DNA of 64,000 nucleotides from an uncultured beta proteobacterium (GTDB lineage Bacteria > Pseudomonadota > Gammaproteobacteria > Burkholderiales > SG8-41): contig CAVZWF010000007.1 in NCBI GenBank assembly GCA_963778865.1, positions 70,086-134,085 on the forward strand, read 5' to 3'. A program made the position numbers and the translations under genes. Below the pieces are notes generated by a model. It saw only the letters and a list, made by a program, of their open reading frames with translations. It ran no database searches and was not told where the DNA came from. Numbering within the stretch: position 1 is the first letter of the stretch; every line of letters begins with the position of its first letter. Positions 1 through 64,000 of the stretch are shown in pieces.

Positions 1-3057
<3,057 letters not shown>

Positions 3058-4492
3058 TCAACTCGAAGACGCCGTGCAGGTACCAGCCGCCGGGCGCTCG
3101 GCGCTCGCGGTAGATCCATAACGTCGCGTGGTCGGGCGTTTGCGCGACGAAGTAATCGCGCTTGACGTCGTCATCGTCCCACCAGCCGGACTCGATGCGC
3201 TCGGGTCCGGCGACGAGCGCCAGCGCATTCTCGCGGTAATGCGGCCGCGCGGCGATTTCCGTGAGCGGCCGCGGCGCGGCGAGCAGCCACAGCGGGCGCG
3301 GGCCGCACGCGGGCGCCGCACTCGCGGTGCCGGGCTGGGTAGTGCGCGACGCGCGCTCGGGACGATGCTCGGCGTGCGCTGCGAGACCGTGCACCGCCTC
3401 CGCGCCCAGCCGCGCGCGCAGGCGCTCGACCAGCTTTTGCCACGTCGCCGTGCGCGCCGGCGCGGTCGGCGAAGAGTTCGCGGTTTTCGTCGCGCGAGCA
3501 CGAGGATGTCGTCCGCTTCGAGGCGCAGCGCGTGCACCGGCGCGGGCAGCGCCAGCGCCGCCAGCCGTTCGCGCACGAGCAGCGCCAGGTGCGCGCCGTC
3601 GCGCGCCGGCGCAACCAGTCCGATTTCGATAGGCGTGGCCGCGCTGCGCTCGTGCAGCAGCGTCAGCGTGAAACGCTGCACGCCGCCGTTGCGCGCCGCG
3701 AGAAAACCCGCGAGCTGATTGATCAGGCGTTTGGCGGCGAACAGCAGCGCTTCGCTGTGCGCGGCCGGCGCGGCGAGTTCGAGTTTGGCGTCGAACCGCG
3801 CGGGCGGCGATGAAAAATTCGCGCGGCGCCGGCAGCCGGCCCAGCGCGCGGTCGACGGTGTCGAGGAGTTCGCCGCCCGCCGCGCCGCGCCACACCGTCG
3901 CGCGGCAGCGCCATGAGATCGCCGACACTACGCACGCCGGCGGCGTGCAGCGTTTGCACGACGCGCGCATCGCAGTCGAGCAGCGTGAGCGGCAGCGCCG
4001 CGACGACGGCTTCGAGCGCGCGTTTGCAGTTGACGATTTTCTGCATGGCGCGCGCGCGCGAGCAGCAGCGCCGCCGTGGCGGTCGGCGCGCACGCCATCG
4101 TCACGGAACAGCCCATGTCATCGAGCCCGCGCTTCAACGCTTGCAGGATGGCGCGGATGCCGCCGAAGAGTTGCAGGCTGCCTTCGATGTCGAGCAGGAG
4201 CGCGCGCGGCGGCGCCAGCGCGACGTTGGGCGTGAACTGGCCGGCCCACGCGGCGAGTGTAGCGAGCGTCGCGGCTTCGGCGCCGGCATCGCGCGACCGG
4301 TAGTTGAGTTGGGGCGACGAGCGCGCACGCCGCCGACAGGCGCATGCCTTGGCGCACGCCCAGCGCGCGCGCCGGCTGATTGCAGACGATCACGTCGGCA
4401 CCGTCGGCGATCGCCCACGGTTCAGTGTGCGCCGAGGCTAACGCAAACGTTTCGAGCGGCAGGCTCGGGAAATCGAGCGCGATCCACAGCAT
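3058..4492 (-). pseudogene. imuB: ImuB, Y-family-polymerase-like subunit of the ImuA-ImuB-DnaE2 mutasome; at least 3 frame changes
   Basis: ATG at 4490-4492 opens MLWIALDFPSLPLETF.. (inside ORF 4118-4765). Further pieces are ORF 3723-4046, ORF 3058-3681 (MQRFTLTLLHERSAATPIEIGLVAP..) and the C-terminal ..GPERIESGWWDDDDVKRDYF..WYLHGVFE piece inside ORF 1877-4093. TGA at 3058-3060 directly abuts the dnaE2 ATG at 3055-3057. Confidence 0.8.
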
Positions 4493-4544
4493 GATGATTT
4501 GACCAGGATTTGCTTGCGCGTGCGGGTGCGACGGCAGGTGAGTG

Positions 4545-5150
4545 CTAAGCAGAATCGGCGCGTTGAGCGCCGCGCCGCGGCGTTTGAGGATGCGCACGGC
4601 AAGCTCGCCGCGCCAGGTTTGCAAGATCGAGCCGCAGCGCCGCGCACGACGTTTCGGCGCGCGCCTGCGGCGGGCGGAACAGCACGGCGAGCACGGGGTT
4701 GCCTTCGGCGGCCAGTTGCAGGCGCCGCAACTCGGGATATTTGATGCGCCCGGCCACGCGAGCACCGCGCCGCAGGCCTGCGAACGCAGCGCCTGTTCGG
4801 TCGCCCACAGCGTTTCGCGCGGCGAGCGGGTGGTGACGATGATGACGTGCGCGAGGTCGATGCCGGCGGCCGCGAGCGCCGGCGCGTACGGCAGATGCGG
4901 CGGCGCGATCCAGGCGAGCGGGCGTTTCTGCGCGGACAGCGCGGCAAGCGCTGCTCCCAGTATGCGCAGTTCGCCGATGCCCGCATGCTGCGGCAGGATT
5001 TCGGTGAGCGCTGCGGTCGGCCAGCCGCCGCCGGGCAGTTCGCGCGTCGAGCGCGGGAAAACCGGTCGGCACGCTCGCGCTCGCCACGCGGCTTAACTGG
5101 TTGCCGCGCCAGATGGCGGGATGAGCGAGTATGGCGGCGAGCGCGTTCAC
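4545..5150 (-). pseudogene. imuA: ImuA (RecA/SulA-like SOS mutagenesis protein); about 3 frame changes, true stop uncertain (about 4500-4550)
   Basis: The N-terminus MNALAAILAHPAIWRGNQL..PTGFPALD is in ORF 4545-5150. The central LPGGGWPTAALTEILPQHAGIGELRIL..LAWIAPPHLPYAPALAAAGIDL.. lies in a second frame. It returns to ..RIKYPELRRLQLAAEGNPVLAVLFRPP.., and the tail ..LAVRILKRRGAALNAPILL is again shifted. The GTG start (5148-5150) overlaps the lexA stop (GTGA). Confidence 0.75.
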
Positions 5151-5747
5151 AGCGTGCCGCTGCGGATCACGCCGACCGCGATGCCCTCGATGGCAAACGG
5201 CGTGCGGCGCAGGTCGACTTCGATGATTTTGAAATCCGGATTCTCGGGCAGCAACTGCACCTGGTTGCCGCGGCGGCGGAAACGCTTGACCGTGACTTCG
5301 TCGTGCAGCCGCGCGACCACGACCTGGCCCGAGCGCGCTTCGTGCGCGCGGTGCACGGCGATGAGATCGCCGTCGAGGATGCCGGCGTCGCGCATGCTCA
5401 AGCCCCGCACCTTCAACAGGTAATCGGCGCGCGGCTTGAAGAGTTGCGGATCGAGCTGAAAATGCGCCTCGATGTTTTCAACGGCCAGGAGCGGGCTGCC
5501 GGCGGCCACGCGCCCGATCAGCGGCAGCCCCAGTGTTTCCGTGAGCCGGATGCCGCGCGAAGCGCCGGCCAGCATCTCGATGGCGCCTTTGCGCTGCGAG
5601 CGTGCGCAGGTGTTCCTCGGCGGCGTTGGGCGAATTGAAACCCATCGCGCGGCAGATGTCGGCGCGCGTGGGCGGAAATCCGGAGTCCGCCATGAACTCG
5701 CGGATCATGCGCAGTATCTCCTGCTGGCGTTTGGTCAGTTCTTCCAT
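5147..5747 (-). pseudogene. lexA: LexA repressor, one apparent 1-nt insertion near 5590
   Basis: ATG at 5745-5747 opens [51 protein letters not shown] (wHTH). After a frame change it continues as (RKGAIE)[21 protein letters not shown] (Ala-Gly cleavage site)..[15 protein letters not shown] (catalytic Ser)..EVTVKRF (Lys) in ORF 5147-5575. Confidence 0.85.
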
Positions 5748-5807
5748 CGCGGCCTTTCTATGCGGTTGAAGCAGCAAGAGGCCGGCGGGAAGCTCCCTTT
5801 CCCTGAG

Positions 5808-5853
5808 CCCATAACATAATGAAACGCGCACACGTGTTTCATTATGTTATGGG
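5808..5853. repeat. Perfect 18-bp inverted repeat with 10-bp spacer, AT-rich, about 60 bp upstream of the lexA ATG
   Basis: CCCATAACATAATGAAAC (5808-5825), gcgcacacgt, GTTTCATTATGTTATGGG (5836-5853). The arms are exact reverse complements. No T-run follows on either strand. Confidence 0.9.
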
Positions 5854-5880
5854 CTCTTGCCGGCCTCCCGTTTCGCCCAC

Positions 5881-6291
5881 TCAATGTGAATAAGCTGCCG
5901 TGTCGGATGCGGCCCTGGCGCCGCGCATATTGGCGGGCGGCTCGATTTTGCCGAGCTTGGCGAGCCGCGCTTCGATCGCGAAACGCGAACGCCGGTGCGC
6001 GGTGGCCAGTTCGAGGATTTTCTTGCCGGCGTCGAAAGCGGCGGCGAGCGCCTTGTCTTCGTCGTCCGACCACGGCTTGCCGGCGTTCGACGGCGCGTTT
6101 TCATTCGTTCGCGGCAGCGCGCGGCTTGGCGCGGGCGCGGGCGGCGCATCGAGCGCGCGCAGCGCTACGAACAAAGCGCGCACGGTGTCGGGATGCTGGT
6201 ACGGACTGTCGGCGCCGAACGCCTTGCCGGTTTGCGGATCGAGGCCGTCGGCGAGTTGCTGGATGATTTTCAGTGCGTCTGCTTTTTCCAT
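5881..6291 (-). CDS. Uncharacterised 136-aa protein with a C-terminal SANT/Myb-like helix motif; LexA-box controlled
   Basis: ATG at 6289-6291 is preceded by AGGAGA. The protein reads MEKADALKIIQQLADGLDPQTGKAF..P/A-rich linker..GKPWSDDEDKALAAAFDAGKKILELATAHRRSRFAIEARLAKLG. It is the first gene of the same-strand run leading into lexA-imuA-imuB-dnaE2. I recognise no named family. Confidence 0.6.
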   Translation of the reverse strand: MEKADALKIIQQLADGLDPQTGKAFGADSPYQHPDTVRALFVALRALDAPPAPAPSRALPRTNENAPSNAGKPWSDDEDKALAAAFDAGKKILELATAHRRSRFAIEARLAKLGKIEPPANMRGARAASDTAAYSH

Positions 6292-6346
6292 GCGGGTCTC
6301 CTGTGGTTGTGCCCTTTTACGTGGCGCGTCCCGCGGGCCGGGAACG

Positions 6347-6368
6347 ATACTGTAATTATATACAGTAT
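6347..6368. promoter_or_regulatory. Canonical LexA (SOS) box, CTGT-N8-ACAG
   Basis: ATACTGTAATTATATACAGTAT, with CTGT at 6350-6353 and ACAG at 6362-6365. It is fully palindromic. On the minus strand the spacer contains TATAAT. It sits 56 bp upstream of the ATG at 6291. Confidence 0.85.
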
Positions 6369-6569
6369 ACGTGCAATAACGCGCCCACTGCAAGAGAGGT
6401 TTACAGACGATGAGCGGGCGGGTTTCGCCGGCGGCCGGACTGCTTCTACAATCGCCGGTGGTTGCGCGGCCGCCGTACTACCACCGCTGGTGGAATCGGA
6501 CTCGCCGGCGGCGGCCGGCGGGGTGTAATGGCATAATCGGCACCCTATACGGGAGGCCATCTCAAAAAT

Positions 6570-6612
6570 CCCTTCACCCCAGCCCTCCCCACTAGCGCGG
6601 GGCGAGGGAGTA
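6570..6612 (+). repeat. REP-like palindromic element, family A (CCCTC(TC)CCC..GGGG(A/C)GAGGG hairpin)
   Basis: CCCTTCACCCCAGCCCTCCCCACTAGCGCGGGGCGAGGGAGTAT is near-identical to 34541-34590. It is related to 24241-24283, 34457-34500 and the two copies inside prmC. Confidence 0.8.
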
Positions 6613-6634
6613 TTTTTCTAATCAGGAGGAGCGC

Positions 6635-7648
6635 ATGAGCATTCGCAGCCGTTTAGCCGCAGCAGTCGCGACGATCTTGTTTGCCGCCGCAACCGCCGGC
6701 GTGCGCGCCGAGGTCAGCGAAGTCAGCGTCGCGCAACAATATGGCGTGAGCTTTCTGCCGCTGATGTGGATGGAGCACAACAAGCTGATCGAAAAGCACG
6801 CCAAGGCGCAGGGGCTCGGCGAACTCAAGGTCAACTGGGCCAAGCTCGCGGGTCCCGCTGCGATGAACGACGCGCTGCTGTCGGGGTCGCTGCATTTCAG
6901 CTCGGTCGGCGCGCCGTCGCTGATCACGCTGTGGGGCAAGACCAAGGGCAACATCGGCGTCATGGGCGTGTCGGCGCTGACCACGTATCCGCTGTATCTC
7001 AACGTGCGCAATCCCAATGTGAAATCGATCAGGGATTTCACCGACAAGGACAAGATCGCGGTGCCCGCGGTCAAGGTGTCGACGCAGGCGATCATGCTGC
7101 AGATGGCGGCCGAGAAAGCGTTCGGCGAAGGCAATCAGTTCAAGCTCGATCCGTTCACCGTCACGCTGTCGCATCCCGACGGCATGGCGGCGCTGATGTC
7201 GAACACCGGCGGCGTCGACGCGCACTTCACGACTTCGCCGTTCCACGAGCAGGAGATGAAAATTCCGGGCGTGCGCACGCTGACGACGTCGTACGAAATC
7301 CTCGGCGGGCGCGCGACCGCGCTGGTGGTCGTCACGACGACGAAGTTCCGCGAGGCGAATCCGAAAACCTACAACGCATTTTTCGCCGCGTTGAAGGAAG
7401 CGATCGACGCGATCAACCGCGACAAGAAAGTCGCCGCGCAGCGCTATCTCGAATGGGCGAACGACAAAAAGTCGACGCTCGACGAAGTCTATGCGGCGAT
7501 CTCGAACCCCGATTACGCGTTCACGCTGATGCCGGAAAAAGTGTTCAAGACCGCCGAGTTCATGGCCAAGATCGGCTCGGTCAAGGACAAGCCGGGTTCG
7601 TGGAAGGACATGTTCTTCCCCGAAATTCACAACCTGCCGGGCAATTAA
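6635..7648 (+). CDS. NMT1/THI5-like (NitT/TauT-family) periplasmic substrate-binding protein, no cognate permease or ATPase adjacent
   Basis: Intact 337-aa ORF with signal peptide MSIRSRLAAAVATILFAAATAGVRA. The SBP-like body reads ..VAQQYGVSFLPLMWMEHNKLIEKHAK..IRDFTDKDKIAVPAVKVSTQAIMLQMAA... Confidence 0.7.
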   Translation: MSIRSRLAAAVATILFAAATAGVRAEVSEVSVAQQYGVSFLPLMWMEHNKLIEKHAKAQGLGELKVNWAKLAGPAAMNDALLSGSLHFSSVGAPSLITLWGKTKGNIGVMGVSALTTYPLYLNVRNPNVKSIRDFTDKDKIAVPAVKVSTQAIMLQMAAEKAFGEGNQFKLDPFTVTLSHPDGMAALMSNTGGVDAHFTTSPFHEQEMKIPGVRTLTTSYEILGGRATALVVVTTTKFREANPKTYNAFFAALKEAIDAINRDKKVAAQRYLEWANDKKSTLDEVYAAISNPDYAFTLMPEKVFKTAEFMAKIGSVKDKPGSWKDMFFPEIHNLPGN

Positions 7649-7663
7649 GAGTTGCATAACACG

Positions 7664-9019
7664 ATGCCGCGCAAGAAAACGGAGTCGCTGCGCATCGGCT
7701 CCGGCGCCGGCTTTGCCGGCGACCGCCTGGAGCCGGCGGTAATTCTCGCCGAGCGCGGCGGACTGCAGTACCTGGGGCTCGAATGTCTCGCCGAGCGCAC
7801 GATCGCGCTCGCCCAGTTGAGGAAGCTGAAGGAGCCGGCGGAAGGCTACGACGTGCTGCTCGCGCGCCGCATGGAATTGCTGCTGCCGGTGATCAAGAAA
7901 AAGCGCGTGCGCCTGATCACCAACATGGGCGCCGCCAATCCGGTCGCGGCGGCGGACCTGATCGTCGAAATCGCCAAGCGCCGCAAGCTCGATATCAAAG
8001 TCGCGGCGGTGACCGGCGACGACGTGTTGAAACTGATGCGGCCCACCGATCGCGTGCTCGAAACCGGCGGGCCGCTGTCGGCCTACAAATGGCTGGTGTC
8101 CGCCAACGCGTATCTGGGCGTCGATGCGCTGTTGCCCGCGCTCGCGACCGGCGCCGACATCATCATTACCGGCCGCGTCGCCGACCCGTCGCTGTTTTTG
8201 GCACCCGCCGCTTACGAGTATGGCTGGCAGCCCGACGATCTCGACCGCATGGCGCGCGGCACCGTGATGGGCCATCTGCTCGAATGCGCGGGCCAGATCA
8301 CCGGCGGCTACTGCGCCGATCCCGGCCGCAAGGACATTCCGGATTTCGCGCATATCGGGTTTCCCTACGCGGACGTCGACGCCGACGGCAACTGTATCAT
8401 CGGCAAACCCGCCGACACCGGCGGCGCGATCAACCTGATTACCGCGAAAGAACAGTTGTTGTACGAGGTGACCGATCCGCGCGCGTACGTGACGCCCGAC
8501 ATCACCGCGGATTTCACCACGGTGCAATTGCGGCAGGCGGGCGCGAATCGCGTCGCCGTGTCGGGCGCGACCGGCAAACCACGCTCGCCGACGCTCAAGG
8601 TCAGCATCGGTTATCACGCGGGTTATGTCGGCGAAGGCGAAATCAGCTACGCGGGGGCCAATGCGTTAAAGCGCGCCGAACTGGCTGGCGAAGTCGTGAA
8701 GGAGCGCTTGAAGGGCGCGTTCACGGAAATGCGCGTCGATTACATCGGCAGCACCTCGTTGCACGGCAAGGCGTACGACGAGGCCGCGCGCCCGTATGAA
8801 GTGCGCCTGCGCGTCGCGGCGCGCGCGGCCACGCGCGAGAAAGCAGCGCTCGTCGGCGAGGAGGTCGAGGCGCTGTGGACGAACGGGCCGGGCGGCGGCG
8901 GCGGCGCGCGCAAGTACGTGCACGAGCAGGTCGGCGTGATATCCGGTTTAATCGCGCGCGAGAAAATCAGAACCGAAGTAACGGTGCGGGAGTGGCGGCG
9001 TGAAAAAGAAACTGTATGA
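7664..9019 (+). CDS. AtuA-like protein (DUF1446, acyclic terpene utilisation family)
   Basis: Intact ORF (the track starts at TTG 7652; ATG at 7664 is more likely). It reads MPRKKTESLRIGSGAGFAGDRLEPAVILAERGGLQYLGLECLAERTIA..ITGRVADPSLFLAPAAYEYGW..GHLLECAGQITGGY, typical of DUF1446. Confidence 0.7.
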   Translation: MPRKKTESLRIGSGAGFAGDRLEPAVILAERGGLQYLGLECLAERTIALAQLRKLKEPAEGYDVLLARRMELLLPVIKKKRVRLITNMGAANPVAAADLIVEIAKRRKLDIKVAAVTGDDVLKLMRPTDRVLETGGPLSAYKWLVSANAYLGVDALLPALATGADIIITGRVADPSLFLAPAAYEYGWQPDDLDRMARGTVMGHLLECAGQITGGYCADPGRKDIPDFAHIGFPYADVDADGNCIIGKPADTGGAINLITAKEQLLYEVTDPRAYVTPDITADFTTVQLRQAGANRVAVSGATGKPRSPTLKVSIGYHAGYVGEGEISYAGANALKRAELAGEVVKERLKGAFTEMRVDYIGSTSLHGKAYDEAARPYEVRLRVAARAATREKAALVGEEVEALWTNGPGGGGGARKYVHEQVGVISGLIAREKIRTEVTVREWRREKETV

Positions 9020-9311
9020 CCTCGCGCATTGCCGCGCCGGCGACAAGGGCAATACATCGATCCTGTCGCTGATCGCGTATCGCGACGAGGACTACGCGGT
9101 GCTGTGCGGCAAGGTCACCGCGCACGCGGTCAAGCGCCATCTCGCGCACATCATCAAAGGCCAAGTCACGCGCCATGAAGTGCCGAACGTCGGCGCATTG
9201 CAATTCGTGTGCGAGCAGGCGCTGGGCGGCGGCGTCACCACGTCGCTTGCGATGGACGCGCACGGCAAGAGCCTTTCGTACGCGCTGCTTGAAATGGAAA
9301 TCGAGGTTTAG
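9000..9311 (+). CDS. Small AtuA-partner protein (DUF4387-like)
   Basis: 103-aa ORF whose GTG start overlaps the end of the DUF1446 gene. It reads MKKKLYDLAHCRAGDKGNTSILSLIAY..GALQFVCEQALGGGVTTSLAMDAHGKS. This is the usual companion of DUF1446. Confidence 0.6.
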   Translation: MKKKLYDLAHCRAGDKGNTSILSLIAYRDEDYAVLCGKVTAHAVKRHLAHIIKGQVTRHEVPNVGALQFVCEQALGGGVTTSLAMDAHGKSLSYALLEMEIEV

Positions 9312-9514
9312 GAAATATCCGATCAAACCCGCAACCGTTCGCCCTGATGTATGGAAGGGTGAACGGTGTCCCTCGGTAAATGCGGTAATCGTGTCCTTCC
9401 ATACCTCAGGACATGCTTCTATACATCGGCACGAACGGGCTTGATCAGCGTTTCCTTAGGGCACGAAATTCCGCGTTGCCGCGGTGTCGCCGGCAAGTTT
9501 GTCGCGCGCGGACG

Positions 9515-12025
9515 TTACGCGGCCGTAGTGGCGATCGCCGGTTGCGCTTCGACCATTTCAGCAAACTCGCCCGGTGCCACGGCCTTGCTGAAATAAAAGC
9601 CCTGGATTTCGCCGCAGGCGTTATCGCGCAGAAAGTCGGCCTGCTCCGCCGTTTCCACGCCCTGGGCCACGACGGTCAGGCTCAGCGTCTTTCCCATCGC
9701 GATAATGGCCTTGGCCAGATTCCGGTTTTCGGGGACGCTGGCGAAGTCGCGAATCAGCGAACGATCGATCTTGATCGTGTCGAGGGGGAATTGCCTGAGC
9801 GTGGCGAGCGACGCATAGCCGATGCCGAAGTCGTCGATGGCGATGCGGATGCCCAGTTTTCTCAGCGCGTTCAGAATGCGCAGGGATCTTTCGATGTCGC
9901 GCATCAGCACGCTTTCCGTGATTTCCAGTTCCAGCAGATGGGCATCCATGCCGGTTTCCGCGAGTATTGCCTTCAAATCGGGCAGCAGCTTTTCATCGGA
10001 AAACTGGCGCGCGGTCAGATTGACTGACATGCTCATGCGCGGCAGGCCTTGTTTCTGCCACGCCGCGTTTTGCTCGCAGGCGGTTCTCAGCACCCACTTG
10101 CCGATCGCCACGGTAAAGCCGAGTTCCTCGGCGATCGGGATGAAACGCATCGGCGCCACCGTCCCGAGCGCCGGATTCTGCCAGCGCAGCAACGCTTCCA
10201 TGCCGCTGATCCGGCCGCTGCCGCTTTCGCGCTTGCATTGGTAGAAAAGCTGGAACTCGTCGCGCTCCAGCGCGTTGCGCAGGTTCGACTCCAGGCTCAG
10301 GCGTTCGAGCGAGCGGGTGCTCAGGTTCTCGGTATAGTACTGGTAGTTGTTCTTGCCCTCCGCCTTCGCCTGATACATCGCGATATCCGCGTTTTTTGTC
10401 AGCGTCTGCTCATCCAGGCCGTCGCGCGGGTAGATGCTGATGCCGATGCTGCCCGTGACGCGGAATTCACGATTGCGCAGGACGAATGTCCGGGCGATCG
10501 CGATGAGAATTTTCTGCGCCACGGCCGACACGAATTCGTCCGCTTCGACTTCCGGCAGCAGGGCGACGAACTCGTCGCCACCGAGCCGTGCGACGGTGTC
10601 GCTGTCGCGCAGACAAGCCTTGAGCCGCGCCGCGACTTCCCGCAATAACTGGTCGCCGGCATCGTGCCCGAGCGAGTCGTTGACGTATTTGAAGCCGTCG
10701 AGGTCGATAAACAGCACCGCCACCTGTCTTTTGTAGCGGCGCGCGAGGGTGATGTTCTGGTCCAGTAGCTTGCTGAACAGGCTGCGATTGGGCAGTGTGG
10801 TGAGTTCGTCGTGATACGCGATGTATTCGACGCGTTCGGCATGCGCCATCTGGGCCTCGACGACACGCTGGCGGGTTGCCGCAAGCCGCAGGCTCAAGCT
10901 GCCCAGCAGCGCGACTACCAGAATCAGCAGCAGGCTCACGGCGGACGCGCGCCACACGTACGTGCGCATGTCGCTGCGCGCGGTGGCCAATTGCTCGTCC
11001 GCCGACAAGCCGACGATCACGGCAAGCGGGAAACCGTAGAGCTTGCGCGCGACGGTGTAACGCGGCACGTAGTCCCACGGGTTGGTTGCGAGCGCTGCCT
11101 CGCGTGCCGCTTCGCCCCGCGCAGACACCACCGCTGCGTAATCAACCCGGTCGCCGGCAGACGCGGTTTCTCCGCTGCGTCTCGCGCGGAATATGCCGTC
11201 GGTGCCGAGTATGCCGAGTACGCCGTGGGCGCCCAATTTCGAGGCTTCATAGCCGCCGACGAAATAGGCCGCGGCGACCGCGACAGTCACTACGCCGGAT
11301 AGCGTCGCGCCCGCCGCCGTGAGCCTGCGGCTGAAACGCAGCTCCCACGTTCCGGAGCCCGGATTTTGCCGCGGACGGCCGATCGAAAGTTCGTCGGTCT
11401 GACCCGCGCTCTGGAAGTATTCCTGATCGGCGACATTTTTGAGTTCGGACGGGCGGGTGCTGGCCACGATATTTCCCGCCCTGTCCGCAATGCTGATGAC
11501 GAAAAACTGAGCCGGCGGCAAGAGCTCCCGTGCCTTCAGTTCTTGCATTGCGAAATTCTTGCCCTTGAGTTCGTAGGCATATTTGACGATTTTCAGGGTC
11601 TGATCGATTTCGCGCAGCGCGCGTATGACTTGCGCCTCGTAAGTCTCAGCCACTTCGCGGCTCGTCACCGCCGCGGTGTTCTCGGCTGCGGTGCGTTCGA
11701 CATTGATGAGGTTTACGGTCGTGCCCCAGATCGCCCCCAGGCCGAGAATGGCGATGGCCGGAAACAGGATGTGCGGTTCCGTGGCGCGGCTAAACCAGCG
11801 CCTCAGCGCGGCGACCGGCTGAATCCAAGCCCGGGTCAGGCGCACGGTGACGGCAATCCCGTGTCGAAGTTTTTGACCTGCATCGGCGGATGCGCCAGGT
11901 TGCTCGGCCCGGAGACGCCGGCGCCTGCGTGGTCGATGGCGGTTACGCCCATCGCGTGTGTCGACCGCAGGTTGGCGACGCTGAGCGTGACGTCTTTCAT
12001 GATCGGGCCTTTGATTTTCCCCCAC
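9515..12025 (-). CDS. Membrane-bound dCache sensor / GGDEF / EAL c-di-GMP turnover protein; N-terminal start uncertain
   Basis: 836-aa ORF. It contains TM, periplasmic Cache-like region and TM (..LLLILVVALLGSL). The GGDEF domain reads YHDELTTLPNR..LFIDLDGFKYVNDSLGHDAGD..RLGGDEFVALL. The EAL domain reads GMEALLRW..EITES..DDFGIGYASL. An out-of-frame ATG at 11998-12000 (MKDVTLSV..) could be the real start if an indel lies near 11860. Confidence 0.85.
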   Translation of the reverse strand: MGENQRPDHERRHAQRRQPAVDTRDGRNRHRPRRRRRLRAEQPGASADAGQKLRHGIAVTVRLTRAWIQPVAALRRWFSRATEPHILFPAIAILGLGAIWGTTVNLINVERTAAENTAAVTSREVAETYEAQVIRALREIDQTLKIVKYAYELKGKNFAMQELKARELLPPAQFFVISIADRAGNIVASTRPSELKNVADQEYFQSAGQTDELSIGRPRQNPGSGTWELRFSRRLTAAGATLSGVVTVAVAAAYFVGGYEASKLGAHGVLGILGTDGIFRARRSGETASAGDRVDYAAVVSARGEAAREAALATNPWDYVPRYTVARKLYGFPLAVIVGLSADEQLATARSDMRTYVWRASAVSLLLILVVALLGSLSLRLAATRQRVVEAQMAHAERVEYIAYHDELTTLPNRSLFSKLLDQNITLARRYKRQVAVLFIDLDGFKYVNDSLGHDAGDQLLREVAARLKACLRDSDTVARLGGDEFVALLPEVEADEFVSAVAQKILIAIARTFVLRNREFRVTGSIGISIYPRDGLDEQTLTKNADIAMYQAKAEGKNNYQYYTENLSTRSLERLSLESNLRNALERDEFQLFYQCKRESGSGRISGMEALLRWQNPALGTVAPMRFIPIAEELGFTVAIGKWVLRTACEQNAAWQKQGLPRMSMSVNLTARQFSDEKLLPDLKAILAETGMDAHLLELEITESVLMRDIERSLRILNALRKLGIRIAIDDFGIGYASLATLRQFPLDTIKIDRSLIRDFASVPENRNLAKAIIAMGKTLSLTVVAQGVETAEQADFLRDNACGEIQGFYFSKAVAPGEFAEMVEAQPAIATTAA

Positions 12026-12135
12026 TCTAGTCCGGCGGCCGCCTGCGCGTCAATGACGATTTTCGCCCGGCTTCGGCGTTCACGCCGCGCGTGTGCGCGA
12101 TTCGCGCCGGGCTTGCGGTATGCCTGTTCACGAAA

Positions 12136-13063
12136 TTATTTTTCCTCGGCTTTCAGTATCGCGAAGGCCTGCTGCAGCACTTTCTCGATGCGAGCCTTTT
12201 CCTTGGCCACGCTCTCGTCGGTCCATTCCCAGATGCCGCGCTTCGTTTTCATGCCGATGTGGCCTTGCGCGATCATGTCTTTCAGAAACTGCGGCGGCTC
12301 CTTCTCGCTGTGCAGGCTCGGATACAGCGAGGTGCCGGCGTACAGATTGGTGTCCCAGCCCGACATTTCCTTTTGCGTCATCGGGCCGCAGGCGAGAAAG
12401 CGAAATCCGAAACCGTAGCGCACCGCGGTATCGATGCCTTCCGGCGACACCACGCCGTCGGCGACGAGGTACAGCGCCTCGCGCATCATCGCGTGCTGCA
12501 AACGGTTGCCGATAAAGCCGGGGATGTCCTTGTTGACGCGCACCGGCGCCTTGCCGAGCGCCTTCTGCTCGACTTCGAGCCGGTCGCCCACCGCCTTGTC
12601 GGTGAAATCGGCCTGTATGATTTCGACCAGCGGCACGAGGTGGGCCGGCATGAAGTAGTGCAGGCCGACCACGCGCGAACGCGTTTTCAGATGCCCGCCG
12701 ATGTCGCCGATCGGAAACGTCGACGTATTGCTCGCGAGCGGAATGTCGGGCCGCGCGAGCGTTTCGAGCCGCGAAAAAAGTTTTTGCTTGAGCGCGAGAT
12801 CCTCGGTCGCCGCTTCGATGACGAGATCGACTTCCTGCCACGGTATGGCATTCGAGATCGGCGTACGTTTTGACGAGTGCCGCGGCGCTGTCCGGCGCGC
12901 CGAGTTTCTCGAGGCCGGCAGTCAGCCGCGCGGGCAGCGAGCCGCGCGTTTTTTCCGACGGGCTCATCACGTGCACGTTCCAGTTGCCGGCGGCGAAAAT
13001 GATGGCGATGTCGCCGCCCATGATGCCGCCGCCGATGATGGCGACGCCCTGTTGCTTGGCCAT
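12136..13063 (-). pseudogene. 3-hydroxyacyl-CoA (3-hydroxybutyryl-CoA) dehydrogenase, one frame change near 12860
   Basis: N-terminus MAKQQGVAIIGGGIMGGDIAIIFAAGNWNVHVM.. (Rossmann fold, ATG 13061-13063, GGAG RBS). This is followed in another frame by ..IPWQEVDLVIEAATEDLALKQKLF..VVGLHYFMPAHLVPLVEII..IGNRLQHAMMREA.. (ORF 12136-12672). Confidence 0.8.
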
Positions 13064-13125
13064 GCAGGTTGCTCCAGAAGACAAAATCGGATTGCGGCGC
13101 CTGCGCGTGGCGCCGCGCGGCGGAC

Positions 13126-13960
13126 CTATTTGGCCGGCGCCGGGGGTTTGGCGCTCGTGCGCGTCGCGCTCCACGCGCCGGCGTTCGCGCCCTTGACCGT
13201 GCCTTCGATCGTCGCACCGTTGACGCGGCCCGTGTACTCGGAGTTGCCCGCGCTGAAGCTCAACTGGTCGCCGCGCAGCCGGCCGTTGCGCACGGCCAGC
13301 GTGTTGCCGCCGGCGCGCAACGTGCCGCTGACCATCTGGAAGGCCTGCGTCAACGCGAGTTCGCCCTGCGCGAATTGCCAGGTGCCTTCGACCTTGGCCG
13401 GCACTATCCACATGTACGCGGTGCGTCCGTCGAACGACTCGGTCTGGTCCGCCGTCCATTCGTCCATCGTGAATGCATGCGACACGATGCGCGTGCCGGG
13501 CTTCAAGTCGAGGATTTTCGGGCGCAGCTTCAGGTTGATGTTGGGCAGCAGGTACATGGTGATCACGGTGGCCTGCGAAAAATCGCTTTCGAAGAGATCG
13601 GCCTTCATGAAATTGGCTTTGCCGGCAACGCCTTCCTTGTCGGCGTTGCGCTTCGAGAGTTCGACCATGTCCGGGTTGTATTCGATGCCGAGCGCGCGCG
13701 CGCCGCGCTTGGCCGCGGCGATCACGGTGCGGCCGTCGCCCGAGCCCAGGTCGATCACGTAATCGGCGGACGTGACTTTCGTCATGTCGAGCATCTTGTC
13801 GATGAGTCCCTGCGGCGTCGGCACCCAGATGACATCCTTGCCTTCCTGGCCGACCTGCGGCTCGAATTCCTTCTTGGCGGGCTGCGCGCAGACGCCCGCG
13901 GCGACGCAGGCACAGCAGAAATGTTAACCACGAACGACGCAGAACTTGTGCAGCCGGCAT
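13126..13960 (-). pseudogene. Class I SAM-dependent methyltransferase with N-terminal signal/anchor, paralog 2; one frame change near 13895
   Basis: ATG at 13958-13960 follows GGGAGAA. MPAAQVLRRSWLTFLLCL.. shifts into ..VAAGVCAQPAKKEFEPQVGQEGKDVIWVPTPQGLIDKMLDM..VIDLGSGDGRTVIAAAKRGA..LKPGTRIVSHAF.. plus a C-terminal domain ..YTGRVNGATIEGTV.. (ORF 13126-13824). Confidence 0.7.
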
Positions 13961-14009
13961 GCCGATTCTCCCTTGATCAGATTTTCGAATGGCGTGTGCG
14001 AGCGCCGGG

Positions 14010-14849
14010 TCAGCGGCGCGTGGCGCTCCACTTGGCCGTGTTGCCGCCCGTGTTGACGGTGCCCTCGATGGTGTTGCCGTTGACGCGCCCCGTGTAATTG
14101 GCGCCGCCCGCGCTGAAGCTGAACTGGTCGGCGCGCAGCTTGGCGTTCGCAATCGGCAGCGCAGTTGGCGCCGGACTTCAGCGTGCCCTGCACCATCTGG
14201 AACTCCTGTTTCAGCGTCAGATCGCCCTGCGCGGAATGCCACGTGCCGGCGACCTTGGCGGGCACGATCCACAGGTGCGCGGTGCAATAGTAGCTGCAGC
14301 CCGCGCTCTCCTCGACCGTCGCGGTCTCGTCGTCCTTCCACTCGCCCATGGTGAATGTATTGGACACGATGCGCGTGCCGGGCTTCAGGTCGAGGATTTT
14401 CGGGCGCAGCTTCAAATTGATGTCGGGCAGCAGGAACATCGTAATCACGGTGGCGTGCGAGAAATCGGTTTCGAACAAATCCGCTTTTACGAAAGTCGCC
14501 TTGTCGGTCACACCCGCCTTGGCCGCGTTGCGCCTTCGACAGTTCGACCATGTCGGGATTGTATTCGATGCCGGTCGAGCGCGCGCCGCGCTTGGCGGCG
14601 GTGATCACGGTGCGGCCGTCGCCCGAGCCGAGATCCATGTGAATATCGCTCGGCGGTCGAGCTTGCGCCATGTCGAGCATCTTGTCGACCAGCGCCTGCG
14701 AGGTCGGCACCCACACGACGTCCTTGCCCGGCTGGCCCGAGTACGGCTCGAACGGTTTTTCGGCGGGTTGTGCGAGCGCAACCGTCGCGGTCAACAGCAG
14801 TGCAACGGCGGCGAGCCGTGAGACGTAAATTGTCGAAGTGCGTTCATCA
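14010..14849 (-). pseudogene. Class I SAM-dependent methyltransferase with N-terminal signal/anchor, paralog 1; at least 3 frame changes
   Basis: ATGATG at 14844-14849 follows GGGAGAA. The pieces are ..RLAAVALLLTATVALAQPAEKPFEPYSGQPGKDVVWVPTSQALVDKMLDM..MDLGSGDGRTVITAAKRGA.. and ORF 13924-14511 (..VTDKATFVKADLFETDF..LKPGTRIVSNTF..). The tail ..ALPIANAKLRADQFSFSAGGANYTGRVNGNTIEGTV..WSATRR ends at TGA 14010-14012. Confidence 0.65.
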
Positions 14850-14888
14850 TCGATTCTCCCTTTAGTTGAAACAGGTGTTGCCTGAATT

Positions 14889-15849
14889 TTATTCCGGCCG
14901 CGCGCCCGATGCCCTGACCACCGGCGCCCAGCGCGCGATTTCGGCCTTGATATGCGCGCCGAATTCCTCGGGCGTGTTGCCGACCGGTACCGTGCCATCG
15001 GCGGCGAGCCGCTCCCTGACCTCGGGCTGGCGCAGCGCCCTGACTATCTCGGCGTTGAGCTTCAACACGATGTCGCGCGGGGTCGCCGCAGGCGCCAGTA
15101 TCCCATACCATTGGGTTGCTTCGTAGCCCGCCACGCCCGCTTCGATGATGGTCGGCACGTCCGGCAGCACGGCGAGGCGCTTGGCGGTGCCCACCGCGAT
15201 GCAGGCGCAGCTTTTCCGACTTGATATGCGGCATCAGCGCCGCCATGCCGGTGATCATCAGCGACGTTTGGCCCGCGATCAGATCGTAGATGGCCGGCCC
15301 GGTGCCTTTGTACGGAATATGCGTCAGTTTCACCTTGGCGAGCAACTCGAAATACACCATGGCGAGGTGGGCGGCGCTGCCGCTGCCGCCCGAGCCGTAC
15401 AAGAGCTGCCCCGGCTTGGCGCGCGCGATCGCGAGAACGTCCCTGACCGAACGCACCGGCAGCGCCGGATGCACGACCATGCCGTTGGGGACCATCGCCG
15501 AGCAGCGTGATCGGCGCAAAGTCCTTGATCGCGTCGTACGGCAACTTCGGATACAGCGTCGGGTTGGCGCCGAACGTGCCGATATGCCCCATCACCATCG
15601 TGTAGCCGTCGGGCGCCGCGCGCGCGGCCAGCTCGACGCCTATCGTGCCGCCGGCGCCGCCGCGGTTCTCGACGATGACCTGCTGGCCCCACGCTTCGGT
15701 CAGCTTTGCGCGCGATGATGCGCGCGAGCAGATCCGTGCTGCCGCCGGGCGGAAACGGCGCGATCAGCCGGATCGGCTTGGACGGATAAGTTTGCGCGGC
15801 CGACGTGCCGGTGGCGCACGATCAGGGTCGCGGCAATCGTTATCGCCAT
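14889..15849 (-). pseudogene. Bug/TctC-family tripartite tricarboxylate receptor 1; several frame changes
   Basis: The pieces are MAITIAATLIV.., ..[44 protein letters not shown].., ORF 15062-15598 (MVMGHIGTFGANPTLYPKLPYDAIKDFAPI), ORF 14791-15519 (..VVHPALPVRSVRDVLAIARAKPGQLLYGSGGSGSAAHLAM..HIPYKGTGPAIYDLIAGQ) and ORF 14889-15194 (..LPDVPTIIEAGVAGYEATQWYGILAPAATP..). Confidence 0.75.
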
Positions 15850-15886
15850 GATGTCGCGGATCGCCTTTTTGTGCGCTACGCGTCGC

Positions 15887-15921
15887 CCTTCACCGTTCAC
15901 CGCTTACCGCTTACGACTCAC
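15887..15921 (-). repeat. Five tandem heptads; on the minus (coding) strand GTGAGTC GTAAGCG GTAAGCG GTGAACG GTGAAGG
   Basis: The plus strand reads ccttcac cgttcac cgcttac cgcttac gactcac. The array starts at the likely true stop codon (TGA, 15918-15920) of the CoA-transferase gene. TGA/TAA recur every 7 nt. Confidence 0.8.
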
Positions 15922-15927
15922 GTTTTC

Positions 15928-17133
15928 TCAAGCCTGCCATCCACCGCAATGCCGGCGGTCACCATCGCGGCGATCGCCGGCTTCGTCGTAGCCCGCTTCG
16001 CGCAGCACCTCGACCGTGTGCTGGCCGACTTTCGGCGCCGGCATGAAGTCGCTGCGCGAACCGGCGGTGGATTTGTTCGGCAGCGCCATGTCGATCATGC
16101 GGCCTTCGGTCGGATGATCGAACTTGCGGAAGAAACCGACGTCCTTGAGATGCGGGTCCTCCATCAGCGATTCCAGCGTGTGGTATTGCATCGCCGGCAC
16201 ATCCATCTTGTCGAATATCGCGATCCATTCGGCGTTGGTTTTCTGCTTGAGTCCTTCCGCGCGCGCGGCGAAATATTCCGGCACGTGCTTGAAGCGCGCC
16301 GCGACCGAACAGAAGCGCGGATCGGTTTTGTACTCGGGCTTGCCGATCGCGTCGAACACCGCGAAGGCCTGCGCGTCGGTGTTCGCCGACACGCAGATAT
16401 AGCCGTCCTTGGTCGGCACCGGGCGCGCGCCCGGATCGAAGAGGCGCGGGTCGCCGGTGGTGCCGATCGGCGGATCGAACGTCTGGTGGTACATGTGCTC
16501 TTCGAGCACGAAGCGCGCGATGTTCTCGAACATCGGCACTTCGATAGCCTGGCCTTCGCCGGTGCGCTCGCGGTGATAGAGCGCCATCAGCACCATTTGC
16601 GTGGCGATGAGGCCCGTGGTCTTGTCGGCCATCACGATGGGCACGAAGCGCGGCTCGCCGGTCGCGCGATGATGCAGCGCTGCGATGCCGCCCGCGCCCT
16701 GGATGATGGAGTCGTAGGCGGGCTTGTTGCGATAGCGCCCGGTCTGGCCGAAGCCGACGATGCCGCAGTAGATGATTTTCGGATTGATCGCCTTGACGTC
16801 TTCGTAGGAAAGCTTCAGCCGCGCCATCGCCGACGGGCGCACGTTCCACAGTAGGATGTCCGCGGTCGCGAGCAGCTTCGTCAGCGCGTCGTAGGCCGCC
16901 GGTTTTTTGAGATCGATCGCGAGCGAGCGCTTGTTGCGGTTCAGGTGCAGAAACTTCGGCGACATGTTGGGCGTGATCGCGCGGCCCGCGAGGTTGCGCA
17001 CGATGTCGCCCGACGGCGGCTCGACCTTGATCACGTCGGCGCCGTAGTCGGCGAGCATCAGCGTGACCATGGGCCCGACCACGACCGACGTCATGTCGAT
17101 GACGCGCACGCCGGCGAGAGGACCGCCGGCCAT
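15928..17133 (-). CDS. Family III (CaiB/BaiF) CoA-transferase 1; probable 1-nt indel near 15975 affecting only the last ~20 aa
   Basis: 401-aa ORF reading MAGGPLAGVRVIDMTSVVVGPMVTLMLADYGADVIKVEPPSGD..SIIQGAGGIAALHH... The as-given tail is ..YDEAGDRRDGDRRHCGGWQA. The alternative frame gives the family-typical ..YDEAAIAAMVTAGIAVDGRLEKT, ending at 15918. Confidence 0.85.
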   Translation of the reverse strand: MAGGPLAGVRVIDMTSVVVGPMVTLMLADYGADVIKVEPPSGDIVRNLAGRAITPNMSPKFLHLNRNKRSLAIDLKKPAAYDALTKLLATADILLWNVRPSAMARLKLSYEDVKAINPKIIYCGIVGFGQTGRYRNKPAYDSIIQGAGGIAALHHRATGEPRFVPIVMADKTTGLIATQMVLMALYHRERTGEGQAIEVPMFENIARFVLEEHMYHQTFDPPIGTTGDPRLFDPGARPVPTKDGYICVSANTDAQAFAVFDAIGKPEYKTDPRFCSVAARFKHVPEYFAARAEGLKQKTNAEWIAIFDKMDVPAMQYHTLESLMEDPHLKDVGFFRKFDHPTEGRMIDMALPNKSTAGSRSDFMPAPKVGQHTVEVLREAGYDEAGDRRDGDRRHCGGWQA

Positions 17134-17167
17134 TACTGCACCACGCCGGCAAGCACTTCGCCGGCCA

Positions 17168-18019
17168 TCATTTAAACTCCGCGCTGGCGTTGGTCGCGAG
17201 CGCGCCGCTGTGGTCCATCGTCCACAGCTTCGCGCTCTTGCCGTCGGCGGACGGCTCGCCGCACAGCGTGAACGGCTGGTCGGCGAACATCGGGCGCACG
17301 TTGCGCACCGTGATGTACTTGATCGGCGTTGCGGCGTTCGCGCGCGCGAGTTCGAACAGCAGGAGATTGGTGAGGCCGCCGTTCTGCACGAGTCCCGGAT
17401 AGCCTTCCTTCTGCGTCACGTACGGATAATCGTAATGGATGCGGTGGCCGTTGAACGTGAGCGCCGAATAGCGGAACAGCACCACGGGATCGGGATTGAA
17501 GACTTTGCTCCACACCGCCTTGCCGAGCGCGGGCTGCGGCGACGCCTTCGGCGCGTTGGGGTCCGGTTCTTCGCGGTAGACGACATCCATCTCTTCGCTG
17601 ATCGCCAGCCCGCGCGGGCTCAGCATGTCGGTCTTGACGGTGACGAACACCATCTGCCCGTTGCGGCCCGACTTGATGATGACGTCCTTGATCGTGGCTT
17701 CCTTCTTCACCTCGTCGCCCACGCGCAGCGCGTCGTGCATCCACGTGCGGCGGCCGGCGTTCATGCGGCGCGGCAGCGGCACCGGCGGCAGAAAGTCGCC
17801 GCGCGTCGGGTGGCCGTCGTGGCCGATCTGCGACTGGCGCACCACGCGCGGGAACAGTATCGTGTGCCAGCCCGGCGGCAGCGGGTCGCCGAATTTCGGC
17901 ACGGGGTCGTCGCGGTCGAGCGTCGCCGCGAGGCGATGCACGGCGGGGATGGTCACGTAATCGACGTCGGTTTCGCGCTCGCCGATCCAGTCTTTGAGTT
18001 GCTCGAGGTTCTGCGCCAC
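17168..18019 (-). CDS. MaoC-like / FAS1-like double hot-dog hydratase (itaconyl-/mesaconyl-CoA hydratase-like)
   Basis: Intact 283-aa ORF reading ..LPPGWHTILFPRVVRQSQIGHDGHPTRGDFLPPVPLPRRMNAGRR..LFRYSALTFNGHRIHYDYPYVTQKEGYPGLVQNGGLT... It lies directly downstream of a Bug gene and upstream of the CoA-transferase. Confidence 0.7.
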   Translation of the reverse strand: MAQNLEQLKDWIGERETDVDYVTIPAVHRLAATLDRDDPVPKFGDPLPPGWHTILFPRVVRQSQIGHDGHPTRGDFLPPVPLPRRMNAGRRTWMHDALRVGDEVKKEATIKDVIIKSGRNGQMVFVTVKTDMLSPRGLAISEEMDVVYREEPDPNAPKASPQPALGKAVWSKVFNPDPVVLFRYSALTFNGHRIHYDYPYVTQKEGYPGLVQNGGLTNLLLFELARANAATPIKYITVRNVRPMFADQPFTLCGEPSADGKSAKLWTMDHSGALATNASAEFK

Positions 18020-18166
18020 AGTTGCGGTCTCCTTGCGGCGGGCGTGATCATGAATATGGGAGGCGTGATTCTAGCAATGTTTCCACGCTGCCCGTTGTCC
18101 TTCAAGCCGCGGGCTTGAAAACAATGGCGCGTTACGGTTCGCGGTTGATGCCGGCGGACTTTAAGC

Positions 18167-19136
18167 CTATTCAGCGCGCATGCCGGTGTCTTTGACGACC
18201 TTGCCCCACTTCACGATTTCCTCTTTGATGTAGGCGGCGAAATGCTCGGGCGTGTCGCCGACCGGATCCACACCTTCGGCGGCGAAGCGTTCAAGCAGCG
18301 CCGGCGTGCGCAGTATCCTTGACGATCTCGCGATTGAGGGTCGTCACGATGACGGCGGGTGTCTTTGCCGGCACCAGCACGCCGAACCACGGGCTCACTT
18401 CGTAGCCGGGCACGCCCGACTCGATCACGGTCGGCGCGTCAGGCAGGGCGGCCGTGCGCGTTTTGCCCGTGACGCCGATCGCGCGCACGCGATTGCTCTT
18501 GATATAGGCGAGCACGCTCGGAATGCCGGTGAACATCACCTGCACCTGGCCGCCGATCAGATCGGTGACCGCCGGCGTGCTGCCTTTGTACGGGATGTGC
18601 ATGAGTTTCACGCCGGCGGCGGTGTTGAACATTTCCGCGGCGAAGTGGGGCGCGCTGCCGTTGCCGCCGGAGGCGTAATTGATCTGCCCGGGCCGCGCTT
18701 TCGCCAGCGCGATCAGTTCCTTCACCGAATTCGCCGCCACCGACGGATGCACGACGAGCACGTACGGGCTCGCGATGAGCATGGTGACCGGCGCGAAATC
18801 GCGCACCGGATCGTACGGCAGGTTGCGCTGCAGGTGCGGGCTCAACGCGAGCGTGCCGGTGCCGCCCATTACCAGCGTGTAGCCGTCGGGCGCCGCGCGC
18901 GCGCCGGTTTCGGTGCCTATGGTGCCGCCCGAGCCGGTGCGGTTGTCGATGACGATCTGCTGGCCGAAATGATCGGCGAGTTTTTGCGCGACGGCGCGGC
19001 CCGCGGTGTCTATGCTGCCGCCGGCGGGATAGGGCATGATCAGGCGGATCGGCTTGTCGGGATACGCCGCCAGCGCGTTCGACAGCGTGAACAAACCGCT
19101 CGCGAGCAACGCGGCCGTGCGAATAACGGTGCGCAT
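18167..19136 (-). pseudogene. Bug/TctC-family receptor 2; one frame change near 18322 (extra G)
   Basis: ORF 18291-19136 reads MRTVIRTAALLASGLFTLSNALAAYPDKPIRLIMPYPAGGSIDTAGR..HIPYKGSTPAVTDLIGGQ..REIVK. It then shifts to ..ILRTPALLERFAAEGVDPVGDTPEHFAAYIKEEIVKWGKVVKDTGMRAE, ending at TAG 18167-18169. Confidence 0.8.
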
Positions 19137-19149
19137 ATCCGACCGCCTT

Positions 19150-20466
19150 CTATGCGCGCCCGCCGAGCATGACGCCGCGGCAGATCGCTTCGAACTCGGC
19201 GAACGTGAGGTAGTGCGTTTCGTAGTTGCTCGCGACCGCGGCGCGCGCGCGCAGCAGAATGCGCTGAAACTGCTCCTCGGAGACTTCGAGGCCGAGATCG
19301 CGCACGATGTCGCGCAGAAACACCGGGTCGTCGGTGTGCGCGCTGCTGCGCTCGCGGCCGAACAGGATTTTGCCGCCGATCACGTTTTCGAATTCGCGGC
19401 CGACCACCCGCGGCGCGATGCCGATGGTGGATTCGGCGTCCGCACTGCCTTCGTGATGGCCGACGCCTTCTTCCTTGTTCCAGTTTTCGCCGACGATGGG
19501 TTTCCACGGCGGCAACTTGATGCCGTAGGCCTGCTGCACGTAGCGGCAAAGTTCGTAGAGCGCTTCGAGCTTGATGCCGGTCGCAATCCCGTACATTTCG
19601 AAGAGCGCCGCCGCTTCTTCGAGCGCGACACAGCCGCCGCGGTCGCCGATGCCGATGACCGAGGCGTCGATCCAGTTGGCGCCGCCTTCGACCGCCGCCA
19701 TCGCGTTGGCGGTGGCGACGCCCAGATCGTTGTGGTGCTGCACGTAAACGTCGCACTTTTCGCCGACCGCCGCGCGCACGCGGCGGATGAACGTGCGGGT
19801 GGCGAGCGGCGTGCTGTTGCCGCGGCTGTCGACGACGTAAACGCCGTCGGCGCCCGCGTCGGCCATCGCCTTGAAGAAGAGGCACGCGGTAGCGACCGGC
19901 GAACGCATGCTGTCGACCATCCACGGCACCACGCGAATTTTCTGGCGTTTCATGTACGCGACGCTTTCGAGAATCGCGTCGACGACCATCTGCTTCGTGA
20001 GTTCGCCGGCGAAGTCCGACAGCGTGTCGGCGTAGTCCCACTTCACGATCGGGCTTATCACGTCGGCACCCAGATCGATGTGGCGGTCGATCGCGCCGCG
20101 CCAGTCGCCTTTGAGCGGCGGCTTCACGCCGGGGCCCTTGGCGACGAGGCGCGTGCGCACGCCGAGGCTGCGGCACGCCTTGATCATGTCGCGCTCCTCG
20201 CTGAACGTGGCGTGGCTCGGCAGCGTGATTTCGCCGACGCCGATCGCATCGAGGCGCTCGATCACGCCCAGGCGCGTGTTCCAGTTCAGCTGGTGGCCGA
20301 CGCAATCGTCGCCTTCGCTGATCGTGCAGTCGATGAACTGTATGCGTTGCGGCATGCCCGCGCGCGCGGCCATCGATTCGTCGTCCCAGTAGGCGGGATT
20401 GACGAGCCATTTGCCGGGCGCGTGCCAGGGTTTTTTGCCGTTTGCAGCGGGAGATTTCTGCGCCAT
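19150..20466 (-). CDS. HMGL-like / pyruvate carboxyltransferase-domain (DRE-TIM metallolyase) enzyme with N- and C-terminal extensions
   Basis: Intact 438-aa ORF reading ..IQFIDCTISEGDDCVGHQLNWNTRLGVIERLDAIGVGEITLPSH..VYVVDSRGNSTPLATRTFIRRVRAAVGEKCDVYVQHHNDLGVATANAMAAVEGGANWIDASVIGIGDRGGCVALEE... Confidence 0.7.
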   Translation of the reverse strand: MAQKSPAANGKKPWHAPGKWLVNPAYWDDESMAARAGMPQRIQFIDCTISEGDDCVGHQLNWNTRLGVIERLDAIGVGEITLPSHATFSEERDMIKACRSLGVRTRLVAKGPGVKPPLKGDWRGAIDRHIDLGADVISPIVKWDYADTLSDFAGELTKQMVVDAILESVAYMKRQKIRVVPWMVDSMRSPVATACLFFKAMADAGADGVYVVDSRGNSTPLATRTFIRRVRAAVGEKCDVYVQHHNDLGVATANAMAAVEGGANWIDASVIGIGDRGGCVALEEAAALFEMYGIATGIKLEALYELCRYVQQAYGIKLPPWKPIVGENWNKEEGVGHHEGSADAESTIGIAPRVVGREFENVIGGKILFGRERSSAHTDDPVFLRDIVRDLGLEVSEEQFQRILLRARAAVASNYETHYLTFAEFEAICRGVMLGGRA

Positions 20467-20500
20467 AGTGTTATTCCGTGAATATTATGAAGCAGGCCGC

Positions 20501-21867
20501 TTACCGCTCGCAGCGCGCGATGTCCATGATTTCGGTTACGTCGGTCAGAGCGTCGAGTCGTTCGACCAGTTCGAGCATGCGCTGCGCACGGGCGTCGTCG
20601 AGTACGCGCCGCGTACAGCCGAAAAACTTCTTCAACCTTTGCTCGCGCGTCAGCGGCGAGCCGATCCAGCCGGAGAGTTTGTCCACGCGCTTGCTCAAAT
20701 GCCTGCCCGTCCTTGAGCCAGACGCTGACGATCATGTGCATCTGATCGAAGTCCGGCGGTATCGAGTCGTCGACGACGAGCTTCACGCGCGGCAGCAGCG
20801 CCTCGATATCCGGCGCGAAACGCCGCTCGTTGGTGAATGAATCGATGCGTGACTTCGCCGTCGAGAAGTGCAACGAGTGTTGCGTACTGCACGCTGAACT
20901 TGCCGTCGAGACCCGTTTGCGGAAGCGGGCGGTTCACGTAGTCGAAGCGCGGAAAGACCACTTCGACGCGCTCGATCGCGTCAGGCTTGAATGCGAATTC
21001 CTCGCGCAACGCGAGTGCCGCGTCGATCGGCCGGTGCGTGAAGTAATTGCTCGGGTGCTTCTTGAAGCCGACACCGGGATCCACCATGCGCAGCGGCGCT
21101 GCAAAACCTTCGACGAGCAGTTCGGGTTTCGCATCGCCGCCGAAGAACGTGTCGAAAAAACCTTTCGGCCCGAATACGTCGGCACTCGCGGTCCAGCCCA
21201 TTTTCGCGAGCACGCCGCATTCCACCCCCATGCGCGCCGCGTGTCCCGAGTGCGACGACTTGGTCATGGTGCCGGTGTTGATCGAAATGCTGCCGGCGCG
21301 CGAGCCCGCGAGCCCGAACGCCATCAGCGTTTGCTGCGTATCGAGGTCCAGCATTTTCGCCGCCGCGGTCGCCGCGCCGAACAGGCCGGTGGTGCCGGGC
21401 TTGTGAAAGCCGGCGCCGGTTTTGAGTCCCGTCGCCGCGATGCGCAAGCGTCCCTGCACTTCGAACGCCGCAGCGATGGCAGTCGATGATTTTTTTGCCG
21501 GCAGCTTGTAGTGCTCCGCAATGGCGAGGATCGCCGGCAGCGTCGGCGAAGTCGGATGGTTGAGCGGATACCACGTATTGTCGAAATCGAGCGCGTGCGC
21601 GAGCGTGCCGTTCACGTACGCGGCGTTGAGCATGGACGTCTTGAAGCCGCCGGCGATCACCGACGCCTGCGGCGTGCCGCCCATCTCGCGCACGTAGTCG
21701 ATGGAAATACGACCCACGCCCAGCGGCTCGTCCGCGCCCGCGAGCATGACGGCAAGGCCGTCGAGCGTCACCGCTTTGGCCATGTCGACCGCCGCCGGCG
21801 GCAGCGATGCGTAGTCGAGCGCGAGGACTTTGTCGACCAGCGTCGCGGTGATGGTTTTGTTCGTCAT
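20501..21867 (-). pseudogene. MmgE/PrpD-family (2-methylcitrate dehydratase-like) protein; two frame changes (about 20870 and about 20700)
   Basis: MTNKTITATLVDKVLALDYASLPPAAVDMAKAVTLDGLAVMLAG..HKPGTTGLFGAATAAAKML..SSHSGHAARMGVECGVLA.. lies inside ORF 20695-21951. It continues as ..SRIDSFTNERRFAPDIEALLPRVKLVVDDSIPPDFDQMHMIVSVWLKDGQAFEQ (ORF 20286-20873) and then ORF 20501-20698. Confidence 0.8.
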
Positions 21868-21916
21868 AGTTTTTGAAGCAATATAAAAGATCCAACCCTT
21901 TAAACCGAAAGGCAAG

Positions 21917-22019
21917 CCACAGAGGGCACAGAGGGCACAGAGGAAAATCAAGCTCTTCTCTTATAGAGCTGAAGTTTGGATTTTGGCATTTCTCTGCGTT
22001 CATCGGTGTCCATCTGCGG
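21917..22019. repeat. MITE-like intergenic element, family B: ~31-bp imperfect terminal inverted repeats built from 9-10-nt periodic units, flanking a ~41-bp core
   Basis: The left arm is CCACAGAGGGCACAGAGGGCACAGAGGAAAA (21917-21947). The right arm is TTTCTCTGCGTTCATCGGTGTCCATCTGCGG (21989-22019). The core contains AGCTCT..AGAGCT. A related copy lies at 47494-47522. Confidence 0.75.
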
Positions 22020-22036
22020 TCACATACGTTTTTGAA

Positions 22037-23006
22037 TCAATCCGCTTTCGCGCCGGAGTCCTTCACCGCCTTGCCCCACTTGGCGATTTCGGATTTCATG
22101 AACGCGGCGAATTGCGCGCGCGTGTCGCCCACCGGCGTGAAGGCGAGTGTCGCGAGACGTTCCTTGACGTCCGGCTCGTTGATGATCTTCACCATCTCGG
22201 CATTCAACTTGTCGAGTATCGCGGTCGGGCGTTTTCGCGGGGGCCGCGATGCCGATCCAGCCGACGGCTTCGAATCCCGCATAGCCGGACTCCGCAATGG
22301 TCGGCAGGTCGGGCAGGAACTGCGAGCGCTTGAGCGTCGCGATGCCGAGCCCGCGCAAGCGGCCCGACTTGATCTGTGGCATCGTCGCCGGTATCGCGTC
22401 GAACATGACCGGGATCTGGCCGCCGATCAATTGCGTGTGCGCCTCGGCGCTGCCCTTGAACGGCACGTGGTTGATCTTGATGTCGGCGGCGAAGCGGAAC
22501 ATCTCCATCGTCAGGTGGCTCGTCGAGCCGTTGCCGAGCGACGCGAAATTGATCTGGCCCGGCTTGTCCTTCGCGGCGGCGACGAAGTCCTTCACGCTCT
22601 TGAAGGCGCCCGCGGGATTCGTCACCAGCGTCTGCGGCGTCAGGCCGAGTGTCGAGATCGGCGCGAAATCCCGGATCACGTCGTAACTCGTGTTCGGATA
22701 CAACGTCGGGTTGATGCCGAACGCGGAGGACACCGCCATCGTCAGCGTGTAGCCGTCGGGATTCGCTTTCGCGCCCATCTCGGTGCCGACCACGCCGCCC
22801 GCGCCGGGCCGGTTGTCGACGATGACCTGCTGGTTCCAGTCCTGGCTCATCTTCGCGGCGACGACGCGCGCGAGGATGTCGGTCGAAGAGCCGGGCGTGA
22901 ACTGCGCGATGATGCGGATCGGTTTCGCGGGATATTCGCTCGCGATGGCGGTGGCCGCAGTCGCGAGCATGGCGATGACAACGGCAAGGGCGGGGCGCAG
23001 CTTCAT
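22037..23006 (-). pseudogene. Bug/TctC-family receptor 3; one frame change near 22230
   Basis: ORF 22020-23006 reads MKLRPALAVVIAMLATAATAIASEYPAKPIRIIAQFTPGSSTDILARVVAAKM..HVPFKGSAEAHTQLIGGQ..IAAPAKTP. It then shifts to ORF 22037-22297, ..AILDKLNAEMVKIINEPDVKERLATLAFTPVGDTRAQFAAFMKSEIAKWGKAVKDSGAKAD. Confidence 0.8.
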
Positions 23007-23037
23007 GGGGGTTCCTCCGGCGGTGGGTAATTATAAG

Positions 23038-23340
23038 GTGAAGTTGCTGTCGTGGCGCCGCGACGAAGAGCGCGTTGTCGAATTGTGCGCGCGCGGCGAC
23101 TTCCGGCCGTCGCGCTGGTTGCGTGCCGGCGATCCGTACCTGCTTGCCGGCGTGGCTGCGATGCTGGCTTCGCAGGAGGGCTTCGAGCGCATGCGCATGT
23201 TGTCGCTTGCCGAGCGTCTGCACCCGGGGATGAGCACGCCCGCTGAATTCGGGCGCTGGCTCGGGAACTCGCCCGTGCAGGCGGCGCGCCTTCTGCCGTT
23301 GTTGCGACAGCGTATGAGCAGGGCGCGCGGGCGCCGGTGA
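23038..23340 (+). CDS. Hypothetical 100-aa protein, possible antitoxin-like partner of the adjacent nucleotidyltransferase fragment
   Basis: GTG at 23038 opens VKLLSWRRDEERVVELCARGDFRPSRWLRAGDPYLLAGVAAMLASQEGFERMRMLSLAERLHPGMSTPAEF... Its stop overlaps the next start (GTGATG). Its orientation is opposite to all flanking genes. I recognise no family. Confidence 0.35.
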   Translation: MKLLSWRRDEERVVELCARGDFRPSRWLRAGDPYLLAGVAAMLASQEGFERMRMLSLAERLHPGMSTPAEFGRWLGNSPVQAARLLPLLRQRMSRARGRR

Positions 23341-23756
23341 TGGCGGCGTCGCGCCATTCGCCGACGGCGCTGCGGCCCGACGCCGAATATCAGAAGGCAT
23401 TCGCGCAGATCATGTCGCGCATCGAACACGCGCTGGGACCGAAACGGCCGGCGAAACCGGTCGTTGCCTGTGTCGCCGGCGGTGCCGCCATGCACTTTTA
23501 TACCGGTGGGCGCTTTACGAATGACATCGACGCCAAAATCATGGCGCGCGTGATGCTGGATGCACGAGACCTGCAGGCAGCGTACCGCGGCGAAGATGGT
23601 CATGCGCGGCTGTTGTATTTCGATATGTAATACAACGACAGTTTTGCACTGCTGCATCATGATGCCTACGACGATGCCTTCGGGATCAGGTTTTACAATC
23701 TCCCAATGCTTGTATTCCTCACGCGCGAATTTCAAACACCGCATCGACGACTATAG
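23337..23756 (+). pseudogene. AbiEii/DUF1814-like nucleotidyltransferase remnant: in-frame TAA and 3' truncation
   Basis: ..KPVVACVAGGAAMHFYTGGRFTNDIDAKI.. is the NTase G-G..D-x-D motif region. It continues ..LLYFDM, then TAA (23628-23630), then in the same frame YNDSFALLHHDAYDDAFGIRFYN... It ends after about 135 codons, where it runs into the 3' end of the convergent RidA gene. There is a local AT-rich patch at 23620-23720. Confidence 0.5.
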
Positions 23757-24199
23757 GCACATTGAAGCGCAGCCCGCTGACACCCATCACCGTGCGCACA
23801 TGTTTGCCCGCATCGCCCAGTACTTCGACCATCAGATCCGAGCAGCCGTCGAGCACTTTCGGGAATTCGAAGAAATCGGGCGCCGCGCTGATATAGCCGC
23901 ATACGCGCACGCCTTTGACCACGCGCGACCAGTCGCCTTTGCACGCAGCCTTGACCTGCGCGAGCACGTTGATGGCGCATAGCCGCGCGGCGGCATGCGC
24001 GTCCTGCGGCGTAACTTCCTCGCCGACACGTCCGACGTAATCGTACTTGCCGTCGCGGATCGGCGCCTGGCCCGCGATCCACAACTGGTTGCCGGTGATC
24101 GTCCACGGCAGATAGTTCGCCGCGGGTGGAGGTGCCGATGGCAGGACGATGTTGAGCGCGGCGAGACGTTCTTCAATCGTCTTTCGTTCGGCTGTTCAT
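23719..24199 (-). pseudogene. RidA/YjgF-family protein; ATG (24197-24199) is out of frame with the body (indel in the first ~8 codons)
   Basis: The body frame gives ..TIEERLAALNIVLPSAPPPAANYLPWTITGNQLWIAGQAPIRDGKYDYVGRVGEEVTPQDAHAAARLCAINVLAQ..VRVCGYISAAPDFFEFPKVLDGCSDLMVEVLG..GLRFNVPIVVDAVFEIRA (ORF 23719-24084). The only ATG (MNSRTK..) is shifted by one. Confidence 0.7.
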
Positions 24200-24240
24200 A
24201 TTTGAGTCACTGTGAGAATGTAGTTCAATGAATTGATGCG

Positions 24241-24283
24241 CGCCCCTCACCCCGCCCTCTCCCCGCAAGCGGGGAGAGGGTAA
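24241..24283 (+). repeat. REP-like palindromic element, family A
   Basis: GCCCCTCACCCCGCCCTCTCCCCGCAAGCGGGGAGAGGGTAAT, with the perfect hairpin CCCTCTCCCC/GGGGAGAGGG. It lies between the CitE-like and RidA genes. Confidence 0.85.
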
Positions 24284-24332
24284 TTAAGTCGTCTGTTCGC
24301 TTCAGTCTGCGACCCTATGCACCCATCACTCA

Positions 24333-25250
24333 TCACCCTTTCGCTGCAGCGAGCGTCTTCGCTTCGCGCGCCTTGATCGCGTCATAGCGCTTGATGAGCT
24401 TTTGCGCGCGCACGACGACCGGAATGTCGATCATCTTGCCGTCGAGCGACCACGAGCCGCGACCGGTGGCGGCGGCTTCCGCGTCGAGCTTGATCACCTT
24501 GCGCGCGAACTCGACTTCGTCGGCGGTCGGCGTGTATTCCTCGTTGACGATGGTGACCTGCCCGGGATGGATGCAGCCGGCGCCCATGAAGCCGAAGTCG
24601 CGCGAGCGGCGCACCATCTGGCGGAATTTGTCCCAGTCGCCGAAGCCCGCGATGCTGTCGACGAAGCCGATCGGCATGATGCCGGCGGAATTGGCGGCGA
24701 ATATCATGTGCTGCTTGGGATAGAACAGCGCTTCGCCGGTGGGCTGCATGTTGTTGTCGAGCGCGAAGTCTTCGCCGCCGATGCAGGTCGCGACGATGCG
24801 TTCGCTCGCGCGCACGATCTCGTGGATGCGGAAGAACGCATCGGCGGTTTCCACCATGGTGATGAATTTGGTGTGGCCGACGGCCATGCCGCGCTTTTCT
24901 TCGAGTTCGGTAACGAGTTCGTCGAGCAGCTTGACGTGCGAAGCGCTGTCGACCTTGGTGCAGGCGATGGCGTTCACATCAGGACAGATCGCATGCTCGA
25001 GGTCGCGCACCGCGAGCGACAGCGGGCGGTTGATGCGCACGACGACGTCGGCGCCGCCGCGGCGCACTTTTTTGGCCGCCGCCTCGATCAGCGTGCGCGC
25101 CTTGTCTTTTTCCGCGGGCGGCACGCTGTCTTCGACGTCGAGCTGGATCACGTCGGCGCCGCGCGTGTGCGCCTTGTCGACGTACTTGTCGACGTTGACC
25201 GGCACGTACATGAGCGAGCGCCAGACGGGTAGTTCGCGATCGGTCGTCAT
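24333..25250 (-). CDS. HpcH/HpaI aldolase / citrate lyase beta (CitE)-like acyl-CoA lyase (citramalyl-/malyl-CoA lyase-like)
   Basis: Intact ORF (the track starts at 25283; MTTDRELPVWRSLMYVPVN.. at 25250 is more likely). It reads ..GADVIQLDVEDSVPPAEKDKAR..VVVRINRP..ITMVETADAF..CIGGEDFALD... It ends with a double stop, TGATGA. Confidence 0.75.
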   Translation of the reverse strand: MTTDRELPVWRSLMYVPVNVDKYVDKAHTRGADVIQLDVEDSVPPAEKDKARTLIEAAAKKVRRGGADVVVRINRPLSLAVRDLEHAICPDVNAIACTKVDSASHVKLLDELVTELEEKRGMAVGHTKFITMVETADAFFRIHEIVRASERIVATCIGGEDFALDNNMQPTGEALFYPKQHMIFAANSAGIMPIGFVDSIAGFGDWDKFRQMVRRSRDFGFMGAGCIHPGQVTIVNEEYTPTADEVEFARKVIKLDAEAAATGRGSWSLDGKMIDIPVVVRAQKLIKRYDAIKAREAKTLAAAKG

Positions 25251-25345
25251 TCGACTTCCTTTTTGGTTGGGAGCCGCCTGCACGCGTTGCCGGCAGCTTT
25301 GGACAAGTCGGTGCCTGAATCGAGTATTTTACGGGTTGCGGGTTT

Positions 25346-26362
25346 TCACCCGAGGGATGCCTCGTTCTCCAACGGCCTGCCGTTCAAATAAGCGTCGAGA
25401 TTGCGCAGAAAAATTTCCACCCCGCGCGCATAGGTGCCGTTCGATGCGCCGGCATTGTGCGGCGAGATCAATACGTTGGGCAGGCGCCACAGCGGCGAAG
25501 CGCGCGCCAGCGGTTCCTGCACGAACACGTCCAGATAGGCGCAGCGCAGCCGGCCGTTGCTCAACGCAGCAGTCAGCGCCGCTTCATCGACGATTTCGCC
25601 GCGCGCGATATTGACGAACCCCGCCGTGTGCGGCAGCAACGCAAGCCGCCGCGCGTCTATCATGCCGCGGGTTTCCGCCGACAGCGGGCAAGCGATTATC
25701 AGCCAGCCGCACTTCGGCAGTTGCGCGTCGAGTGCGGACGGCGCCAGTACTTCGTCGAAGTGCGGCGCCGGTGCGGCGTGCCGCCGGATGCCGACGGTTT
25801 TCATGCCGAGCACCTGCAGCACGCGTGCTATGGTGCTGCCGATCAGTCCCGCGCCGACGATGACCGCGGTCTGGCCGCGCAAATCAGGCGGCACGTCCGC
25901 GGCGCGCAGCGGCGCCCATTCGCCGCGCTGCTGGGCGGCCACCCAATGCGGCAGGCAACGCGAAAGCGCCAGCAATCCGGTTACCGCGGCATTGGCGACC
26001 GGCTCGGTTTGCGCGCCGGCGCCGGTGGTCACGCGCACGCCGCGCTGCATCGCCTCTTGATACTGCGGTTGATCGGTGCCCGACGAAAACACGGGTATCC
26101 ACTGCATATTGGGCGCGCGCTCGGCGATATCCCAGAAGACGCGCCCGGCGGGACTGACCGCGCTTTTCGACGTGCCCTCCCAGATGTCGCGCGAATAGTA
26201 TGCCGCTGCGATAGACTCAAGCCGTGCCGGGGCAACCTGCACGGTCGGCGTAAATGGCAGTAGTTCGAGTTGCCGCGGCGCGGCGCTCAGGATATCGTTG
26301 AGGCGCGCACCGAACTCGGCGACGATTTTCTGCGAAATAAGTAATGCCGGTTTCATGAACAA
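25346..26362 (-). CDS. D-isomer-specific 2-hydroxyacid dehydrogenase family protein (paralog A)
   Basis: Intact 338-aa ORF reading ..LRGQTAVIVGAGLIGSTIARVLQVLGMKTVGIRR..GFVNIARGEIVDEAALTAALSNGRLRCAYLDVFVQEPL..LPNVLISPHNAG... Confidence 0.8.
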   Translation of the reverse strand: MFMKPALLISQKIVAEFGARLNDILSAAPRQLELLPFTPTVQVAPARLESIAAAYYSRDIWEGTSKSAVSPAGRVFWDIAERAPNMQWIPVFSSGTDQPQYQEAMQRGVRVTTGAGAQTEPVANAAVTGLLALSRCLPHWVAAQQRGEWAPLRAADVPPDLRGQTAVIVGAGLIGSTIARVLQVLGMKTVGIRRHAAPAPHFDEVLAPSALDAQLPKCGWLIIACPLSAETRGMIDARRLALLPHTAGFVNIARGEIVDEAALTAALSNGRLRCAYLDVFVQEPLARASPLWRLPNVLISPHNAGASNGTYARGVEIFLRNLDAYLNGRPLENEASLG

Positions 26363-26518
26363 ATCAAAAAAATGGCGTGCGTTCGAGCTTACACGGCTGC
26401 CGGGGCTTAGTCATCACCCCGCAGCAGATGACGGCGGCGAAGTGGACGCGTCGAATTGAAGGCGACCGCGCGGCAATACATTCGCTTTCCGGTCTTGCCG
26501 CGATCGATAGGAGGAGAG

Positions 26519-27518
26519 ATGGCAACCATACGCGTATTCGGGAATTCCGTTGCCGCGGGCATCGCGGTATTTTCGACGGTGGTGTATGCGCAGACCACGC
26601 CGGTTGATCCGGCGCAGGCCTATCCCGCGAGATCCATCCGCTTCATCGCGCCGTACCCGGCGGGCGGCACTTCCGACATTCTGGGCCGGATGATCGGTCA
26701 GAAGTTGACCGAGAAGTGGGGACAGCAAATCGTCATCGAAGCGCGGCCGGGCGCAGCCGGCCTGATCGGCACCGAAGCCGTCGTGCGCGCGCAACCGGAC
26801 GGCTATACCTTGCTGGTGACGGATATGGGCTCGGTGCTGATCTCTTATCTTGCGCAGGCCAAGCCGGCATTCGACTACCTGCGCGATCTGACACCGGTCA
26901 TGGCGCTCACGTTTTCGCCGCACGTGTTATGCAGCCATCCGAGCCTGCCGGTGGCGAACGTCAAGGAACTCATCGCGCTCGCGAAGCGGCGTCCGGGCGA
27001 ACTCAATTTCGCGGCCTCGCTGGCGGGCGCGCCGCTATTGGCGGGTATCGATTTCGCGAGCCGCGCCGGCATCCGCTGGACTTACATCACGGGGCGCGGC
27101 GGCATGCAAACGATCATGGACGTGGTGTCCGGGCAGGCGGACGTCATGTTCAACGGCATGCTCCCGGTCATGCCGCAAGTCCAGAGCGGCAGATTGCGGC
27201 TGCTTGCCGTCACCAGCGAAGCGCGCCTGCCCACGCTGCCGGACACACCGACCGTGGCCGAACTCGGCATGCCGGGTTTTCTGACCGGTTCGTGGCAGGG
27301 ACTGCTCGCGCCGGCCGGCTACTCCGCCGGAGATCCTATCCAAGCTGCATGTCGAAATCAGCCGCATTCTGGCGCTGACCGACATCAAGGCAAAACTGGC
27401 GGTTCAGGGCACTACTCCGCTGAGCACCTCGCCTGCAGATACCGCCAATGCGTTGCGGGCCGAACGGGACCGGGTCGCTAAGCTCCTGCGTGAAACCACC
27501 TACAAATTCGGACAGTGA
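26519..27518 (+). pseudogene. Bug/TctC-family receptor 4; one frame change near 27320
   Basis: MATIRVFGNSVAAGIAVFSTVVYAQT..YPARSIRFIAPYPAGGTSDILGRMIGQKLTEKWGQQIVIEARPGAAG.. lies inside ORF 26456-27481. It then shifts to ..PPEILSKLHVEISRILALTDIKAKLAVQGTTPLSTSPADTANALRAERDRVAKLLRETTYKFGQ, ending at TGA 27516-27518. Confidence 0.8.
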
Positions 27519-27571
27519 CACCGCACGTCACGTGAGGATACGGTTGCCGCGGAGCAACCTTCGTGCGGGCG

Positions 27572-28830
27572 CTAGGCCTTTTTCTTCGCGACGGATGCTG
27601 CTTGTTCACACGCGATGCCTGCCGCCAATAGCCGGGCATAAGCCGCGTCATCGATGCCGAGTTCCGCGAGCAGCGCGCGGTTGTGTTCGCCGATTTGCGG
27701 CGCGGGCGTGCGGATCGCGCCCGGCGTGCCCGACAGGCGCGGCACGACGTGGTGCATCGGGAATTCGCCCATGTCGGCGATCGGGATAATCGGCGACGAG
27801 TTCGCGTTCGATCACGTGCGGGTCCTCGACGATTTGCGAGATGTCGTAGATCGGGCCGATGGTGACTTCGGCTTTCTCGAAGTACGCGACGTTCTCCGCC
27901 TGCGTGCGCGCGGCGACGAACGCGCCGATGATGACATCGAGCTCTTCCGCATATTTCACGCGGCCGGCATTGGTTTTGTAGCGCGGATTGTCGATGAGAT
28001 CGGGCCGGCCGATCGAGCTGAACACGCGCTCGGCCATTTTCTGGATCGACGCCGACAGGCCCACGTACTTGCCGTCCTTGCAGCGGTACACGTTGCGCGG
28101 CGCCGCGTTGGTCGAGCGGCTGCCGGTGCGCGGCTTCAGTTTGCCGGTGAGCCGGTAGTTGGCGGCCTGCGGCCCCAGCACCGCGAACACCGGATCGAGC
28201 AGCGGCAGGTCGATCACCTGGCCCGCGCCGCCGTTGTGCTCGACTTCGCGCAGCGCGATCATCACGCCCGTCGCGCCGTAAAGCCCGGCGTAAGAGTCCG
28301 CCATGTACATGGGCGGCAATACCGGTTCGCGATCGGCGAATCCGTTGATGGCGGCGAAGCCCGACATGCCTTCGACCAGCGTGCCGAAACCCGGCCGCCG
28401 CTTGTACGGCCCGGTCTGGCCCCAGCCGGAAATGCGCACGATGATGAGCCTGGGATTTTTCGCGAGCAGCACGTCCGGACCCAGTCCCATTTCCTCGAGC
28501 GTGCCGGGGCGGAAGCTCTCGACGAACACCGCGGCCGCCGGCAGCATGTTGAGCAGAATGTCGCGCGCTTCAGGCTTGCGCAATTCGAGGCCCAGGCTTT
28601 TCTTGTTGCGCGCGTAGATTTTCCAGTTGGTCGTTACACCGTTGGTCTGCCACGCGCGCAGCGTGTCGCCGGCGGGCGGCTCGATCTTGATGACTTCCGC
28701 GCCGAAATCGGCGAGCACTTGCGTTAACGTGTTGCCGGCGACCAGGCGCGACATGTCGAGCACGCGCACGCCGTTCAAGCGCGCCCTTGGCGCCGGGTTG
28801 AAACGATTTTTTGTGCAGCGCGCTTGTCAT
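27572..28830 (-). pseudogene. Family III (CaiB/BaiF) CoA-transferase 2; frame changes near 28785 and 27775
   Basis: ATG at 28828-30 (MTSALHKKSFQPGAKGAL..) overlaps the upstream Bug stop (ATGA). The body is ORF 27648-28778, ..NGVRVLDMSRLVAGNTLTQVLADFGAEVIKIEPPAGD... The C-terminus is ORF 27572-27772, ..FPMHHVVPRLSGTPGAIRTPAPQIGEHNRALLAELGIDD... Confidence 0.8.
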
Positions 28831-29789
28831 TCGGGCTTGATGTTGGCGGCTTTGATGACTTTGCTCCACTTGGCGATTTCGTTTTTCACTATGGTGTTGA
28901 AACCGTCGGGCGTGGTCGGCGCGGCGACGGCGCCGAAATCGGCGAAGCGCTTTTTCATCTCGTCGGTCGTCATCGTCTTGTGGATTTCGCGTGTTGAGGC
29001 GGTCGATGACGGCTTTCGGCGTCTTGGCGCGCCGTAAATACGCCCCACCACAAATCGTTGTCGTAGCCGGGCAGCGTTTCGGCGATCGCCGGCAGGTTCG
29101 GCAGGAATGACGAGCGCTTGGGACTGCTGACGCCGATGGCGCGCAGACGTCCCGACTGCATTTGCGCTTCGACCGCCGTCAGGCTCACCAGCAGCACCTG
29201 CACCTGGCCCGCCATCAGGTCGGTGATCGCCGGCGCCATGCCCTTGTGCGGCACGTGCACCATGTCGATCTTCGCCATCGACTTCAGCACTTCGACGCCG
29301 AAGTGATTGATGCCGCCGATGCCCGACGAGGTGTAGTTGAGCTCGCCCGGCCGCGCGCGCGCGATCGCGATCAATTCCTTGACGGTCTTCGCCGGCACCG
29401 AGGGATGCACCACCAGCACCATCGGCCCGCGCGCGATCATCGTGATGCCGGTGAGATCGTTGATCGGATCGAACGGCAGCTTCGCCATCAACGCAGCACC
29501 CGTGGTGTAGGTGGTGGACGTCATGTAGAGCGTGTTGCCGTCGGGCGGCGCTTTCGCCGTGAGGTCGGCGGCGATCATCTGCGAGGCGCCGGGACGGTTG
29601 TCGACGATCACCGGTCTGGCCGAGCGCTTCCGAGAGACGCTGGCTGATGGCGCGCGCGAAAATATCGTTGCTGCCGCCCGCCGGCGCCCCCACCAGGAAG
29701 CGCACGGGCTTGGTTGTAGGCTGGGCGGCGACCTGCGGCGCGGAGAACGCGAGCGCCGCGGCGCACACCAGTCGAAACGCTGATTGCAT
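28827..29789 (-). pseudogene. Bug/TctC-family receptor 5; about 3 frame changes
   Basis: MQSAFRLVCAAALAFSAPQVAAQPTTKPVRFLVGAPAGGSNDIFARAISQRLSEALGQ has its ATG at 29787-89. The next piece is ORF 28970-29851, ..PVIVDNRPGASQMIAADL..HVPHKGMAPAITDLMAGQ... The tail is ..EIHKTMTTDEMKKRFADFGAVAAPTTPDGFNTIVKNEIAKWSKVIKAANIKPE. Confidence 0.8.
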
Positions 29790-29985
29790 TGCTGCTCCTG
29801 TGGTTGGTGCGGGGCGGTGAAGCCGGGGAGCAAAAACATAACAGCATTCATGCGAGGGGTGCAATCCGCGCGCCGTCGCTTTCCCGCGGCGCGCCGCGTG
29901 CGCTAAAATGACGCCTGTCATCGCCTGCCGCCTGGCTATGTGCACGACGCGGCAGGTTCTCCCACCCGACCCAGGAGCAGCCATC

Positions 29986-30901
29986 ATGACCGATCTTTCT
30001 TCAGGCGCGCCGCAACTCGCCTCCGCGGGCGCGCGCTTTCGCGCCGCCGTCGCCGCCGAAAAACCATTGCAGATCGCGGGCACCATCAACGCCTATCACG
30101 CACGCATGGCGGAGCGCGTCGGCTTCAAGGCGATTTACCTGTCGGGCGGAGGTGTGGCCGCGGGCTCGCTGGGCCTGCCCGATCTCGGCATCAGCAATCT
30201 CGACGACGTGCTGACCGACATCCGCCGCATCACCGACGTGTGCTACGCTGCCGCTGCTGGTCGACGTCGACACCGGCTTCGGTTCGAGTGCGTTCAACGT
30301 CGCGCGCACCGTCAAATCGCTGATCAAGTTCGGCGCCGCGGCGATGCATATCGAAGACCAGGTGGGCGCGAAGCGCTGCGGCCACCGGCCGAACAAGGAA
30401 CTCGTGACGCAGCAGGAAATGGTCGACCGCATCAAGGCGGCGGCCGATGCCAAGACCGACCGCGAATTCGTGGTGATGGCGCGCACCGACGCGCTCGCGG
30501 TGGAAGGCCTGCAGGCGGCGATCGACCGCGCCTGCGCGTGCGTCGAGGCGGGCGCCGACATGATATTCCCCGAGGCGATTACCGAGCTTGCGATGTACAA
30601 AAAATTCGCCGACGCGGTGAAAGTGCCGATTCTTGCCAACATCACCGAGTTCGGCGCGACCCCGCTCTTCACCACCGAAGAACTGAAAAGCGCCAACGTC
30701 GCGATGGCGCTGTATCCGTTGACGGCGTTTCGCGCGATGAACGCGGCGGCGTTGAAGGTGTTCCAGACGCTGCGCAAGGAAGGCACGCAGAAGAACGTCA
30801 TCGATACGATGCAGACGCGCAACGATCTCTACGATTATCTCGGTTATCACGCGTACGAGCAGAAGCTCGACAAGTTGTTCGCGCAGGGCAAGAAAAAATA
30901 G
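29986..30901 (+). pseudogene. prpB: Methylisocitrate lyase / PEP-mutase-isocitrate-lyase superfamily (PrpB-like); one frame change near 30245
   Basis: [86 protein letters not shown].. shifts to ..[51 protein letters not shown].. (ORF 30344-30901). Confidence 0.75.
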
Positions 30902-30950
30902 CCGCACGACCGGGCGCGCGCGCGGCGTGTACCGCTCGAGGGAGATCCGC

Positions 30951-31947
30951 GTGACCGGAATTTTGTTGTCCAAAGATTTTGTCGCGAATTACGGCAGGCA
31001 GCTTGCCGAAGTCGCGCAACGCGTCAAGCTCACGCCGGATATCGTGCACTTGCCCGACGATCCGCAGGCGCGGCTTGCGCAGGCCGATTGCGACCGCATC
31101 GAAGTCACGATGCAGACGCGCGACATCCGTTTTTCGGATCTCTTCAAGAGCTTCGGCGACGCGCTGATCGCGGCGAGAAACCTTAAATGGGCGCATTTCC
31201 ACAGCACCGCGATCGAGCAGCATCCGTTCGTGCCGCCGTTGCTCGCGCGCGGCGTGAAGCTCACGACTTCGGCCGGCGGCAACGCCGAGCCCGTCGCGCA
31301 GACCGCAATCGCGGGATTGCTGATGCTCGCGCGCCGCTTTCCGCGCTGGCTCGACGCGCAGCGCCGCCATGCGTGGGAACCGATGCGCGGCGACGCGGCG
31401 CCCGCGGATTTGCGCGGCCAGACGATGATGGTGGTGGGCCTGGGCAACATCGGCATGCCGATCGCGCGCTTCTGTCAGGCGCTCGGCATGCACGTGATCG
31501 GCATCCGCCGCACGCCGCAAGGGCGCCAACGATCCGCTGGATGAAATCCATCCGCTGGCAAAGTTCGCCGACTTGCTGCCGCGCTGCCAGTGGCTCGTGC
31601 TCGCGTGCCCGTACACGCCGGAAACCCACCATCTCGTCAATGCCGGCACGCTCGCGAAACTCCCGCCGGGTGCTGCGCTCATCAACGTCGCGCGCGGGCG
31701 CGTGGCCGACGAGCCCGCGGTGATCGAAGCGTTGAAGAGCGGACAGCTCGGCTGCGCCTACCTCGACGTGTTCGAGAAGGAACCACTGCCGGCGGAATCT
31801 CCGCTGTGGGACCTGCCTAACGTCGTGCTCTCGCCGCACAACGCCTCGATATCGGCGGGCAACGACCGCCGCAGCGCGGAGATTTTTTTGCAGAACCTCG
31901 AGAAGTGGGCGCGCGGCGAGCCGCTCGCCAATCCGCATACGGCTTAA
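30951..31947 (+). pseudogene. D-isomer-specific 2-hydroxyacid dehydrogenase family protein (paralog B); one frame change near 31525
   Basis: ORF 30927-31544 reads ..LRGQTMMVVGLGNIGMPIARFCQALGMHVIGIRRTP... ORF 31573-31947 reads ..LINVARGRVADEPAVIEALKSGQLGCAYLDVFEKEPLPAESPLWDLPNVVLSPHNAS... The start is probably GTG at 30951. Confidence 0.75.
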
Positions 31948-32066
31948 TCCGCCAGTTGCAAGCAAATCGCTGCGAGAAATGCGACCGGCGGCCCTTGCGC
32001 GCTATAGAGGGGCCTGTGCGACGATGAGGCTATAATATAGCCCGTTCATTCAGCGGCTTGCCGGCC

Positions 32067-33321
32067 ATGCAGCTATTCGCTTTCGGCATCAACCACCAGA
32101 CCGCGCCGCTTGCGCTGCGCGAGCAGGTGGTTTTTCACGCCGAAAATCTGGTGCAGGCGCTGCGCGACCTCGTCGACCGCAATCCGGTCAAGGAGGCTGC
32201 GATCATCTCGACGTGCAATCGCACTGAAGTCTATTGCGACACGACCGAGCCGCGCCAGGCTTTGCATTGGCTCGCCGAGTATCACCAGCTGAAAGACGCA
32301 GCACCTCGAGCCGTACGTCTATCAATTGCCGCGCGAACGCGCGGTCAAGCACGCGTTTCGCGTCGCCAGCGGGCTTGATTCGATGGTGCTGGGCGAACCG
32401 CAGATTCTCGGCCAGTTCAAGGATGCGGTGCGCACGGCCGAAGAGGCGGGCACGCTGGGACTGCTGCTGAACAAACTTTTTCAGCGCACGTTTTCGGTGG
32501 CGAAAGCCGTGCGCTCGGAAACCGACATCGGTGCCAGCACGGTGTCGATGGCGTCAGCGGCGGTGCGCTTCGCCGAGCGTATCTACCCGAGCATCGCGGA
32601 ACAAAGCGCGCTTTTCATCGGCGCGGGCGAAATGATCGAACTGACCGCCACGCATTTCGGCGCGCGCCACCCGCGCCACATGACCTTCGCCAACCGTACC
32701 GTGGAGCGCGCTCAGCATCTCGCCGAGCGTTTTCGCGGCCGCGCCATCAGCCTGAACGATCTGCCGTCGCAGCTGGCGGTACACGACATCATCATTTCTT
32801 GCACGGCGAGCATGCTGCCCATCATCGGCAAGGGGCTCGTCGAAAGCGCGCTGCGCGCGCGCAAACACCGGCCATTGCTCATCATCGATCTGGCGGTGCC
32901 GCGCGACGTGGAAACCGAAGTCGGCGCGCTCGACGATGTGTTTTTGTGCACGGTGGATGACTTGGGCAGAATCGCGCGCGAGGGCTTGGGCGTGCGCGAG
33001 TCGGCGGTGGCGCAGGCCGAGGCCATCATCGAAACCCAGGTCGGCGATTTCATGCAGTGGCTCGACAACCGAGAACTGGTGCCGACCATACGCGCGCTGC
33101 GCGACGACGCGGAACGCGCGCGCCGCCACGAAGTCGAGCGCGCGGTGCGGAGCCTGGCGCGCGGCGACAACGCCCAGCAGGTGCTTGAAGCGCTTAGCCA
33201 TTCGCTCACCAACAAATTCCTGCACGCACCCACGCACGCGCTCAACCACGCCAACGACGGCGATCGCGAGCAACTTGTAACCATGTTAAGGCGGCTCTAC
33301 CAGCTGAAGCAGTCCGAATGA
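32067..33321 (+). pseudogene. hemA: Glutamyl-tRNA reductase; one frame change near 32295
   Basis: [61 protein letters not shown] lies inside ORF 32058-32378. It then shifts to ..[43 protein letters not shown].. (ORF 32326-33321). Confidence 0.9.
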
Positions 33322-34409
33322 AAGAGAGCATCGCCGCCAAGCTCGCGCAGCTCGCGCTGCGGCTGGAAGAATTGAACGGGCTCCTGAGTTCGGAACAGGC
33401 CACCGACAGCATGGACAACTACCGCAAGCTCACGCGCGAGCACGCGGAAATCACGCCGGTGGTGGAACTCTACAAACGGTACCGTCAAAGCGAAGGCGAT
33501 TTGCAGGCCGCGGAAAGCATGGCTGCCGACCCGGCGATGCGAGAGTTCGCCGAAGCGGAAATGCGCGACGCGCGCGCGCGGCTTGTGCAGCTTGCGGACG
33601 AACTGCAGACGCAATTGCTGCCCAAGGACCCCAACGACGAGCGCAATATTTTTCTCGAAATTCGCGCGGGTACCGGCGGCGACGAATCGGCGTTATTCGC
33701 GGCGGAGCTTTTTCGCATGTACACGCGCTACGCCGAACGCAAGAAATGGCAGGTCGAGGTCGTGTCGCACAGCCAGAGCGAACTCGGCGGCTACAAGGAG
33801 GTGATCGCGCGGATTGCCGGCCAGGGCGCCTATTCCAAGCTCAAGTTCGAGTCGGGCGGCCATCGCGTGCAGCGCGTGCCCACGACCGAGACGCAGGGGC
33901 GCATACACACTTCGGCCTGCACCGTCGCCGTGCTGCCTGAAGTCGATGCGGTCGCCGATGTCGTCCTCAATCCCGCCGAAATGCGCATTGACACGTTTCG
34001 CTCGTCGGGCGCGGGCGGCCAGCATATCAACAAGACCGATTCCGCGATTCGCATCACGCACCTGCCGACCGGCATCGTCGTCGAATGCCAGGACGATCGT
34101 TCGCAACACAAGAACAAGGCGCGCGCGCTCGCCGTGCTCGCCGCCCGCATCAAGGACAAGCAGGTGAGCGAACAGCAGCAGAAAACCGCCGCGAAGCGCA
34201 AATCGCTGATCGGCAGCGGCGACCGCTCGGAACGCATACGCACCTACAATTTTCCGCAGGGCCGCGTGACCGATCATCGCATCAATCTCACGCTCTACAA
34301 GATTGCTTCCATCATTGACGGCGATCTGGACGAATTGACCGGCGCTTTGAGCGCCGAGCACCAGGCCGAGCAGCTGGCGGCGCTCGGCGAAGAATCTCAA
34401 GCGGCGTGA
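33318..34409 (+). CDS. prfA: Peptide chain release factor 1
   Basis: Intact 363-aa ORF containing ..[23 protein letters not shown].. and the GGQ motif ([24 protein letters not shown]). Its ATG overlaps the hemA stop. Confidence 0.95.
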
Positions 34410-34456
34410 TGTCACGCGCGGGCCGTACTATTAATTCGGAAGCTATCTCAAGAATT

Positions 34457-34590
34457 CCCTCTCCACCTGTTAAGGGGGAGAGGGCTAGGGTGAGGGGGGC
34501 GGCCGGAAATATTGTTACACTAAACATGATCGCTATCGCTGCCCCTCACCCCAACCCTCTCCCCACTATCGCGGAGCGAGGGAGTATCTT
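34457..34590. repeat. Two family A REP-like elements in inverted orientation separated by a ~40-bp AT-richer spacer (prfA-prmC intergenic)
   Basis: 34457-34500 reads CCCTCTCCACCTGTTAAGGGGGAGAGGGCTAGGGTGAGGGGGGC (reverse orientation). 34541-34590 reads GCCCCTCACCCCAACCCTCTCCCCACTATCGCGGAGCGAGGGAGTATCTTT (forward). Confidence 0.85.
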
Positions 34591-34611
34591 TGAAACCGAT
34601 TCTTAGAATAA

Positions 34612-35547
34612 ATGCAGCCGACGATAGCGCAAGCGCTTGCGTCAGCGCGTCTCGATACGGTCGACGCGCGCGTGCTCCTGCGTCATGCATGCGGCGTCGA
34701 TGATGCATATCTCATTGCGCATGCAGACGAGACGTTGAGCGCCGCGCACCATGCGGTGTACTCGGCACTCGTCGCGCGCCGCGCCGCCGGCGAACCGGTT
34801 GCGTACATCACCGGCACGCGCGAATTTTTCAGTCTCGAATTCAAAGTGACGCCGGAGGTGTTGATTCCGCGGCCGGAAACCGAATTGCTGGTCGAAATCG
34901 CGCTGGAACGACTGAGTCCGGATCGCGCGTACCGCGTGCTCGATCTGGGAACCGGCAGCGGTTGTATTGCAATTGCGATTGCGAAACACCGTCCACGCGC
35001 GCAGGTTGTAGCGGTTGATTCGAGCGCGGCAGCGCTCGATGTTGCGTGCGCGAATGCAAGGAGGCTATTGCGCGCTTGTTCGATCTCCACCTCCACCCTG
35101 GCCCTCCCCCATCAAGGGGGAGGGGACCCAAATGGTTGCACTGAAACTCCTTCCCCCTTGATGGGGGAAGGTGGGGATGGGGGTGACTTGTCATTACTGC
35201 AAAGCGACTGGTTTGCGGCGCTCGGCGAACAACGCTTCGATCTGATCGTGGCGAATCCGCCATACGTTGCCAAGGACGACCCGCATCTCAACGCAGGCGA
35301 TCTGCGTTTCGAGCCGGCGACTGCGCTGGTCGCGGGTGGCGACGGCCTGTCGCGCATACGCGCCATCGTTGCATCAGCGCCGCTCTACCTGAACCGCGAC
35401 GGCTGGCTCGTATTCGAACATGGCTACGATCAGGCGGCGCGCTGCCGTGAATTGCTCGCAGAAGGAGGATTCAACGAAGTGTTTTCCCGCGCCGATCTTG
35501 CCGGCGTGCAGCGCGTCAGCGGCGGGTGGTGGCGCCCGCTGTCTTGA
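34612..35547 (+). CDS. prmC: Release-factor glutamine N5-methyltransferase PrmC (HemK), carrying an in-frame ~34-aa insertion
   Basis: Continuous 311-aa ORF reading ..GEPVAYITGTREFFSLEFKVTPEVLIPRPETE..VLDLGTGSGCIAIAIA..VVAVDSSAAALDVACANARRL[insert]LLQSDWF..FDLIVANPPYV... It follows the prfA-prmC synteny. Confidence 0.9.
   Translation: MQPTIAQALASARLDTVDARVLLRHACGVDDAYLIAHADETLSAAHHAVYSALVARRAAGEPVAYITGTREFFSLEFKVTPEVLIPRPETELLVEIALERLSPDRAYRVLDLGTGSGCIAIAIAKHRPRAQVVAVDSSAAALDVACANARRLLRACSISTSTLALPHQGGGDPNGCTETPSPLMGEGGDGGDLSLLQSDWFAALGEQRFDLIVANPPYVAKDDPHLNAGDLRFEPATALVAGGDGLSRIRAIVASAPLYLNRDGWLVFEHGYDQAARCRELLAEGGFNEVFSRADLAGVQRVSGGWWRPLS
35085..35187. repeat. Pair of family A REP-like hairpins (inverted) located inside the prmC coding sequence
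   Basis: CTCCACCTCCACCCTGGCCCTCCCCCATCAAGGGGGAGGGGA, then a 20-nt spacer, then CTCCTTCCCCCTTGATGGGGGAAGGTGGGGATGGGGGTGAC. It translates in frame as ..STSTLALPHQGGGDPNGCTETPSPLMGEGGDGGD... Confidence 0.8.
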
Positions 35548-35609
35548 CGCCGGTGTGCATCAACCTGTAACATACCATATCAATTCACTCAAGTATTCGG
35601 GAGTCAGAC

Positions 35610-35918
35610 ATGAACGTGCAGGAAGTTATTAAAGATCAAGTCACCAAGAACCCGGTGGTGTTGTACATGAAAGGTTCGCCGGATTTTCCGCAATGCGGGT
35701 TTTCCGCCAACGTGGTCGGCATCCTGCGCGCGTGCGGCGTGGAGGATTTTTTCTCGGTCAACGTGCTCGAAAATCCCGACATCCGCCAGGGCATCAAGGA
35801 ATTCGCCAACTGGCCGACCATACCGCAGCTTTACGTGAACGGCGAATTTGTCGGCGGCTCGGATATCCTGCGCGAAATGTACGAAAGCGGGGAACTGAAA
35901 AAAGTGCTGCAGAAATAA
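35610..35918 (+). CDS. grxD: Monothiol glutaredoxin (Grx4 family, CGFS type)
   Basis: Intact 102-aa ORF reading ..VVLYMKGSPDFPQCGFSANVVGIL..WPTIPQLYVNGEFVGGSDI... Confidence 0.9.
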   Translation: MNVQEVIKDQVTKNPVVLYMKGSPDFPQCGFSANVVGILRACGVEDFFSVNVLENPDIRQGIKEFANWPTIPQLYVNGEFVGGSDILREMYESGELKKVLQK

Positions 35919-35938
35919 GCATAGGACGCAGCAGGAAC

Positions 35939-35965
35939 AAGGGGGCTGCGGCGCCCTTTTTTCTT
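35939..35965 (+). terminator. Probable Rho-independent terminator after grxD
   Basis: AAGGGGGC tgcg GCGCCCTT is an imperfect GC stem followed by TTTTTCTT. It lies between the convergent grxD and TauE-family genes. Confidence 0.5.
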
Positions 35966-36042
35966 GTGCATTGCCGGGAAGATCGGGCTCGCCTAATTCA
36001 CGCGCTGCGGGGATCGCCGTCGCGTACGCCAGCGATGAACAT

Positions 36043-36825
36043 TCAAGTCAGCCACGCGTGGTAAGCATATTGAGAGAGCAGCGCAAGCGCGATGACAGCG
36101 AGCGCGCGCTTGACCCAGATGCGAAACTTGGCGGCATCGATGCGGTTGCGCACGCGCGCGCCGAAAAATCCCGCCGCGACCCCGACGACGCACAAGGGCA
36201 AAGTTGCCAGCCATTGCGCTGACGACACGCCGCCGTGCAGCGTCAGCACGGTAAATTGAGTCGCCTTGCCGACCATGAAGCAAATTTGCATGGCCTGCAC
36301 CATCATGATGGGGCTTAATCCCAGCGCGAGGTAGTAGATGATGAGCGGCGGCGCCGCAACGTTGGCCGTGCCCTCGAATAAACCCGCGGCGGTACCGGCC
36401 AGCGGGGCGAACGCGCGCTCGTGCCGCTTGATCAACCGCCACTCGCCGCGCGTAATGCGGTCGAGGTTGAGATACATGATGATGATTCCCGCGAGCAGCA
36501 ACTGGTACGGCGCCTGCGGCGCGGCCACAAAAATCCAGGTGCCGGCGAGCGCGCCCAGCGTGGCGTAGACCGGCATCAGCCAGAAGCGCCTGATCATCGG
36601 CGCGAGCGGCCCGCTGGTGACGAGCGTGATGATCACGGTCGCGAGCGTTGGCAGCAGCACGGTGATGATCGCGGTGCGCATGTCGACCACCATCGCGGCC
36701 ATCGGCGTGGCGATGAACGGAAAGCCGAATCCCAGCGCGCCCTGGATGAAACCCGAAACCACCATCGCCAGCGTGAGCCACAGGATCACCGCGATGGGCA
36801 GCGATTCAATCGTAGTCATCGGCAT
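36043..36825 (-). CDS. TauE/SafE-family (sulfite exporter-like) membrane protein
   Basis: ORF 36043-36927, with the likely start MPMTTIESLPIAVILWLTLAMVVSGFIQGALGFGFPFIATP... It is polytopic and has the second conserved half ..FAPLAGTAAGLFEGTANVAAPPLIIYYL... Confidence 0.75.
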   Translation of the reverse strand: MPMTTIESLPIAVILWLTLAMVVSGFIQGALGFGFPFIATPMAAMVVDMRTAIITVLLPTLATVIITLVTSGPLAPMIRRFWLMPVYATLGALAGTWIFVAAPQAPYQLLLAGIIIMYLNLDRITRGEWRLIKRHERAFAPLAGTAAGLFEGTANVAAPPLIIYYLALGLSPIMMVQAMQICFMVGKATQFTVLTLHGGVSSAQWLATLPLCVVGVAAGFFGARVRNRIDAAKFRIWVKRALAVIALALLSQYAYHAWLT

Positions 36826-37143
36826 CCATTGCTTCCGGCTGCCGTCGGCTGCCGGGGCGTGGATCGAATCGCGGACATGCGCATGTGGTTTGTGAAGTGG
36901 CGAGACAGCATTGGCAAGAAATTCCACGGTATTCTAACCCGTGTCGCCGGCGCGACACTTGCGAGACAGGCGATACGCATGCTAGACACCGACAATACCC
37001 CATGCAATACTGGCCCGGCAGTACCCGATCAGTTATTCAGCATCGCGGGAAAAACGCAACCGTCGATTCATCGAGGCCGGCCAACGCAGCGCAGACTGGC
37101 GGACGGCCGATAAAAAAACTCTTTACGTACCGGAACGACAGTC

Positions 37144-38752
37144 ATGCAAACGGCGACTTACGATTACGTCATCGTTGGCGCGGGCTCCGCCGGCTGCGTG
37201 CTGGCTAACCGGCTGACCGAGGGCGGCAAATATTCGGTGCTATTGCTGGAAGCCGGCCCGCGCGACAACTACTTGTGGATCCACATTCCTATCGGTTACG
37301 CCAAGACCATGTTCCACCCGGTCTACAACTGGGGCTTTTATACCGAACCCGAGTCCAAGATGAACAATCGCCAGGTCTACTGGCCGCGCGGCCGCGGGCT
37401 CGGCGGATCAGGTTCGATCAACGGGCTCATCTACATCCGTGGCCAGCATCAGGACTACGACCGCTGGGCGGAGCTTGGCAACGCCGGCTGGAGCTGGCGT
37501 GACGTGCTGCCGTATTTCATCAAGTGCGAGGGCAATTCGCGCGGGGCGGACGATTACCACGGCGGCGACGGCCCGCTGGCCTGCTCCGACATCGGCGAGC
37601 GGCATCCGCTGATGGATGCGATCATCAAGGGCGCCAATGAACTCGGAGTTCCACGCAACGACGACTTTAACGGCGCAGCGCAGGAAGGTGTCGGTTACTA
37701 TCAGTTGTTCACGCGCAATGGCTGGCGAGCTTCGACGGCGACCGCCTATTTGAAGCCGGCGCGCCGGCGCGTCAACCTGCGCGTCGAAACTGAAGCGCAG
37801 GCGACCTCGCTCGTCATGGAAGGCACGCGCGCGGCCGGCGTGCGCTACCGGCAGCACGGCGTCGAGCACGCAGCGCGCGCAGCGCGCGAAGTCCTGCTGG
37901 CGGCTGGCGCCTTGCAAAGTCCGCAGTTGTTGCAGCTCTCAGGCATCGGCCGCGCGTCGTTTCTGCAATCGCACGGCATCGCCGTGGCGCATGATTTGCC
38001 GGGTGTGGGCGAAAACCTGCAGGACCACCTGCAGGCGCGCGTCATGTTCAAGGTCAGGCAGCCGATCACCATCAACGACGACATGAAAAGCTTTTGGCGC
38101 CGGCTCGGGATGGGATGGAAGTGGCTCGCGCACCGCACCGGGCCGCTCGCGATCGGCATCAATTACGGCGGCATGTTCACGCGCGCACTGCCGCAAGCGG
38201 CCACACCGGACATCCAGTTTCATTTCGCCGCGTTGTCGGCCGAGATGGCGGGCGCCAAGACGCACCCATGGTCGGGCTGCACGTTTTCGGTGTGCCAGCT
38301 GCGGCCGACCTCGCGCGGCACCGTAATGATCAAGTCGCCCGATGCGCTCGCCGCACCCGCGCTGCAAGCCGAATTACCTGTCGACGGAGAACGACTGCAG
38401 CACCATGATCGAAGGCGTCAAGGTCGCGCGCCGGCTCGCGCGCACCCACGCGCTCGCCGGCTTGATCGGCGATGAATACCGGCCCGGCAACGGCGCTCAA
38501 AGCAACGACGAGATACTCGAGTTCGTGCGCAACTATGGTGCTACGATTTTCCACCCGGTCGGCACCTGCAAGATGGGGGCTGATGCGCTGGCGGTGGTCG
38601 ACACGCAGCTCAAAGTGCATGGTGTTGCGGGTCTGCGCGTGGTCGACGCCTCCATCATGCCGACGCTGGTGTCAGGCAACACCGCGGCGCCGACGGTGAT
38701 GATCGCCGAGAAGGCCGCCGACATGATATTGCGCGACGCCGCACGCGCTTAG
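37144..38752 (+). pseudogene. GMC-family FAD oxidoreductase (choline dehydrogenase-like); one frame change near 38370
   Basis: ORF 37144-38475 reads MQTATYDYVIVGAGSAGCVLANRLTE..GRGLGGSGSINGLIYIRG... The C-terminus is in ORF 38342-38752, ..YGATIFHPVGTCKMGADALAVVDTQLKVHGVAGLRVVDASIMPTLVSGNTAAPTVMIAEKAAD... Confidence 0.85.
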
Positions 38753-38843
38753 CGCGGCCATTTGTCATGGCGCGGGGATTGCACTACGATGGGCCGCATC
38801 GCCGGATTGCGCAAGCCGGCCACCCATAAGGAGGAATTCCGTC

Positions 38844-39621
38844 ATGAGCGAACCGAATCCTTACCAACCGCCGGCCGCGCCCGCACCCGCGCCAGCGGGC
38901 GCTTTTTCCGCCGCCGGGCGCGCGGTTGACGCCGGACGCGGGTGGGAATGGATCGCCGAAGGTTTTGCGCTGTTCAAGAAGCAGCCGGGCACCTGGATAT
39001 TGATCCTGATTATAGCTGGCCGTGTGTTCGATCCTGATCAGCATCGTGCCTGTCATAGGTTCGCTGGCCCTCATGTTGCTCATGCAGGTGTTCATCGGCG
39101 GCATGATGCTCGGCTGCCGCGCCCTCGACAACGGCGAGAACTTCGAAGTCGGCTACGTGTTCGCGGGGTTCAAACAGAACACCGGCGATCTCGTGGTGCT
39201 CGGCGTGCTCGCGCTGGTGGGCTGGATCGTCGCGTGCATTCCGTCGATGCTGATCATGGGCGGTGGGGCTTTCATGGCGATGATGATGGGCGGCGGCGGA
39301 CACCTGCCGAATTTCGGCGCGCTGGGCCTTAGCTTCATGCTGGCCGTGCTGGTGGGACTCGCGCTGGCCTTGCCCGTCTATATGGCGCTGTGGTTTGCGC
39401 CGTCGCTCGTCGTCTTCAATAATCTGAAACCGGTCGACGCGATGAAGGCGAGCTTTTTCGCGTGCTTGAAGAACATCGTGCCGTTTTTGATCTACGGCGT
39501 CATTCTGCTTGTGCTGTGCTTTGTCGCCGCGATACCGATTATGCTGGGTTTCCTCGTATTGGGGCCGGTGGCCATCGCGTCGATCTACACCGGCTATCGC
39601 GATATCTTCGTCGCGAGTTAG
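38844..39621 (+). pseudogene. Polytopic membrane protein of unknown function (BPSS1780/DUF2189-like); one frame change near 39015
   Basis: MSEPNPYQPPAAPAP..AVDAGRGWEWIAEGFALFKKQPGTWILILII.. is in ORF 38844-39332. It then shifts to ..SILISIVPVIGSLALMLLMQVFIGGMMLGCRALDNGENFEVGYVFAGFKQN.. (ORF 39022-39621). Confidence 0.6.
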
Positions 39622-39752
39622 CGGCCGATTCCACGCGCCAACGCGCGCGCGGTGGCGCGTCGTGACCCAGTGTCGATGCCGCGCCGCTGCGGATACCGCT
39701 CGTCACCCACTGGTGCGGCCGCAGGCGCGGGGGCCGGTCAGTATCCTCACCA

Positions 39753-39781
39753 TTGACTTGGGTATAACCGTGCTCTACGAT
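39753..39781 (+). promoter_or_regulatory. Candidate sigma-70 promoter for ABC operon 1
   Basis: TTGACT (39753-39758), a 17-nt spacer, then TACGAT (39776-39781). It leaves a ~150-nt leader before the ATG at 39936. This rests on sequence match only. Confidence 0.4.
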
Positions 39782-39935
39782 GGCCCGACGGTAACTCAAG
39801 AAAGACTGCCCCCGGCCCAGCCGCATCTGCCGGGATATTCTCAGCACCAACCGGTCCGGTTTCCGTGTTTTGCGCGTGCCCGTGTACCTAGCGGCAGGGG
39901 CCGGCGCCGCGGTCACACCAACAGGAGGAAAAGTC

Positions 39936-41243
39936 ATGACGCACAGCGACAAGCAGTGGGACGCGTTTCTCGACAAACTTAAGGTCAGCCGCCGCGATTT
40001 CATTTTCTCGACGGCGGCGGCCGGCGTGTTGACCATGACGCCGCGCTTCGTCGGCGCGCAGGCGGCCAAGCCCTACAAGCTCGGCGTGCTGCTGCCGTCG
40101 ACCGGCACCGGCGCGAATTATGTCGAGAATGCCATCAAGGGCATGCCGCTCGCGGTGGCCGAGATCAACGCCAAGGGCGGCTTCCTCGGCAAGCATCCGA
40201 TCGAGATCGTCTACCGCGACGACCAGACCAAGCCCGACGTCGGCGCGCGCGAGGCGAAGTCGATCATCCTCAACGACAAGGTGCAGACCATCATCGGCAC
40301 CTATTCGAGCGCGGTGGCGCTGGCGATCGAGGAGATCACGCACGAGCACAAGGTGCTGCACATCGCGGCGACCTCCAACAGCTCGAAGATCACGCAGGAC
40401 AACTACTCGCCCTACACCTACCAGTTCTGCCCCGACAGCAACATGCAGTCGGGCGCGGTGGTGGTGGCGGTATCGAAGATGGTGAAGAAGAACAACTGGA
40501 AGATCGTACGTGTCGCTCGGCCAGGACTACGAGTGGGGGCGCGACACGCACAAGGGCTTCACCACCGAACTCGCCAAGGCGGCGCCGGAGGCGAAGGAAA
40601 CCAAGCAGATGTGGTTCAAGCTCGGCGAGACCGACTTCACCTCCTACATCACGGCCATCATGGCGGCGAAGCCCGACTTCCTGTTCGGCGCCATCGCCGG
40701 CAAGGACTCGGAGACCTTCCTGCAGCAGGCGGGCCAGATGGGGCTGTTCAAGCGCGTGCCGTTCCCCGGCGGGCTGATTTCGGTGACCGAGCTGCGCCAG
40801 CTGCGCAAGACGCTGCCGCGCGGAATCATCGGCCTCGCGCGCTGCCCGTTCTTTGCGCATCTCAAAGAGCCGCTGATGCAGAAGTACATCAAGATGCACC
40901 GCGCCAAGTTCGGCGACGACGACTATCCGGACGACTGGGCGTGCATGCACTACGACGCGCGTGTACGGCCTGGAGCAGGCGATCAACAAGGCGAAGAGCA
41001 TCGAGACCGAGGCCGTGGTCAAGGCGCTGAAGGGCGCGACGCTCGACACCTGCCGCGGCAAGCGCACCATGCGCGACTGCAGCAACCAGCTCGACGTGCC
41101 CGTCCTACGTCGGCGAGGTCTGGGATTCGCCCGACTATCCGTTCCCGATCTACAAGCCGGACACCATGATCGTCGTCGAAGGCCACGACGTGTGGACGCC
41201 GACCTGCGAGGCGGTCGAGAAGCTGAAGAAGAAGCGCGCCTAG
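39936..41243 (+). pseudogene. Leu/Ile/Val-binding-protein-family ABC substrate-binding protein with twin-arginine signal; about 3 frame changes
   Basis: AGGAGGAA RBS. MTHSDKQWDAFLDKLKVSRRDFIFSTAAAGVLTMTPRFVGAQAAKPYKLGVLLPSTGTGANYVENAIKGMPLAVAEINAKGG... Further pieces are ORF 40510-41169, ORF 40961-.. and the tail ..YVGEVWDSPDYPFPIYKPDTMIVVEGHDVWTPTCEAVEKLKKKRA. Confidence 0.8.
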
Positions 41244-41322
41244 GCGCACGCGCCGGCTGCGGGCGTCGCGCCGCCGCCAGCTGCCGCTTTCGACCAACGC
41301 CACGCCGCTCGCGCAGGACGCG

Positions 41323-42214
41323 ATGGACCTCAGTGCATTCGCGATCCAGCTGTTCAGCGGGCTGTCGCGCGGCGATGGTGCTGTTCCTGCTGTCCGCCGG
41401 GCTGTCGCTGATCTTCGGCGTGATGAACATCCTCAACTTCGCGCACGCGACGCTGTGGCTGGTCGGCGGCTACGTCACCTACTCGATCTTCGAGTTCCTG
41501 AGCGGCCAGTTCGGCGCCAGTCCCGTGGCTGCTGCTGCCGGCGATCCTCGGCGCCACGGCGCGTGATGGCCGCGGCCGGGTTTGCGCTCGAGCGCTTACC
41601 TGATCCGGCGCACCTACGGGCGCGAGCTGCCCGAGCAGCTGCTGCTCACCTTCGCGCTGGTGCTGATCATCGGCGACCTGATCAAGCTCGTGTGGGGCGT
41701 CGAAAACCGCCGCATCAGCCTCGGCATCGAGCCGATCGAGATGCTCGATACCTTCGTCAATCCCTACCATTTCGTGATCATCGCGACCGGCGTCGCGGTC
41801 GCGTTCGGGCTGTGGTTTTTCCTGCACCGCACGCGCTTCGGCAAGATCGTGCGCGCCGCGGTCTACAGCCGCAACATGGTGAGCGCGCTCGGCATTCCGA
41901 TCCCGCTGATCTATTCCGGCGTGTTCGCGCTCGGGGTCGGGCTCGCCGCGTTCGCCGGCGGCGTGTTCCTGCCGCTGCTGCCGATGGCGCTCGGCGTCGA
42001 TCACGACATCATCGTGCAGTGTTTCGCGGTGGTGGTGATCGGCGGCTTCGGCAGCATGCTCGGCACCTTTGTCGCCGCGGTCATCGTCGGCGTCGTCTAC
42101 TCGTTCTCGATCCTGTTCTGGCCCGACGGCGCGCTGGCGATGGTTTTCCTGATCGTCATCCTGGTGCTGATCTGGCGGCCGTGGGGCCTGTTCGGCACCG
42201 AGCTGCGTTATTGA
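41323..42214 (+). pseudogene. Branched-chain amino acid ABC permease, LivH-like; several frame changes in the first third
   Basis: MDLSAFAIQLFSGLSRG.. , ..AMVLFLLSAGLSLIFGVMNILNFAHATLWLVGGYVTY.. , and then ORF 41582-42214, ..LLLTFALVLIIGDLIKLVWG..IVQCFAVVVIGGFGSMLGTF... Confidence 0.8.
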
Positions 42215-42223
42215 GCGATCGAC

Positions 42224-43268
42224 GTGAGCGACCCGACAACAGCAGGCTGGTGGTCGCGGCTCTACGCCGGTTACGGCTTGTCCGGACCGGTCGCGCTCGT
42301 ACTGTTCGTGCTCTTCCTGCTGGTGCCGCTGCTGCCGGGCAAGTTCTGGACCATCGTTTCGACCGAGATCCTGATCCTCGGCCTGTTCGCGATGAGCTTC
42401 AACCTGCTCTACGGCTACATGGGGCAGATCTCGTTCGGGCACGCCGCGTTTTTCGGCCTCGGCGCCTACGCCACGGCGATGGTATTCACCCGCTTCAAGA
42501 CCGCCGGCGGCGAAATCGCGACGCTCGATTTCTTCCTGTCGCTGCTCGCCGGCCCGCCGGTCGCCGCGCTCGGCGCGCTGATCGTCGGCTTTTTCTGCGT
42601 GCGGCTGACCGGCATCTACTTCGCGATGCTGTCGCTCGCGTTCGGCGAACTGCTGTTCTACATCGTGTTCTCCTGGTACAGCTTCACCAAGGGCGACGAC
42701 GGCATCCAGGGCCTGCTGCCGCCGCTCTTACTTCCAGGACGCGGTCCACTACTACTACCTGACGCTGGCGATCGTGATCGCGGCGCTGCTGCGTGATGTG
42801 GCGCATCACCGAGTCGCCGTTCGGCTACATCATGCGCACGCTGCGCGACAACCAGCGGCGGGCGGCGTTTCTCGGCATCAACGTGCGCCTGCACATGCTG
42901 GTGAATTTCGTGATTGCCGGCGCCTTCGCCGGACTCGCCGGCGCGTTGTGGGGACCGTTTTCGCGCAGCGTGTCGCCGGGGCTGCTCGGCTGGCAGGAGT
43001 CCGGCATCGCGGTGTTCATGACGCTGATCGGCGGCGCGGGCTCGTTCATGGGGCCGCTGCTGGGGTCGGTGATCTACACCTTCCTGCAGGCGGTGGTCAC
43101 CATGTTCACGATCTATTGGCCGCTGACCATCGGCACCATCATTCTGCTGATCGTGCTGTTCGTGCCGGGCGGCGTGCTCGGCCTGGTGGAAAAGCGCATC
43201 AAGGCGCGCCAGGGCGCGGCTGCGGCGATACCGGCGACGGCCGCGCGCGCCGGGACGGAAGAGCATAG
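42224..43268 (+). pseudogene. Branched-chain amino acid ABC permease, LivM-like; frame change near 42730, stop uncertain
   Basis: ORF 42224-42796 reads ..ILILGLFAMSFNLLYGYMGQISFGHAAFFGLGAYATAM... It continues in ORF 42793-.. as ..WRITESPFGYIMRTLRDNQRRAAFLGINV..GGAGSFMGPLLGSVIY... TAG at 43266-68 is reachable only after a further shift. Confidence 0.75.
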
Positions 43269-43270
43269 CC

Positions 43271-44022
43271 ATGGCGGCGATACTCGAAGTCACCGACCTG
43301 CACAAGCACTTCGGCGGGATCCACGTGACGCGGCAACGTCAACTTCTCGCATGGAGGAAGGCGAGCAGTCGGCGATCATCGGACCGAACGGCGCCGGCAA
43401 GAGCACGTTCATGAATCTGCTCACCGGCTATCACCGCTGCGATGCCGGCAAGGTGGTGTTCGAAGGGCAGGACATCACCAACCGGCCGCCGCACTGGATC
43501 GCGCGCATGGGAATTTCGCGCGCGTTCCAGGTCAGCAGCATCTTCGCCAGGATGACGGTCGCCGAGAACGTGCGCTCGGCGGTGCACGCGCAGATGCGGC
43601 AGTCGTTCAGCATCTTCGGCGTCGCCGGCCGCATCGGCAGCGACGAAACCGACCGCGTGCTCGCGCTGTGCGGGCTCGAGGGCAAACGCGATCTCGTCGC
43701 CGGTGAGCTGGCGCAGGGCGACAAGAAGCGCCTCGAACTCGCGATCGCGCTCGCGGGCAAGCCGCGCCTGCTGTTTCTCGACGAGCCGACCGCCGGCATG
43801 TCGATCGACGAGGCGCGCAGCACGATGGAACTGGTCGACCGGCTCAATCGCGAACTCGGGCTCACCGTGCTGTTCACCGAGCACGACATGGGCATCGTGT
43901 TCAACCACGCGCGCAAGCTCACGCTGCTGCATCGCGGCGAAATCGTGGTGCAGGGCACGCCCGCGGAAGTGCGCGCGAACGAAACCGCGCAGAAGGTCTA
44001 TCTCGGCGAGCATCACGTATGA
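43271..44022 (+). pseudogene. ABC ATPase, LivG-like; frame change near 43335
   Basis: MAAILEVTDLHKHFGGIHVT.. (ATG 43271) shifts to ..MEEGEQSAIIGPNGAGKSTFMNLLTG..LAQGDKKRLELAIALAGKPRLLFLDEPTAGM... Confidence 0.85.
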
Positions 44023-44733
44023 CGAGCCGTCTGGAGCTGCGCAACGTTCACACGCATTACGAAACGAGCCACATCCTGTTCGATGTGTCGCTCGAGGTGA
44101 ACGCAGGGCGAATCGGTGTGCCTGCTCGGGCGCAACGGCGCCGGCAAGACCACGACGCTGAAGAGCATCATGTCGCTCGCGCCGGCGAGCGCGGGCAGCA
44201 TCCGCTTCAACGGCGTCGACCTGGTGGGGCGCGCGCCCTACGAAATCGCGCGGCTGGGCGTCGGCTACGTGCCCGACGAGCGCCTGATCTTTCCCGACCT
44301 GACGGTGCGCGAGAACCTCGAGATCGCGATCAAGCGGGGCGCCGACGGCGCGCCGGCGGCATGGACGGTGGAGCGGATCTACGAGCTGTTTCCGGTGCTG
44401 CAGCCGCTCGATGCGCGCCTCGGCGGTTATCTCTCGGGCGGCGAGCAGCAGATGCTGACCATCGGCCGCACGCTGATGGGCAATCCGTCGCTGCTGCTGC
44501 TCGACGAGCCGGTGGAAGGCGTGGCGCCGGTGGTGGTGCAGGAACTGACGCGCCAGATCAAGGCGCTGAAGACGATGGGGCTCACCATCCTGTTTGCCGA
44601 GCAGAACATGCATTTCGCGACCGAGATCTCCGACCGCGCCTACGTGATCGAGAAAGGCCGCATCCGTTTTCAGGGCACGATGCAGGAGCTGGCGGCCAAC
44701 GACGAAGTCAAGCAGAAGTATCTGATGATCTGA
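44019..44733 (+). pseudogene. ABC ATPase, LivF-like; frame change near 44105
   Basis: MTSRLELRNVHTHYETSHILFDVSLEVNAG.. shifts to ..VCLLGRNGAGKTTTLKSIM..LSGGEQQMLTIGRTLMGNPSLLLLDEPVEG.. (ORF 44116-44733). There is an ATGA overlap with the LivG-like gene. Confidence 0.85.
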
Positions 44734-44769
44734 CCGGCGCGCGCGGCGGCGCCGGCGAGGAGCTCAAAC

Positions 44770-46077
44770 ATGCATTGCTGTCAATATTACATGGCCACCG
44801 GTGACGGCGATCCGTCGTTTACCGTCGATGTTCCGCAGTTCACCTTCGGCGCCGGCTGCCTAGCCGAAGCCGGCGCCCACGCCAAAGGTCTGGGCTTGAA
44901 GCGCGTGGCGTTGTTTACCGATCCGCGCGTCGCCCGGCTGCCACACCTCAACACCGTCAAGCAATCACTGGCGAGTGCGGGCGTTGATTGCGCGGTTTAC
45001 GACGAAGTGTCGGTCGAGCCGAGCGACGCGTCGCTCAAGGCGGCGGCGAAATTCGCCTCTGCGGGCAACTTCGGCGGTTTCGTATCGGTGGGCGGCGGTT
45101 CGGTGATGGATACCTGCAAGGCGGCGAATCTGTATGCAACGTACCCGGCGGATTTTCTCGCCTACGTCAACGCGCCGATCGGTGGCGGCCAACCGGTGCC
45201 GGGGCCGCTCAAACCGCACATCGCGTGCCCGACGACCAGCGGCACCGGCAGCGAGTGCACCGGCATCGCGATCTTCGATTTACTGTCGATGAAGGCCAAG
45301 ACCGGGCTCATGAGCCGGCGCATGATACCGACCGTGGCGCTGGTCGACCCGCTCGTCACGCGTACGCTACCGCCGACCATCGTCGCGGCGAGCGGTTTCG
45401 ACGCGATGAGCCACGCGCTGGAGTCATTCACCGCCCGCTCGCATGCGGCGCGCAGCCGCACCGGCATTGCCAGTCAGCGTCCGATGAACCAGGGCGCGAA
45501 CCTGTGGAGCGACATGGGCGCGCGCGAAGCGTTGCGCTTGATCGGCCACTACCTGGTACGCGCCGTGAAGGACCCTGCCGACGAGGAGGCGCGGGCCAAC
45601 ATGATGTATGCGGCGATGGTTGCCGGCATGACGTTCAGCAACGCCGGATGCCATCTGCCGCATGGCATGTCGTACGCGGTGTCGGGACTGGTGCGCGAAT
45701 TTCGCGCGCCCGACTATCCGCCCGCGGAACCGATGGTGCCGCACGGCATGTCGGTGATGTTGAATGCGCCCGCGGTTTATCGCTTTACGGCGCCGGCGTG
45801 TCCGGATCGCCACCTCGAGGGCGCGCAGTGCCTCGGCGCCGACATGCGCGGCGCGGAGCCGGCCGACGCGGGCGAGGTGCTTGCCAAACATCTGATCAAG
45901 ATGATGCAGGCGACCGATTTCCCGGGCGGGCTCGAATACGTCGGTTACAGCGCGCGCGACGTCGACGCGCTCACCGACGGCGCCTACCCGCAACAGCGCG
46001 TGATCAAGAATGCGCCGCGCGACGTGAGCAAGGATGAATTGCGCGGCATTTTCCGCAATGCAATGCGTTACTGGTAA
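44770..46077 (+). CDS. Iron-containing alcohol dehydrogenase family, hydroxyacid-oxoacid transhydrogenase-like
   Basis: Intact 435-aa ORF reading ..FVSVGGGSVMDTCKAANLY..PHIACPTTSGTGSECTGIAIFD..AASGFDAMSHALESF..NAGCHLPHGMSY... Confidence 0.8.
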   Translation: MHCCQYYMATGDGDPSFTVDVPQFTFGAGCLAEAGAHAKGLGLKRVALFTDPRVARLPHLNTVKQSLASAGVDCAVYDEVSVEPSDASLKAAAKFASAGNFGGFVSVGGGSVMDTCKAANLYATYPADFLAYVNAPIGGGQPVPGPLKPHIACPTTSGTGSECTGIAIFDLLSMKAKTGLMSRRMIPTVALVDPLVTRTLPPTIVAASGFDAMSHALESFTARSHAARSRTGIASQRPMNQGANLWSDMGAREALRLIGHYLVRAVKDPADEEARANMMYAAMVAGMTFSNAGCHLPHGMSYAVSGLVREFRAPDYPPAEPMVPHGMSVMLNAPAVYRFTAPACPDRHLEGAQCLGADMRGAEPADAGEVLAKHLIKMMQATDFPGGLEYVGYSARDVDALTDGAYPQQRVIKNAPRDVSKDELRGIFRNAMRYW

Positions 46078-46132
46078 GGTGCGGGTTCGGCGGGTTTTTG
46101 CTTAAATAGGGTGTTTAAAAGGAGGAGCAGCC

Positions 46133-47422
46133 ATGAAACAGCGGGTGAAAGTGTGGTTAGGTGCCGCGTTAGCGGTGTTCGGCATGACGTCGGTGGCAAT
46201 CGCGCAGGCGCAGCAGCCGCTCAAGATCGGCATCGTCACTTTCCTGTCGGGGCCGGCGGCCGGGCCGTTCGGCGTGCCGGCGCGCAACGCGGCCGAGGTG
46301 CTGTTCGAGAACCTGAATGCCGGCAAGCGTGCCCGCGCCGTACGCGACCAAGGGCTTCGGCGGCGCGACGGTCGAGATCGTGTTCATCGACGAGGCCGGC
46401 CGCACCACCAAGCAGGTCGCCGAGTTCCGCAATCTCGTGCAGCGCGTCGACCTCGTGATCGGCTACATCTCGAGCGGCAACTGCCTGGCGGTCGCGCCGG
46501 TCGCCGAGGAACTGAAGAAGCTCACCGTGTTCTTCGACTGCGGCACGCCGCGCATCTTCGAGGACGCCAGCCTACAAGTACGTGTTCCGCACCACGGCCG
46601 ACGCGACCATGGACAGCGTCGGCGCTGCGCTCTACGTGCTCGACCGCAACCCGAAGCGTGAAGACCATCGCCGGCCTCAACCAGAACTACGCCTGGGGCC
46701 AGGACTCGTGGAACGACTTCGAGGCCGGCGATGAAGGTGCTCAAGCCCGGCGTCGAGGTGAAGACCTCGCAGATGCCCAAGCTCTTCGCCGGCCAGTTCG
46801 GCGCCGAGATCTCGACGCTGCTCTCGAGCAACGCCGACGTGATCCATTCGAGCTTCTGGGGCGGCGACCTCGAGGCGCTGATCCTGCAGGCCGGGCCGCG
46901 CGATCTCTTCAAGAAGAGCACCGTCGTGCTGACGACGGGCGAGACCGCGATGTTCAAGCCTGGCGCGACAAGATCCCCGACGGCACGGTGATCGGCGCGC
47001 GCGGCCCGTACGGCGTACTCGCGCCGGCGACCGAGCTGAACAAGTGGTTCCGCGCCGACGTATCAGGACGCGCTACCAGGTGCCGCCGAACTATCCCGTC
47101 CTACCAGATGGCGCAGGCGATACTCGGCATCAAGACGGCCTACGAGAAGGCGCAGGCGGCGAACGGCGGCAACGCGCCGACGCAGGACCAGATCATCGCC
47201 GCGTTCGAGAATCTGACTTTCGAGGCGCCGAGCGGCACGGTGCAGCATGGCGATCGGCAAGGGCCATCAGGCGGTGCAGGGCACCGCCTACGGCACGACC
47301 AAGCTCGTCGAAGGGACAGACTCACGATCACCAACGTCAAGCGCTATCCCGCGGAAAAGGTGAATCCGCCCGACGGCGTGAAAAGCGAGGACTGGATCAA
47401 GTCCGGCTTCAAAGCGAAATAA
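46133..47422 (+). pseudogene. Leu/Ile/Val-binding-protein-family ABC substrate-binding protein 2; the most heavily disrupted gene (about 8 frame changes)
   Basis: MKQRVKVWLGAALAVFGMTSVAIAQAQQPLKIGIVTFLSGPAAGPFGVPARNAAEV.. , then ORF 46317-46661 (..ATVEIVFIDEAGRTTKQVAEFRNLVQRVDLVIGYISSGNCLAVAP..) and ORF 46731-46991. The last pieces are ..DKIPDGTVIGARGPYGVLAP..SYQMAQAILGIKTAYEKA..LTITNVKRYPAEKVNPPDGVKSEDWIKSGFKAK. Confidence 0.75.
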
Positions 47423-47462
47423 CTTCGTTGTGCAAATCGGGGGTAGCGCTCACTTGACCATT

Positions 47463-47522
47463 CCGGGAACGCCGTGGCCGCGATTTATTTGAATTTCTTC
47501 GCGTCCCTGGCGTCCTTGGCGG
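47463..47522. repeat. Family B repeat copy (9-nt periodic arm) with a degenerate inverted partner
   Basis: TTTCTTCGCGTCCCTGGCGTCCTTGGCGG (47494-47522) aligns with the right arm of the 21917-22019 element. Upstream, CCGGGAACGCCGTGGCCGCGA is a weak complement. Confidence 0.6.
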
Positions 47523-47549
47523 CAAAGCTTTTGCTGCTTGTCCGCGCCG

Positions 47550-48449
47550 ATGTCTGATCTCCTCGCCGTCGTCGTCGACGGCATCATCTACTCGTCGTGG
47601 CTCTTCATCATGGCGGCCGGGCTCACGCTGATTTACGGCGTGATGAAGATCCTCAACATCGCCCACGGCAGCCTCTACGCGCTGGGCGCCTACCTCGCGG
47701 CGTCGCTCGTCGGCTGGTGGCTCGCCGGCGGGCATGCGCCGCTTTGGCAGTTACGCGATGCTGGCGCTCGCTGCGCTGACGGTCGGGCTCGTGATGGGGC
47801 CGCTGCTCGAGCGCGGGATTGCTGCGCCTCATGTACGGCCGCGACGAGGTGGTGCTGCTGCTCATCACCTACGCGGTGTTCCTGATCCTCGAGGACGTGA
47901 TCAAGCTCGTCTGGGGGGTCGATTCGCTGTACGTTTCGCAGCCGTACGATCTCCTGGGCAACTTCGACATCGGTGAGCTGAGCTATCCGGTCTACAACGT
48001 GGTGCTCGTGGGCGCGGCGGTGATTACCGGCATTGCGATCGCGTGGACGCTCAACAGCACGCATCCACGGCAAGATGCTGCTGGCGGTGATCCACGACCG
48101 CGAAATCAGCGGCGCGATGGGCATCAATGTCGACCGCGTTTATCTCGTCACGTTTACGGTCGGCACCATGCTCGCGGCGATCGGCGGTGCCGTGACGGCG
48201 CCCACTCTCGCGGTATCGGCCGGCATGGGCGTCGAAGTGATCGTGCTTTCGTTCGCGGTGGTGGTGATCGGCGGACTCGGCAGCCTGGGGGGTGCTGCAC
48301 TCGGCGCGCTGATCGTCGGCATCGTGCGCTCGGCCGCGGTGCATTACTGGCCTGCGGTCGAGTTGTTCAGCGTTTACTCGGTGATGGCGATGGTGCTGAT
48401 CGCGCGGCCTAAAGGGCTTTTCTCGATTGCCGAGGCGCGCAAAATATGA
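47550..48449 (+). pseudogene. Branched-chain amino acid ABC permease 2, LivH-like; about 3 frame changes
   Basis: MSDLLAVVVDGIIYSSWLFIMAAGLTLIYGVMKILNIAHGSLYALGAYLAA.. , then ORF 47819-48412 (..LLLITYAVFLILEDVIKLVWG..) and ORF 48033-48449 (..VIHDREISGAMGINVDRVY..SFAVVVIGGLGSLGGAALGA..). Confidence 0.8.
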
Positions 48450-49382
48450 CGGACCACACCGTGCGCGTGCTGCTGGGTGTCGCAGCACTTCTGCTCGCCG
48501 GTATGCCGTTCATGCCGCAGTGGCTGATGTTCCTGATCACGCTGGCGCTTGCCAAGGGTCTGGTGGTGCTCGGCCTCGTATTGCTGATGCGCACCGGGCT
48601 CGTGTCGTTCGGCCAGGGGTTGTATTACTGCCTGGGCGCGTATGCGGCAGCACTCCTCGATCACGCGGCGGGCATCCACGACGCGGCGCTGATGCTCGTT
48701 GCCGCACTGGCCGTGCCGGTCGCCGTCGCGCTGGTGCTGGGCCTTTTGCTTGCGAGCTACCGCGGCATCTTCTTCGCCATGTTGAGCATGGCGTTCTCGA
48801 TGATCGTATTCGGCCTTTTGATCAAGACCTCGGCGCTGGGCAGCAGCGACGGGTTCAACGTGGCTACGCGGTCGATTTTCGGAATTGCAATCGCGGAGCG
48901 GCAACAATGGCCGTGTATTTCTGGCCGCGACCGTGTTCCTGTCCGTCGTCTCCGCCATCGCACTGCATCGCTATCTGAATTCGCACCGCGGCCGGCTGTC
49001 GGCGGCCGTGCGCGACAACGAACTGCGCGTCGAGTATCTCGGCGCCTCGGTGCGCAATGTCGTGCACCTGAATTACGTGATCGCCGCGGCGCTCGGCGGC
49101 ATCGGCGGCGGGCTCACCGCGCTCGCGGTCGGGCACATCGATCCCGACATGGCGTACTGGACGACCTCCGGCGAATTCGTGTTCGTCGCGGTTTTGTCCG
49201 GCACCGGCAACGTGCTGGCGCCGTTTTTCGGCTCGGTGATTTTCGAAGCGATCCGCACGCTCGCCAACCAGTATGCGCCCAACGTCTGGCAGATGACGCT
49301 GGGCATCGCGATGCTCGCGATCATCATGTTCCTGCCGGCCGGGCTGTGGGCGGTGTTCCGGCGCAAGGCGCGGCCGGCATGA
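48446..49382 (+). pseudogene. Branched-chain amino acid ABC permease 2, LivM-like; frame change near 48900
   Basis: MTDHTVRVLLGVAALLLAG..LLMRTGLVSFGQGLYYCLGAYAAALL.. shifts to ORF 48885-49382, ..SAAVRDNELRVEYLGASVRNV..SGTGNVLAPFFGSVIFE... There are ATGA overlaps at both ends. Confidence 0.8.
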
Positions 49383-50135
49383 GCGCGATCCTCGAAGCGC
49401 GCGGTCTGTGCAAAAGCTTCGGCGCGGTGGTCGCCGCGGCGGACATCAATGTCAGCGTCGAGAGCGACAGCGTGACCGGCCTGATCGGCAGCAACGGCGC
49501 CGGCAAGACCACTTTCATCAACATGGTGACCGGCTACCTGAAGCCGGGCGCCGGCACCATCCGGTTCGACGGCCACGACATCACGCTGCTCGCGCCGCGC
49601 CGCATCACGCAGCTCGGCATCGCGCGCTCGTTCCAGATCCCGCAGCTCTTCAATTCGCTGACGGTGCGCGACAACCTGCTCGCCGCGGTCGGCATCGTCG
49701 TCGCGGCCGCGGCGCGGTGGGCGCACGGCGCGATCACGCGCGAACGCGCCGGCACCGTGACCGACGACATCCTCGACCGCTTCGGCCTTGACGCGTATCG
49801 CGACAAGCCCGCCGGCGTGCTGCCCGAAGGCGTGCGCAAACTGCTCGACATCGCGATGGCGCTGGTGGTCAAGCCCAGGATCCTGCTGCTCGACGAGCCG
49901 ACGAGCGGCGTGTCCGCCGACGAGAAGTTCGGCATCATGGACGTCGTCATGCGCGCGGTTGAAGGCCGACCGCGTGACGGTGTTGTTCGTCGAGCACGAT
50001 ATGGACATCGTCAGCCGCTACGCCGGGCGCGTGCTCGCGTTTTACGACGGACGCATCATCGCCGACGGCGCGCCGGGCACGGTGCTGAAGGACGACGAGG
50101 TGCGCAAGTACGTGATCGGGGAAGACCGTGCATGT
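49379..50135 (+). pseudogene. ABC ATPase 2, LivG-like; frame change near 49960, stop not resolved
   Basis: MSAILEARGLCKSFGAVVAAADINVSVESDSVTGLIGSNGAGKTTFINMVTG..LLLDEPTSGV.. shifts to ..DRVTVLFVEHDMDIVSRYAGRVLAFYDGRIIADGAPGTVLKDDEVRKYVIGE (ORF 49788-50192). Confidence 0.8.
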
Positions 50136-50782
50136 TGCGCATTGACAGCCTCGACGTTGCGATCGAATCGGTGGGCATCCTGCGCGGCGTGAACCTGGCC
50201 GTCGGCGCGGGACGCTTCGCCGGGCTCATCGGCAGGAACGGCGCGGGCAAGACCACGCTGATGCGCAGCATCATGGGCATTCTGGCGTGGCGCGCGGGCG
50301 GCATCGAATTCGACGGCAGACCGCTGGCGGGCGTGCCGACCCACGCGCGCGCGCAGCTCGGCATCGGCTACATGCCGGAAGACCGCCGCCTGATTCCCGA
50401 ACTGACGGTCGAGGAAAACGTGCTGCTGCCGGCGTGGTCGACGCGTGCGCCGGATGCCGGCGCGCGGCTCGAGCGCGTCTACGCGATGATTCCCGAGGTC
50501 GGCAATTTCGCGCAGCGCAAGGCATTGCAGCTCTCGGGCGGGCAGCAGAAGCTGGTCGCGCTCGCGCGCGCGCTGATGTGCGGCGACAAGCTGTTGCTGC
50601 TCGACGAACCGTTCGAAGGCGTGGCGCCGGTGCTCGCGCGCCGCCTCGCCGAGGTGATCGCCGGATTGAAACGCGCCGGGCTGACGGTGATACTGTCCGA
50701 GTCGAGCGTGACCCACGCACGCGAATTGCTCGACGACATATTCGTGATCGATCGCGGCGTGGTCGCGCGCAGCCCGGCCTGA
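50132..50782 (+). CDS. ABC ATPase 2, LivF-like
   Basis: It reads in one frame inside ORF 48446-50782: MLRIDSLDVAIESVGILRGVNLAVGAGRFAGLIGRNGAGKTTLMRSIMG..LSGGQQKLVALARALMCGDKLLLLDEPFEG... Confidence 0.8.
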   Translation: MLRIDSLDVAIESVGILRGVNLAVGAGRFAGLIGRNGAGKTTLMRSIMGILAWRAGGIEFDGRPLAGVPTHARAQLGIGYMPEDRRLIPELTVEENVLLPAWSTRAPDAGARLERVYAMIPEVGNFAQRKALQLSGGQQKLVALARALMCGDKLLLLDEPFEGVAPVLARRLAEVIAGLKRAGLTVILSESSVTHARELLDDIFVIDRGVVARSPA

Positions 50783-50812
50783 CGGCGCCGGCCTCAAGCG
50801 GATATACCTCAG

Positions 50813-51737
50813 GTGCGCCGCTCGCCGTTTTTTCCGTACGCGCTGCTCGCGATTGCCGTGCTGCTGTGGGCCGGCAACTGGGTGTTCGCGCGCGCGCTGC
50901 GCTTCGATGCGCCGCCGGTGGCGCTCGCGTTCTGGCGCTGGGTCGTCGCGCTCGTCATCCTGTCGCCGCTCGCGTATGCCGCACGTCCGCCGCCATTGGC
51001 ACGTCGTGTTGCGCTCGTGGCGTGTGCTGTGCCTGCTGGCATTGCTGGCCACCGTATTGAATCACATACCCGTGTACATCGGGTTGCGGGCGACCACGGC
51101 AATCAACGGCGCATTGCTGAACTCCGCGACGCCCGTTGTGATCTTCATACTGTCGCGCGTGCTGGTCGGCGAGCGCGTGGCCGTCATGCAGGCGCTGGGC
51201 GTCGCGATTTCGCTTGGCGGAGTGGTTACTATCGTCGCGCGCGGCGACATTGCGGTGCTTGCCACGTTGCAACTCAATGACGGGGATTTGTGGGTGTTGG
51301 TGGCGACATTCGCGTGGGCCGTTTACACGGTAGTTTTGCGCTGGCGGCCGGCGGAACTCAATCCGCTCGCCCTGTTGTGGACGGTCTCGGCGATAGGCGT
51401 GGTCGCCATGCTGCCGTTATACGGTTGGGAAATGGCCGCCGGCCGCACGTTGCACGTGACGCCGACCGTCGTGGCCGGTATCGCCTACATGGGCGCGTTG
51501 GCGACAGTCGTTGCGTACGTATTCTGGGACCATGCAGTGCAGCAGGTCGGGCCGAATCGCGCCGGGCCGTTTATGCACCTCATGCTCGTGTTCACGCCGC
51601 TGCTCGCGATCGTCTTTCTGGACGAACGCCTGCATCTTTATCATTTCATCGGTTGCGCGCTGATACTGAGCGGAATTTACCTGACAGCGAGCGGCCAATC
51701 CCGTGCGGCGCGGATTGAGGGGCCGACGAAGGTATAA
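50813..51737 (+). pseudogene. EamA/DMT-family transporter; one frame change near 50980
   Basis: MRRSPFFPYALLAIAVLLWAGNWVFARALRFDAPPVALAFWRWVVALVIL.. is in ORF 50813-51280. It then shifts to ORF 50853-51737, ..LLNSATPVVIFILSRVLVGERV..GDLWVLVATFAWAVYTVVLR..CALILSGIYL... Confidence 0.8.
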
Positions 51738-51763
51738 CCCGCTAAGCGCGCTATCCAGCGCAA

Positions 51764-51777
51764 TGTAAGCGCTTCCA
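51764..51777. promoter_or_regulatory. Candidate LacI/GalR-family operator
   Basis: TGTAAGCGCTTCCA has 12 of 14 positions palindromic, a central CG and the AANCGNTT core. It lies 68 bp upstream of the Xsc-like ATG. Two LacI-family genes lie 5-7 kb downstream. Confidence 0.45.
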
Positions 51778-51844
51778 AAATCGTTGCCACCGCGCTAAAC
51801 TGCGCCCCTCCAATCCCCGAATTTTTCCGCCGCCAGGAGCCGCC

Positions 51845-53605
51845 ATGAACACCATGACCGAAGTCAAGAACCTCGCCGTGCAGTCGGGCAAAGTGCGCAT
51901 GACGCCCAGCGAGGCGTTCGTCGAAACGCTGGTCGCGCAGGGCGTGAAGGACACGTTCGGCATCGTCGGCAGCGCCTACATGGACGCGCACGATCTGTTT
52001 CCGCTCGCCGGCATCCGCTTCATTTCGGTGGCGCACGAGCAGAACGCCGCGCACATGGCCGACGGCTACTCGCGCGTGACCGGCAAGCACGGTGTCTGCA
52101 TCGCGCAGAACGGCCCGGGCATCACCAATTTCGTCACCGGCATCGCCGCCGCGTACTGGGCGCACTCGCCGGTGATCTGCATCACGCCGGAATCGGGCAG
52201 CCTGACGATGGGCCTCGGCGGTTTCCAGGAAACCGAGCAGATGCCGATTTTTTCGAAGATCACGAAGTGGCAGGTGCACGTCAATTCGCCGCTGCGCATG
52301 GCGGAACTCATGCACCGCGCGTTCACCATTGCAATGCACGAGCGCGGGCCGGTGCAGATCAACATACCGCGCGATTACTACTACGGCGAAGGCGATTACG
52401 AAATCCAGGCGCCGCAGAAAATCGAGCGCGGCGCGGGCGGTCCCGACTCGCTCGACGCGGCGGCGCGGTTGCTCGCCAAGGCCAAATTCCCGGTCATACT
52501 GTCCGGCGGCGGCGTGGTGATGGCGAACGGCATCAAGGATTGCGTGGCACTCGCCGAATACCTGACCGCGCCGGTCGTCAACAGCTATCTGCACAACGAT
52601 TCGTTTCCGGCGAGCCACGCGCTGGCGTGCGGGCCACTCGGTTACCAGGGCTCGAAAGCGGCGATGAAGCTCATCTCGCGCGCCGACGTCGTGCTGGCGC
52701 TGGGCTCGCGGTTGGGGCCGTTCGGCACGCTGCCGCAGCACGGCCTCGAGTACTGGCCGAAGAGTGCCAAGATCATCCAGATCGATGCCGATCCGCGCAT
52801 GCTGGGACTGGTGAAAAAAGTTTCGATCGGCATCTGCGGCGATGCGAAGCTCGCGGCGCGCGAGTTGCTGCAGCGCCTGCAGGTGTTCGGCAAGATGGCG
52901 CCGAACAAAGCGCGGCTCGCCGAAGTACGCGCGGAGAAGGATGCGTGGGCGCAGGAACTCGCGAAATGGCCGTCGCCCAACGAGAAAGGCCGCATCGGCC
53001 CGCGCCAGGCACTCGCCGCACTCGCCAAAGCCATGCCGAAAAACGCGATGGTGTCGACCGACATCGGCAACGTGTGCTCGGTGTCGAACAGTTATCTGCA
53101 TTTCGACATGGCGCCGAGTTTCCTCGCCGCGATGAGCTTCGGCAATTGCGGTTATTCGTATCCGGCCGCGATCGGCGCGAAAGTCGGCCGCCCCGACCGT
53201 CCTGCGATCGCCTACGTCGGCGACGGCGCGTGGGGTATGAGTCTCGCCGAAGTGATGACCTGCGTGCGCGAGGACATTCCGGTCGTCGCAGTGGTGTTCA
53301 ACAACGGCCAGTGGGGCGCGGAAAAGAAAAACCAGATCGATTACTTCAACAACCGCTACCTCGGCACCAACCTCGAGAATCCGAATTTCGCGGACGTTGC
53401 AGTGGCGATGGGCGCGAAAGGCATGACCGTCGATCACGTAGACGACATCGGCGACGCGCTGCGGGGCGCCGTGAAGTCGAACAAGCCCACCGTCATCAAC
53501 CTGATGCTCACGCGCGAATTAGGCGACCCGTTCCGCCGCGACGCGTTCCGGCAGCCGAAGCGGCTGCTCTCGAAATACAAGAAGTACAGCGCCAAAGGCG
53601 TGTAA
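51845..53605 (+). CDS. Thiamine-diphosphate enzyme of the acetolactate-synthase superfamily, sulfoacetaldehyde acetyltransferase (Xsc)-like
   Basis: Intact 586-aa ORF with AGGAG RBS. It reads ..MTPSEAFVETLVAQGVKDTFGIVGSAYMDAHDLF..HEQNAAHMADGYSRVTGKHGVCIAQNGPGITNF..GGFQETEQMPIF..INIPRDYYYG..GPLGYQGSKAAMK..VGDGAWGMS... The Xsc assignment is from remembered similarity and was not computed. Confidence 0.6.
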   Translation: MNTMTEVKNLAVQSGKVRMTPSEAFVETLVAQGVKDTFGIVGSAYMDAHDLFPLAGIRFISVAHEQNAAHMADGYSRVTGKHGVCIAQNGPGITNFVTGIAAAYWAHSPVICITPESGSLTMGLGGFQETEQMPIFSKITKWQVHVNSPLRMAELMHRAFTIAMHERGPVQINIPRDYYYGEGDYEIQAPQKIERGAGGPDSLDAAARLLAKAKFPVILSGGGVVMANGIKDCVALAEYLTAPVVNSYLHNDSFPASHALACGPLGYQGSKAAMKLISRADVVLALGSRLGPFGTLPQHGLEYWPKSAKIIQIDADPRMLGLVKKVSIGICGDAKLAARELLQRLQVFGKMAPNKARLAEVRAEKDAWAQELAKWPSPNEKGRIGPRQALAALAKAMPKNAMVSTDIGNVCSVSNSYLHFDMAPSFLAAMSFGNCGYSYPAAIGAKVGRPDRPAIAYVGDGAWGMSLAEVMTCVREDIPVVAVVFNNGQWGAEKKNQIDYFNNRYLGTNLENPNFADVAVAMGAKGMTVDHVDDIGDALRGAVKSNKPTVINLMLTRELGDPFRRDAFRQPKRLLSKYKKYSAKGV

Positions 53606-53630
53606 CGCGAAACGACAAGCGATCAACAAG

Positions 53631-53656
53631 AAGCCGGCTGTAGGCCGGCTTTTTTG
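53631..53656. terminator. Bidirectional Rho-independent terminator between the convergent Xsc-like and TRAP DctM genes
   Basis: AAGCCGGC tgtag GCCGGCTT is a perfect 8-bp stem, followed by TTTTTG on the plus strand. Confidence 0.75.
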
Positions 53657-53678
53657 TTGCTACTTTGCCTGCGCGCGA

Positions 53679-54947
53679 TCAGCGGATCGCCCACAATGAA
53701 ATCTGCGGCACGAATCCGATCAGCGCCGAGACCACTATCATCACGACTACGAACGGAAACGCGTAACGCGCGATGGTCATGATGGGTTGCCCGGTCAGGC
53801 TCGCCACTACAAATAAATTGAGCCCCATCGGCGGCGTGATGAAGCCGAGCCCGAGGGAGGTCACCATGAAGATGCAGAAGTGAATCTGATCCATGCCGAT
53901 TTGTTGCGCGACCGGGTAGAGCAGCGGCGCCAGGATCACGATGTTGGGCGTGGTCTCCATGAACATGCCGGCAATGATGAAGATCAGCAGCATGACCAGA
54001 ATCAGCAGCGTGCGGTCGGTGGTGACGGAAGTGAGCGCGGCGACAAATTGCTGCGGGATTTCGAGTACCGTCAACGCCTGCGCGAACAGGAGCGCCACCG
54101 CGATGATGGGCAGGATCACGCCGTTGACGCGCGCCGAGGTCGCGAGCATCACCGGAAAGTCCTTGAGCGTGATCGTGCGCTGGCACAGGCCCACGATCAA
54201 AGCCATCGCCACCGCCACCGCCGCGGATTCGGTGGGCGTGAATATGCCCGAGTAAATTCCGCCGAGGATGGTGAAAGGCACCGCGATTGCATACTTGGCA
54301 TCGTAGAGCGCCGCGAACCATACCCGCCATGAAAACCGGCGCTGCGAATTCTCGTAACCGTTGATGCGATTCAGCACCGCGTTGGTGAGCATGATGGAAG
54401 CCAGTACGATCAGGCCGGGAATGAACGCGCCGAGAAATAGCGTCGCCGAGGAAATGCCAAGCACGAGGCCGATGATGATATAGGCGATCGACGGTGGAAT
54501 CAGGATACCGGTGCACGCACCCGCCGCCACCAGCGCGCACGCGTACGGCAGCGGATACCCGCGCTCGACTAGCCGGCCCATGGTGATGCGGCCGATGGCG
54601 GCGGCGTCCGCCGCATCCGACCCGGATATGCAGGCGAAAAAGCCGCAGCCCATGACTGTCGAGGTGCCGAGCCCCGAGCGCAGGCTGCCGGCGGTTGCTT
54701 CCGCGAAATCGAGCAGCTTGTAGGCGAGCCTGGAACGCACCATCACGTCGCCGGTCAACACGAAGAGCGGAATCGCGATCAGCGCGAACGAGTCGACATT
54801 GTCGAATAACGCTTCACCGAGCAAAGACAGCGGCAATGCATCGGTGGTCAGCAGCAGCGCGACCGTGCCGAGGCCGAGCACCACCCAGAACGGTACCGAC
54901 AGCGCAAGGAGCACCAGCATGAACGCTACGCACAGTGTTGCTGCCAT
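53679..54947 (-). CDS. TRAP transporter large permease (DctM family)
   Basis: Intact 422-aa polytopic ORF reading ..LFVLTGDVMVRSRLAYKLLDFAEA..GCGFFACISGSDAADAAAIG..FMETTPNIVILAPLLYP... Confidence 0.9.
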   Translation of the reverse strand: MAATLCVAFMLVLLALSVPFWVVLGLGTVALLLTTDALPLSLLGEALFDNVDSFALIAIPLFVLTGDVMVRSRLAYKLLDFAEATAGSLRSGLGTSTVMGCGFFACISGSDAADAAAIGRITMGRLVERGYPLPYACALVAAGACTGILIPPSIAYIIIGLVLGISSATLFLGAFIPGLIVLASIMLTNAVLNRINGYENSQRRFSWRVWFAALYDAKYAIAVPFTILGGIYSGIFTPTESAAVAVAMALIVGLCQRTITLKDFPVMLATSARVNGVILPIIAVALLFAQALTVLEIPQQFVAALTSVTTDRTLLILVMLLIFIIAGMFMETTPNIVILAPLLYPVAQQIGMDQIHFCIFMVTSLGLGFITPPMGLNLFVVASLTGQPIMTIARYAFPFVVVMIVVSALIGFVPQISLWAIR

Positions 54948-55035
54948 CGCGTTATCCCCGCGCAGGCTGCCGCGCGAAGCGCGCGGGCGGCGGCCGTTGG
55001 GCGCCGTGCTGAAGAGCGGACGTTGCCGGCATTCG

Positions 55036-55557
55036 TCAGTCGAACAGCAACGCGCCCTTGAACGCGTCGCGTCCCGCGCGGATGTCCTGGATATCGCGCC
55101 GGATCGATTGCGCGAGACGCCAGATCATCAGGGCGAAGCCGAGCGGCACGGCGCACTCGAACCACGCCTTGCTGATACGCAGCGCGGGTGCCGCCGCGCC
55201 AAACTCGACCACCGTTGAAATCGTAATTACCGACCAGTAGATTGCGATGCACGCGAATATCAGTGTGACCCCGTCGGCGAATATGTAGATGTAGCCGTGC
55301 CAGCGTTTGGGCAAGAGTTGCAGCACCGTGTCGAACCGGATATGCGCGCGCTCCTTGACCGCCTGCGCGGCACCCACCCAGCCCAGGTAGATGAAGGCGT
55401 AGCGCGCGACCTCCTCGCCCCACAGGCTCGAATACTGGAACACGAAGCGCCGCACGACTTCGTTGACGATGACGAATACGACCGTGCAATAAAACACCAG
55501 CATCAGGTAGCGCTCGGCGTCGGCGTCGAGACGCTTAAGCACGTTACCCACCATCAC
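55036..55557 (-). CDS. TRAP transporter small permease (DctQ family)
   Basis: Intact 173-aa ORF with 4 TM segments, reading ..LMLVFYCTVVFVIVNEVVRRFVFQYSSLWGEEVARYAFIYLGWVGAAQAVKERAHIRFD... Confidence 0.85.
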   Translation of the reverse strand: MMVGNVLKRLDADAERYLMLVFYCTVVFVIVNEVVRRFVFQYSSLWGEEVARYAFIYLGWVGAAQAVKERAHIRFDTVLQLLPKRWHGYIYIFADGVTLIFACIAIYWSVITISTVVEFGAAAPALRISKAWFECAVPLGFALMIWRLAQSIRRDIQDIRAGRDAFKGALLFD

Positions 55558-55570
55558 TTTTTTCCCCTTT

Positions 55571-56716
55571 CTAACTTGCCACCGTCAACTTGCCCTTGGT
55601 GTTGGCTGCTGTCTTGAGTTTTTCAAAATTATCGAGCGAGCCGGCAAGTTCCTTCTTGATGTCGTCCCACTCCTTCCTTTGCTCGCCGCACGCGTCGACC
55701 CAGCGTTTCTTCTCGTCGGCGGTGGGGGCGTAGAACTTGCAACCGACTTTGGTGAATTCCTGCACCGACAGCTCGCGCGCCTTGATGATCTGGGCAAACG
55801 ACTGCGCCTGGGTCAGTTCCGCGGCCTCCTCGAACTTGCGCTGCATGTCTTTCGGCAGGCCGTTGAACCAGGGCAGATTGCAGGCAAACATTTGTGCATC
55901 CGATACCGATTCGACCGTCGTGATCGATTCGAGTATGTCGATGAAGCCGAATGTGTAGAGCGCGCCGATGGCCGGATCAAGCGCATCCGCCACGCCTTGT
56001 TTCAACGCGGCCGGCGTCTCGCCCCACGCGACGATGGTCGGATTGGCGCCGGCGAGCTGGTAAAAGCGCCCGAGCAGCTTGGACGGCGGAATACGCATCT
56101 TCACGCCCTTCATGTCATCGGGCGAGCGCACGATCCTGCCGAAGCCCTTGCGCACGGCAATCGTGCGCGGATCCACCGTGTAGTAGAAGAGCGGTTTGTA
56201 GTTCCTGGCGTTGACTTTCGGATTGATCTCGTCGGCCCACGCCTTGGAGGTCACCAGATTCGCGTAGCGTTGATTTTCTCCGCACCAGTACGGGATATTG
56301 ATGAGATCGACCGCCGGCGCGTAGGACGAGAAGTTCGACAGCGACAGCCCGCCGGCATTGACCGTGCCGCCCTGCACTTTCTGCGCGAGCGAGCCGCCGA
56401 TGCCGAGTTGCCCGGCCGGAAAAAGCTTCACGTAGAGCGCGCCCTTGCTCAAGTGCTGCACGTTGTCCTTGAACGCCTCCTGCATGATGGGGTAGCTCAC
56501 GAAGGAGCCCAGCTTGTACTCGGTGGCGAGTATCATGCGGTGCTGGGCCTTGCGCGCGAGGTCCTCCTCGTTCGCGGCGGTCTGGGCAACCGCGGTGTCG
56601 GACCACAGATAGCCGCCGGTGGTGGCGAGGACCGCGGTGGTGTAACCGTAACGCGCGGAAATTTCCAGGAAACGGCGGCGCGCCGGGGACTCGATCGGTT
56701 GATTACGCTTGGACAT
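55571..56716 (-). CDS. TRAP transporter DctP-type substrate-binding protein with twin-arginine signal
   Basis: Intact 381-aa ORF reading MSKRNQPIESPARRRFLEISARYGYTTAVLATTGG.. with the body ..YVKLFPAGQLGIGGSLAQKVQGGTVNAG..MRIPPSKLLGRFYQLAGANPT... Confidence 0.85.
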   Translation of the reverse strand: MSKRNQPIESPARRRFLEISARYGYTTAVLATTGGYLWSDTAVAQTAANEEDLARKAQHRMILATEYKLGSFVSYPIMQEAFKDNVQHLSKGALYVKLFPAGQLGIGGSLAQKVQGGTVNAGGLSLSNFSSYAPAVDLINIPYWCGENQRYANLVTSKAWADEINPKVNARNYKPLFYYTVDPRTIAVRKGFGRIVRSPDDMKGVKMRIPPSKLLGRFYQLAGANPTIVAWGETPAALKQGVADALDPAIGALYTFGFIDILESITTVESVSDAQMFACNLPWFNGLPKDMQRKFEEAAELTQAQSFAQIIKARELSVQEFTKVGCKFYAPTADEKKRWVDACGEQRKEWDDIKKELAGSLDNFEKLKTAANTKGKLTVAS

Positions 56717-56763
56717 TGTTTTCTCCTCGTGAGTGGTAATTATTTTTGCGGCGGGGACTGCGA

Positions 56764-56982
56764 TTATTTTGCTGACCGCGCGGCGGCCTCGTCACGCATG
56801 ATGCCGGTCACGAACAAGACCATTGCGGCGAGCACGCCAAGGAACTCGGCAACGTCGCCCGCGTGCGGCAAATGCCAGCCAAAGGCGACGCTGCTTTTAC
56901 CGATCAATACGTTTGCGGCATACGCGCACAACAGCATGGCGGCGAGTATATAGGCCGGCCGGCCGGGATTATGCGCGCTCAT
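56764..56982 (-). CDS. 72-aa two-helix membrane protein of unknown function, first gene of the TRAP operon
   Basis: MSAHNPGRPAYILAAMLLCAYAANVLIGKSSVAFGWHLPHAGDVAEFLGVLAAMVLFVTGIMRDEAAARSAK has two hydrophobic stretches. It lies 47 bp upstream of dctP-type gene on the same strand. Coding status is supported only by ORF length, hydrophobic pattern and position. Confidence 0.45.
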   Translation of the reverse strand: MSAHNPGRPAYILAAMLLCAYAANVLIGKSSVAFGWHLPHAGDVAEFLGVLAAMVLFVTGIMRDEAAARSAK

Positions 56983-57139
56983 CTCGTTGCCTTGTCATTA
57001 TGCACGGCATATTCAGTTGCGTGGTCTACGCCACGGGTAAGGCATGGCACTTGTCGCCGCCGGCCGCCAGCGTTAACGGGTCTTGCAGTCCGGGTCGCAT
57101 GGTGCGAGCATACTTCAATCTTCCTCCGCTAGTCATGCA

Positions 57140-58165
57140 TTGACCAAACCGGCCACCAAACTCATCGATGTCGCGCGCCTTGCCGGCGTATGCAACGCCA
57201 CCGTGTCGCGCGCGCTGTCGCGGCCCAAGTCGGTCAGCGCGGAAACGCAGGAGCGCGTCGCGGCCGCCGCGTTACAGTTGGGCTATGTCCCCGACGGCGC
57301 GGCACGCGCGCTGCGCGCCCGGCGCACCCTGACGGTCGGCGCAATACTGCCCACGCTCGATAATCTGCTCTACGCCAAGGCGACTCACATGCTGCAGAAG
57401 GCGCTCGATGAGCGTGGTTACACGCTGCTCCTGGCGTGCCACGATTTCGATCTGGGCAACGAAGTCAAAGTCACGCGCTCGCTGATCGAGCGCGGAGTCG
57501 ATGGCGTGGTGCTGATCGGCGCCGAACACGCTGACGAATTGTTCGCGCTGCTTGCCGATTGCGCGATACCCTATGTGCTGACGTGGGCGCTCGATACCTC
57601 CGGGCGGCATCCATGCGTGGGCTTCGACAATCGTGTCGCGGCGATGCGGATCGCGAATTACCTCGCCGATATCGGCCATCGCGAAATCGCGATGATTTCC
57701 GGCGTAGCGGCCGGCAACGACCGCGCGCGCGAGCGGCTTGCGGGCGCGCGCGAGGCGCTCGCCGCGCGTGGCATCCCGCTGGTCCCGCAGCGCGTGGTCG
57801 AAGCACCGTATACGCTGGCCGCGGGGCGCGTGGCGATGCGGGGAATCCTGGCGGCCGCGGTGCGACCGACCGCGGTGATCTGCGCGAACGACGTACTCGC
57901 GATGGGCGCGGTACTCGAATGTCACGCACAAAATCTGTTAGTGCCAGGCGCGGTGTCGGTGACCGGTTTCGACGACATTGAGGCTGCGTCAATTCTGGTG
58001 CCGTCCCTAACTACCGTGCGCGTGCCCATGCGCGAACTGGGCTACGCGGCCGCACAACAGATGCTTGCCCGGCTTAACGGCGAGCCATGCGTAACGATGA
58101 CCGAGCTTGCGGTCGACCTGATCGTGCGCGGCACGACCGCGCCGCCGCACGCCGGCATCCGATGA
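57140..58165 (+). CDS. LacI-family transcriptional regulator 1
   Basis: ORF 57083-58165, with a likely TTG start at 57140 that places the HTH (TKPATKLIDVARLAGVCNATVSRALS) at the N-terminus. It has a periplasmic-binding-fold effector domain. It is divergent from the TRAP operon. Confidence 0.85.
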   Translation: MTKPATKLIDVARLAGVCNATVSRALSRPKSVSAETQERVAAAALQLGYVPDGAARALRARRTLTVGAILPTLDNLLYAKATHMLQKALDERGYTLLLACHDFDLGNEVKVTRSLIERGVDGVVLIGAEHADELFALLADCAIPYVLTWALDTSGRHPCVGFDNRVAAMRIANYLADIGHREIAMISGVAAGNDRARERLAGAREALAARGIPLVPQRVVEAPYTLAAGRVAMRGILAAAVRPTAVICANDVLAMGAVLECHAQNLLVPGAVSVTGFDDIEAASILVPSLTTVRVPMRELGYAAAQQMLARLNGEPCVTMTELAVDLIVRGTTAPPHAGIR

Positions 58166-58245
58166 AAAACGCTTGCGGCGACTATCTGTAGTTGCTACGC
58201 TCGGCGTGGCCAGTACTCGCGCGTTTCATTAGGCAAGCACTCTAA

Positions 58246-59292
58246 GTGAAGACTCCCAGGAAGAACGCGAAGCTTAGCGATGTCGCGCGCGCCGCCCGCG
58301 TATCGACTGCGACGGTGTCGCGCGCGCTGATGCTGCCGCATAAAGTCAAACCCGGCACGCTGGCCCGCGTGCAGGATGCGGTGCGCAGCCTGGGTTACGT
58401 GGCGCATGGTGCCGCGCGCGCGCTCGCCTCGCGCCGCTCCCACACCATAGGCGCGGTGATTCCAACGCTGGACAACGCGATATTCGCGAACACGACACAC
58501 GCTTTGCAGAAGACCTTCGACGCCGCGGGCTACACGCTCTTGCTCGCGTGCCACGAATTCGACGCGGCGGTCGAAGTGCGGCTGACGCGGGCGTTGATCG
58601 AGCGTGGCATTGACGGCCTGGTCCTGCTCGGCACCTCGCACGACCCGCGGCTCTACGCGATGATCGCTCAGCGCCAGATGCCTTACGTGCTGACCTGGGC
58701 GCTGGATGCGAGCGGCGCGCATCCGTGCGTCGGCTTCAACAATCGCGCCGCCGCGCTGCAGCTCACCAACCACCTGCTTGATCTTGGCCATCGCGAATTC
58801 GCGATGATTTCGGGCGTGACCCTTAACAACGAACGCGCGCGCGACCGCTTGCAGGGTGTGCGCGAGGCGCTCGCCGCGCGCGGCATCGAGCTCGCCCCCG
58901 GGCGCGTGATTGAAAAGCCGTATTCGCTCGCGAGCGGACGCGAAGGTCTGCGCACGCTGCTCTCGAACGCGCGCCCGCCAACCGCGGTGATGTGCGGCAA
59001 CGACGTGCTCGCGATCGGCGCCATCGCCGAATGCAATACCCTGGGCATCCCGGTGCCGCAGCGGCTTTCGATCACGGGATTTGACGACATGGAGATCGCG
59101 TCCCTCTTGTCGCCGGGACTCACGACCGTGCATTTCCAGACCCTCGAGCTCGGCCAGCTCGCGGCCTTTCACCTGTTGTCGCAATTATCGGGCACGAGTA
59201 TTGCGCGGCAGCACGAACTGCCCGTGAAACTCATGGTGCGCGGGACGACCGCGCCGCCGGCACGCGCGCAGATGCGCCGCGTGCAGCGCTGA
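58246..59292 (+). CDS. LacI-family transcriptional regulator 2 (tandem paralog)
   Basis: Intact 348-aa ORF reading MKTPRKNAKLSDVARAARVSTATVSRALM... It is colinear with regulator 1 over its whole length (..YTLLLACH.FD..V..TR.LIERG.DG.VL.G..PYVLTWALD.SG.HPCVGF.NR..). Confidence 0.85.
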   Translation: MKTPRKNAKLSDVARAARVSTATVSRALMLPHKVKPGTLARVQDAVRSLGYVAHGAARALASRRSHTIGAVIPTLDNAIFANTTHALQKTFDAAGYTLLLACHEFDAAVEVRLTRALIERGIDGLVLLGTSHDPRLYAMIAQRQMPYVLTWALDASGAHPCVGFNNRAAALQLTNHLLDLGHREFAMISGVTLNNERARDRLQGVREALAARGIELAPGRVIEKPYSLASGREGLRTLLSNARPPTAVMCGNDVLAIGAIAECNTLGIPVPQRLSITGFDDMEIASLLSPGLTTVHFQTLELGQLAAFHLLSQLSGTSIARQHELPVKLMVRGTTAPPARAQMRRVQR

Positions 59293-59298
59293 TCCGCG

Positions 59299-59655
59299 AT
59301 GCCGGCGCGGTTTAGACGCGGCCGAACGGCGCTTGAGCAGTTGCACCTGCCGTTTGAAGACGGCGACATCCGGCAGAATAAAAAGGTGCTGGGCGTCTAC
59401 CGCGATCACAACGCCCATCACGCCGTCGTCTACAAGATCGGCAAGACCCGAATATCGTTCATCGAGATGAAAAAGGGCCGGCTGGTGACGCAGGCGGCTT
59501 CGGACAAGAAATTTTTCGACGTGCGGCGGTTCGAGCGCGTCGAGTACCCGCTCGAACGTGCGGTGGAGAATTTCCTGAAACACGGCGGCGGGGTGTCCGA
59601 CACCGCACGCCGCGCGCTGCTTGCGCTGGTCAAGCGAGTAAGGAGTAAGGAGTGA
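59299..59655 (+). CDS. Hypothetical 118-aa protein, no recognised family
   Basis: ATG 7 nt after the LacI-2 stop. The protein reads MPARFRRGRTALEQLHLPFEDGDIRQNKKVLGVYRDHNAHHAVVYKIGKTRISFIEMKKGRLVTQAASDKKFFDVRRFERVEYPLERAVENFLKHGGG... It is visibly less GC-rich than its neighbours. Its 3' end is the heptad hairpin/terminator. Confidence 0.45.
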   Translation: MPARFRRGRTALEQLHLPFEDGDIRQNKKVLGVYRDHNAHHAVVYKIGKTRISFIEMKKGRLVTQAASDKKFFDVRRFERVEYPLERAVENFLKHGGGVSDTARRALLALVKRVRSKE

Positions 59656-59716
59656 GGAGTAAAGGGTGTTTTCCCATTACCCATTACCCATTACTCATTA
59701 CCGGTTTTTTGTTTTT
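59635..59716 (+). terminator. Heptad-repeat hairpin followed by a T-run (Rho-independent terminator-like, bidirectional stop-codon array)
   Basis: GAGTAAG GAGTAAG GAGTGAG GAGTAAA GGG tgtttt CCC ATTACCC ATTACCC ATTACTC ATTACC, then GGTTTTTTGTTTTT. The arms are imperfectly complementary (about 22 of 30). Confidence 0.65.
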
Positions 59717-59819
59717 CCCTCGCGAGCAGCGCCGCCTTGCGCGCCAATCCCCAGCGGTAGCCGGCGACCCGGCGTGCCATATTAGTCTTGAGCGCGCGTG
59801 CGTTCTATCCGAATGTTGC

Positions 59820-60707
59820 TTAAATTTCCGCGAGCAGGCGGTCGATCAGGATTTCCGCCTGGCGCGCATAGCCGCCGCCGAACAAGTTGAAGTGATTCAG
59901 CACGTGATACAGGTTGTAGAGTTGCTTGCGCACGTCGTAGCCGGCGTCGAGCGGATAGGCGTCGCGGTAGGCGGCGTAGAAGTTGGCGCTGAAGCCGCCG
60001 AAAAATTCGGTCATCGCGAGATCGGCTTCGCGGTGGCCGTAGTAGACGGCCGGATCGAAAATGACAGGCGCGCCCGCGCGGTCGAACCCGGCATTGCCGC
60101 CCCACAGGTCGCCGTGCAGCAATGCGGGCTTGAGGGTTAAACCGCCGAACAGCGCGCCGCAGCCGTGTGCGAGCCGCTCGCCTTTCCTGAGCAACGCCGG
60201 CGGCGCGCCGTTGTTCGCCGCGAGCGCCAGCTGATAACCGAGCCGGCGATCGCGCCAGAACTCGATCCAGTCGCGGCTTTGCGTGTTGATCTGCGGCGTG
60301 GCGCCATGGTGTTGTCGCGCGTCCAGCCGAATTTTCGGTCCGTCACGCGATGCAGCGCGGCAAGCTCTTCGCCGAGCCGCGCCATGCTCCCCGCATGCGC
60401 GTCGCCAAACTCGATGTGCTCGAGCACGAGCCACGCCGTGTCGCGATTCGATCCCCAGCACAACGGCAGCGGGCACGCGAACGGTCGCGGTGGCCGCGAT
60501 CGCGGCGAGGCCCGCGGCTTCGGCTTCGAACATCGCGCGCCGGCCGGCGGAATTGAGTTTGACGAAAAATGCGCGGCCATGGCCCGCGACGCGATAACAC
60601 TGGTTGATGCAGCCGCCGCCGACGGCGGTGCGCGATTCGATCGCAAACGGCGCGCCGGACGCGCCGGCGATGCCGGCGCTGATTTCCGGCCACACCAAAG
60701 CGTTCAC
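59820..60707 (-). pseudogene. Fructosamine/ketosamine-kinase-family phosphotransferase; two compensating frame changes in the middle
   Basis: ORF 59820-60707 has good ends: ..AVGGGCINQCYRV..FFVKLN.. and ..LLHGDLWGGNAGFD..PVIFDPAVYYGHREADLAMTEFFGGF... The middle ..VPLPLCWGSNRDTAWLVLEHIEFGDAHAGSMARLGEELAALHRVTDRKFGWTRDNT.. lies in ORF 60137-60646. Confidence 0.75.
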
Positions 60708-62104
60708 GCCAGGGACTTGCGGCCCTTGGCGATGGCGGCTTTGACGCGCGCGGGCGCGGTGCCGCCGATGTGGCTGCGCGCGTTAAGCGCGCCCTCGAGC
60801 GTGAGCGCCGCGAACACGTCTTTGCCGATGAGCGCGGAAAACTGCTGCAGTTCGGGCAGAGTCAGCTCGGCGAGATCACAGCCGCGGCCTTCCGCAAAAC
60901 GCACCGCCTGCGCGACCGCTCGTGCGCTTCGCGAAACGGCAAGCCCTTCTTCACGAGGTAGTCGGCGAGATCGGTTGCGGTTGCGTAACCTTCCAGCGCG
61001 GCCTTGCGCATCGCCACCGCGTTGACCTTGATGCCGCCCAGCATTTCGCCGAACACGGCGAGGCTCGCGGTGAGCGTGTCCACCGTGTCGAACAACGGTT
61101 CCTTGTCTTCCTGGTTGTCCTTGTTGTAGGCGAGCGGCTGGCCTTTCATCAGGGTCAGGAGCGCGACCAGGTGGCCGTTGACGCGCCCGGTCTTGCCGCG
61201 TATCAGTTCCGGCACGTCGGGATTTTTTTTCTGCGGCATCATCGACGAGCCGGTGCAAAAGCGGTCGGCCAGTTCGACGAATCGAAAGCGCGGGTTCATC
61301 CAGATGATGATTTCCTCGCAGAAACGCGACAGGTGGGTCATCACCAGCGCGCCGGCGGCGCAGAACTCGATCGCGTAATCACGGTCGGACACCGCGTCGA
61401 GCGAGTTTTCGCACACCCCGTCAAAACCGAGCTCCTTCGCGACCTGCATGCGGTCGATCGGAAAGGTCGTGCCCGCGAGGGCGGCGCTCGCCCAGCGGCA
61501 GGCGGTTGACGCGTTTGCGGCAGTCGGCGAGCCGCTGCGCGTCGCGATTGAGCATTTCGAAGTACGCCATCAGGTGGTGCGCGAACGACACCGGCTGCGC
61601 GACCTGCATGTGCGTGAAGCCGGGCATGATGGTTTCGGTGTGCTGGTCCGCAAGATCGAGCAGCGCGCGCTGCGCAGCTCTGATGAGATCCGCAATCTCG
61701 TCGATCGCCGCGCGCAAATACAGCCGCACGTCGGTCGCCACCTGGTCGTTGCGCGAGCGCGCGGTGTGCAGCCGTTTGCCGGCATCGCCGGCGAGCGCCG
61801 TCAGGCGGCCTTCGATGTTCATGTGCACGTCTTCGAGGTCGACCGACCAGTCGAACGTGCCGGCGCGAATCTCGTCGCGGATGCGGGCGAGGCCCTGTTC
61901 GATGGCGGCGAGGTCGGCGGCATTCAGAATCTCGACCGCGTGCAGCATGCGCGCGTGCGCGAGCGAGCCCGCAATGTCGAATTCGGCCAGGCGCCGGTCG
62001 AAGTCAACGGACGCGGTGAAACGCTTGACGAGCCCGGTCACGGGCTCGGTAAAGCGTCCCGACCACGGCAAAGCCCCGCCGCTTTCCTGTTGCTCTTGCG
62101 TCAC
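60704..62104 (-). pseudogene. argH: Argininosuccinate lyase; two frame changes (about 61440 and about 60900)
   Basis: ..[74 protein letters not shown].. is in ORF 61421-62251. ..[24 protein letters not shown].. is in ORF 60862-61449. The tail ..[27 protein letters not shown].. is in ORF 60704-61258. Confidence 0.9.
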
Positions 62105-62106
62105 GT

Positions 62107-63138
62107 GTGGCGCTCTCACATAATCAAGCGGTGAGTATAAATCAAAACGCCAACGCGAGCGCCCTGCCGAACTTCCGCAACCTCGGGATACTGCTGCGAA
62201 TTCTGGTGATCGTCGACGGCATGTGTCTGGCCGCGGCGCTGCTGAAAACAACCGGACCGCTGGTGTTGGTCGAAGAGTTGATCGACCTCTCCTCGCTGGT
62301 GCAGCCGATACTCATGATGAGCCTATTGGTGCTGGCCACCGCCAACGACTGGCTGCATCGTTTGCGCTACCGGTATGCGGTTGGCGCGGTGCTCGCGGGC
62401 GAGCTCATGATCACCACGGTGGTACATTATTCCGGCCTGAATTTGTACGGCGGCATTAGCGCGCTCGAGCGCTACTGGATATTCACCGTGTTGATCACCG
62501 GCGTACTCATCGGCTACTTCGACCTGCGCGGGCGCGCGCTGTCGCCGGCGCTGACGGAGGCCCGTTTGCAGGCGTTGCAGGCACGCATACGCCCGCATTT
62601 CCTGTTCAACAGCCTCAACGCCGTGTTGAGCCTGATGCGGCAGGAACCGCGCCGCGCCGAACAGACGCTCGAAGACCTCGCGGATCTCTTTCGCGTGCTG
62701 ATGGCGGACAACCGCCAACTCACGCCGATCGCGCGCGAGGTCGAACTCGCCAAGCGCTACCTGAGTATCGAGCAATTGCGGCTGGGCGACCGCCTGCGCA
62801 TCGAATGGGACGTCATGCAATTGCCGGCGGACGCGGTGATTCCGCCGCTGGTGCTGCAGCCGTTACTGGAAAACGCCGTGTACCACGGCATTGAACCGCG
62901 CAGCGAACCCGGCACCATCAGTATCCGGATCAATCGCGACGGCGAACAGATCCACCTCACTTTGCGCAACCCGTACCGTCCCAGCGGCAACCACCATGCG
63001 GGCAACCGCATGGCGCTCGACAACATTCGCGAGCGGCTGGCCTTGCATTTCGATGCGGAAGCCGGTATCAAGACGGTGGCGACTGACGATATCTATGAAG
63101 TGCGCATCGTGATTCCCTATCTGAAGGCAGAGGCCTGA
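62107..63138 (+). CDS. algZ: LytS/AlgZ(FimS)-type sensor histidine kinase (His_kinase PF06580-like, no conventional ATP lid motifs checked)
   Basis: Intact ORF with a multi-TM N-terminus, then ..[58 protein letters not shown]... It is divergent from argH and followed by a LytTR regulator, as in Pseudomonas argH-algZ-algR. The real start is more likely GTG at 62131 (VSINQNAN..). The symbol is assigned by synteny only. Confidence 0.7.
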
Positions 63139-63905
63139 TGGCCGCCGTGCAGGCGTTGCGCGTGCTGGTCGTCGACGACGAGGCGCCCGCGCGCAATCGC
63201 CTGCGCGACCTGCTTGCCGACTGCGCGCTCAAGCTGCCGCTCGAAATTGCCGGCGAAGCCGCGACCGGCCGCGAGGCGCTCGCGCTCTTGCCGGCGTGCG
63301 ACGCCGACGTGGTGCTGCTCGACATCCGCATGCCGGAAATCGACGGCATCGAAGTCGCGCAGCACATCCAGAAGCTCGATGAGCCGCCGGCCGTCATATT
63401 TACCACCGCCTATGACGCGTATGCGCTGAAAGCGTTTGAAGTGCACGCGATCGATTACCTCTTGAAGCCGATCCGGCTCGGCCGCCTCTTTGAGGCGCTG
63501 TCGCGCGCTCGCTCGCTCGCGCCTTTGCGGCTCGACGTGTTGCGCGAGATAAAGCCGGACGCGCGCAGCCACTTATCGGTCAACGAACGCGGGCGCATCC
63601 ACCTCATACCGGTGGCGGACATCGCGTTTCTCAAAGCGGAACTAAAATACGTGACGGTACGCACGGCGCAGCGCGAATTTCTCCTCGAGGAATCGCTGGC
63701 CAGGCTCGAGCAGGAGTTTTTCGGGCGTTTCGTGCGCATACACCGCAATTGCCTGGTCGCCAAGGATGCGATCCGCGGTTTCGAGCGTGCCACCGACGCC
63801 GACGGCGAGGGCCACTGGTTGGTGGTGCTGAACAACATCGCCGAGAAGCTCGACGTCAGCCGGCGCCAGCAGCATATCGTACGCGAACTGGGGAAAATCC
63901 TATGA
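63138..63905 (+). CDS. algR: LytTR-family response regulator (AlgR-like)
   Basis: Intact 255-aa ORF. The receiver domain reads LRVLVVDDEAPARNRL..DVVLLDIRMPEIDG..IDYLLKP. The LytTR domain reads ..IAFLKAELKYVTVRTAQREFLLEESLARLEQEF..FVRIHRNCLV... Its start overlaps the kinase stop. The symbol is assigned by synteny only. Confidence 0.75.
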   Translation: MAAVQALRVLVVDDEAPARNRLRDLLADCALKLPLEIAGEAATGREALALLPACDADVVLLDIRMPEIDGIEVAQHIQKLDEPPAVIFTTAYDAYALKAFEVHAIDYLLKPIRLGRLFEALSRARSLAPLRLDVLREIKPDARSHLSVNERGRIHLIPVADIAFLKAELKYVTVRTAQREFLLEESLARLEQEFFGRFVRIHRNCLVAKDAIRGFERATDADGEGHWLVVLNNIAEKLDVSRRQQHIVRELGKIL

Positions 63906-64000
63906 TGTCACGACTGTTGGCCGTGTGGATCCTGGCGCAAGCCGCGAACGCGGTGGCGGCGGACGCGCCATTCGGCGTGCTCGACATTACCCTCGGGGCG
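63902..64000 (+). CDS. 5' end of a secreted/periplasmic protein (partial, runs off window)
   Basis: There is an ATGA overlap with the algR-like stop. MMSRLLAVWILAQAANAVAADAPFGVLDITLG.. looks like a signal peptide. Only 33 codons are visible. Confidence 0.4.
   Translation, partial: MMSRLLAVWILAQAANAVAADAPFGVLDITLGA

Follow-up and report, generated by a model that had tools for sequence, protein, structure and literature searches.

In bacteria without Pol V, damage-induced mutagenesis relies mainly on the ImuA-ImuB-DnaE2 system, which plays a part in the evolution of drug resistance. To our knowledge, this cassette has been treated as being composed of these three proteins plus LexA. In its known form, e.g., in Pseudomonas putida, the genes lexA, imuA, imuB and dnaE2 stand in this order under a LexA box, and the repressor, being encoded within the operon, autoregulates the cassette (PMC3765255, PMC3323433). 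The operon that we describe here shares these four genes, their order and the LexA box, but it differs by a fifth conserved gene, hereafter gene X, which either heads the operon or is placed between lexA and imuA. No X-like gene is mentioned in the cassette literature that we searched, and gene X is itself undescribed there; the LexA-regulated hypA and hypB of Burkholderia (PMC3323433) cannot be matched to it without locus tags.

In the window, i.e., the whole stretch of 64 kb that was analysed, gene X is followed by lexA, imuA, imuB and dnaE2, all on the minus strand. The features of the locus, in the direction of transcription, are:

6364-6393, minus strand: putative sigma-70 promoter, read from the sequence (-35 TTGCAG at 6393-6388, 18-nt spacer, -10 TATACT at 6369-6364)
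6348-6367, no strand assigned: LexA (SOS) box, TACTGTAATTATATACAGTA on the forward strand and TACTGTATATAATTACAGTA on the coding (minus) strand
6302-6297, minus strand: AGGAGA, the ribosome-binding site, 5 nt upstream of the ATG, read from the sequence
5881-6291, stop included, minus strand: gene X, encoding an uncharacterised two-domain protein of 136 aa (ORF, homologues, AlphaFold)
5774-5867, minus strand: GC-rich hairpin in the X-lexA spacer, outer stem 5774-5786 / 5859-5867 (inverted repeats)
5805-5856, minus strand: 52-nt palindrome inside this hairpin (inverted repeats)
5147-5747, minus strand: lexA (three-frame translation, tblastn)
4509-5150, minus strand: imuA, frame-broken in the window (tblastn with the ImuA of the orthologous locus L001)
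3065-4492, minus strand: imuB, an inactive Y-family polymerase, with at least four frame breaks in the window (tblastn)
1-3021, minus strand: dnaE2, an error-prone polymerase, with several frame breaks and running off the window start (tblastn)

A number of arguments indicate, at the level of sequence, that the X reading frame, intact from its ATG (6291-6289) to its TGA (5883-5881), is a real gene. First, it has 1,608 homologues that align end to end. Second, the codon differences with its orthologue in L001 are synonymous in 27 cases and non-synonymous in 23. Third, its GC content at third codon positions (0.76) exceeds that at second positions (0.53). The family comprises 2,749 clusters at 50% identity. 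Pfam and NCBIfam models gave no match to X and nothing relevant among 36 diverse family members, and for DinI, RecX, SulA, YebG, UmuD and PsiB neither X nor the 36 relatives had a match. These searches rule out that X is a named SOS protein or a member of a curated family, in agreement with the earlier note, made from the DNA alone, which had recognised in it none of sulA, dinI, yebG and umuD. An anti-phage defence protein was also rejected, as PADLOC returned zero families for X and one stray match among the 36 members.

The same note had singled out the box as the only canonical one in the window, with TATAAT embedded on the coding strand and a 136-aa ORF with a strong ribosome-binding site 56 bp downstream, and all of this is borne out. 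The motif CTGT-N8-ACAG, the standard beta/gamma-proteobacterial type, occurs once in the 64 kb. The bare eight-base core is not significant alone, since it is expected by chance 0.31 times per 64 kb and has at least one match in 27 of 100 shuffles; the 20-mer consensus with up to three mismatches is matched in none of the 100. The coding-strand box TACTGTATATAATTACAGTA has a single mismatch to TACTGTATATAAATACAGTA, and with a position weight matrix (PWM) derived from orthologous boxes it scores 35.5, versus 4.9 for the second-best site of the window. TATAAT lies at 6360-6355, the box ends 56 nt before the ATG, and the sequence (c)aGGAGa is kept ahead of the start codon in the orthologues.

As read from the sequence, the near-consensus LexA box overlaps the putative -10 element of the one candidate promoter recognised for these genes. 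In this lineage the better-spaced -10 would be TATACT, which extends into the left end of the box; for relatives without an 8-nt insertion, it is the box-internal TATAAT. The layout of cTTGCA, 16-18 nt, and TATACT or TATAAT is kept in relatives. A strict sigma-70 scan found no promoter because the hexamers of the window match only 8 of 12 positions, and TTGCAG-18-TATACT is thus a putative promoter falling below the scan threshold. Scans of the window for CTGT-N8-ACAG and with the PWM revealed no second box before lexA. With no box of its own, lexA must be autoregulated through the X promoter. The leader RNA matched no Rfam family, with only chance matches to miRNA hairpins far under the gathering scores.

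The identity of the downstream genes is clearest in the orthologues, where they are intact. The orthologue of lexA is recognised as LexA (TIGR00498, 241 bits), the L001 ImuA matches NF033429 at 221 bits (cut-off 150), the imuB orthologue carries the Pfam domain IMS, and that of dnaE2 scores 1,516 bits against NF004225, "error-prone DNA polymerase". In the window, the frame of lexA is broken by a 1-nt insertion near 5597, seen as one extra base in the alignment with three relatives, such that tblastn finds residues 1-50 and residues 51-199 in different frames; the Ala-Gly cleavage site can still be read in the sequence, as can the Ser and Lys motifs. The GTG start of imuA overlaps the lexA stop. 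Together, lexA, imuA, imuB and dnaE2 accumulate at least 13 frame breaks, and given these, the operon of the window may be decayed or mis-assembled. The hairpin of the X-lexA spacer is kept in six relatives, without compensatory changes or covariation, and its 52-nt palindrome is found only in the window and in one other locus (L013). Rfam assigned no family to the spacer, the only matches being chance ones to miRNA hairpins far under the gathering scores. A canonical terminator was discarded because no U-run follows the hairpin in the window and a coding-strand terminator scan was empty there. The hairpin could nevertheless reduce read-through in this sublineage.

Comparison across genomes strongly supports, from gene order and sequence, that this arrangement is shared by dozens of species. 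Gene X directly adjoins lexA in 41 of 80 species-level loci, with the order X-lexA in 31 and lexA-X-imuA in 10, and in most loci of these two types (clades A and B) the best PWM site is at the head of the operon. Of 92 loci, 40 have a perfect CTGT-N8-ACAG, almost always a single one per locus of ~10 kb and just upstream of the X operon, and the layout of box, putative promoter and ribosome-binding site is common to the window and the orthologues. Ten loci have X-lexA spacers of 0-20 nt. Among the 27 loci with at least 4.5 kb of downstream sequence, 24 carry imuA, and 22 have the full set of three mutasome genes (e.g., L090). X is found paired with lexA and error-prone polymerase genes in dozens of uncultured bacteria from soil and water. 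The proposal that X is the first gene of an SOS operon, or a new member of the LexA regulon, receives strong support from the adjacency to lexA in two gene orders, the box at the operon head and the short spacers, and the homologues, far from never lying near SOS boxes or SOS genes, as the earlier note had considered they might, adjoin lexA in half of the loci.

The AlphaFold model of X obtained with a diverse alignment has a pLDDT of 88; one made with close homologues only reached 68 and was a poor model with uninformative structure matches. The better model agrees with the organisation previously read from the sequence, i.e., an N-terminal helical module, a P/A-rich linker, and a C-terminal domain, whose helices fall within residues 76-112. 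The two domains are:

6148-6291, minus strand: N-terminal domain, aa 1-48, helix/beta-hairpin/helix (AlphaFold pLDDT 93-97)
5944-6084, minus strand: C-terminal Myb/SANT/GcrA-like helix-turn-helix (HTH), aa 70-116, including the NAGKPW arm before it (AlphaFold and weak matches)

The N-terminal domain is acidic (mean net charge -2.7), follows the motif LAxGxDPxTGExFxxDSPYQxPDxVRALF, and has G16, P19, R38 and A39 as invariant residues. It also exists as stand-alone proteins of 44-88 aa, and these were all that a profile search with this domain retrieved, without new architectures. Profile searches for relatives in the PDB gave only spurious fragments of P450 BM3. Mimicry of the RecA N-terminus (a helix followed by a strand) was rejected, with an hhalign probability of 0.8% for the domain profile against the N-terminus of Escherichia coli RecA, and no match to DUF4113. 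The linker is predicted to be disordered and is basic and P/A-rich.

The C-terminal domain is modelled as three helices (76-87, 92-99 and 103-112; pLDDT 95-98), with G71, W74, G89, R101, R109 and L110 invariant, and a basic turn and third helix of mean charge +3.8. The family profile matches B-Myb, c-Myb and the Mos1 HTH at E-values of 0.003-0.06 (0.012-0.04 for B-Myb and c-Myb). Foldseek on the model, a check that the earlier note had suggested, found Tc3, Myb-like and SANT domains with a best E-value of 0.015, and family members match Pfam GcrA, HTH_58, Myb and Tc3 weakly, those with a single repeat remaining under the gathering thresholds. The profile and fold matches are all to HTH DNA-binding domains, including also sigma region 4 and the Cbp1 repeat-binding protein (2lvs), and none is individually significant. 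Together they point to a three-helix HTH of the Myb/SANT/GcrA/homeodomain-like type, an assignment that holds at the level of fold and superfamily.

At that level, the resemblance to a Myb/SANT repeat first noticed in the sequence stands in the profile and Foldseek results; it does not extend to the criteria that define Myb. Both X and Myb/SANT (PF00249) have a three-helix bundle in which the first helix is acidic (W-S/T-x-E-E-D) and the third is basic. However, X has no match to PF00249, which is matched by 4 of the 36 members at E-values of at least 0.018, under the gathering threshold, and of the three spaced tryptophans of Myb only the first is kept (W74), the later hydrophobic-core positions being occupied by F86 and L110. 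X is moreover bacterial and fused to an unrelated N-terminal domain, and the Myb-like and SANT matches of Foldseek include viral proteins.

GcrA, the cell-cycle regulator of Caulobacter (PF07750), offers another comparison. Like X, it is a small protein of two modules with a homeodomain-like HTH and a disordered linker, and the two share the HTH pattern W-x2-E...L...G....(L/I)A...R(S/T)..A(I/V)..R(L)..LG. The HTH is C-terminal in X and N-terminal in GcrA. The C-terminal domain of GcrA binds sigma-70; X lacks it and ends shortly after the HTH. In line with this, the matches of the family to PF07750 cover only positions 3-47 of the 155 of the profile. Among 36 single-repeat members, 3 match at E-values of at least 3e-4, below the cut-off of 26.9 bits. 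Family members with two to seven tandem copies of the HTH exist, and one with seven (P0249) reaches 91.9 bits by summed repeats. As for the small proteins of the SOS response (DinI, RecX, SulA, YebG, UmuD and PsiB), they resemble X in being LexA-controlled and made early, some of them being encoded beside lexA or recA, but they have no sequence or profile similarity to it and the HTH fold of X differs from theirs.

We favour, with a probability of about 60%, the reading in which X is a genuine member of the LexA regulon, promoter-proximal in the X-lexA-imuA-imuB-dnaE2 operon, and acts as a damage-induced DNA-binding regulator or adaptor that tunes the SOS response. Its induction by DNA damage is what the box predicts. 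By established SOS logic, which we extend to this operon, LexA would occlude the X promoter, DNA damage would lead to RecA-stimulated self-cleavage of LexA, and X, new LexA and the ImuA-ImuB-DnaE2 mutasome would then be made from one transcript. The regulatory or adaptor step is suggested by the fold, the charge, the domain fusions and the distribution of the family: X would be soluble and bind DNA through its three-helix HTH, with its basic N-terminal arm and basic third helix, and the acidic 48-residue N-terminal domain, on its flexible linker, would contact a partner or self-associate. X would be a second-tier factor made with LexA, as opposed to a core subunit, catalytic or structural, of the polymerase. 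It probably represents a fifth part of the SOS mutagenesis system that has gone unrecognised. A conserved, probably co-transcribed DNA-binding protein in many environmental Burkholderiales suggests additional control or targeting of a kind not seen in model organisms. Co-regulation with the SOS response also gives a first functional handle on a family of thousands of members without a Pfam model, which takes in paralogues on plasmids and in housekeeping contexts, as well as a small N-terminal domain without recognisable relatives.

An alternative that we regard as possible, if unlikely, makes X a subunit of the mutasome itself, in which the HTH would anchor the complex on DNA and the N-terminal domain would bind ImuA, ImuB, DnaE2 or the clamp. 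It is favoured by the fact that both gene orders keep X within the cassette, one of them with X directly between lexA and imuA, by the high frequency of imuA in loci with enough sequence, and by the presence of two complete X-containing cassettes in one MAG (L011 and L013). Yet some X-lexA pairs have no imuA, imuB or dnaE2 within 5 kb (L012, L041 and L072), stand-alone clade-A copies of X keep the box (L017 and L092), and many family members have no mutasome nearby. The well-studied ImuA-ImuB-DnaE2 systems are, in addition, described without an X-like protein (PMC12926913, PMC6511836), and X has no motif resembling the RecA N-terminus.

That X is tightly kept in the cassette, in either gene order, would suit a partner specific to the mutasome or to LexA just as well as the regulator that we favour. 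A more specific proposal, which we find doubtful, is that X is a dedicated and so far unrecognised fifth component of the cassette, physically coupling the mutasome or LexA to particular DNA sites or to RNA polymerase. If this were true, damage-induced mutagenesis would be directed or gated instead of genome-wide, the acidic N-terminal domain being a docking module and the Myb/GcrA-like HTH a DNA reader.

It is quite improbable that X modulates the SOS switch as a partner of LexA or RecA, be it as a co-repressor or timer that resets repression or as a modulator of the RecA filament in the manner of DinI, RecX or PsiB. Here one argument is that no gene, the polymerase genes included, neighbours X as tightly and persistently as lexA, as shown by its adjacency in the 41 loci and by the three loci without the mutasome. 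Distant homologues on conjugative plasmids, among small genes near replication and partition regions, and in one case near an SOS-response-associated peptidase, could be taken in the same sense, but they are only ~40% identical and their contexts are uninformative. X has no similarity to DinI, RecX, PsiB or SulA, and its fold favours DNA binding over RecA mimicry.

We give very little credit to the idea that X is a passenger, i.e., a generic small DNA-binding gene, possibly derived from a plasmid or phage, that came to lie between the SOS promoter and lexA with no role in DNA damage. The family does occur in unrelated contexts: besides the plasmids and the phage relatives of the C-terminal domain, a sister clade of X (33-39 loci) has a housekeeping context, without a box and beside an RlmL-type methyltransferase, which means that the core activity of the family is not SOS-specific. 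Against this, the copies linked to the cassette lie outside the housekeeping clade and form two groups, one for each gene order; they are conserved down to ~45% identity, and each keeps its place in the operon, which argues for long-term selection for co-expression.

SulA, YneA, DivS and ChiZ are encoded beside lexA in other bacteria, and X, a small SOS-boxed gene adjoining lexA in a locus where no sulA-like gene apart from imuA was found, could be their functional analogue as the SOS cell-division inhibitor of this lineage, but this is highly improbable for a soluble, HTH-containing protein with no transmembrane segment, LysM domain or SulA fold, and an apparently unboxed sister clade would be odd for a division poison.

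Other members of the family lend further support to the reading of X as a DNA-binding regulator. Fusions of X-family proteins involve an RNA polymerase alpha-CTD-like domain, a DksA/TraR zinc finger and HTH_40, and the phage relatives of the C-terminal domain belong to a PHROG whose annotation is transcriptional regulator.

The window encodes the known SOS mutagenesis cassette, lexA-imuA-imuB-dnaE2, together with one extra conserved gene, X, which encodes an uncharacterised 136-aa protein and defines a five-gene variant of this cassette. The earlier note had proposed that X heads an SOS operon or is a new member of the LexA regulon, and both the box at the operon head and the lexA-linked loci of other genomes support this. 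The locus comprises the following features:

6393-6388, minus strand: putative -35 hexamer TTGCAG
6369-6364, minus strand: putative -10 hexamer TATACT, 18 nt downstream of TTGCAG, overlapping the left arm of the LexA box
6367-6348, minus strand: LexA box, TACTGTATATAATTACAGTA
6360-6355, minus strand: TATAAT within the box
6302-6297, minus strand: ribosome-binding site AGGAGA of X
6291 (ATG) to 5883-5881 (TGA), minus strand: X, 136 aa, open frame throughout
5774-5867, minus strand: GC-rich hairpin between X and lexA, conserved in the window's sublineage
5805-5856: near-perfect 52-nt palindrome (24-nt arms, 4-nt loop) inside the hairpin loop
5747-5147, minus strand: lexA, following X
from 5150, minus strand: imuA, its GTG start overlapping the lexA stop
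after imuA, minus strand: imuB
after imuB, minus strand: dnaE2, running off the window start

Judged from its sequence, X is a genuine gene. The open frame below the box, with its ribosome-binding site, is present as described earlier, GC3 (0.76) exceeds GC2 (0.53) in the pattern expected for a coding frame in a high-GC genome, and the codon differences from the orthologue in a close relative (locus L001) comprise 27 synonymous and 23 non-synonymous ones. A protein collection clustered at 90% identity contains 1,608 homologues (E ≤ 0.001), all unnamed or 'hypothetical', and a profile search extends the family to 2,749 clusters at 50% identity, 1,048 of them at E ≤ 1e-10. The linkage of X to the SOS response provides a first context for this large unannotated family. 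Four close homologues (P0008, P0320, P0326, P0390) carry the JGI label 'LmbE family N-acetylglucosaminyl deacetylase', which is unsupported by sequence or profile searches and is probably an annotation error.

The motif CTGT-N8-ACAG occurs once in the 64-kb window, in the box at 6348-6367, which reaches 35.5 bits with a weight matrix derived from the sites of orthologous loci, the next-best site in the window reaching 4.9; its description as the only canonical box, with TATAAT embedded on the coding strand, thus holds. The bare core is not rare, with at least one match in 27 of 100 dinucleotide-preserving shuffles, and the full 20-mer with up to three mismatches to the classical consensus had no match in 100 shuffles. 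Such an AT-rich palindrome is conspicuous because the window has 64.5% G+C. No second LexA-like site emerged from the core search or the weight matrix, either in the X-lexA interval or in the rest of the window. Hence, the autoregulation described for cassette-borne LexA proteins (summarised in PMC3765255, PMC3323433) would, if it occurs here, have to run through the promoter of X. Since a strict sigma-70 scan reported no promoter, the assignment of this putative promoter rests on sequence and conservation. Just upstream of the -35 hexamer (6394-6410), the window shares a conserved motif, TGTAAACC, with the loci L001, L005, L008, and L010 of its sublineage, and locus L013 has the variant TGTACACC at the corresponding position. 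The motif could be an UP-like element, the site of a second regulator, or the mere result of close relatedness.

The four cassette genes are intact in L001, where LexA matches TIGR00498 (241 bits), ImuA matches NF033429 (221 bits, cut-off 150), DnaE2 matches the error-prone DNA polymerase model NF004225 (1,516 bits), and ImuB was identified through Pfam IMS. The Ala-Gly cleavage site and the Ser and Lys motifs of LexA are readable in the window's own lexA, which has a frame break caused by a single-base insertion near 5597, not in a homopolymer. Relative to intact orthologues, imuA, imuB, and dnaE2 hold at least 12 further breaks, i.e., at least 13 with that of lexA. The other flank of X is intact over 5.7 kb (6291-12025: an ABC-type binding protein, AtuA, and GGDEF-EAL), and frames are broken again at 12100-23000, in a 3-hydroxyacyl-CoA dehydrogenase (near 12850), a methyltransferase, and TctC paralogues. 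The breaks at 1-5750 and 12100-23000 are either assembly indel errors or decaying genes.

The association between X and lexA recurs across genomes. A scan with one genome per species gave 213 relatives, and among the best 80 loci X lies immediately upstream of lexA in 31 and between lexA and imuA in 10 (nine by automatic rule, plus L020); the remaining 39, 14 of them limited by contig ends, have no lexA within reach. Where at least 4.5 kb follow, lexA-linked loci encode imuA in 24 of 27 cases and imuA, imuB, and dnaE2 together in 22. In most lexA-linked loci the best LexA-matrix site closely precedes the leading gene of the operon, which is X in the X-lexA order and lexA in the lexA-X order, and a perfect CTGT-N8-ACAG is present in 40 of 92 fetched loci, almost always once per ~10-kb locus and at the operon head. 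The homologues are thus repeatedly found beside SOS genes and boxes, which clearly contradicts the refuting case named in the earlier note, homologues that never occur near either, and spacers of 0-20 nt between X and lexA in ten loci fit their co-transcription. A neighbour-joining tree of X proteins separates an X-lexA group that includes the window, a lexA-X-imuA group, and a clade without LexA box (L040, L044, L049, L060, and others). The inspected loci of this last clade show a conserved housekeeping context, in which a RlmL/THUMP-type methyltransferase gene is followed by X and then by convergent TauE, pilU/pilT, yggS, and proC. The SOS link is therefore a trait of particular clades and not of the whole family. 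Some stand-alone copies from the window's clade retain the box (L017, L092).

Almost all carriers of X are uncultured Burkholderiales known as MAGs from groundwater and soil, which may be why the gene has been overlooked. Systematic neighbourhood surveys list accessory families such as SRAP and ImuB-C (PMC3765255, PMC6511836, PMC12926913), with no X-like family in these three; a survey of the beta-proteobacterial LexA regulon mentions two unnamed hypothetical genes (PMC3323433). X is apparently an undescribed, conserved gene of the LexA regulon. Some Burkholderiales-type X contigs (L006, L009, L045, L059, L066) have been assigned to unrelated taxa (uncultured Streptomyces, Chitinophaga pinensis, Enterobacteriaceae, Salimicrobium halophilum), probably through bin contamination or mislabelling. 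One MAG (CAWDSF01, isolate MFD00392.bin.2.342) has two complete X-lexA-imuA-imuB-dnaE2 cassettes on different contigs (L011, L013), whose X proteins share 73% and 89% identity with that of L001; either the cassette was duplicated or the bin is mixed. In L090, an Rce1-like (CPBP) protease gene lies between imuB and dnaE2 on the opposite strand (8106-8879).

X has no match among the Pfam, NCBIfam, and PADLOC models, in line with the earlier failure to recognise a named SOS gene. An AlphaFold model from a diverse 36-sequence alignment is confident (mean pLDDT 88) and reproduces the layout read from the sequence, a helical N-terminal module, a linker, and a Myb/SANT-like C-terminal domain:

aa 1-48: N-terminal domain, with helix 3-14, a short beta-hairpin around the invariant G16-x2-P19-x2-G22, and helix 34-48 with the invariant R38-A39
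aa 49-69: low-confidence linker
helices 76-87, 92-99, and 103-112: C-terminal three-helix bundle

The C-domain is preceded by a conserved NAGKPW arm and followed by a poorly conserved tail. Its invariant residues are G71, W74, G89, R101, R109, and L110, and its first helix is acidic (W-S-x-E-E-D). Mean charge is +3.8 in the turn and third helix, +2.4 in the linker, and -2.7 in the N-domain. The family profile has weak matches to an HTH protein of Sulfolobus that binds CRISPR repeats (2lvs, E 1.6e-4), to the HTH of the Mos1 transposase (E 0.003), and to B-Myb/c-Myb (E 0.012-0.04); single members weakly match Pfam GcrA, HTH_58, Myb, Tc3, and sigma-70 region 4, and a seven-repeat member reaches 91.9 bits on GcrA through summed repeats. 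Foldseek, a check proposed earlier, returned for the C-domain only small HTH domains, none at E < 0.001: Tc3 (rmsd 1.1 Å over 43 columns), the DosR and RcsB C-domains, and viral Myb-like, SANT, and GcrA-annotated proteins. Together, these weak matches identify the C-domain as a homeodomain-like HTH of the Myb/SANT/GcrA kind. The single Myb/SANT repeat proposed earlier thus stands as a three-helix fold of that kind, and not as membership, since the domain falls outside the Myb, SANT, and GcrA families by their own criteria. The N-domain has no detectable relative in the PDB, and a RecA-NT-like motif was rejected by comparison with RecA-NT. Stand-alone versions of 44-88 aa (P0271-P0315), some on contigs up to 8 Mb, argue that it is an independent folding unit.

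Across the family, one N-domain is followed by one to seven HTH copies (about seven in the 668-aa P0249), and other members are fused to an RNA polymerase alpha-CTD-like domain (N-terminal, P0220), a DksA/TraR zinc finger (C-terminal, P0237), or HTH_40 (P0199). Phage relatives of the C-domain belong to PHROG 18209 (unknown function) and PHROG 323 (annotated transcriptional regulator). Homologues of ~40% identity are found on conjugative or large plasmids of Burkholderia, Ralstonia, and Paraburkholderia (L085, B. multivorans pBMUL01; L086, R. solanacearum plasmid; L089, P. dioscoreae pI), in arrays of small hypothetical genes near the replication and partition genes trfA and parAB. In pI, a RES-Xre toxin-antitoxin pair precedes the homologue, and an SOS-response-associated peptidase gene is ~1 kb away from it. 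These architectures, fusions, and contexts point to a binding role related to nucleic acids or transcription, and none of them points to enzymatic activity.

The regulated-operon part of the resulting mechanism has good support: when LexA occupies the box at 6348-6367, it should block the -10 region, and DNA damage, through RecA-stimulated LexA cleavage, should allow X, lexA, and the mutasome genes to be transcribed together. From this computational evidence, we infer that X is a damage-induced DNA-binding regulator or adaptor, whose HTH would bind DNA through its basic arm and helix 3 and whose acidic N-domain would be the site of partner contact or self-association. Alternatively, X could modulate LexA or RecA, and the three loci where X and lexA persist as a pair without polymerase genes (L012, L041, L072) favour a connection with LexA, or with no more than the SOS promoter. 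X could also be an accessory or targeting subunit of the mutasome, and the same loci argue mildly against a strictly mutasome-specific role. An SOS division inhibitor and a passenger gene are the other rivals to a regulator or adaptor.

In the window's sublineage, the X-lexA spacer measures 95-138 nt and holds the conserved hairpin, which has no U-tract and no covariation. The palindrome at 5805-5856 is single-copy in the window and has no Rfam match. A similar insert lies at the same place in L013 (about 40-50 nt in the two loci) and is absent there from L001, L008, L010, and L011; it could represent a small palindromic insertion element.

Follow-up and report, generated by a model that had tools for sequence, protein, structure and literature searches.

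An inverted pair of REP-like palindromes in frame within the prmC gene of an uncultured betaproteobacterium

The prmC locus

The window, by which the whole 64-kb stretch of DNA analyzed is meant, contains on its forward strand the prmC open reading frame (34612..35547), which encodes a 311-residue release-factor N5-glutamine methyltransferase. In profile searches the whole protein scored 287.1 bits against the PrmC model TIGR03534 (cutoff 199.1), with an alignment broken into two stretches, one on each side of the insert described below, and both the PrmC_N (PF17827) and MTS (PF05175) domains were detected by using Pfam. The AF2 model of the protein had a mean pLDDT of 89.8 and was matched by Foldseek to 2B3T_A with a TM-score of 0.90 (target) and an E-value of 6.7e-31. 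Residues G113, G115, and G117 (GxGxG SAM motif) and N215-P216-P217-Y218 (NPPY substrate motif) were invariant in the PrmC alignment, and omega for the part of prmC outside the insert was 0.13-0.23 when insert-bearing genes were compared. The gene product is a true PrmC, with a catalytic fold predicted by the model to be intact. An earlier note on this DNA had reported an open 311-residue frame of an "essential-type" methyltransferase gene and had quoted the peptide RACSISTSTLALPHQGGGDPNGCTETPSPLMGEGGDGGD; the frame and the PrmC identity were confirmed by translation and by the TIGR03534 score, the quoted peptide was correct, and "essential" was too loose a term, as loss of prmC leaves E. coli K-12 sick yet viable.

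Upstream of prmC lies prfA (33318..34409, forward strand; TIGR00019, 523 bits against a cutoff of 423), the product of which, release factor 1 (RF1), is the substrate of PrmC. Downstream is a gene for a Grx4-type monothiol glutaredoxin (35610..35918, forward strand; TIGR00365, 155 bits), and the order hemA-prfA-prmC-grx is preserved in relatives. Judging from the purifying selection on prmC and its linkage to prfA, the insert-bearing enzyme would methylate the GGQ glutamine of RF1 and RF2.

Position and predicted structure of the insert

In phmmer alignments to the E. coli HemK chain (1T43 and 2B3T), window residues 9-152 and 193-305 were paired with chain residues 15-156 and 161-273. Between these blocks, a 40-residue segment (codons 153-192; 35068..35187, forward strand) stands in place of the 4-residue helix-to-strand turn of E. 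coli HemK (residues 157-160), a net gain of 36 residues. The DNA gap relative to L086, the closest insert-less relative, was 108 nt, or 36 codons. With a stop-free frame in use and a net length of 108 nt, prmC stays open.

The earlier note had described an in-frame, stop-free insertion, a multiple of three in length, at a point where PrmC proteins normally have a short connector. Both statements were upheld, the second by E. coli HemK and by 91 of the 120 nearest PrmC clusters; its figure of about 34 extra residues was slightly low against the 36 obtained from both the HemK and the L086 alignments. Orthologue alignment, a check that it had suggested, placed the boundaries at codons 153-192 when E. 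coli HemK was used, and the structural model, a second suggested check, retained the PrmC fold around a predicted disordered surface loop.

In the AF2 model this loop sits between helix 139-153 and strand 192-197, with pLDDT values below 50 at residues 164-171 and 174-188. The insert, which separates the helix of motif II from the strand of motif III, is thus predicted to form a disordered surface loop that is compatible with the PrmC fold. In Rossmann-type methyltransferases, helix-to-strand loops lie on the side opposite the ligand-binding face. A location on the face away from the SAM and substrate pockets, together with the purging of frame-breaking variants, may explain how the array has persisted.

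Organization of the REP pair

At the DNA level, the insert consists of two inverted hairpins and a spacer, as the earlier note had proposed. The left REP unit (35086..35124, forward strand) is composed of a degenerate tail, TCCACCTCCACCCTGG (35086-35101), and a hairpin core, CCCTCCCCCATCAAGGGGGAGGG (35102-35124), and encodes STSTLALPHQGGG. It is followed by a 24-nt spacer, GACCCAAATGGTTGCACTGAAACT (35125..35148, forward strand), which encodes DPNGCTET and is conserved in L081, L082, L083, and L085. The right REP unit (35149..35186) is inverted, on the reverse strand, and is composed of the core CCTTCCCCCTTGATGGGGGAAGG (35149-35171) and a canonical tail, TGGGGATGGGGGTGA (35172-35186), together encoding TPSPLMGEGGDGG. 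Each unit follows the architecture of a 23-nt core (9-bp stem and 5-nt loop) with a 15-nt tail, and the family consensus, core plus GGATGGGGGTGA tail, was derived from metagenome copies. Three of the six frames of the element are stop-free, one of which is read by prmC.

The units are short imperfect palindromes that form G+C-rich stem-loops, as in REPs generally, and their arrangement as two inverted copies around a short spacer, with one long predicted hairpin, is that of a REPIN. The inverted arms recovered by an inverted-repeat search (35088-35124 and 35149-35185) are 37 nt each and 81% complementary across the 24-nt spacer. The minimum-free-energy RNA structure of positions 35075-35200 was a single long hairpin (-72.3 kcal/mol, z = -5.8), and this 37-bp mRNA hairpin may modulate prmC expression. 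An Rfam search yielded no true family, and its hits, all below threshold, were to models of miRNA precursors, a generic class of long hairpins.

When compared with a MITE, the two REPs act as the inverted termini of the insert. No direct repeat that could represent a target-site duplication was seen around it in the two comparisons inspected (the window against L086, and L087 against L088); filled and empty alleles have diverged so far in their flanks that neither an empty-site junction nor such a duplication can be defined.

Copies of the repeat elsewhere

Six REP units are present at four loci within the window, and all three loci besides prmC are intergenic. A second doublet occupies the prfA-prmC spacer (34456..34583), with inverted arms at 34456-34497 and 34542-34583 (42 nt each, 76% complementary), tails that point inward, and degenerate cores; L001 also carries a related REP in its prfA-prmC spacer. 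Single copies of the same family were found on the forward strand at 6565..6612, upstream of the ORF that starts at 6635, and at 24244..24282 (CCCCTCACCCCG followed by CCCTCTCCCCGCAAGCGGGGAGAGGG). The 16-mer REP core occurs 4 times in the window, compared with 0.32 copies expected by chance, and 4 copies were reached in none of 100 shuffles.

The exact 23-nt core was also recovered from at least 120 metagenome contigs, with the same tail next to it. After spurious ORF extensions were discounted, nearly all of these sites were intergenic, and only about 2-3% of the sampled sites were in frame within real genes. Most long ORFs over metagenome cores proved to be upstream extensions without stop codons, or ORFs on the antisense strand, both typical of high-GC DNA; TlyA-like, GlyS, and MFS were the only long-ORF cases to pass Pfam checks. 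A synthetic 54-residue concatenation of REP-encoded peptides, used as a query, gave a single 50-residue match in other proteins and was uninformative. The earlier note had seen here a palindromic repeat colonizing a coding region, a description that the intergenic copies of the same repeat support.

These copies also bear on the reading that the segment is an ordinary ancestral PrmC loop of one lineage, palindromic by chance. Such a reading would accommodate an insert common to many related lineages, as well as flanks (RLL on one side, SFV or LSL on the other) unlike those of insert-less alleles. Nonetheless, the same core and tail lie in intergenic DNA of the window and recur across 120 or more unrelated metagenome contigs, the loop is short in 91 of the 120 nearest homologues and in the E. 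coli and Thermotoga HemK proteins, and dN close to dS within the insert is unlike a protein-coding loop under selection. Because intergenic REP copies exist, we regard the ancestral-loop explanation as refuted and give it almost no credence.

DUF559 nuclease genes were observed bracketed by an inverted REP pair of this family, in the order core-tail, gene, tail-core. DUF559, which we take to be a Vsr-like PD-(D/E)XK nuclease, is not a Y1 transposase or RAYT. No BLAST match of the REP-DUF559-REP unit to plasmids was obtained, and a tblastn search with an E. coli RayT sequence, a weak test, gave no match across the window and approximately 1.4 Mb of further loci.

Variable arrays at the same loop in relatives

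REP-derived inserts were found at the same loop in 29 of the 120 nearest PrmC clusters, the other 91 having a short connector. The 29 inserts add 16-86 residues, differ in REP composition, and are all in frame. In the DNA of nine insert-bearing relatives the prmC loop was seen to hold REP arrays, with variants that included a tandem duplication, nested REP variants, a second REP type, and a hexanucleotide run; the tails point outward in the group of the window and inward in the L003/L209 group. Two REP-encoded peptide modules, TPSPLMGEGWDGG and TPTLALPHQGGGN, recur among the inserts. Filled alleles have RLL upstream and SFV or LSL downstream of the array, and insert-less alleles have other loop flanks. 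The window insert is therefore no private, recent acquisition of the source genome: a clade of uncultured Betaproteobacteria shares the repeat-filled loop, of which the window carries one allele.

REPs are known assembly break points, and one relative's contig (L014) stops about 100 nt past its REP array, so the possibility that a REP pair was wrongly threaded into prmC had to be weighed. Independent assemblies of different projects, however, have REP arrays at exactly the same codon position and always in frame, namely JGI samples 3300069203, 3300082239, and 3300044821, ENA assemblies ERZ27314315, ERZ28573512, and ERZ909605, and NCBI entries GCA_038903095.1 and JANNPG01, and the PrmC protein of the window is recorded in identical form by both NCBI and ENA. 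Because independent JGI, ENA, and NCBI assemblies share REP inserts at this site, misassembly is very improbable.

A foreign element in the middle of a catalytic domain might also suggest that prmC is decaying to a pseudogene, with the insert as unpurged damage. Against this, the ORF is intact in all 29 insert-bearing clusters, the invariant residues, NPPY and GTGSG among them, are retained, omega among insert-bearing genes is as low as given above, and the fold is predicted with confidence by AF2 and Foldseek. Gene decay can scarcely be the explanation.

Selection on the insert and on the gene

Outside the insert, comparisons of insert-bearing genes gave a dS of 0.77-0.96 with the omega of 0.13-0.23; inside it, dS was only 0.07-0.11 and dN was close to dS (omega about 1). 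The insert thus evolves as DNA and not as protein. Since there is no protein-level selection, yet nucleotide conservation is far above that of the host gene, the insert appears to be kept as a DNA or RNA element; likewise, omega near 1 together with the predicted disorder of the loop implies that whatever conserves the insert acts on its nucleotide sequence. The low dS could reflect structural or sequence constraint, gene conversion by other REP copies, or recent recombinational spread.

The earlier note had called the loop insertion "tolerated, possibly selected". Tolerance agrees with the intact fold and with purifying selection elsewhere in prmC, whereas selection finds no support at the protein level. 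An encoded loop peptide that benefits PrmC, such as by offering a new surface for interactions, would account for the persistence of the insert across lineages with a prmC dS of about 0.8-0.9 and for the recurrence of the two modules. It is nevertheless very unlikely, given an omega of about 1 in the insert against 0.13-0.23 elsewhere in prmC, loop pLDDT values below 50, modules that vary freely in number, order, and type over 16-86 extra residues, and close relatives that manage without any insert; the recurring peptides are no more than what a conserved DNA repeat encodes when read in a stop-free frame.

A less remote alternative is that the insert is kept for a role at the RNA or DNA level within the prfA-prmC operon, for instance as an RNase III/RNase E site, as a barrier to decay, or as an attenuator of translation that tunes PrmC relative to RF1. 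The 37-bp hairpin is very stable, nucleotide-level conservation extends to the spacer, a second REP doublet lies between prfA and prmC, and REPs have been reported to influence mRNA stability and translation (PMC3733652). On the other hand, very close relatives carry empty alleles, so such a role cannot be required, and array composition is highly variable. REP conservation at intergenic sites of unrelated genomes is, moreover, as high as in prmC, and conservation therefore need not mean local function. Retention of the insert by such a role is accordingly judged unlikely, though it deserves more weight than a useful peptide.

Exchange of filled and empty alleles

The prmC genes of L087 and L088, from genomes GCA_038903095.1 and GCA_038903135.1, are 99.6% identical outside a central tract, which contains a 72-nt indel and 38 mismatches; dS between them was 0.449 in the insert flanks and 0.006 in the rest of prmC. 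Among pairs with an identity of 90% or more elsewhere, the identity of the flanks was 0.77 for filled-versus-empty comparisons, 0.92 for empty-empty, and 0.90 for filled-filled, and the trees of the flanks and of the remaining prmC were incongruent. These sequence comparisons show that filled and empty alleles have been swapped among close relatives by homologous recombination over tracts of about 250-300 bp. Compensatory evolution of the flanks was considered in place of recombination and rejected because synonymous flank sites had also diverged. In a neighbor-joining (NJ) tree of PrmC with the loop removed, insert-bearing proteins were scattered among insert-less ones; because recombination is at work, this tree cannot choose between a single origin of the insert and several.

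Interpretation

We conclude, with a probability of roughly 85%, that the insert is a REPIN-like inverted REP doublet from a normally extragenic family, which resides in frame in the motif II-motif III loop of prmC. The REPs would have arrived originally by whatever transposition or copying process spreads the family. A further, doubtful suggestion is that the family is the non-autonomous partner of the small REP-bracketed DUF559 gene and that the prmC loop serves as a long-lived "nest". Continuing conversion or re-insertion might then keep the resident REPs uniform with those across the genome, selection policing the frame only. If true, the arrangement would resemble that of RAYTs and REPINs but involve another class of enzyme, and the DUF559 lead could reveal what mobilizes a widespread REP family without a RAYT.

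For the in-frame doublet itself, the case shows that the gene of a housekeeping enzyme can long harbor a selfish or structural DNA repeat. The host would police just frame and fold, the element retains its nucleotide-level identity, and filled and empty states circulate by recombination. The locus may offer a natural experiment on REP turnover under coding-frame constraint, and it could help in asking if a 37-bp hairpin within an mRNA matters.

Comparison with known systems

The host protein resembles E. coli PrmC/HemK (1T43; RF1 complex 2B3T), with a TM-score of 0.90 and 36-37% identity, and has in common with it the NPPY motif, the N-terminal helical domain, and the prfA-prmC linkage, the two differing at the loop by the 40 residues against 4.

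REPINs consist of two inverted REPs and a short spacer that form one long hairpin, and these doublets show higher conservation than the DNA around them (Bertels and Rainey 2011, PMC3116915; PMC3337134). In SBW25, REPs are overwhelmingly extragenic, with only 14 of 1,067 16-mers overlapping genes (PMC3116915; PMC3337134). The prmC element is like REPIN/RAYT systems in its inverted doublet, long hairpin, and extragenic family; a stable in-frame existence within a housekeeping gene, however, is not part of what is described for REPINs.

Rickettsia palindromic elements (RPEs), as described in papers citing Ogata et al. 2000 (PMC3733652, PMC3184786), lie in frame in genes whose orthologues lack them, and the segment they encode is placed where the host protein can still fold and function. 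The prmC insert shares these features in that orthologues lack the segment, the frame is kept, and the host gene is under selection. Going by the same descriptions, RPEs differ in their unrelated sequence, in their greater length (about 105-146 bp), in their host, an obligate intracellular alphaproteobacterium, and in being numerous in frame per genome, compared with the 2-3% of sampled sites in the prmC family.

The closest precedent is given by the GTAG/CGTC REPs of Di Nocera, De Gregorio, and Rocco (2013, BMC Genomics 14:522; PMC3733652), which are mostly intergenic and occasionally found inside known genes. Over half of the intragenic ones are dimers or groups, with 20-30 residues encoded, and clusters encoding 43-82 residues were reported in Thauera, a betaproteobacterium, and in R. 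conorii; such inserts were argued to occupy flexible loops (PMC3733652). The prmC family differs in having neither a GTAG nor a CGTC tag but a hairpin core with GGATGGGGGTGA at one end and variable sequence at the other, and prmC/hemK is absent from their list of host genes (PMC3733652). In-frame intragenic REPs are hence already known from RPEs and from that study, and the dimer alone merely adds prmC, as a new host gene, to an existing list. Variable one-site arrays across lineages, a dS contrast, and recombinational allele swapping are not reported by Di Nocera et al. (PMC3733652); what is new here is that REP arrays of different composition occupy one prmC loop across relatives, that the insert evolves as DNA, and that its filled and empty alleles are exchanged by recombination.

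The REP doublet in prmC

The prmC gene (34612..35547, + strand) is an open reading frame of 311 codons, located between prfA upstream (33318..34409; TIGR00019, 523 bits) and a gene for a Grx4-type glutaredoxin (35610..35918). Its product scored 287 bits against the equivalog model TIGR03534 (cutoff 199), with the match split into residues 18-159 and a C-terminal part, and alignment showed that GTGSG, NPPY and the remaining family-invariant residues were kept. A repeat search placed two inverted arms at 35088-35124 and 35149-35185 (37 nt each, 81% complementary, 24 nt apart); by this search and by translation of the ORF, the coordinates and peptide quoted in the earlier note are right to within a base. 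The core 16-mer occurred four times over both strands (0.32 expected), a count reached in none of 100 shuffles. RNA of 35075-35200 was predicted to fold into a single long hairpin of -72.3 kcal/mol (shuffle mean -50.4, z = -5.8). The doublet has no stop codon in three of its six frames, so that about 1 in 6 random insertions into the loop would leave the gene open.

A second, more degenerate REP doublet, with tails inward, was located at 34456-34583 in the intergenic spacer between prfA and prmC. In a relative whose prmC lacks the insert (L001), a related REP was present in the same spacer (~2944). The prmC operon is therefore repeat-decorated at two places.

Comparison with orthologues and predicted structure

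In a phmmer search of PDB sequences, the window PrmC matched E. coli HemK (1T43, 2B3T) in two stretches, residues 9-152 against 15-156 and residues 193-305 against 161-273; 40 residues thus stand here in place of a turn of four, a net addition of 36. The short connector was found in 91 of the 120 best homologue clusters, in proteins of ~275 aa in which the equivalents of N148 and S198 are separated by 13 residues. L086, the closest relative without the insert (82.7% nucleotide identity), left a gap of 108 nt, or 36 codons, in the alignment. These comparisons bear out the earlier claims that PrmC normally has only a short connector at this point and that the segment is an insertion relative to orthologues; the in-frame insertion of a REP pair in prmC is confirmed, and the interpretation put on it in the earlier note is supported except as regards selection on the peptide.

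An AlphaFold2 model of the window PrmC, built on an 81-sequence alignment, had a mean pLDDT of 89.8 and a pTM of 0.85, and superposed on the E. coli PrmC chain of the complex with RF1 (2B3T_A) with an E of 6.7e-31 and a target TM of 0.90. Values of pLDDT below 50 were confined to residues 164-171 and 174-188, in the loop linking helix 139-153 to strand 192-197. The insert, suspected earlier to be a surface loop, is thus predicted to be a low-confidence loop (pLDDT <50 in parts) on an intact PrmC fold. Loops that run from helix to strand in class I methyltransferases are on the side of the fold facing away from the SAM and substrate pockets, and in the model this position would explain why the insert is tolerated.

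The REP family outside prmC

Intergenic relatives in the window (units at 6565-6612 and 24244-24282) each contained a C-rich tail and a CCCTCYCCC...GGGRGAGGG hairpin. The right-hand prmC unit has a 23-nt core, CCTTCCCCCTTGATGGGGGAAGG, exact copies of which were recovered from at least 120 metagenome contigs; there they precede the same tail (consensus NNGGGATGGGGGTGA) that stands at window 35172-35186. With copies in intergenic DNA of both the window and these contigs, the insert is a REP, as had been claimed, and not a peculiar stretch of protein. Both intergenic tails-outward doublets, the type in the window prmC (L091, L113), and tails-inward doublets (L092, L095, L132 and others) were observed. 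The family lacked a GTAG or CGTC tag, and no family was matched in an Rfam search with the prmC REP.

Nearly all sampled metagenome REP sites were intergenic. Most of the long ORFs over such sites were rejected as coding inserts, since they were either antisense or merely ran on without a stop from upstream of the real start. Real genes with an in-frame copy of the same REP among these loci were a TlyA-like FtsJ/S4 methyltransferase (L119:1282-2211(+); doublet between NARY and DVSFIS), GlyS, the glycyl-tRNA synthetase beta subunit (L186:3-1472(-); Pfam match split in two), and an MFS transporter (L192:3456-4832(+); single unit in the central loop). A near-perfect AT-rich inverted repeat at window 5805-5856 (24-nt arms GAGCCCATAACATAATGAAACGCG / CGTGTTTCATTATGTTATGGGCTC, 96% complementary, 4-nt loop) is unrelated to the REP family and may be a terminator or operator.

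Variable arrays in the same loop of relatives

At exactly this PrmC loop, 29 of the 120 nearest clusters carried 16-86 extra residues. These are made up of the peptide modules TPTLALPHQGGGN and TPSPLMGEGWDGG, each translated without a stop from one of the two orientations of the REP. The window-type arrangement was found in L023 and L081, the latter with a 24-nt secondary insertion within the left unit, and in L082 the spacer and right unit were duplicated in tandem. A (CACCCC)n run accompanied by a second type of REP, in one or two units, was present in L083, L084 and L085. Tails-inward doublets occurred in L003 and L209, the first unit of the latter being a nested-hairpin variant that was also found intergenically, and L087 had a single unit. 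All loop arrays were in frame, which is partly ascertainment, because the protein database receives intact ORFs only. The (CACCCC)n run at the left-unit tail (L083:3470-3500 and L084 ~1000-1040) is translated as TPTPTPTP and differs in length between the two, and is thus an in-frame microsatellite within prmC.

Selection on the insert

Among the insert-bearing genes of the window's group, prmC outside the insert had a dS of 0.77-0.96 and an omega of 0.13-0.23, from which the gene would be functional. The 38 insert codons had a dS of 0.07-0.11 with dN about equal to dS; conservation is therefore on nucleotides and not on the peptide. The insert, spacer included, was conserved at the nucleotide level about eight times as strongly as the synonymous sites of prmC. 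On this sequence comparison, the nucleotide-level conservation argues against a selected protein loop, and the earlier suggestion that the loop was possibly selected found no peptide-level signal. Candidate explanations are constraint on REP sequence or structure, conversion by other REP copies, or recent spread of the cassette.

Exchange of filled and empty alleles

In a neighbor-joining tree calculated without the loop (codons 153-192 in the window), insert-bearing (filled) proteins were scattered among insert-less (empty) ones. The clearest pair was L087 (GCA_038903095.1, filled) and L088 (GCA_038903135.1, empty), which had 117 differences over 5.4 kb, 38 of them, together with a 72-nt indel, within 300 bp around the loop. 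Outside this divergent tract the two prmC genes were 99.6% identical, and dS was 0.449 in the flanks versus 0.006 in the rest of prmC. The flank dS rules out compensatory protein evolution of the flanks; the tract points to import of diverged DNA by recombination. Among pairs of proteins with 90% identity or more elsewhere, the flanks had an identity of 0.77 for filled versus empty pairs, 0.92 for empty versus empty and 0.90 for filled versus filled, and by these identities the pattern is general, beyond this one pair.

The flanks of the window prmC were closest to insert-bearing L081-L085 (75-85%) and the remainder to insert-less L086 (81%), a contrast that, over only 126 nt compared, is suggestive of recombination but not decisive. 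Flanks of the window type and of the L003/L087/L209 type were no closer to each other than to empty alleles.

Elsewhere in the L087/L088 pair, 19 mismatches fell within 200 bp (L087:5651-5850; background ~1-2%) in a 261-aa gene with no Pfam match; this patch may represent a further tract of recombination. A 4-nt indel near the prmC 3' end (L088:2370-2402 versus L087:3870-3900) altered the C-terminus and shifted the stop in the insert-less genome, giving a product of 283 aa instead of ~275.

REP-bracketed DUF559 genes

Small genes for DUF559 (Vsr-like PD-(D/E)XK nuclease) proteins were exactly bracketed by a tails-inward pair of the prmC REP family in six independent contexts, in the order core and GGATGGGGGTG tail, gene, CACCCCCATCC and core. 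Four (L096:230-835, L098:435-922, L106:40-453 and L200:6560-7023) were retrieved only for containing the REP core, and L210:386-927 and L220:473-964 independently, as DUF559 homologues. The L210 and L220 groups were 57-68% identical to the L200 protein, with the gene between glyQ and glyS, which suggests that this is a conserved or recurrent landing site. The glyS gene is also host to one in-frame REP (L186). In 609 kb of other loci, chosen without regard to REP, no DUF559 gene was found.

Comparison with known systems

The position of the DUF559 gene between REPs resembles that of RAYT genes, and by this analogy suggests, as a lead only, DUF559 as what might mobilise the prmC REP family; no link between DUF559 and REPs was found in the literature searched. 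REPINs are REP doublets acting as hairpin-forming units, with a described extragenic bias (PMC3116915). The first description of in-frame palindromic repeats within genes came from Rickettsia (RPEs), and the topic has been reviewed (PMC3184786). PMC3733652 gives a catalogue, covering several species and among them the betaproteobacterium Thauera, of REP dimers and clusters that lie within genes and encode 20-82 aa; prmC is absent from it. Its supplementary file 4 lists R. conorii RC1314, a 524-aa 'tRNA-G-N7-methyltransferase' in which a REP occupies residues 109-117. The NCBIfam model of the bifunctional PrmC/TrmB fusion (NF002421) likewise has 524 positions, and RC1314 may be a PrmC homologue too, with its REP at a different position. 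A single insertion would not surprise a specialist: the phenomenon is already known, and what is new here is the host gene prmC and the untagged REP family. A short follow-up is merited by this nest of repeats, which persists, varies and recombines in one loop of a housekeeping enzyme, and by the DUF559 lead; as far as found in the literature, the variable arrays, the evolution of the insert and the allele swapping are new for such elements.
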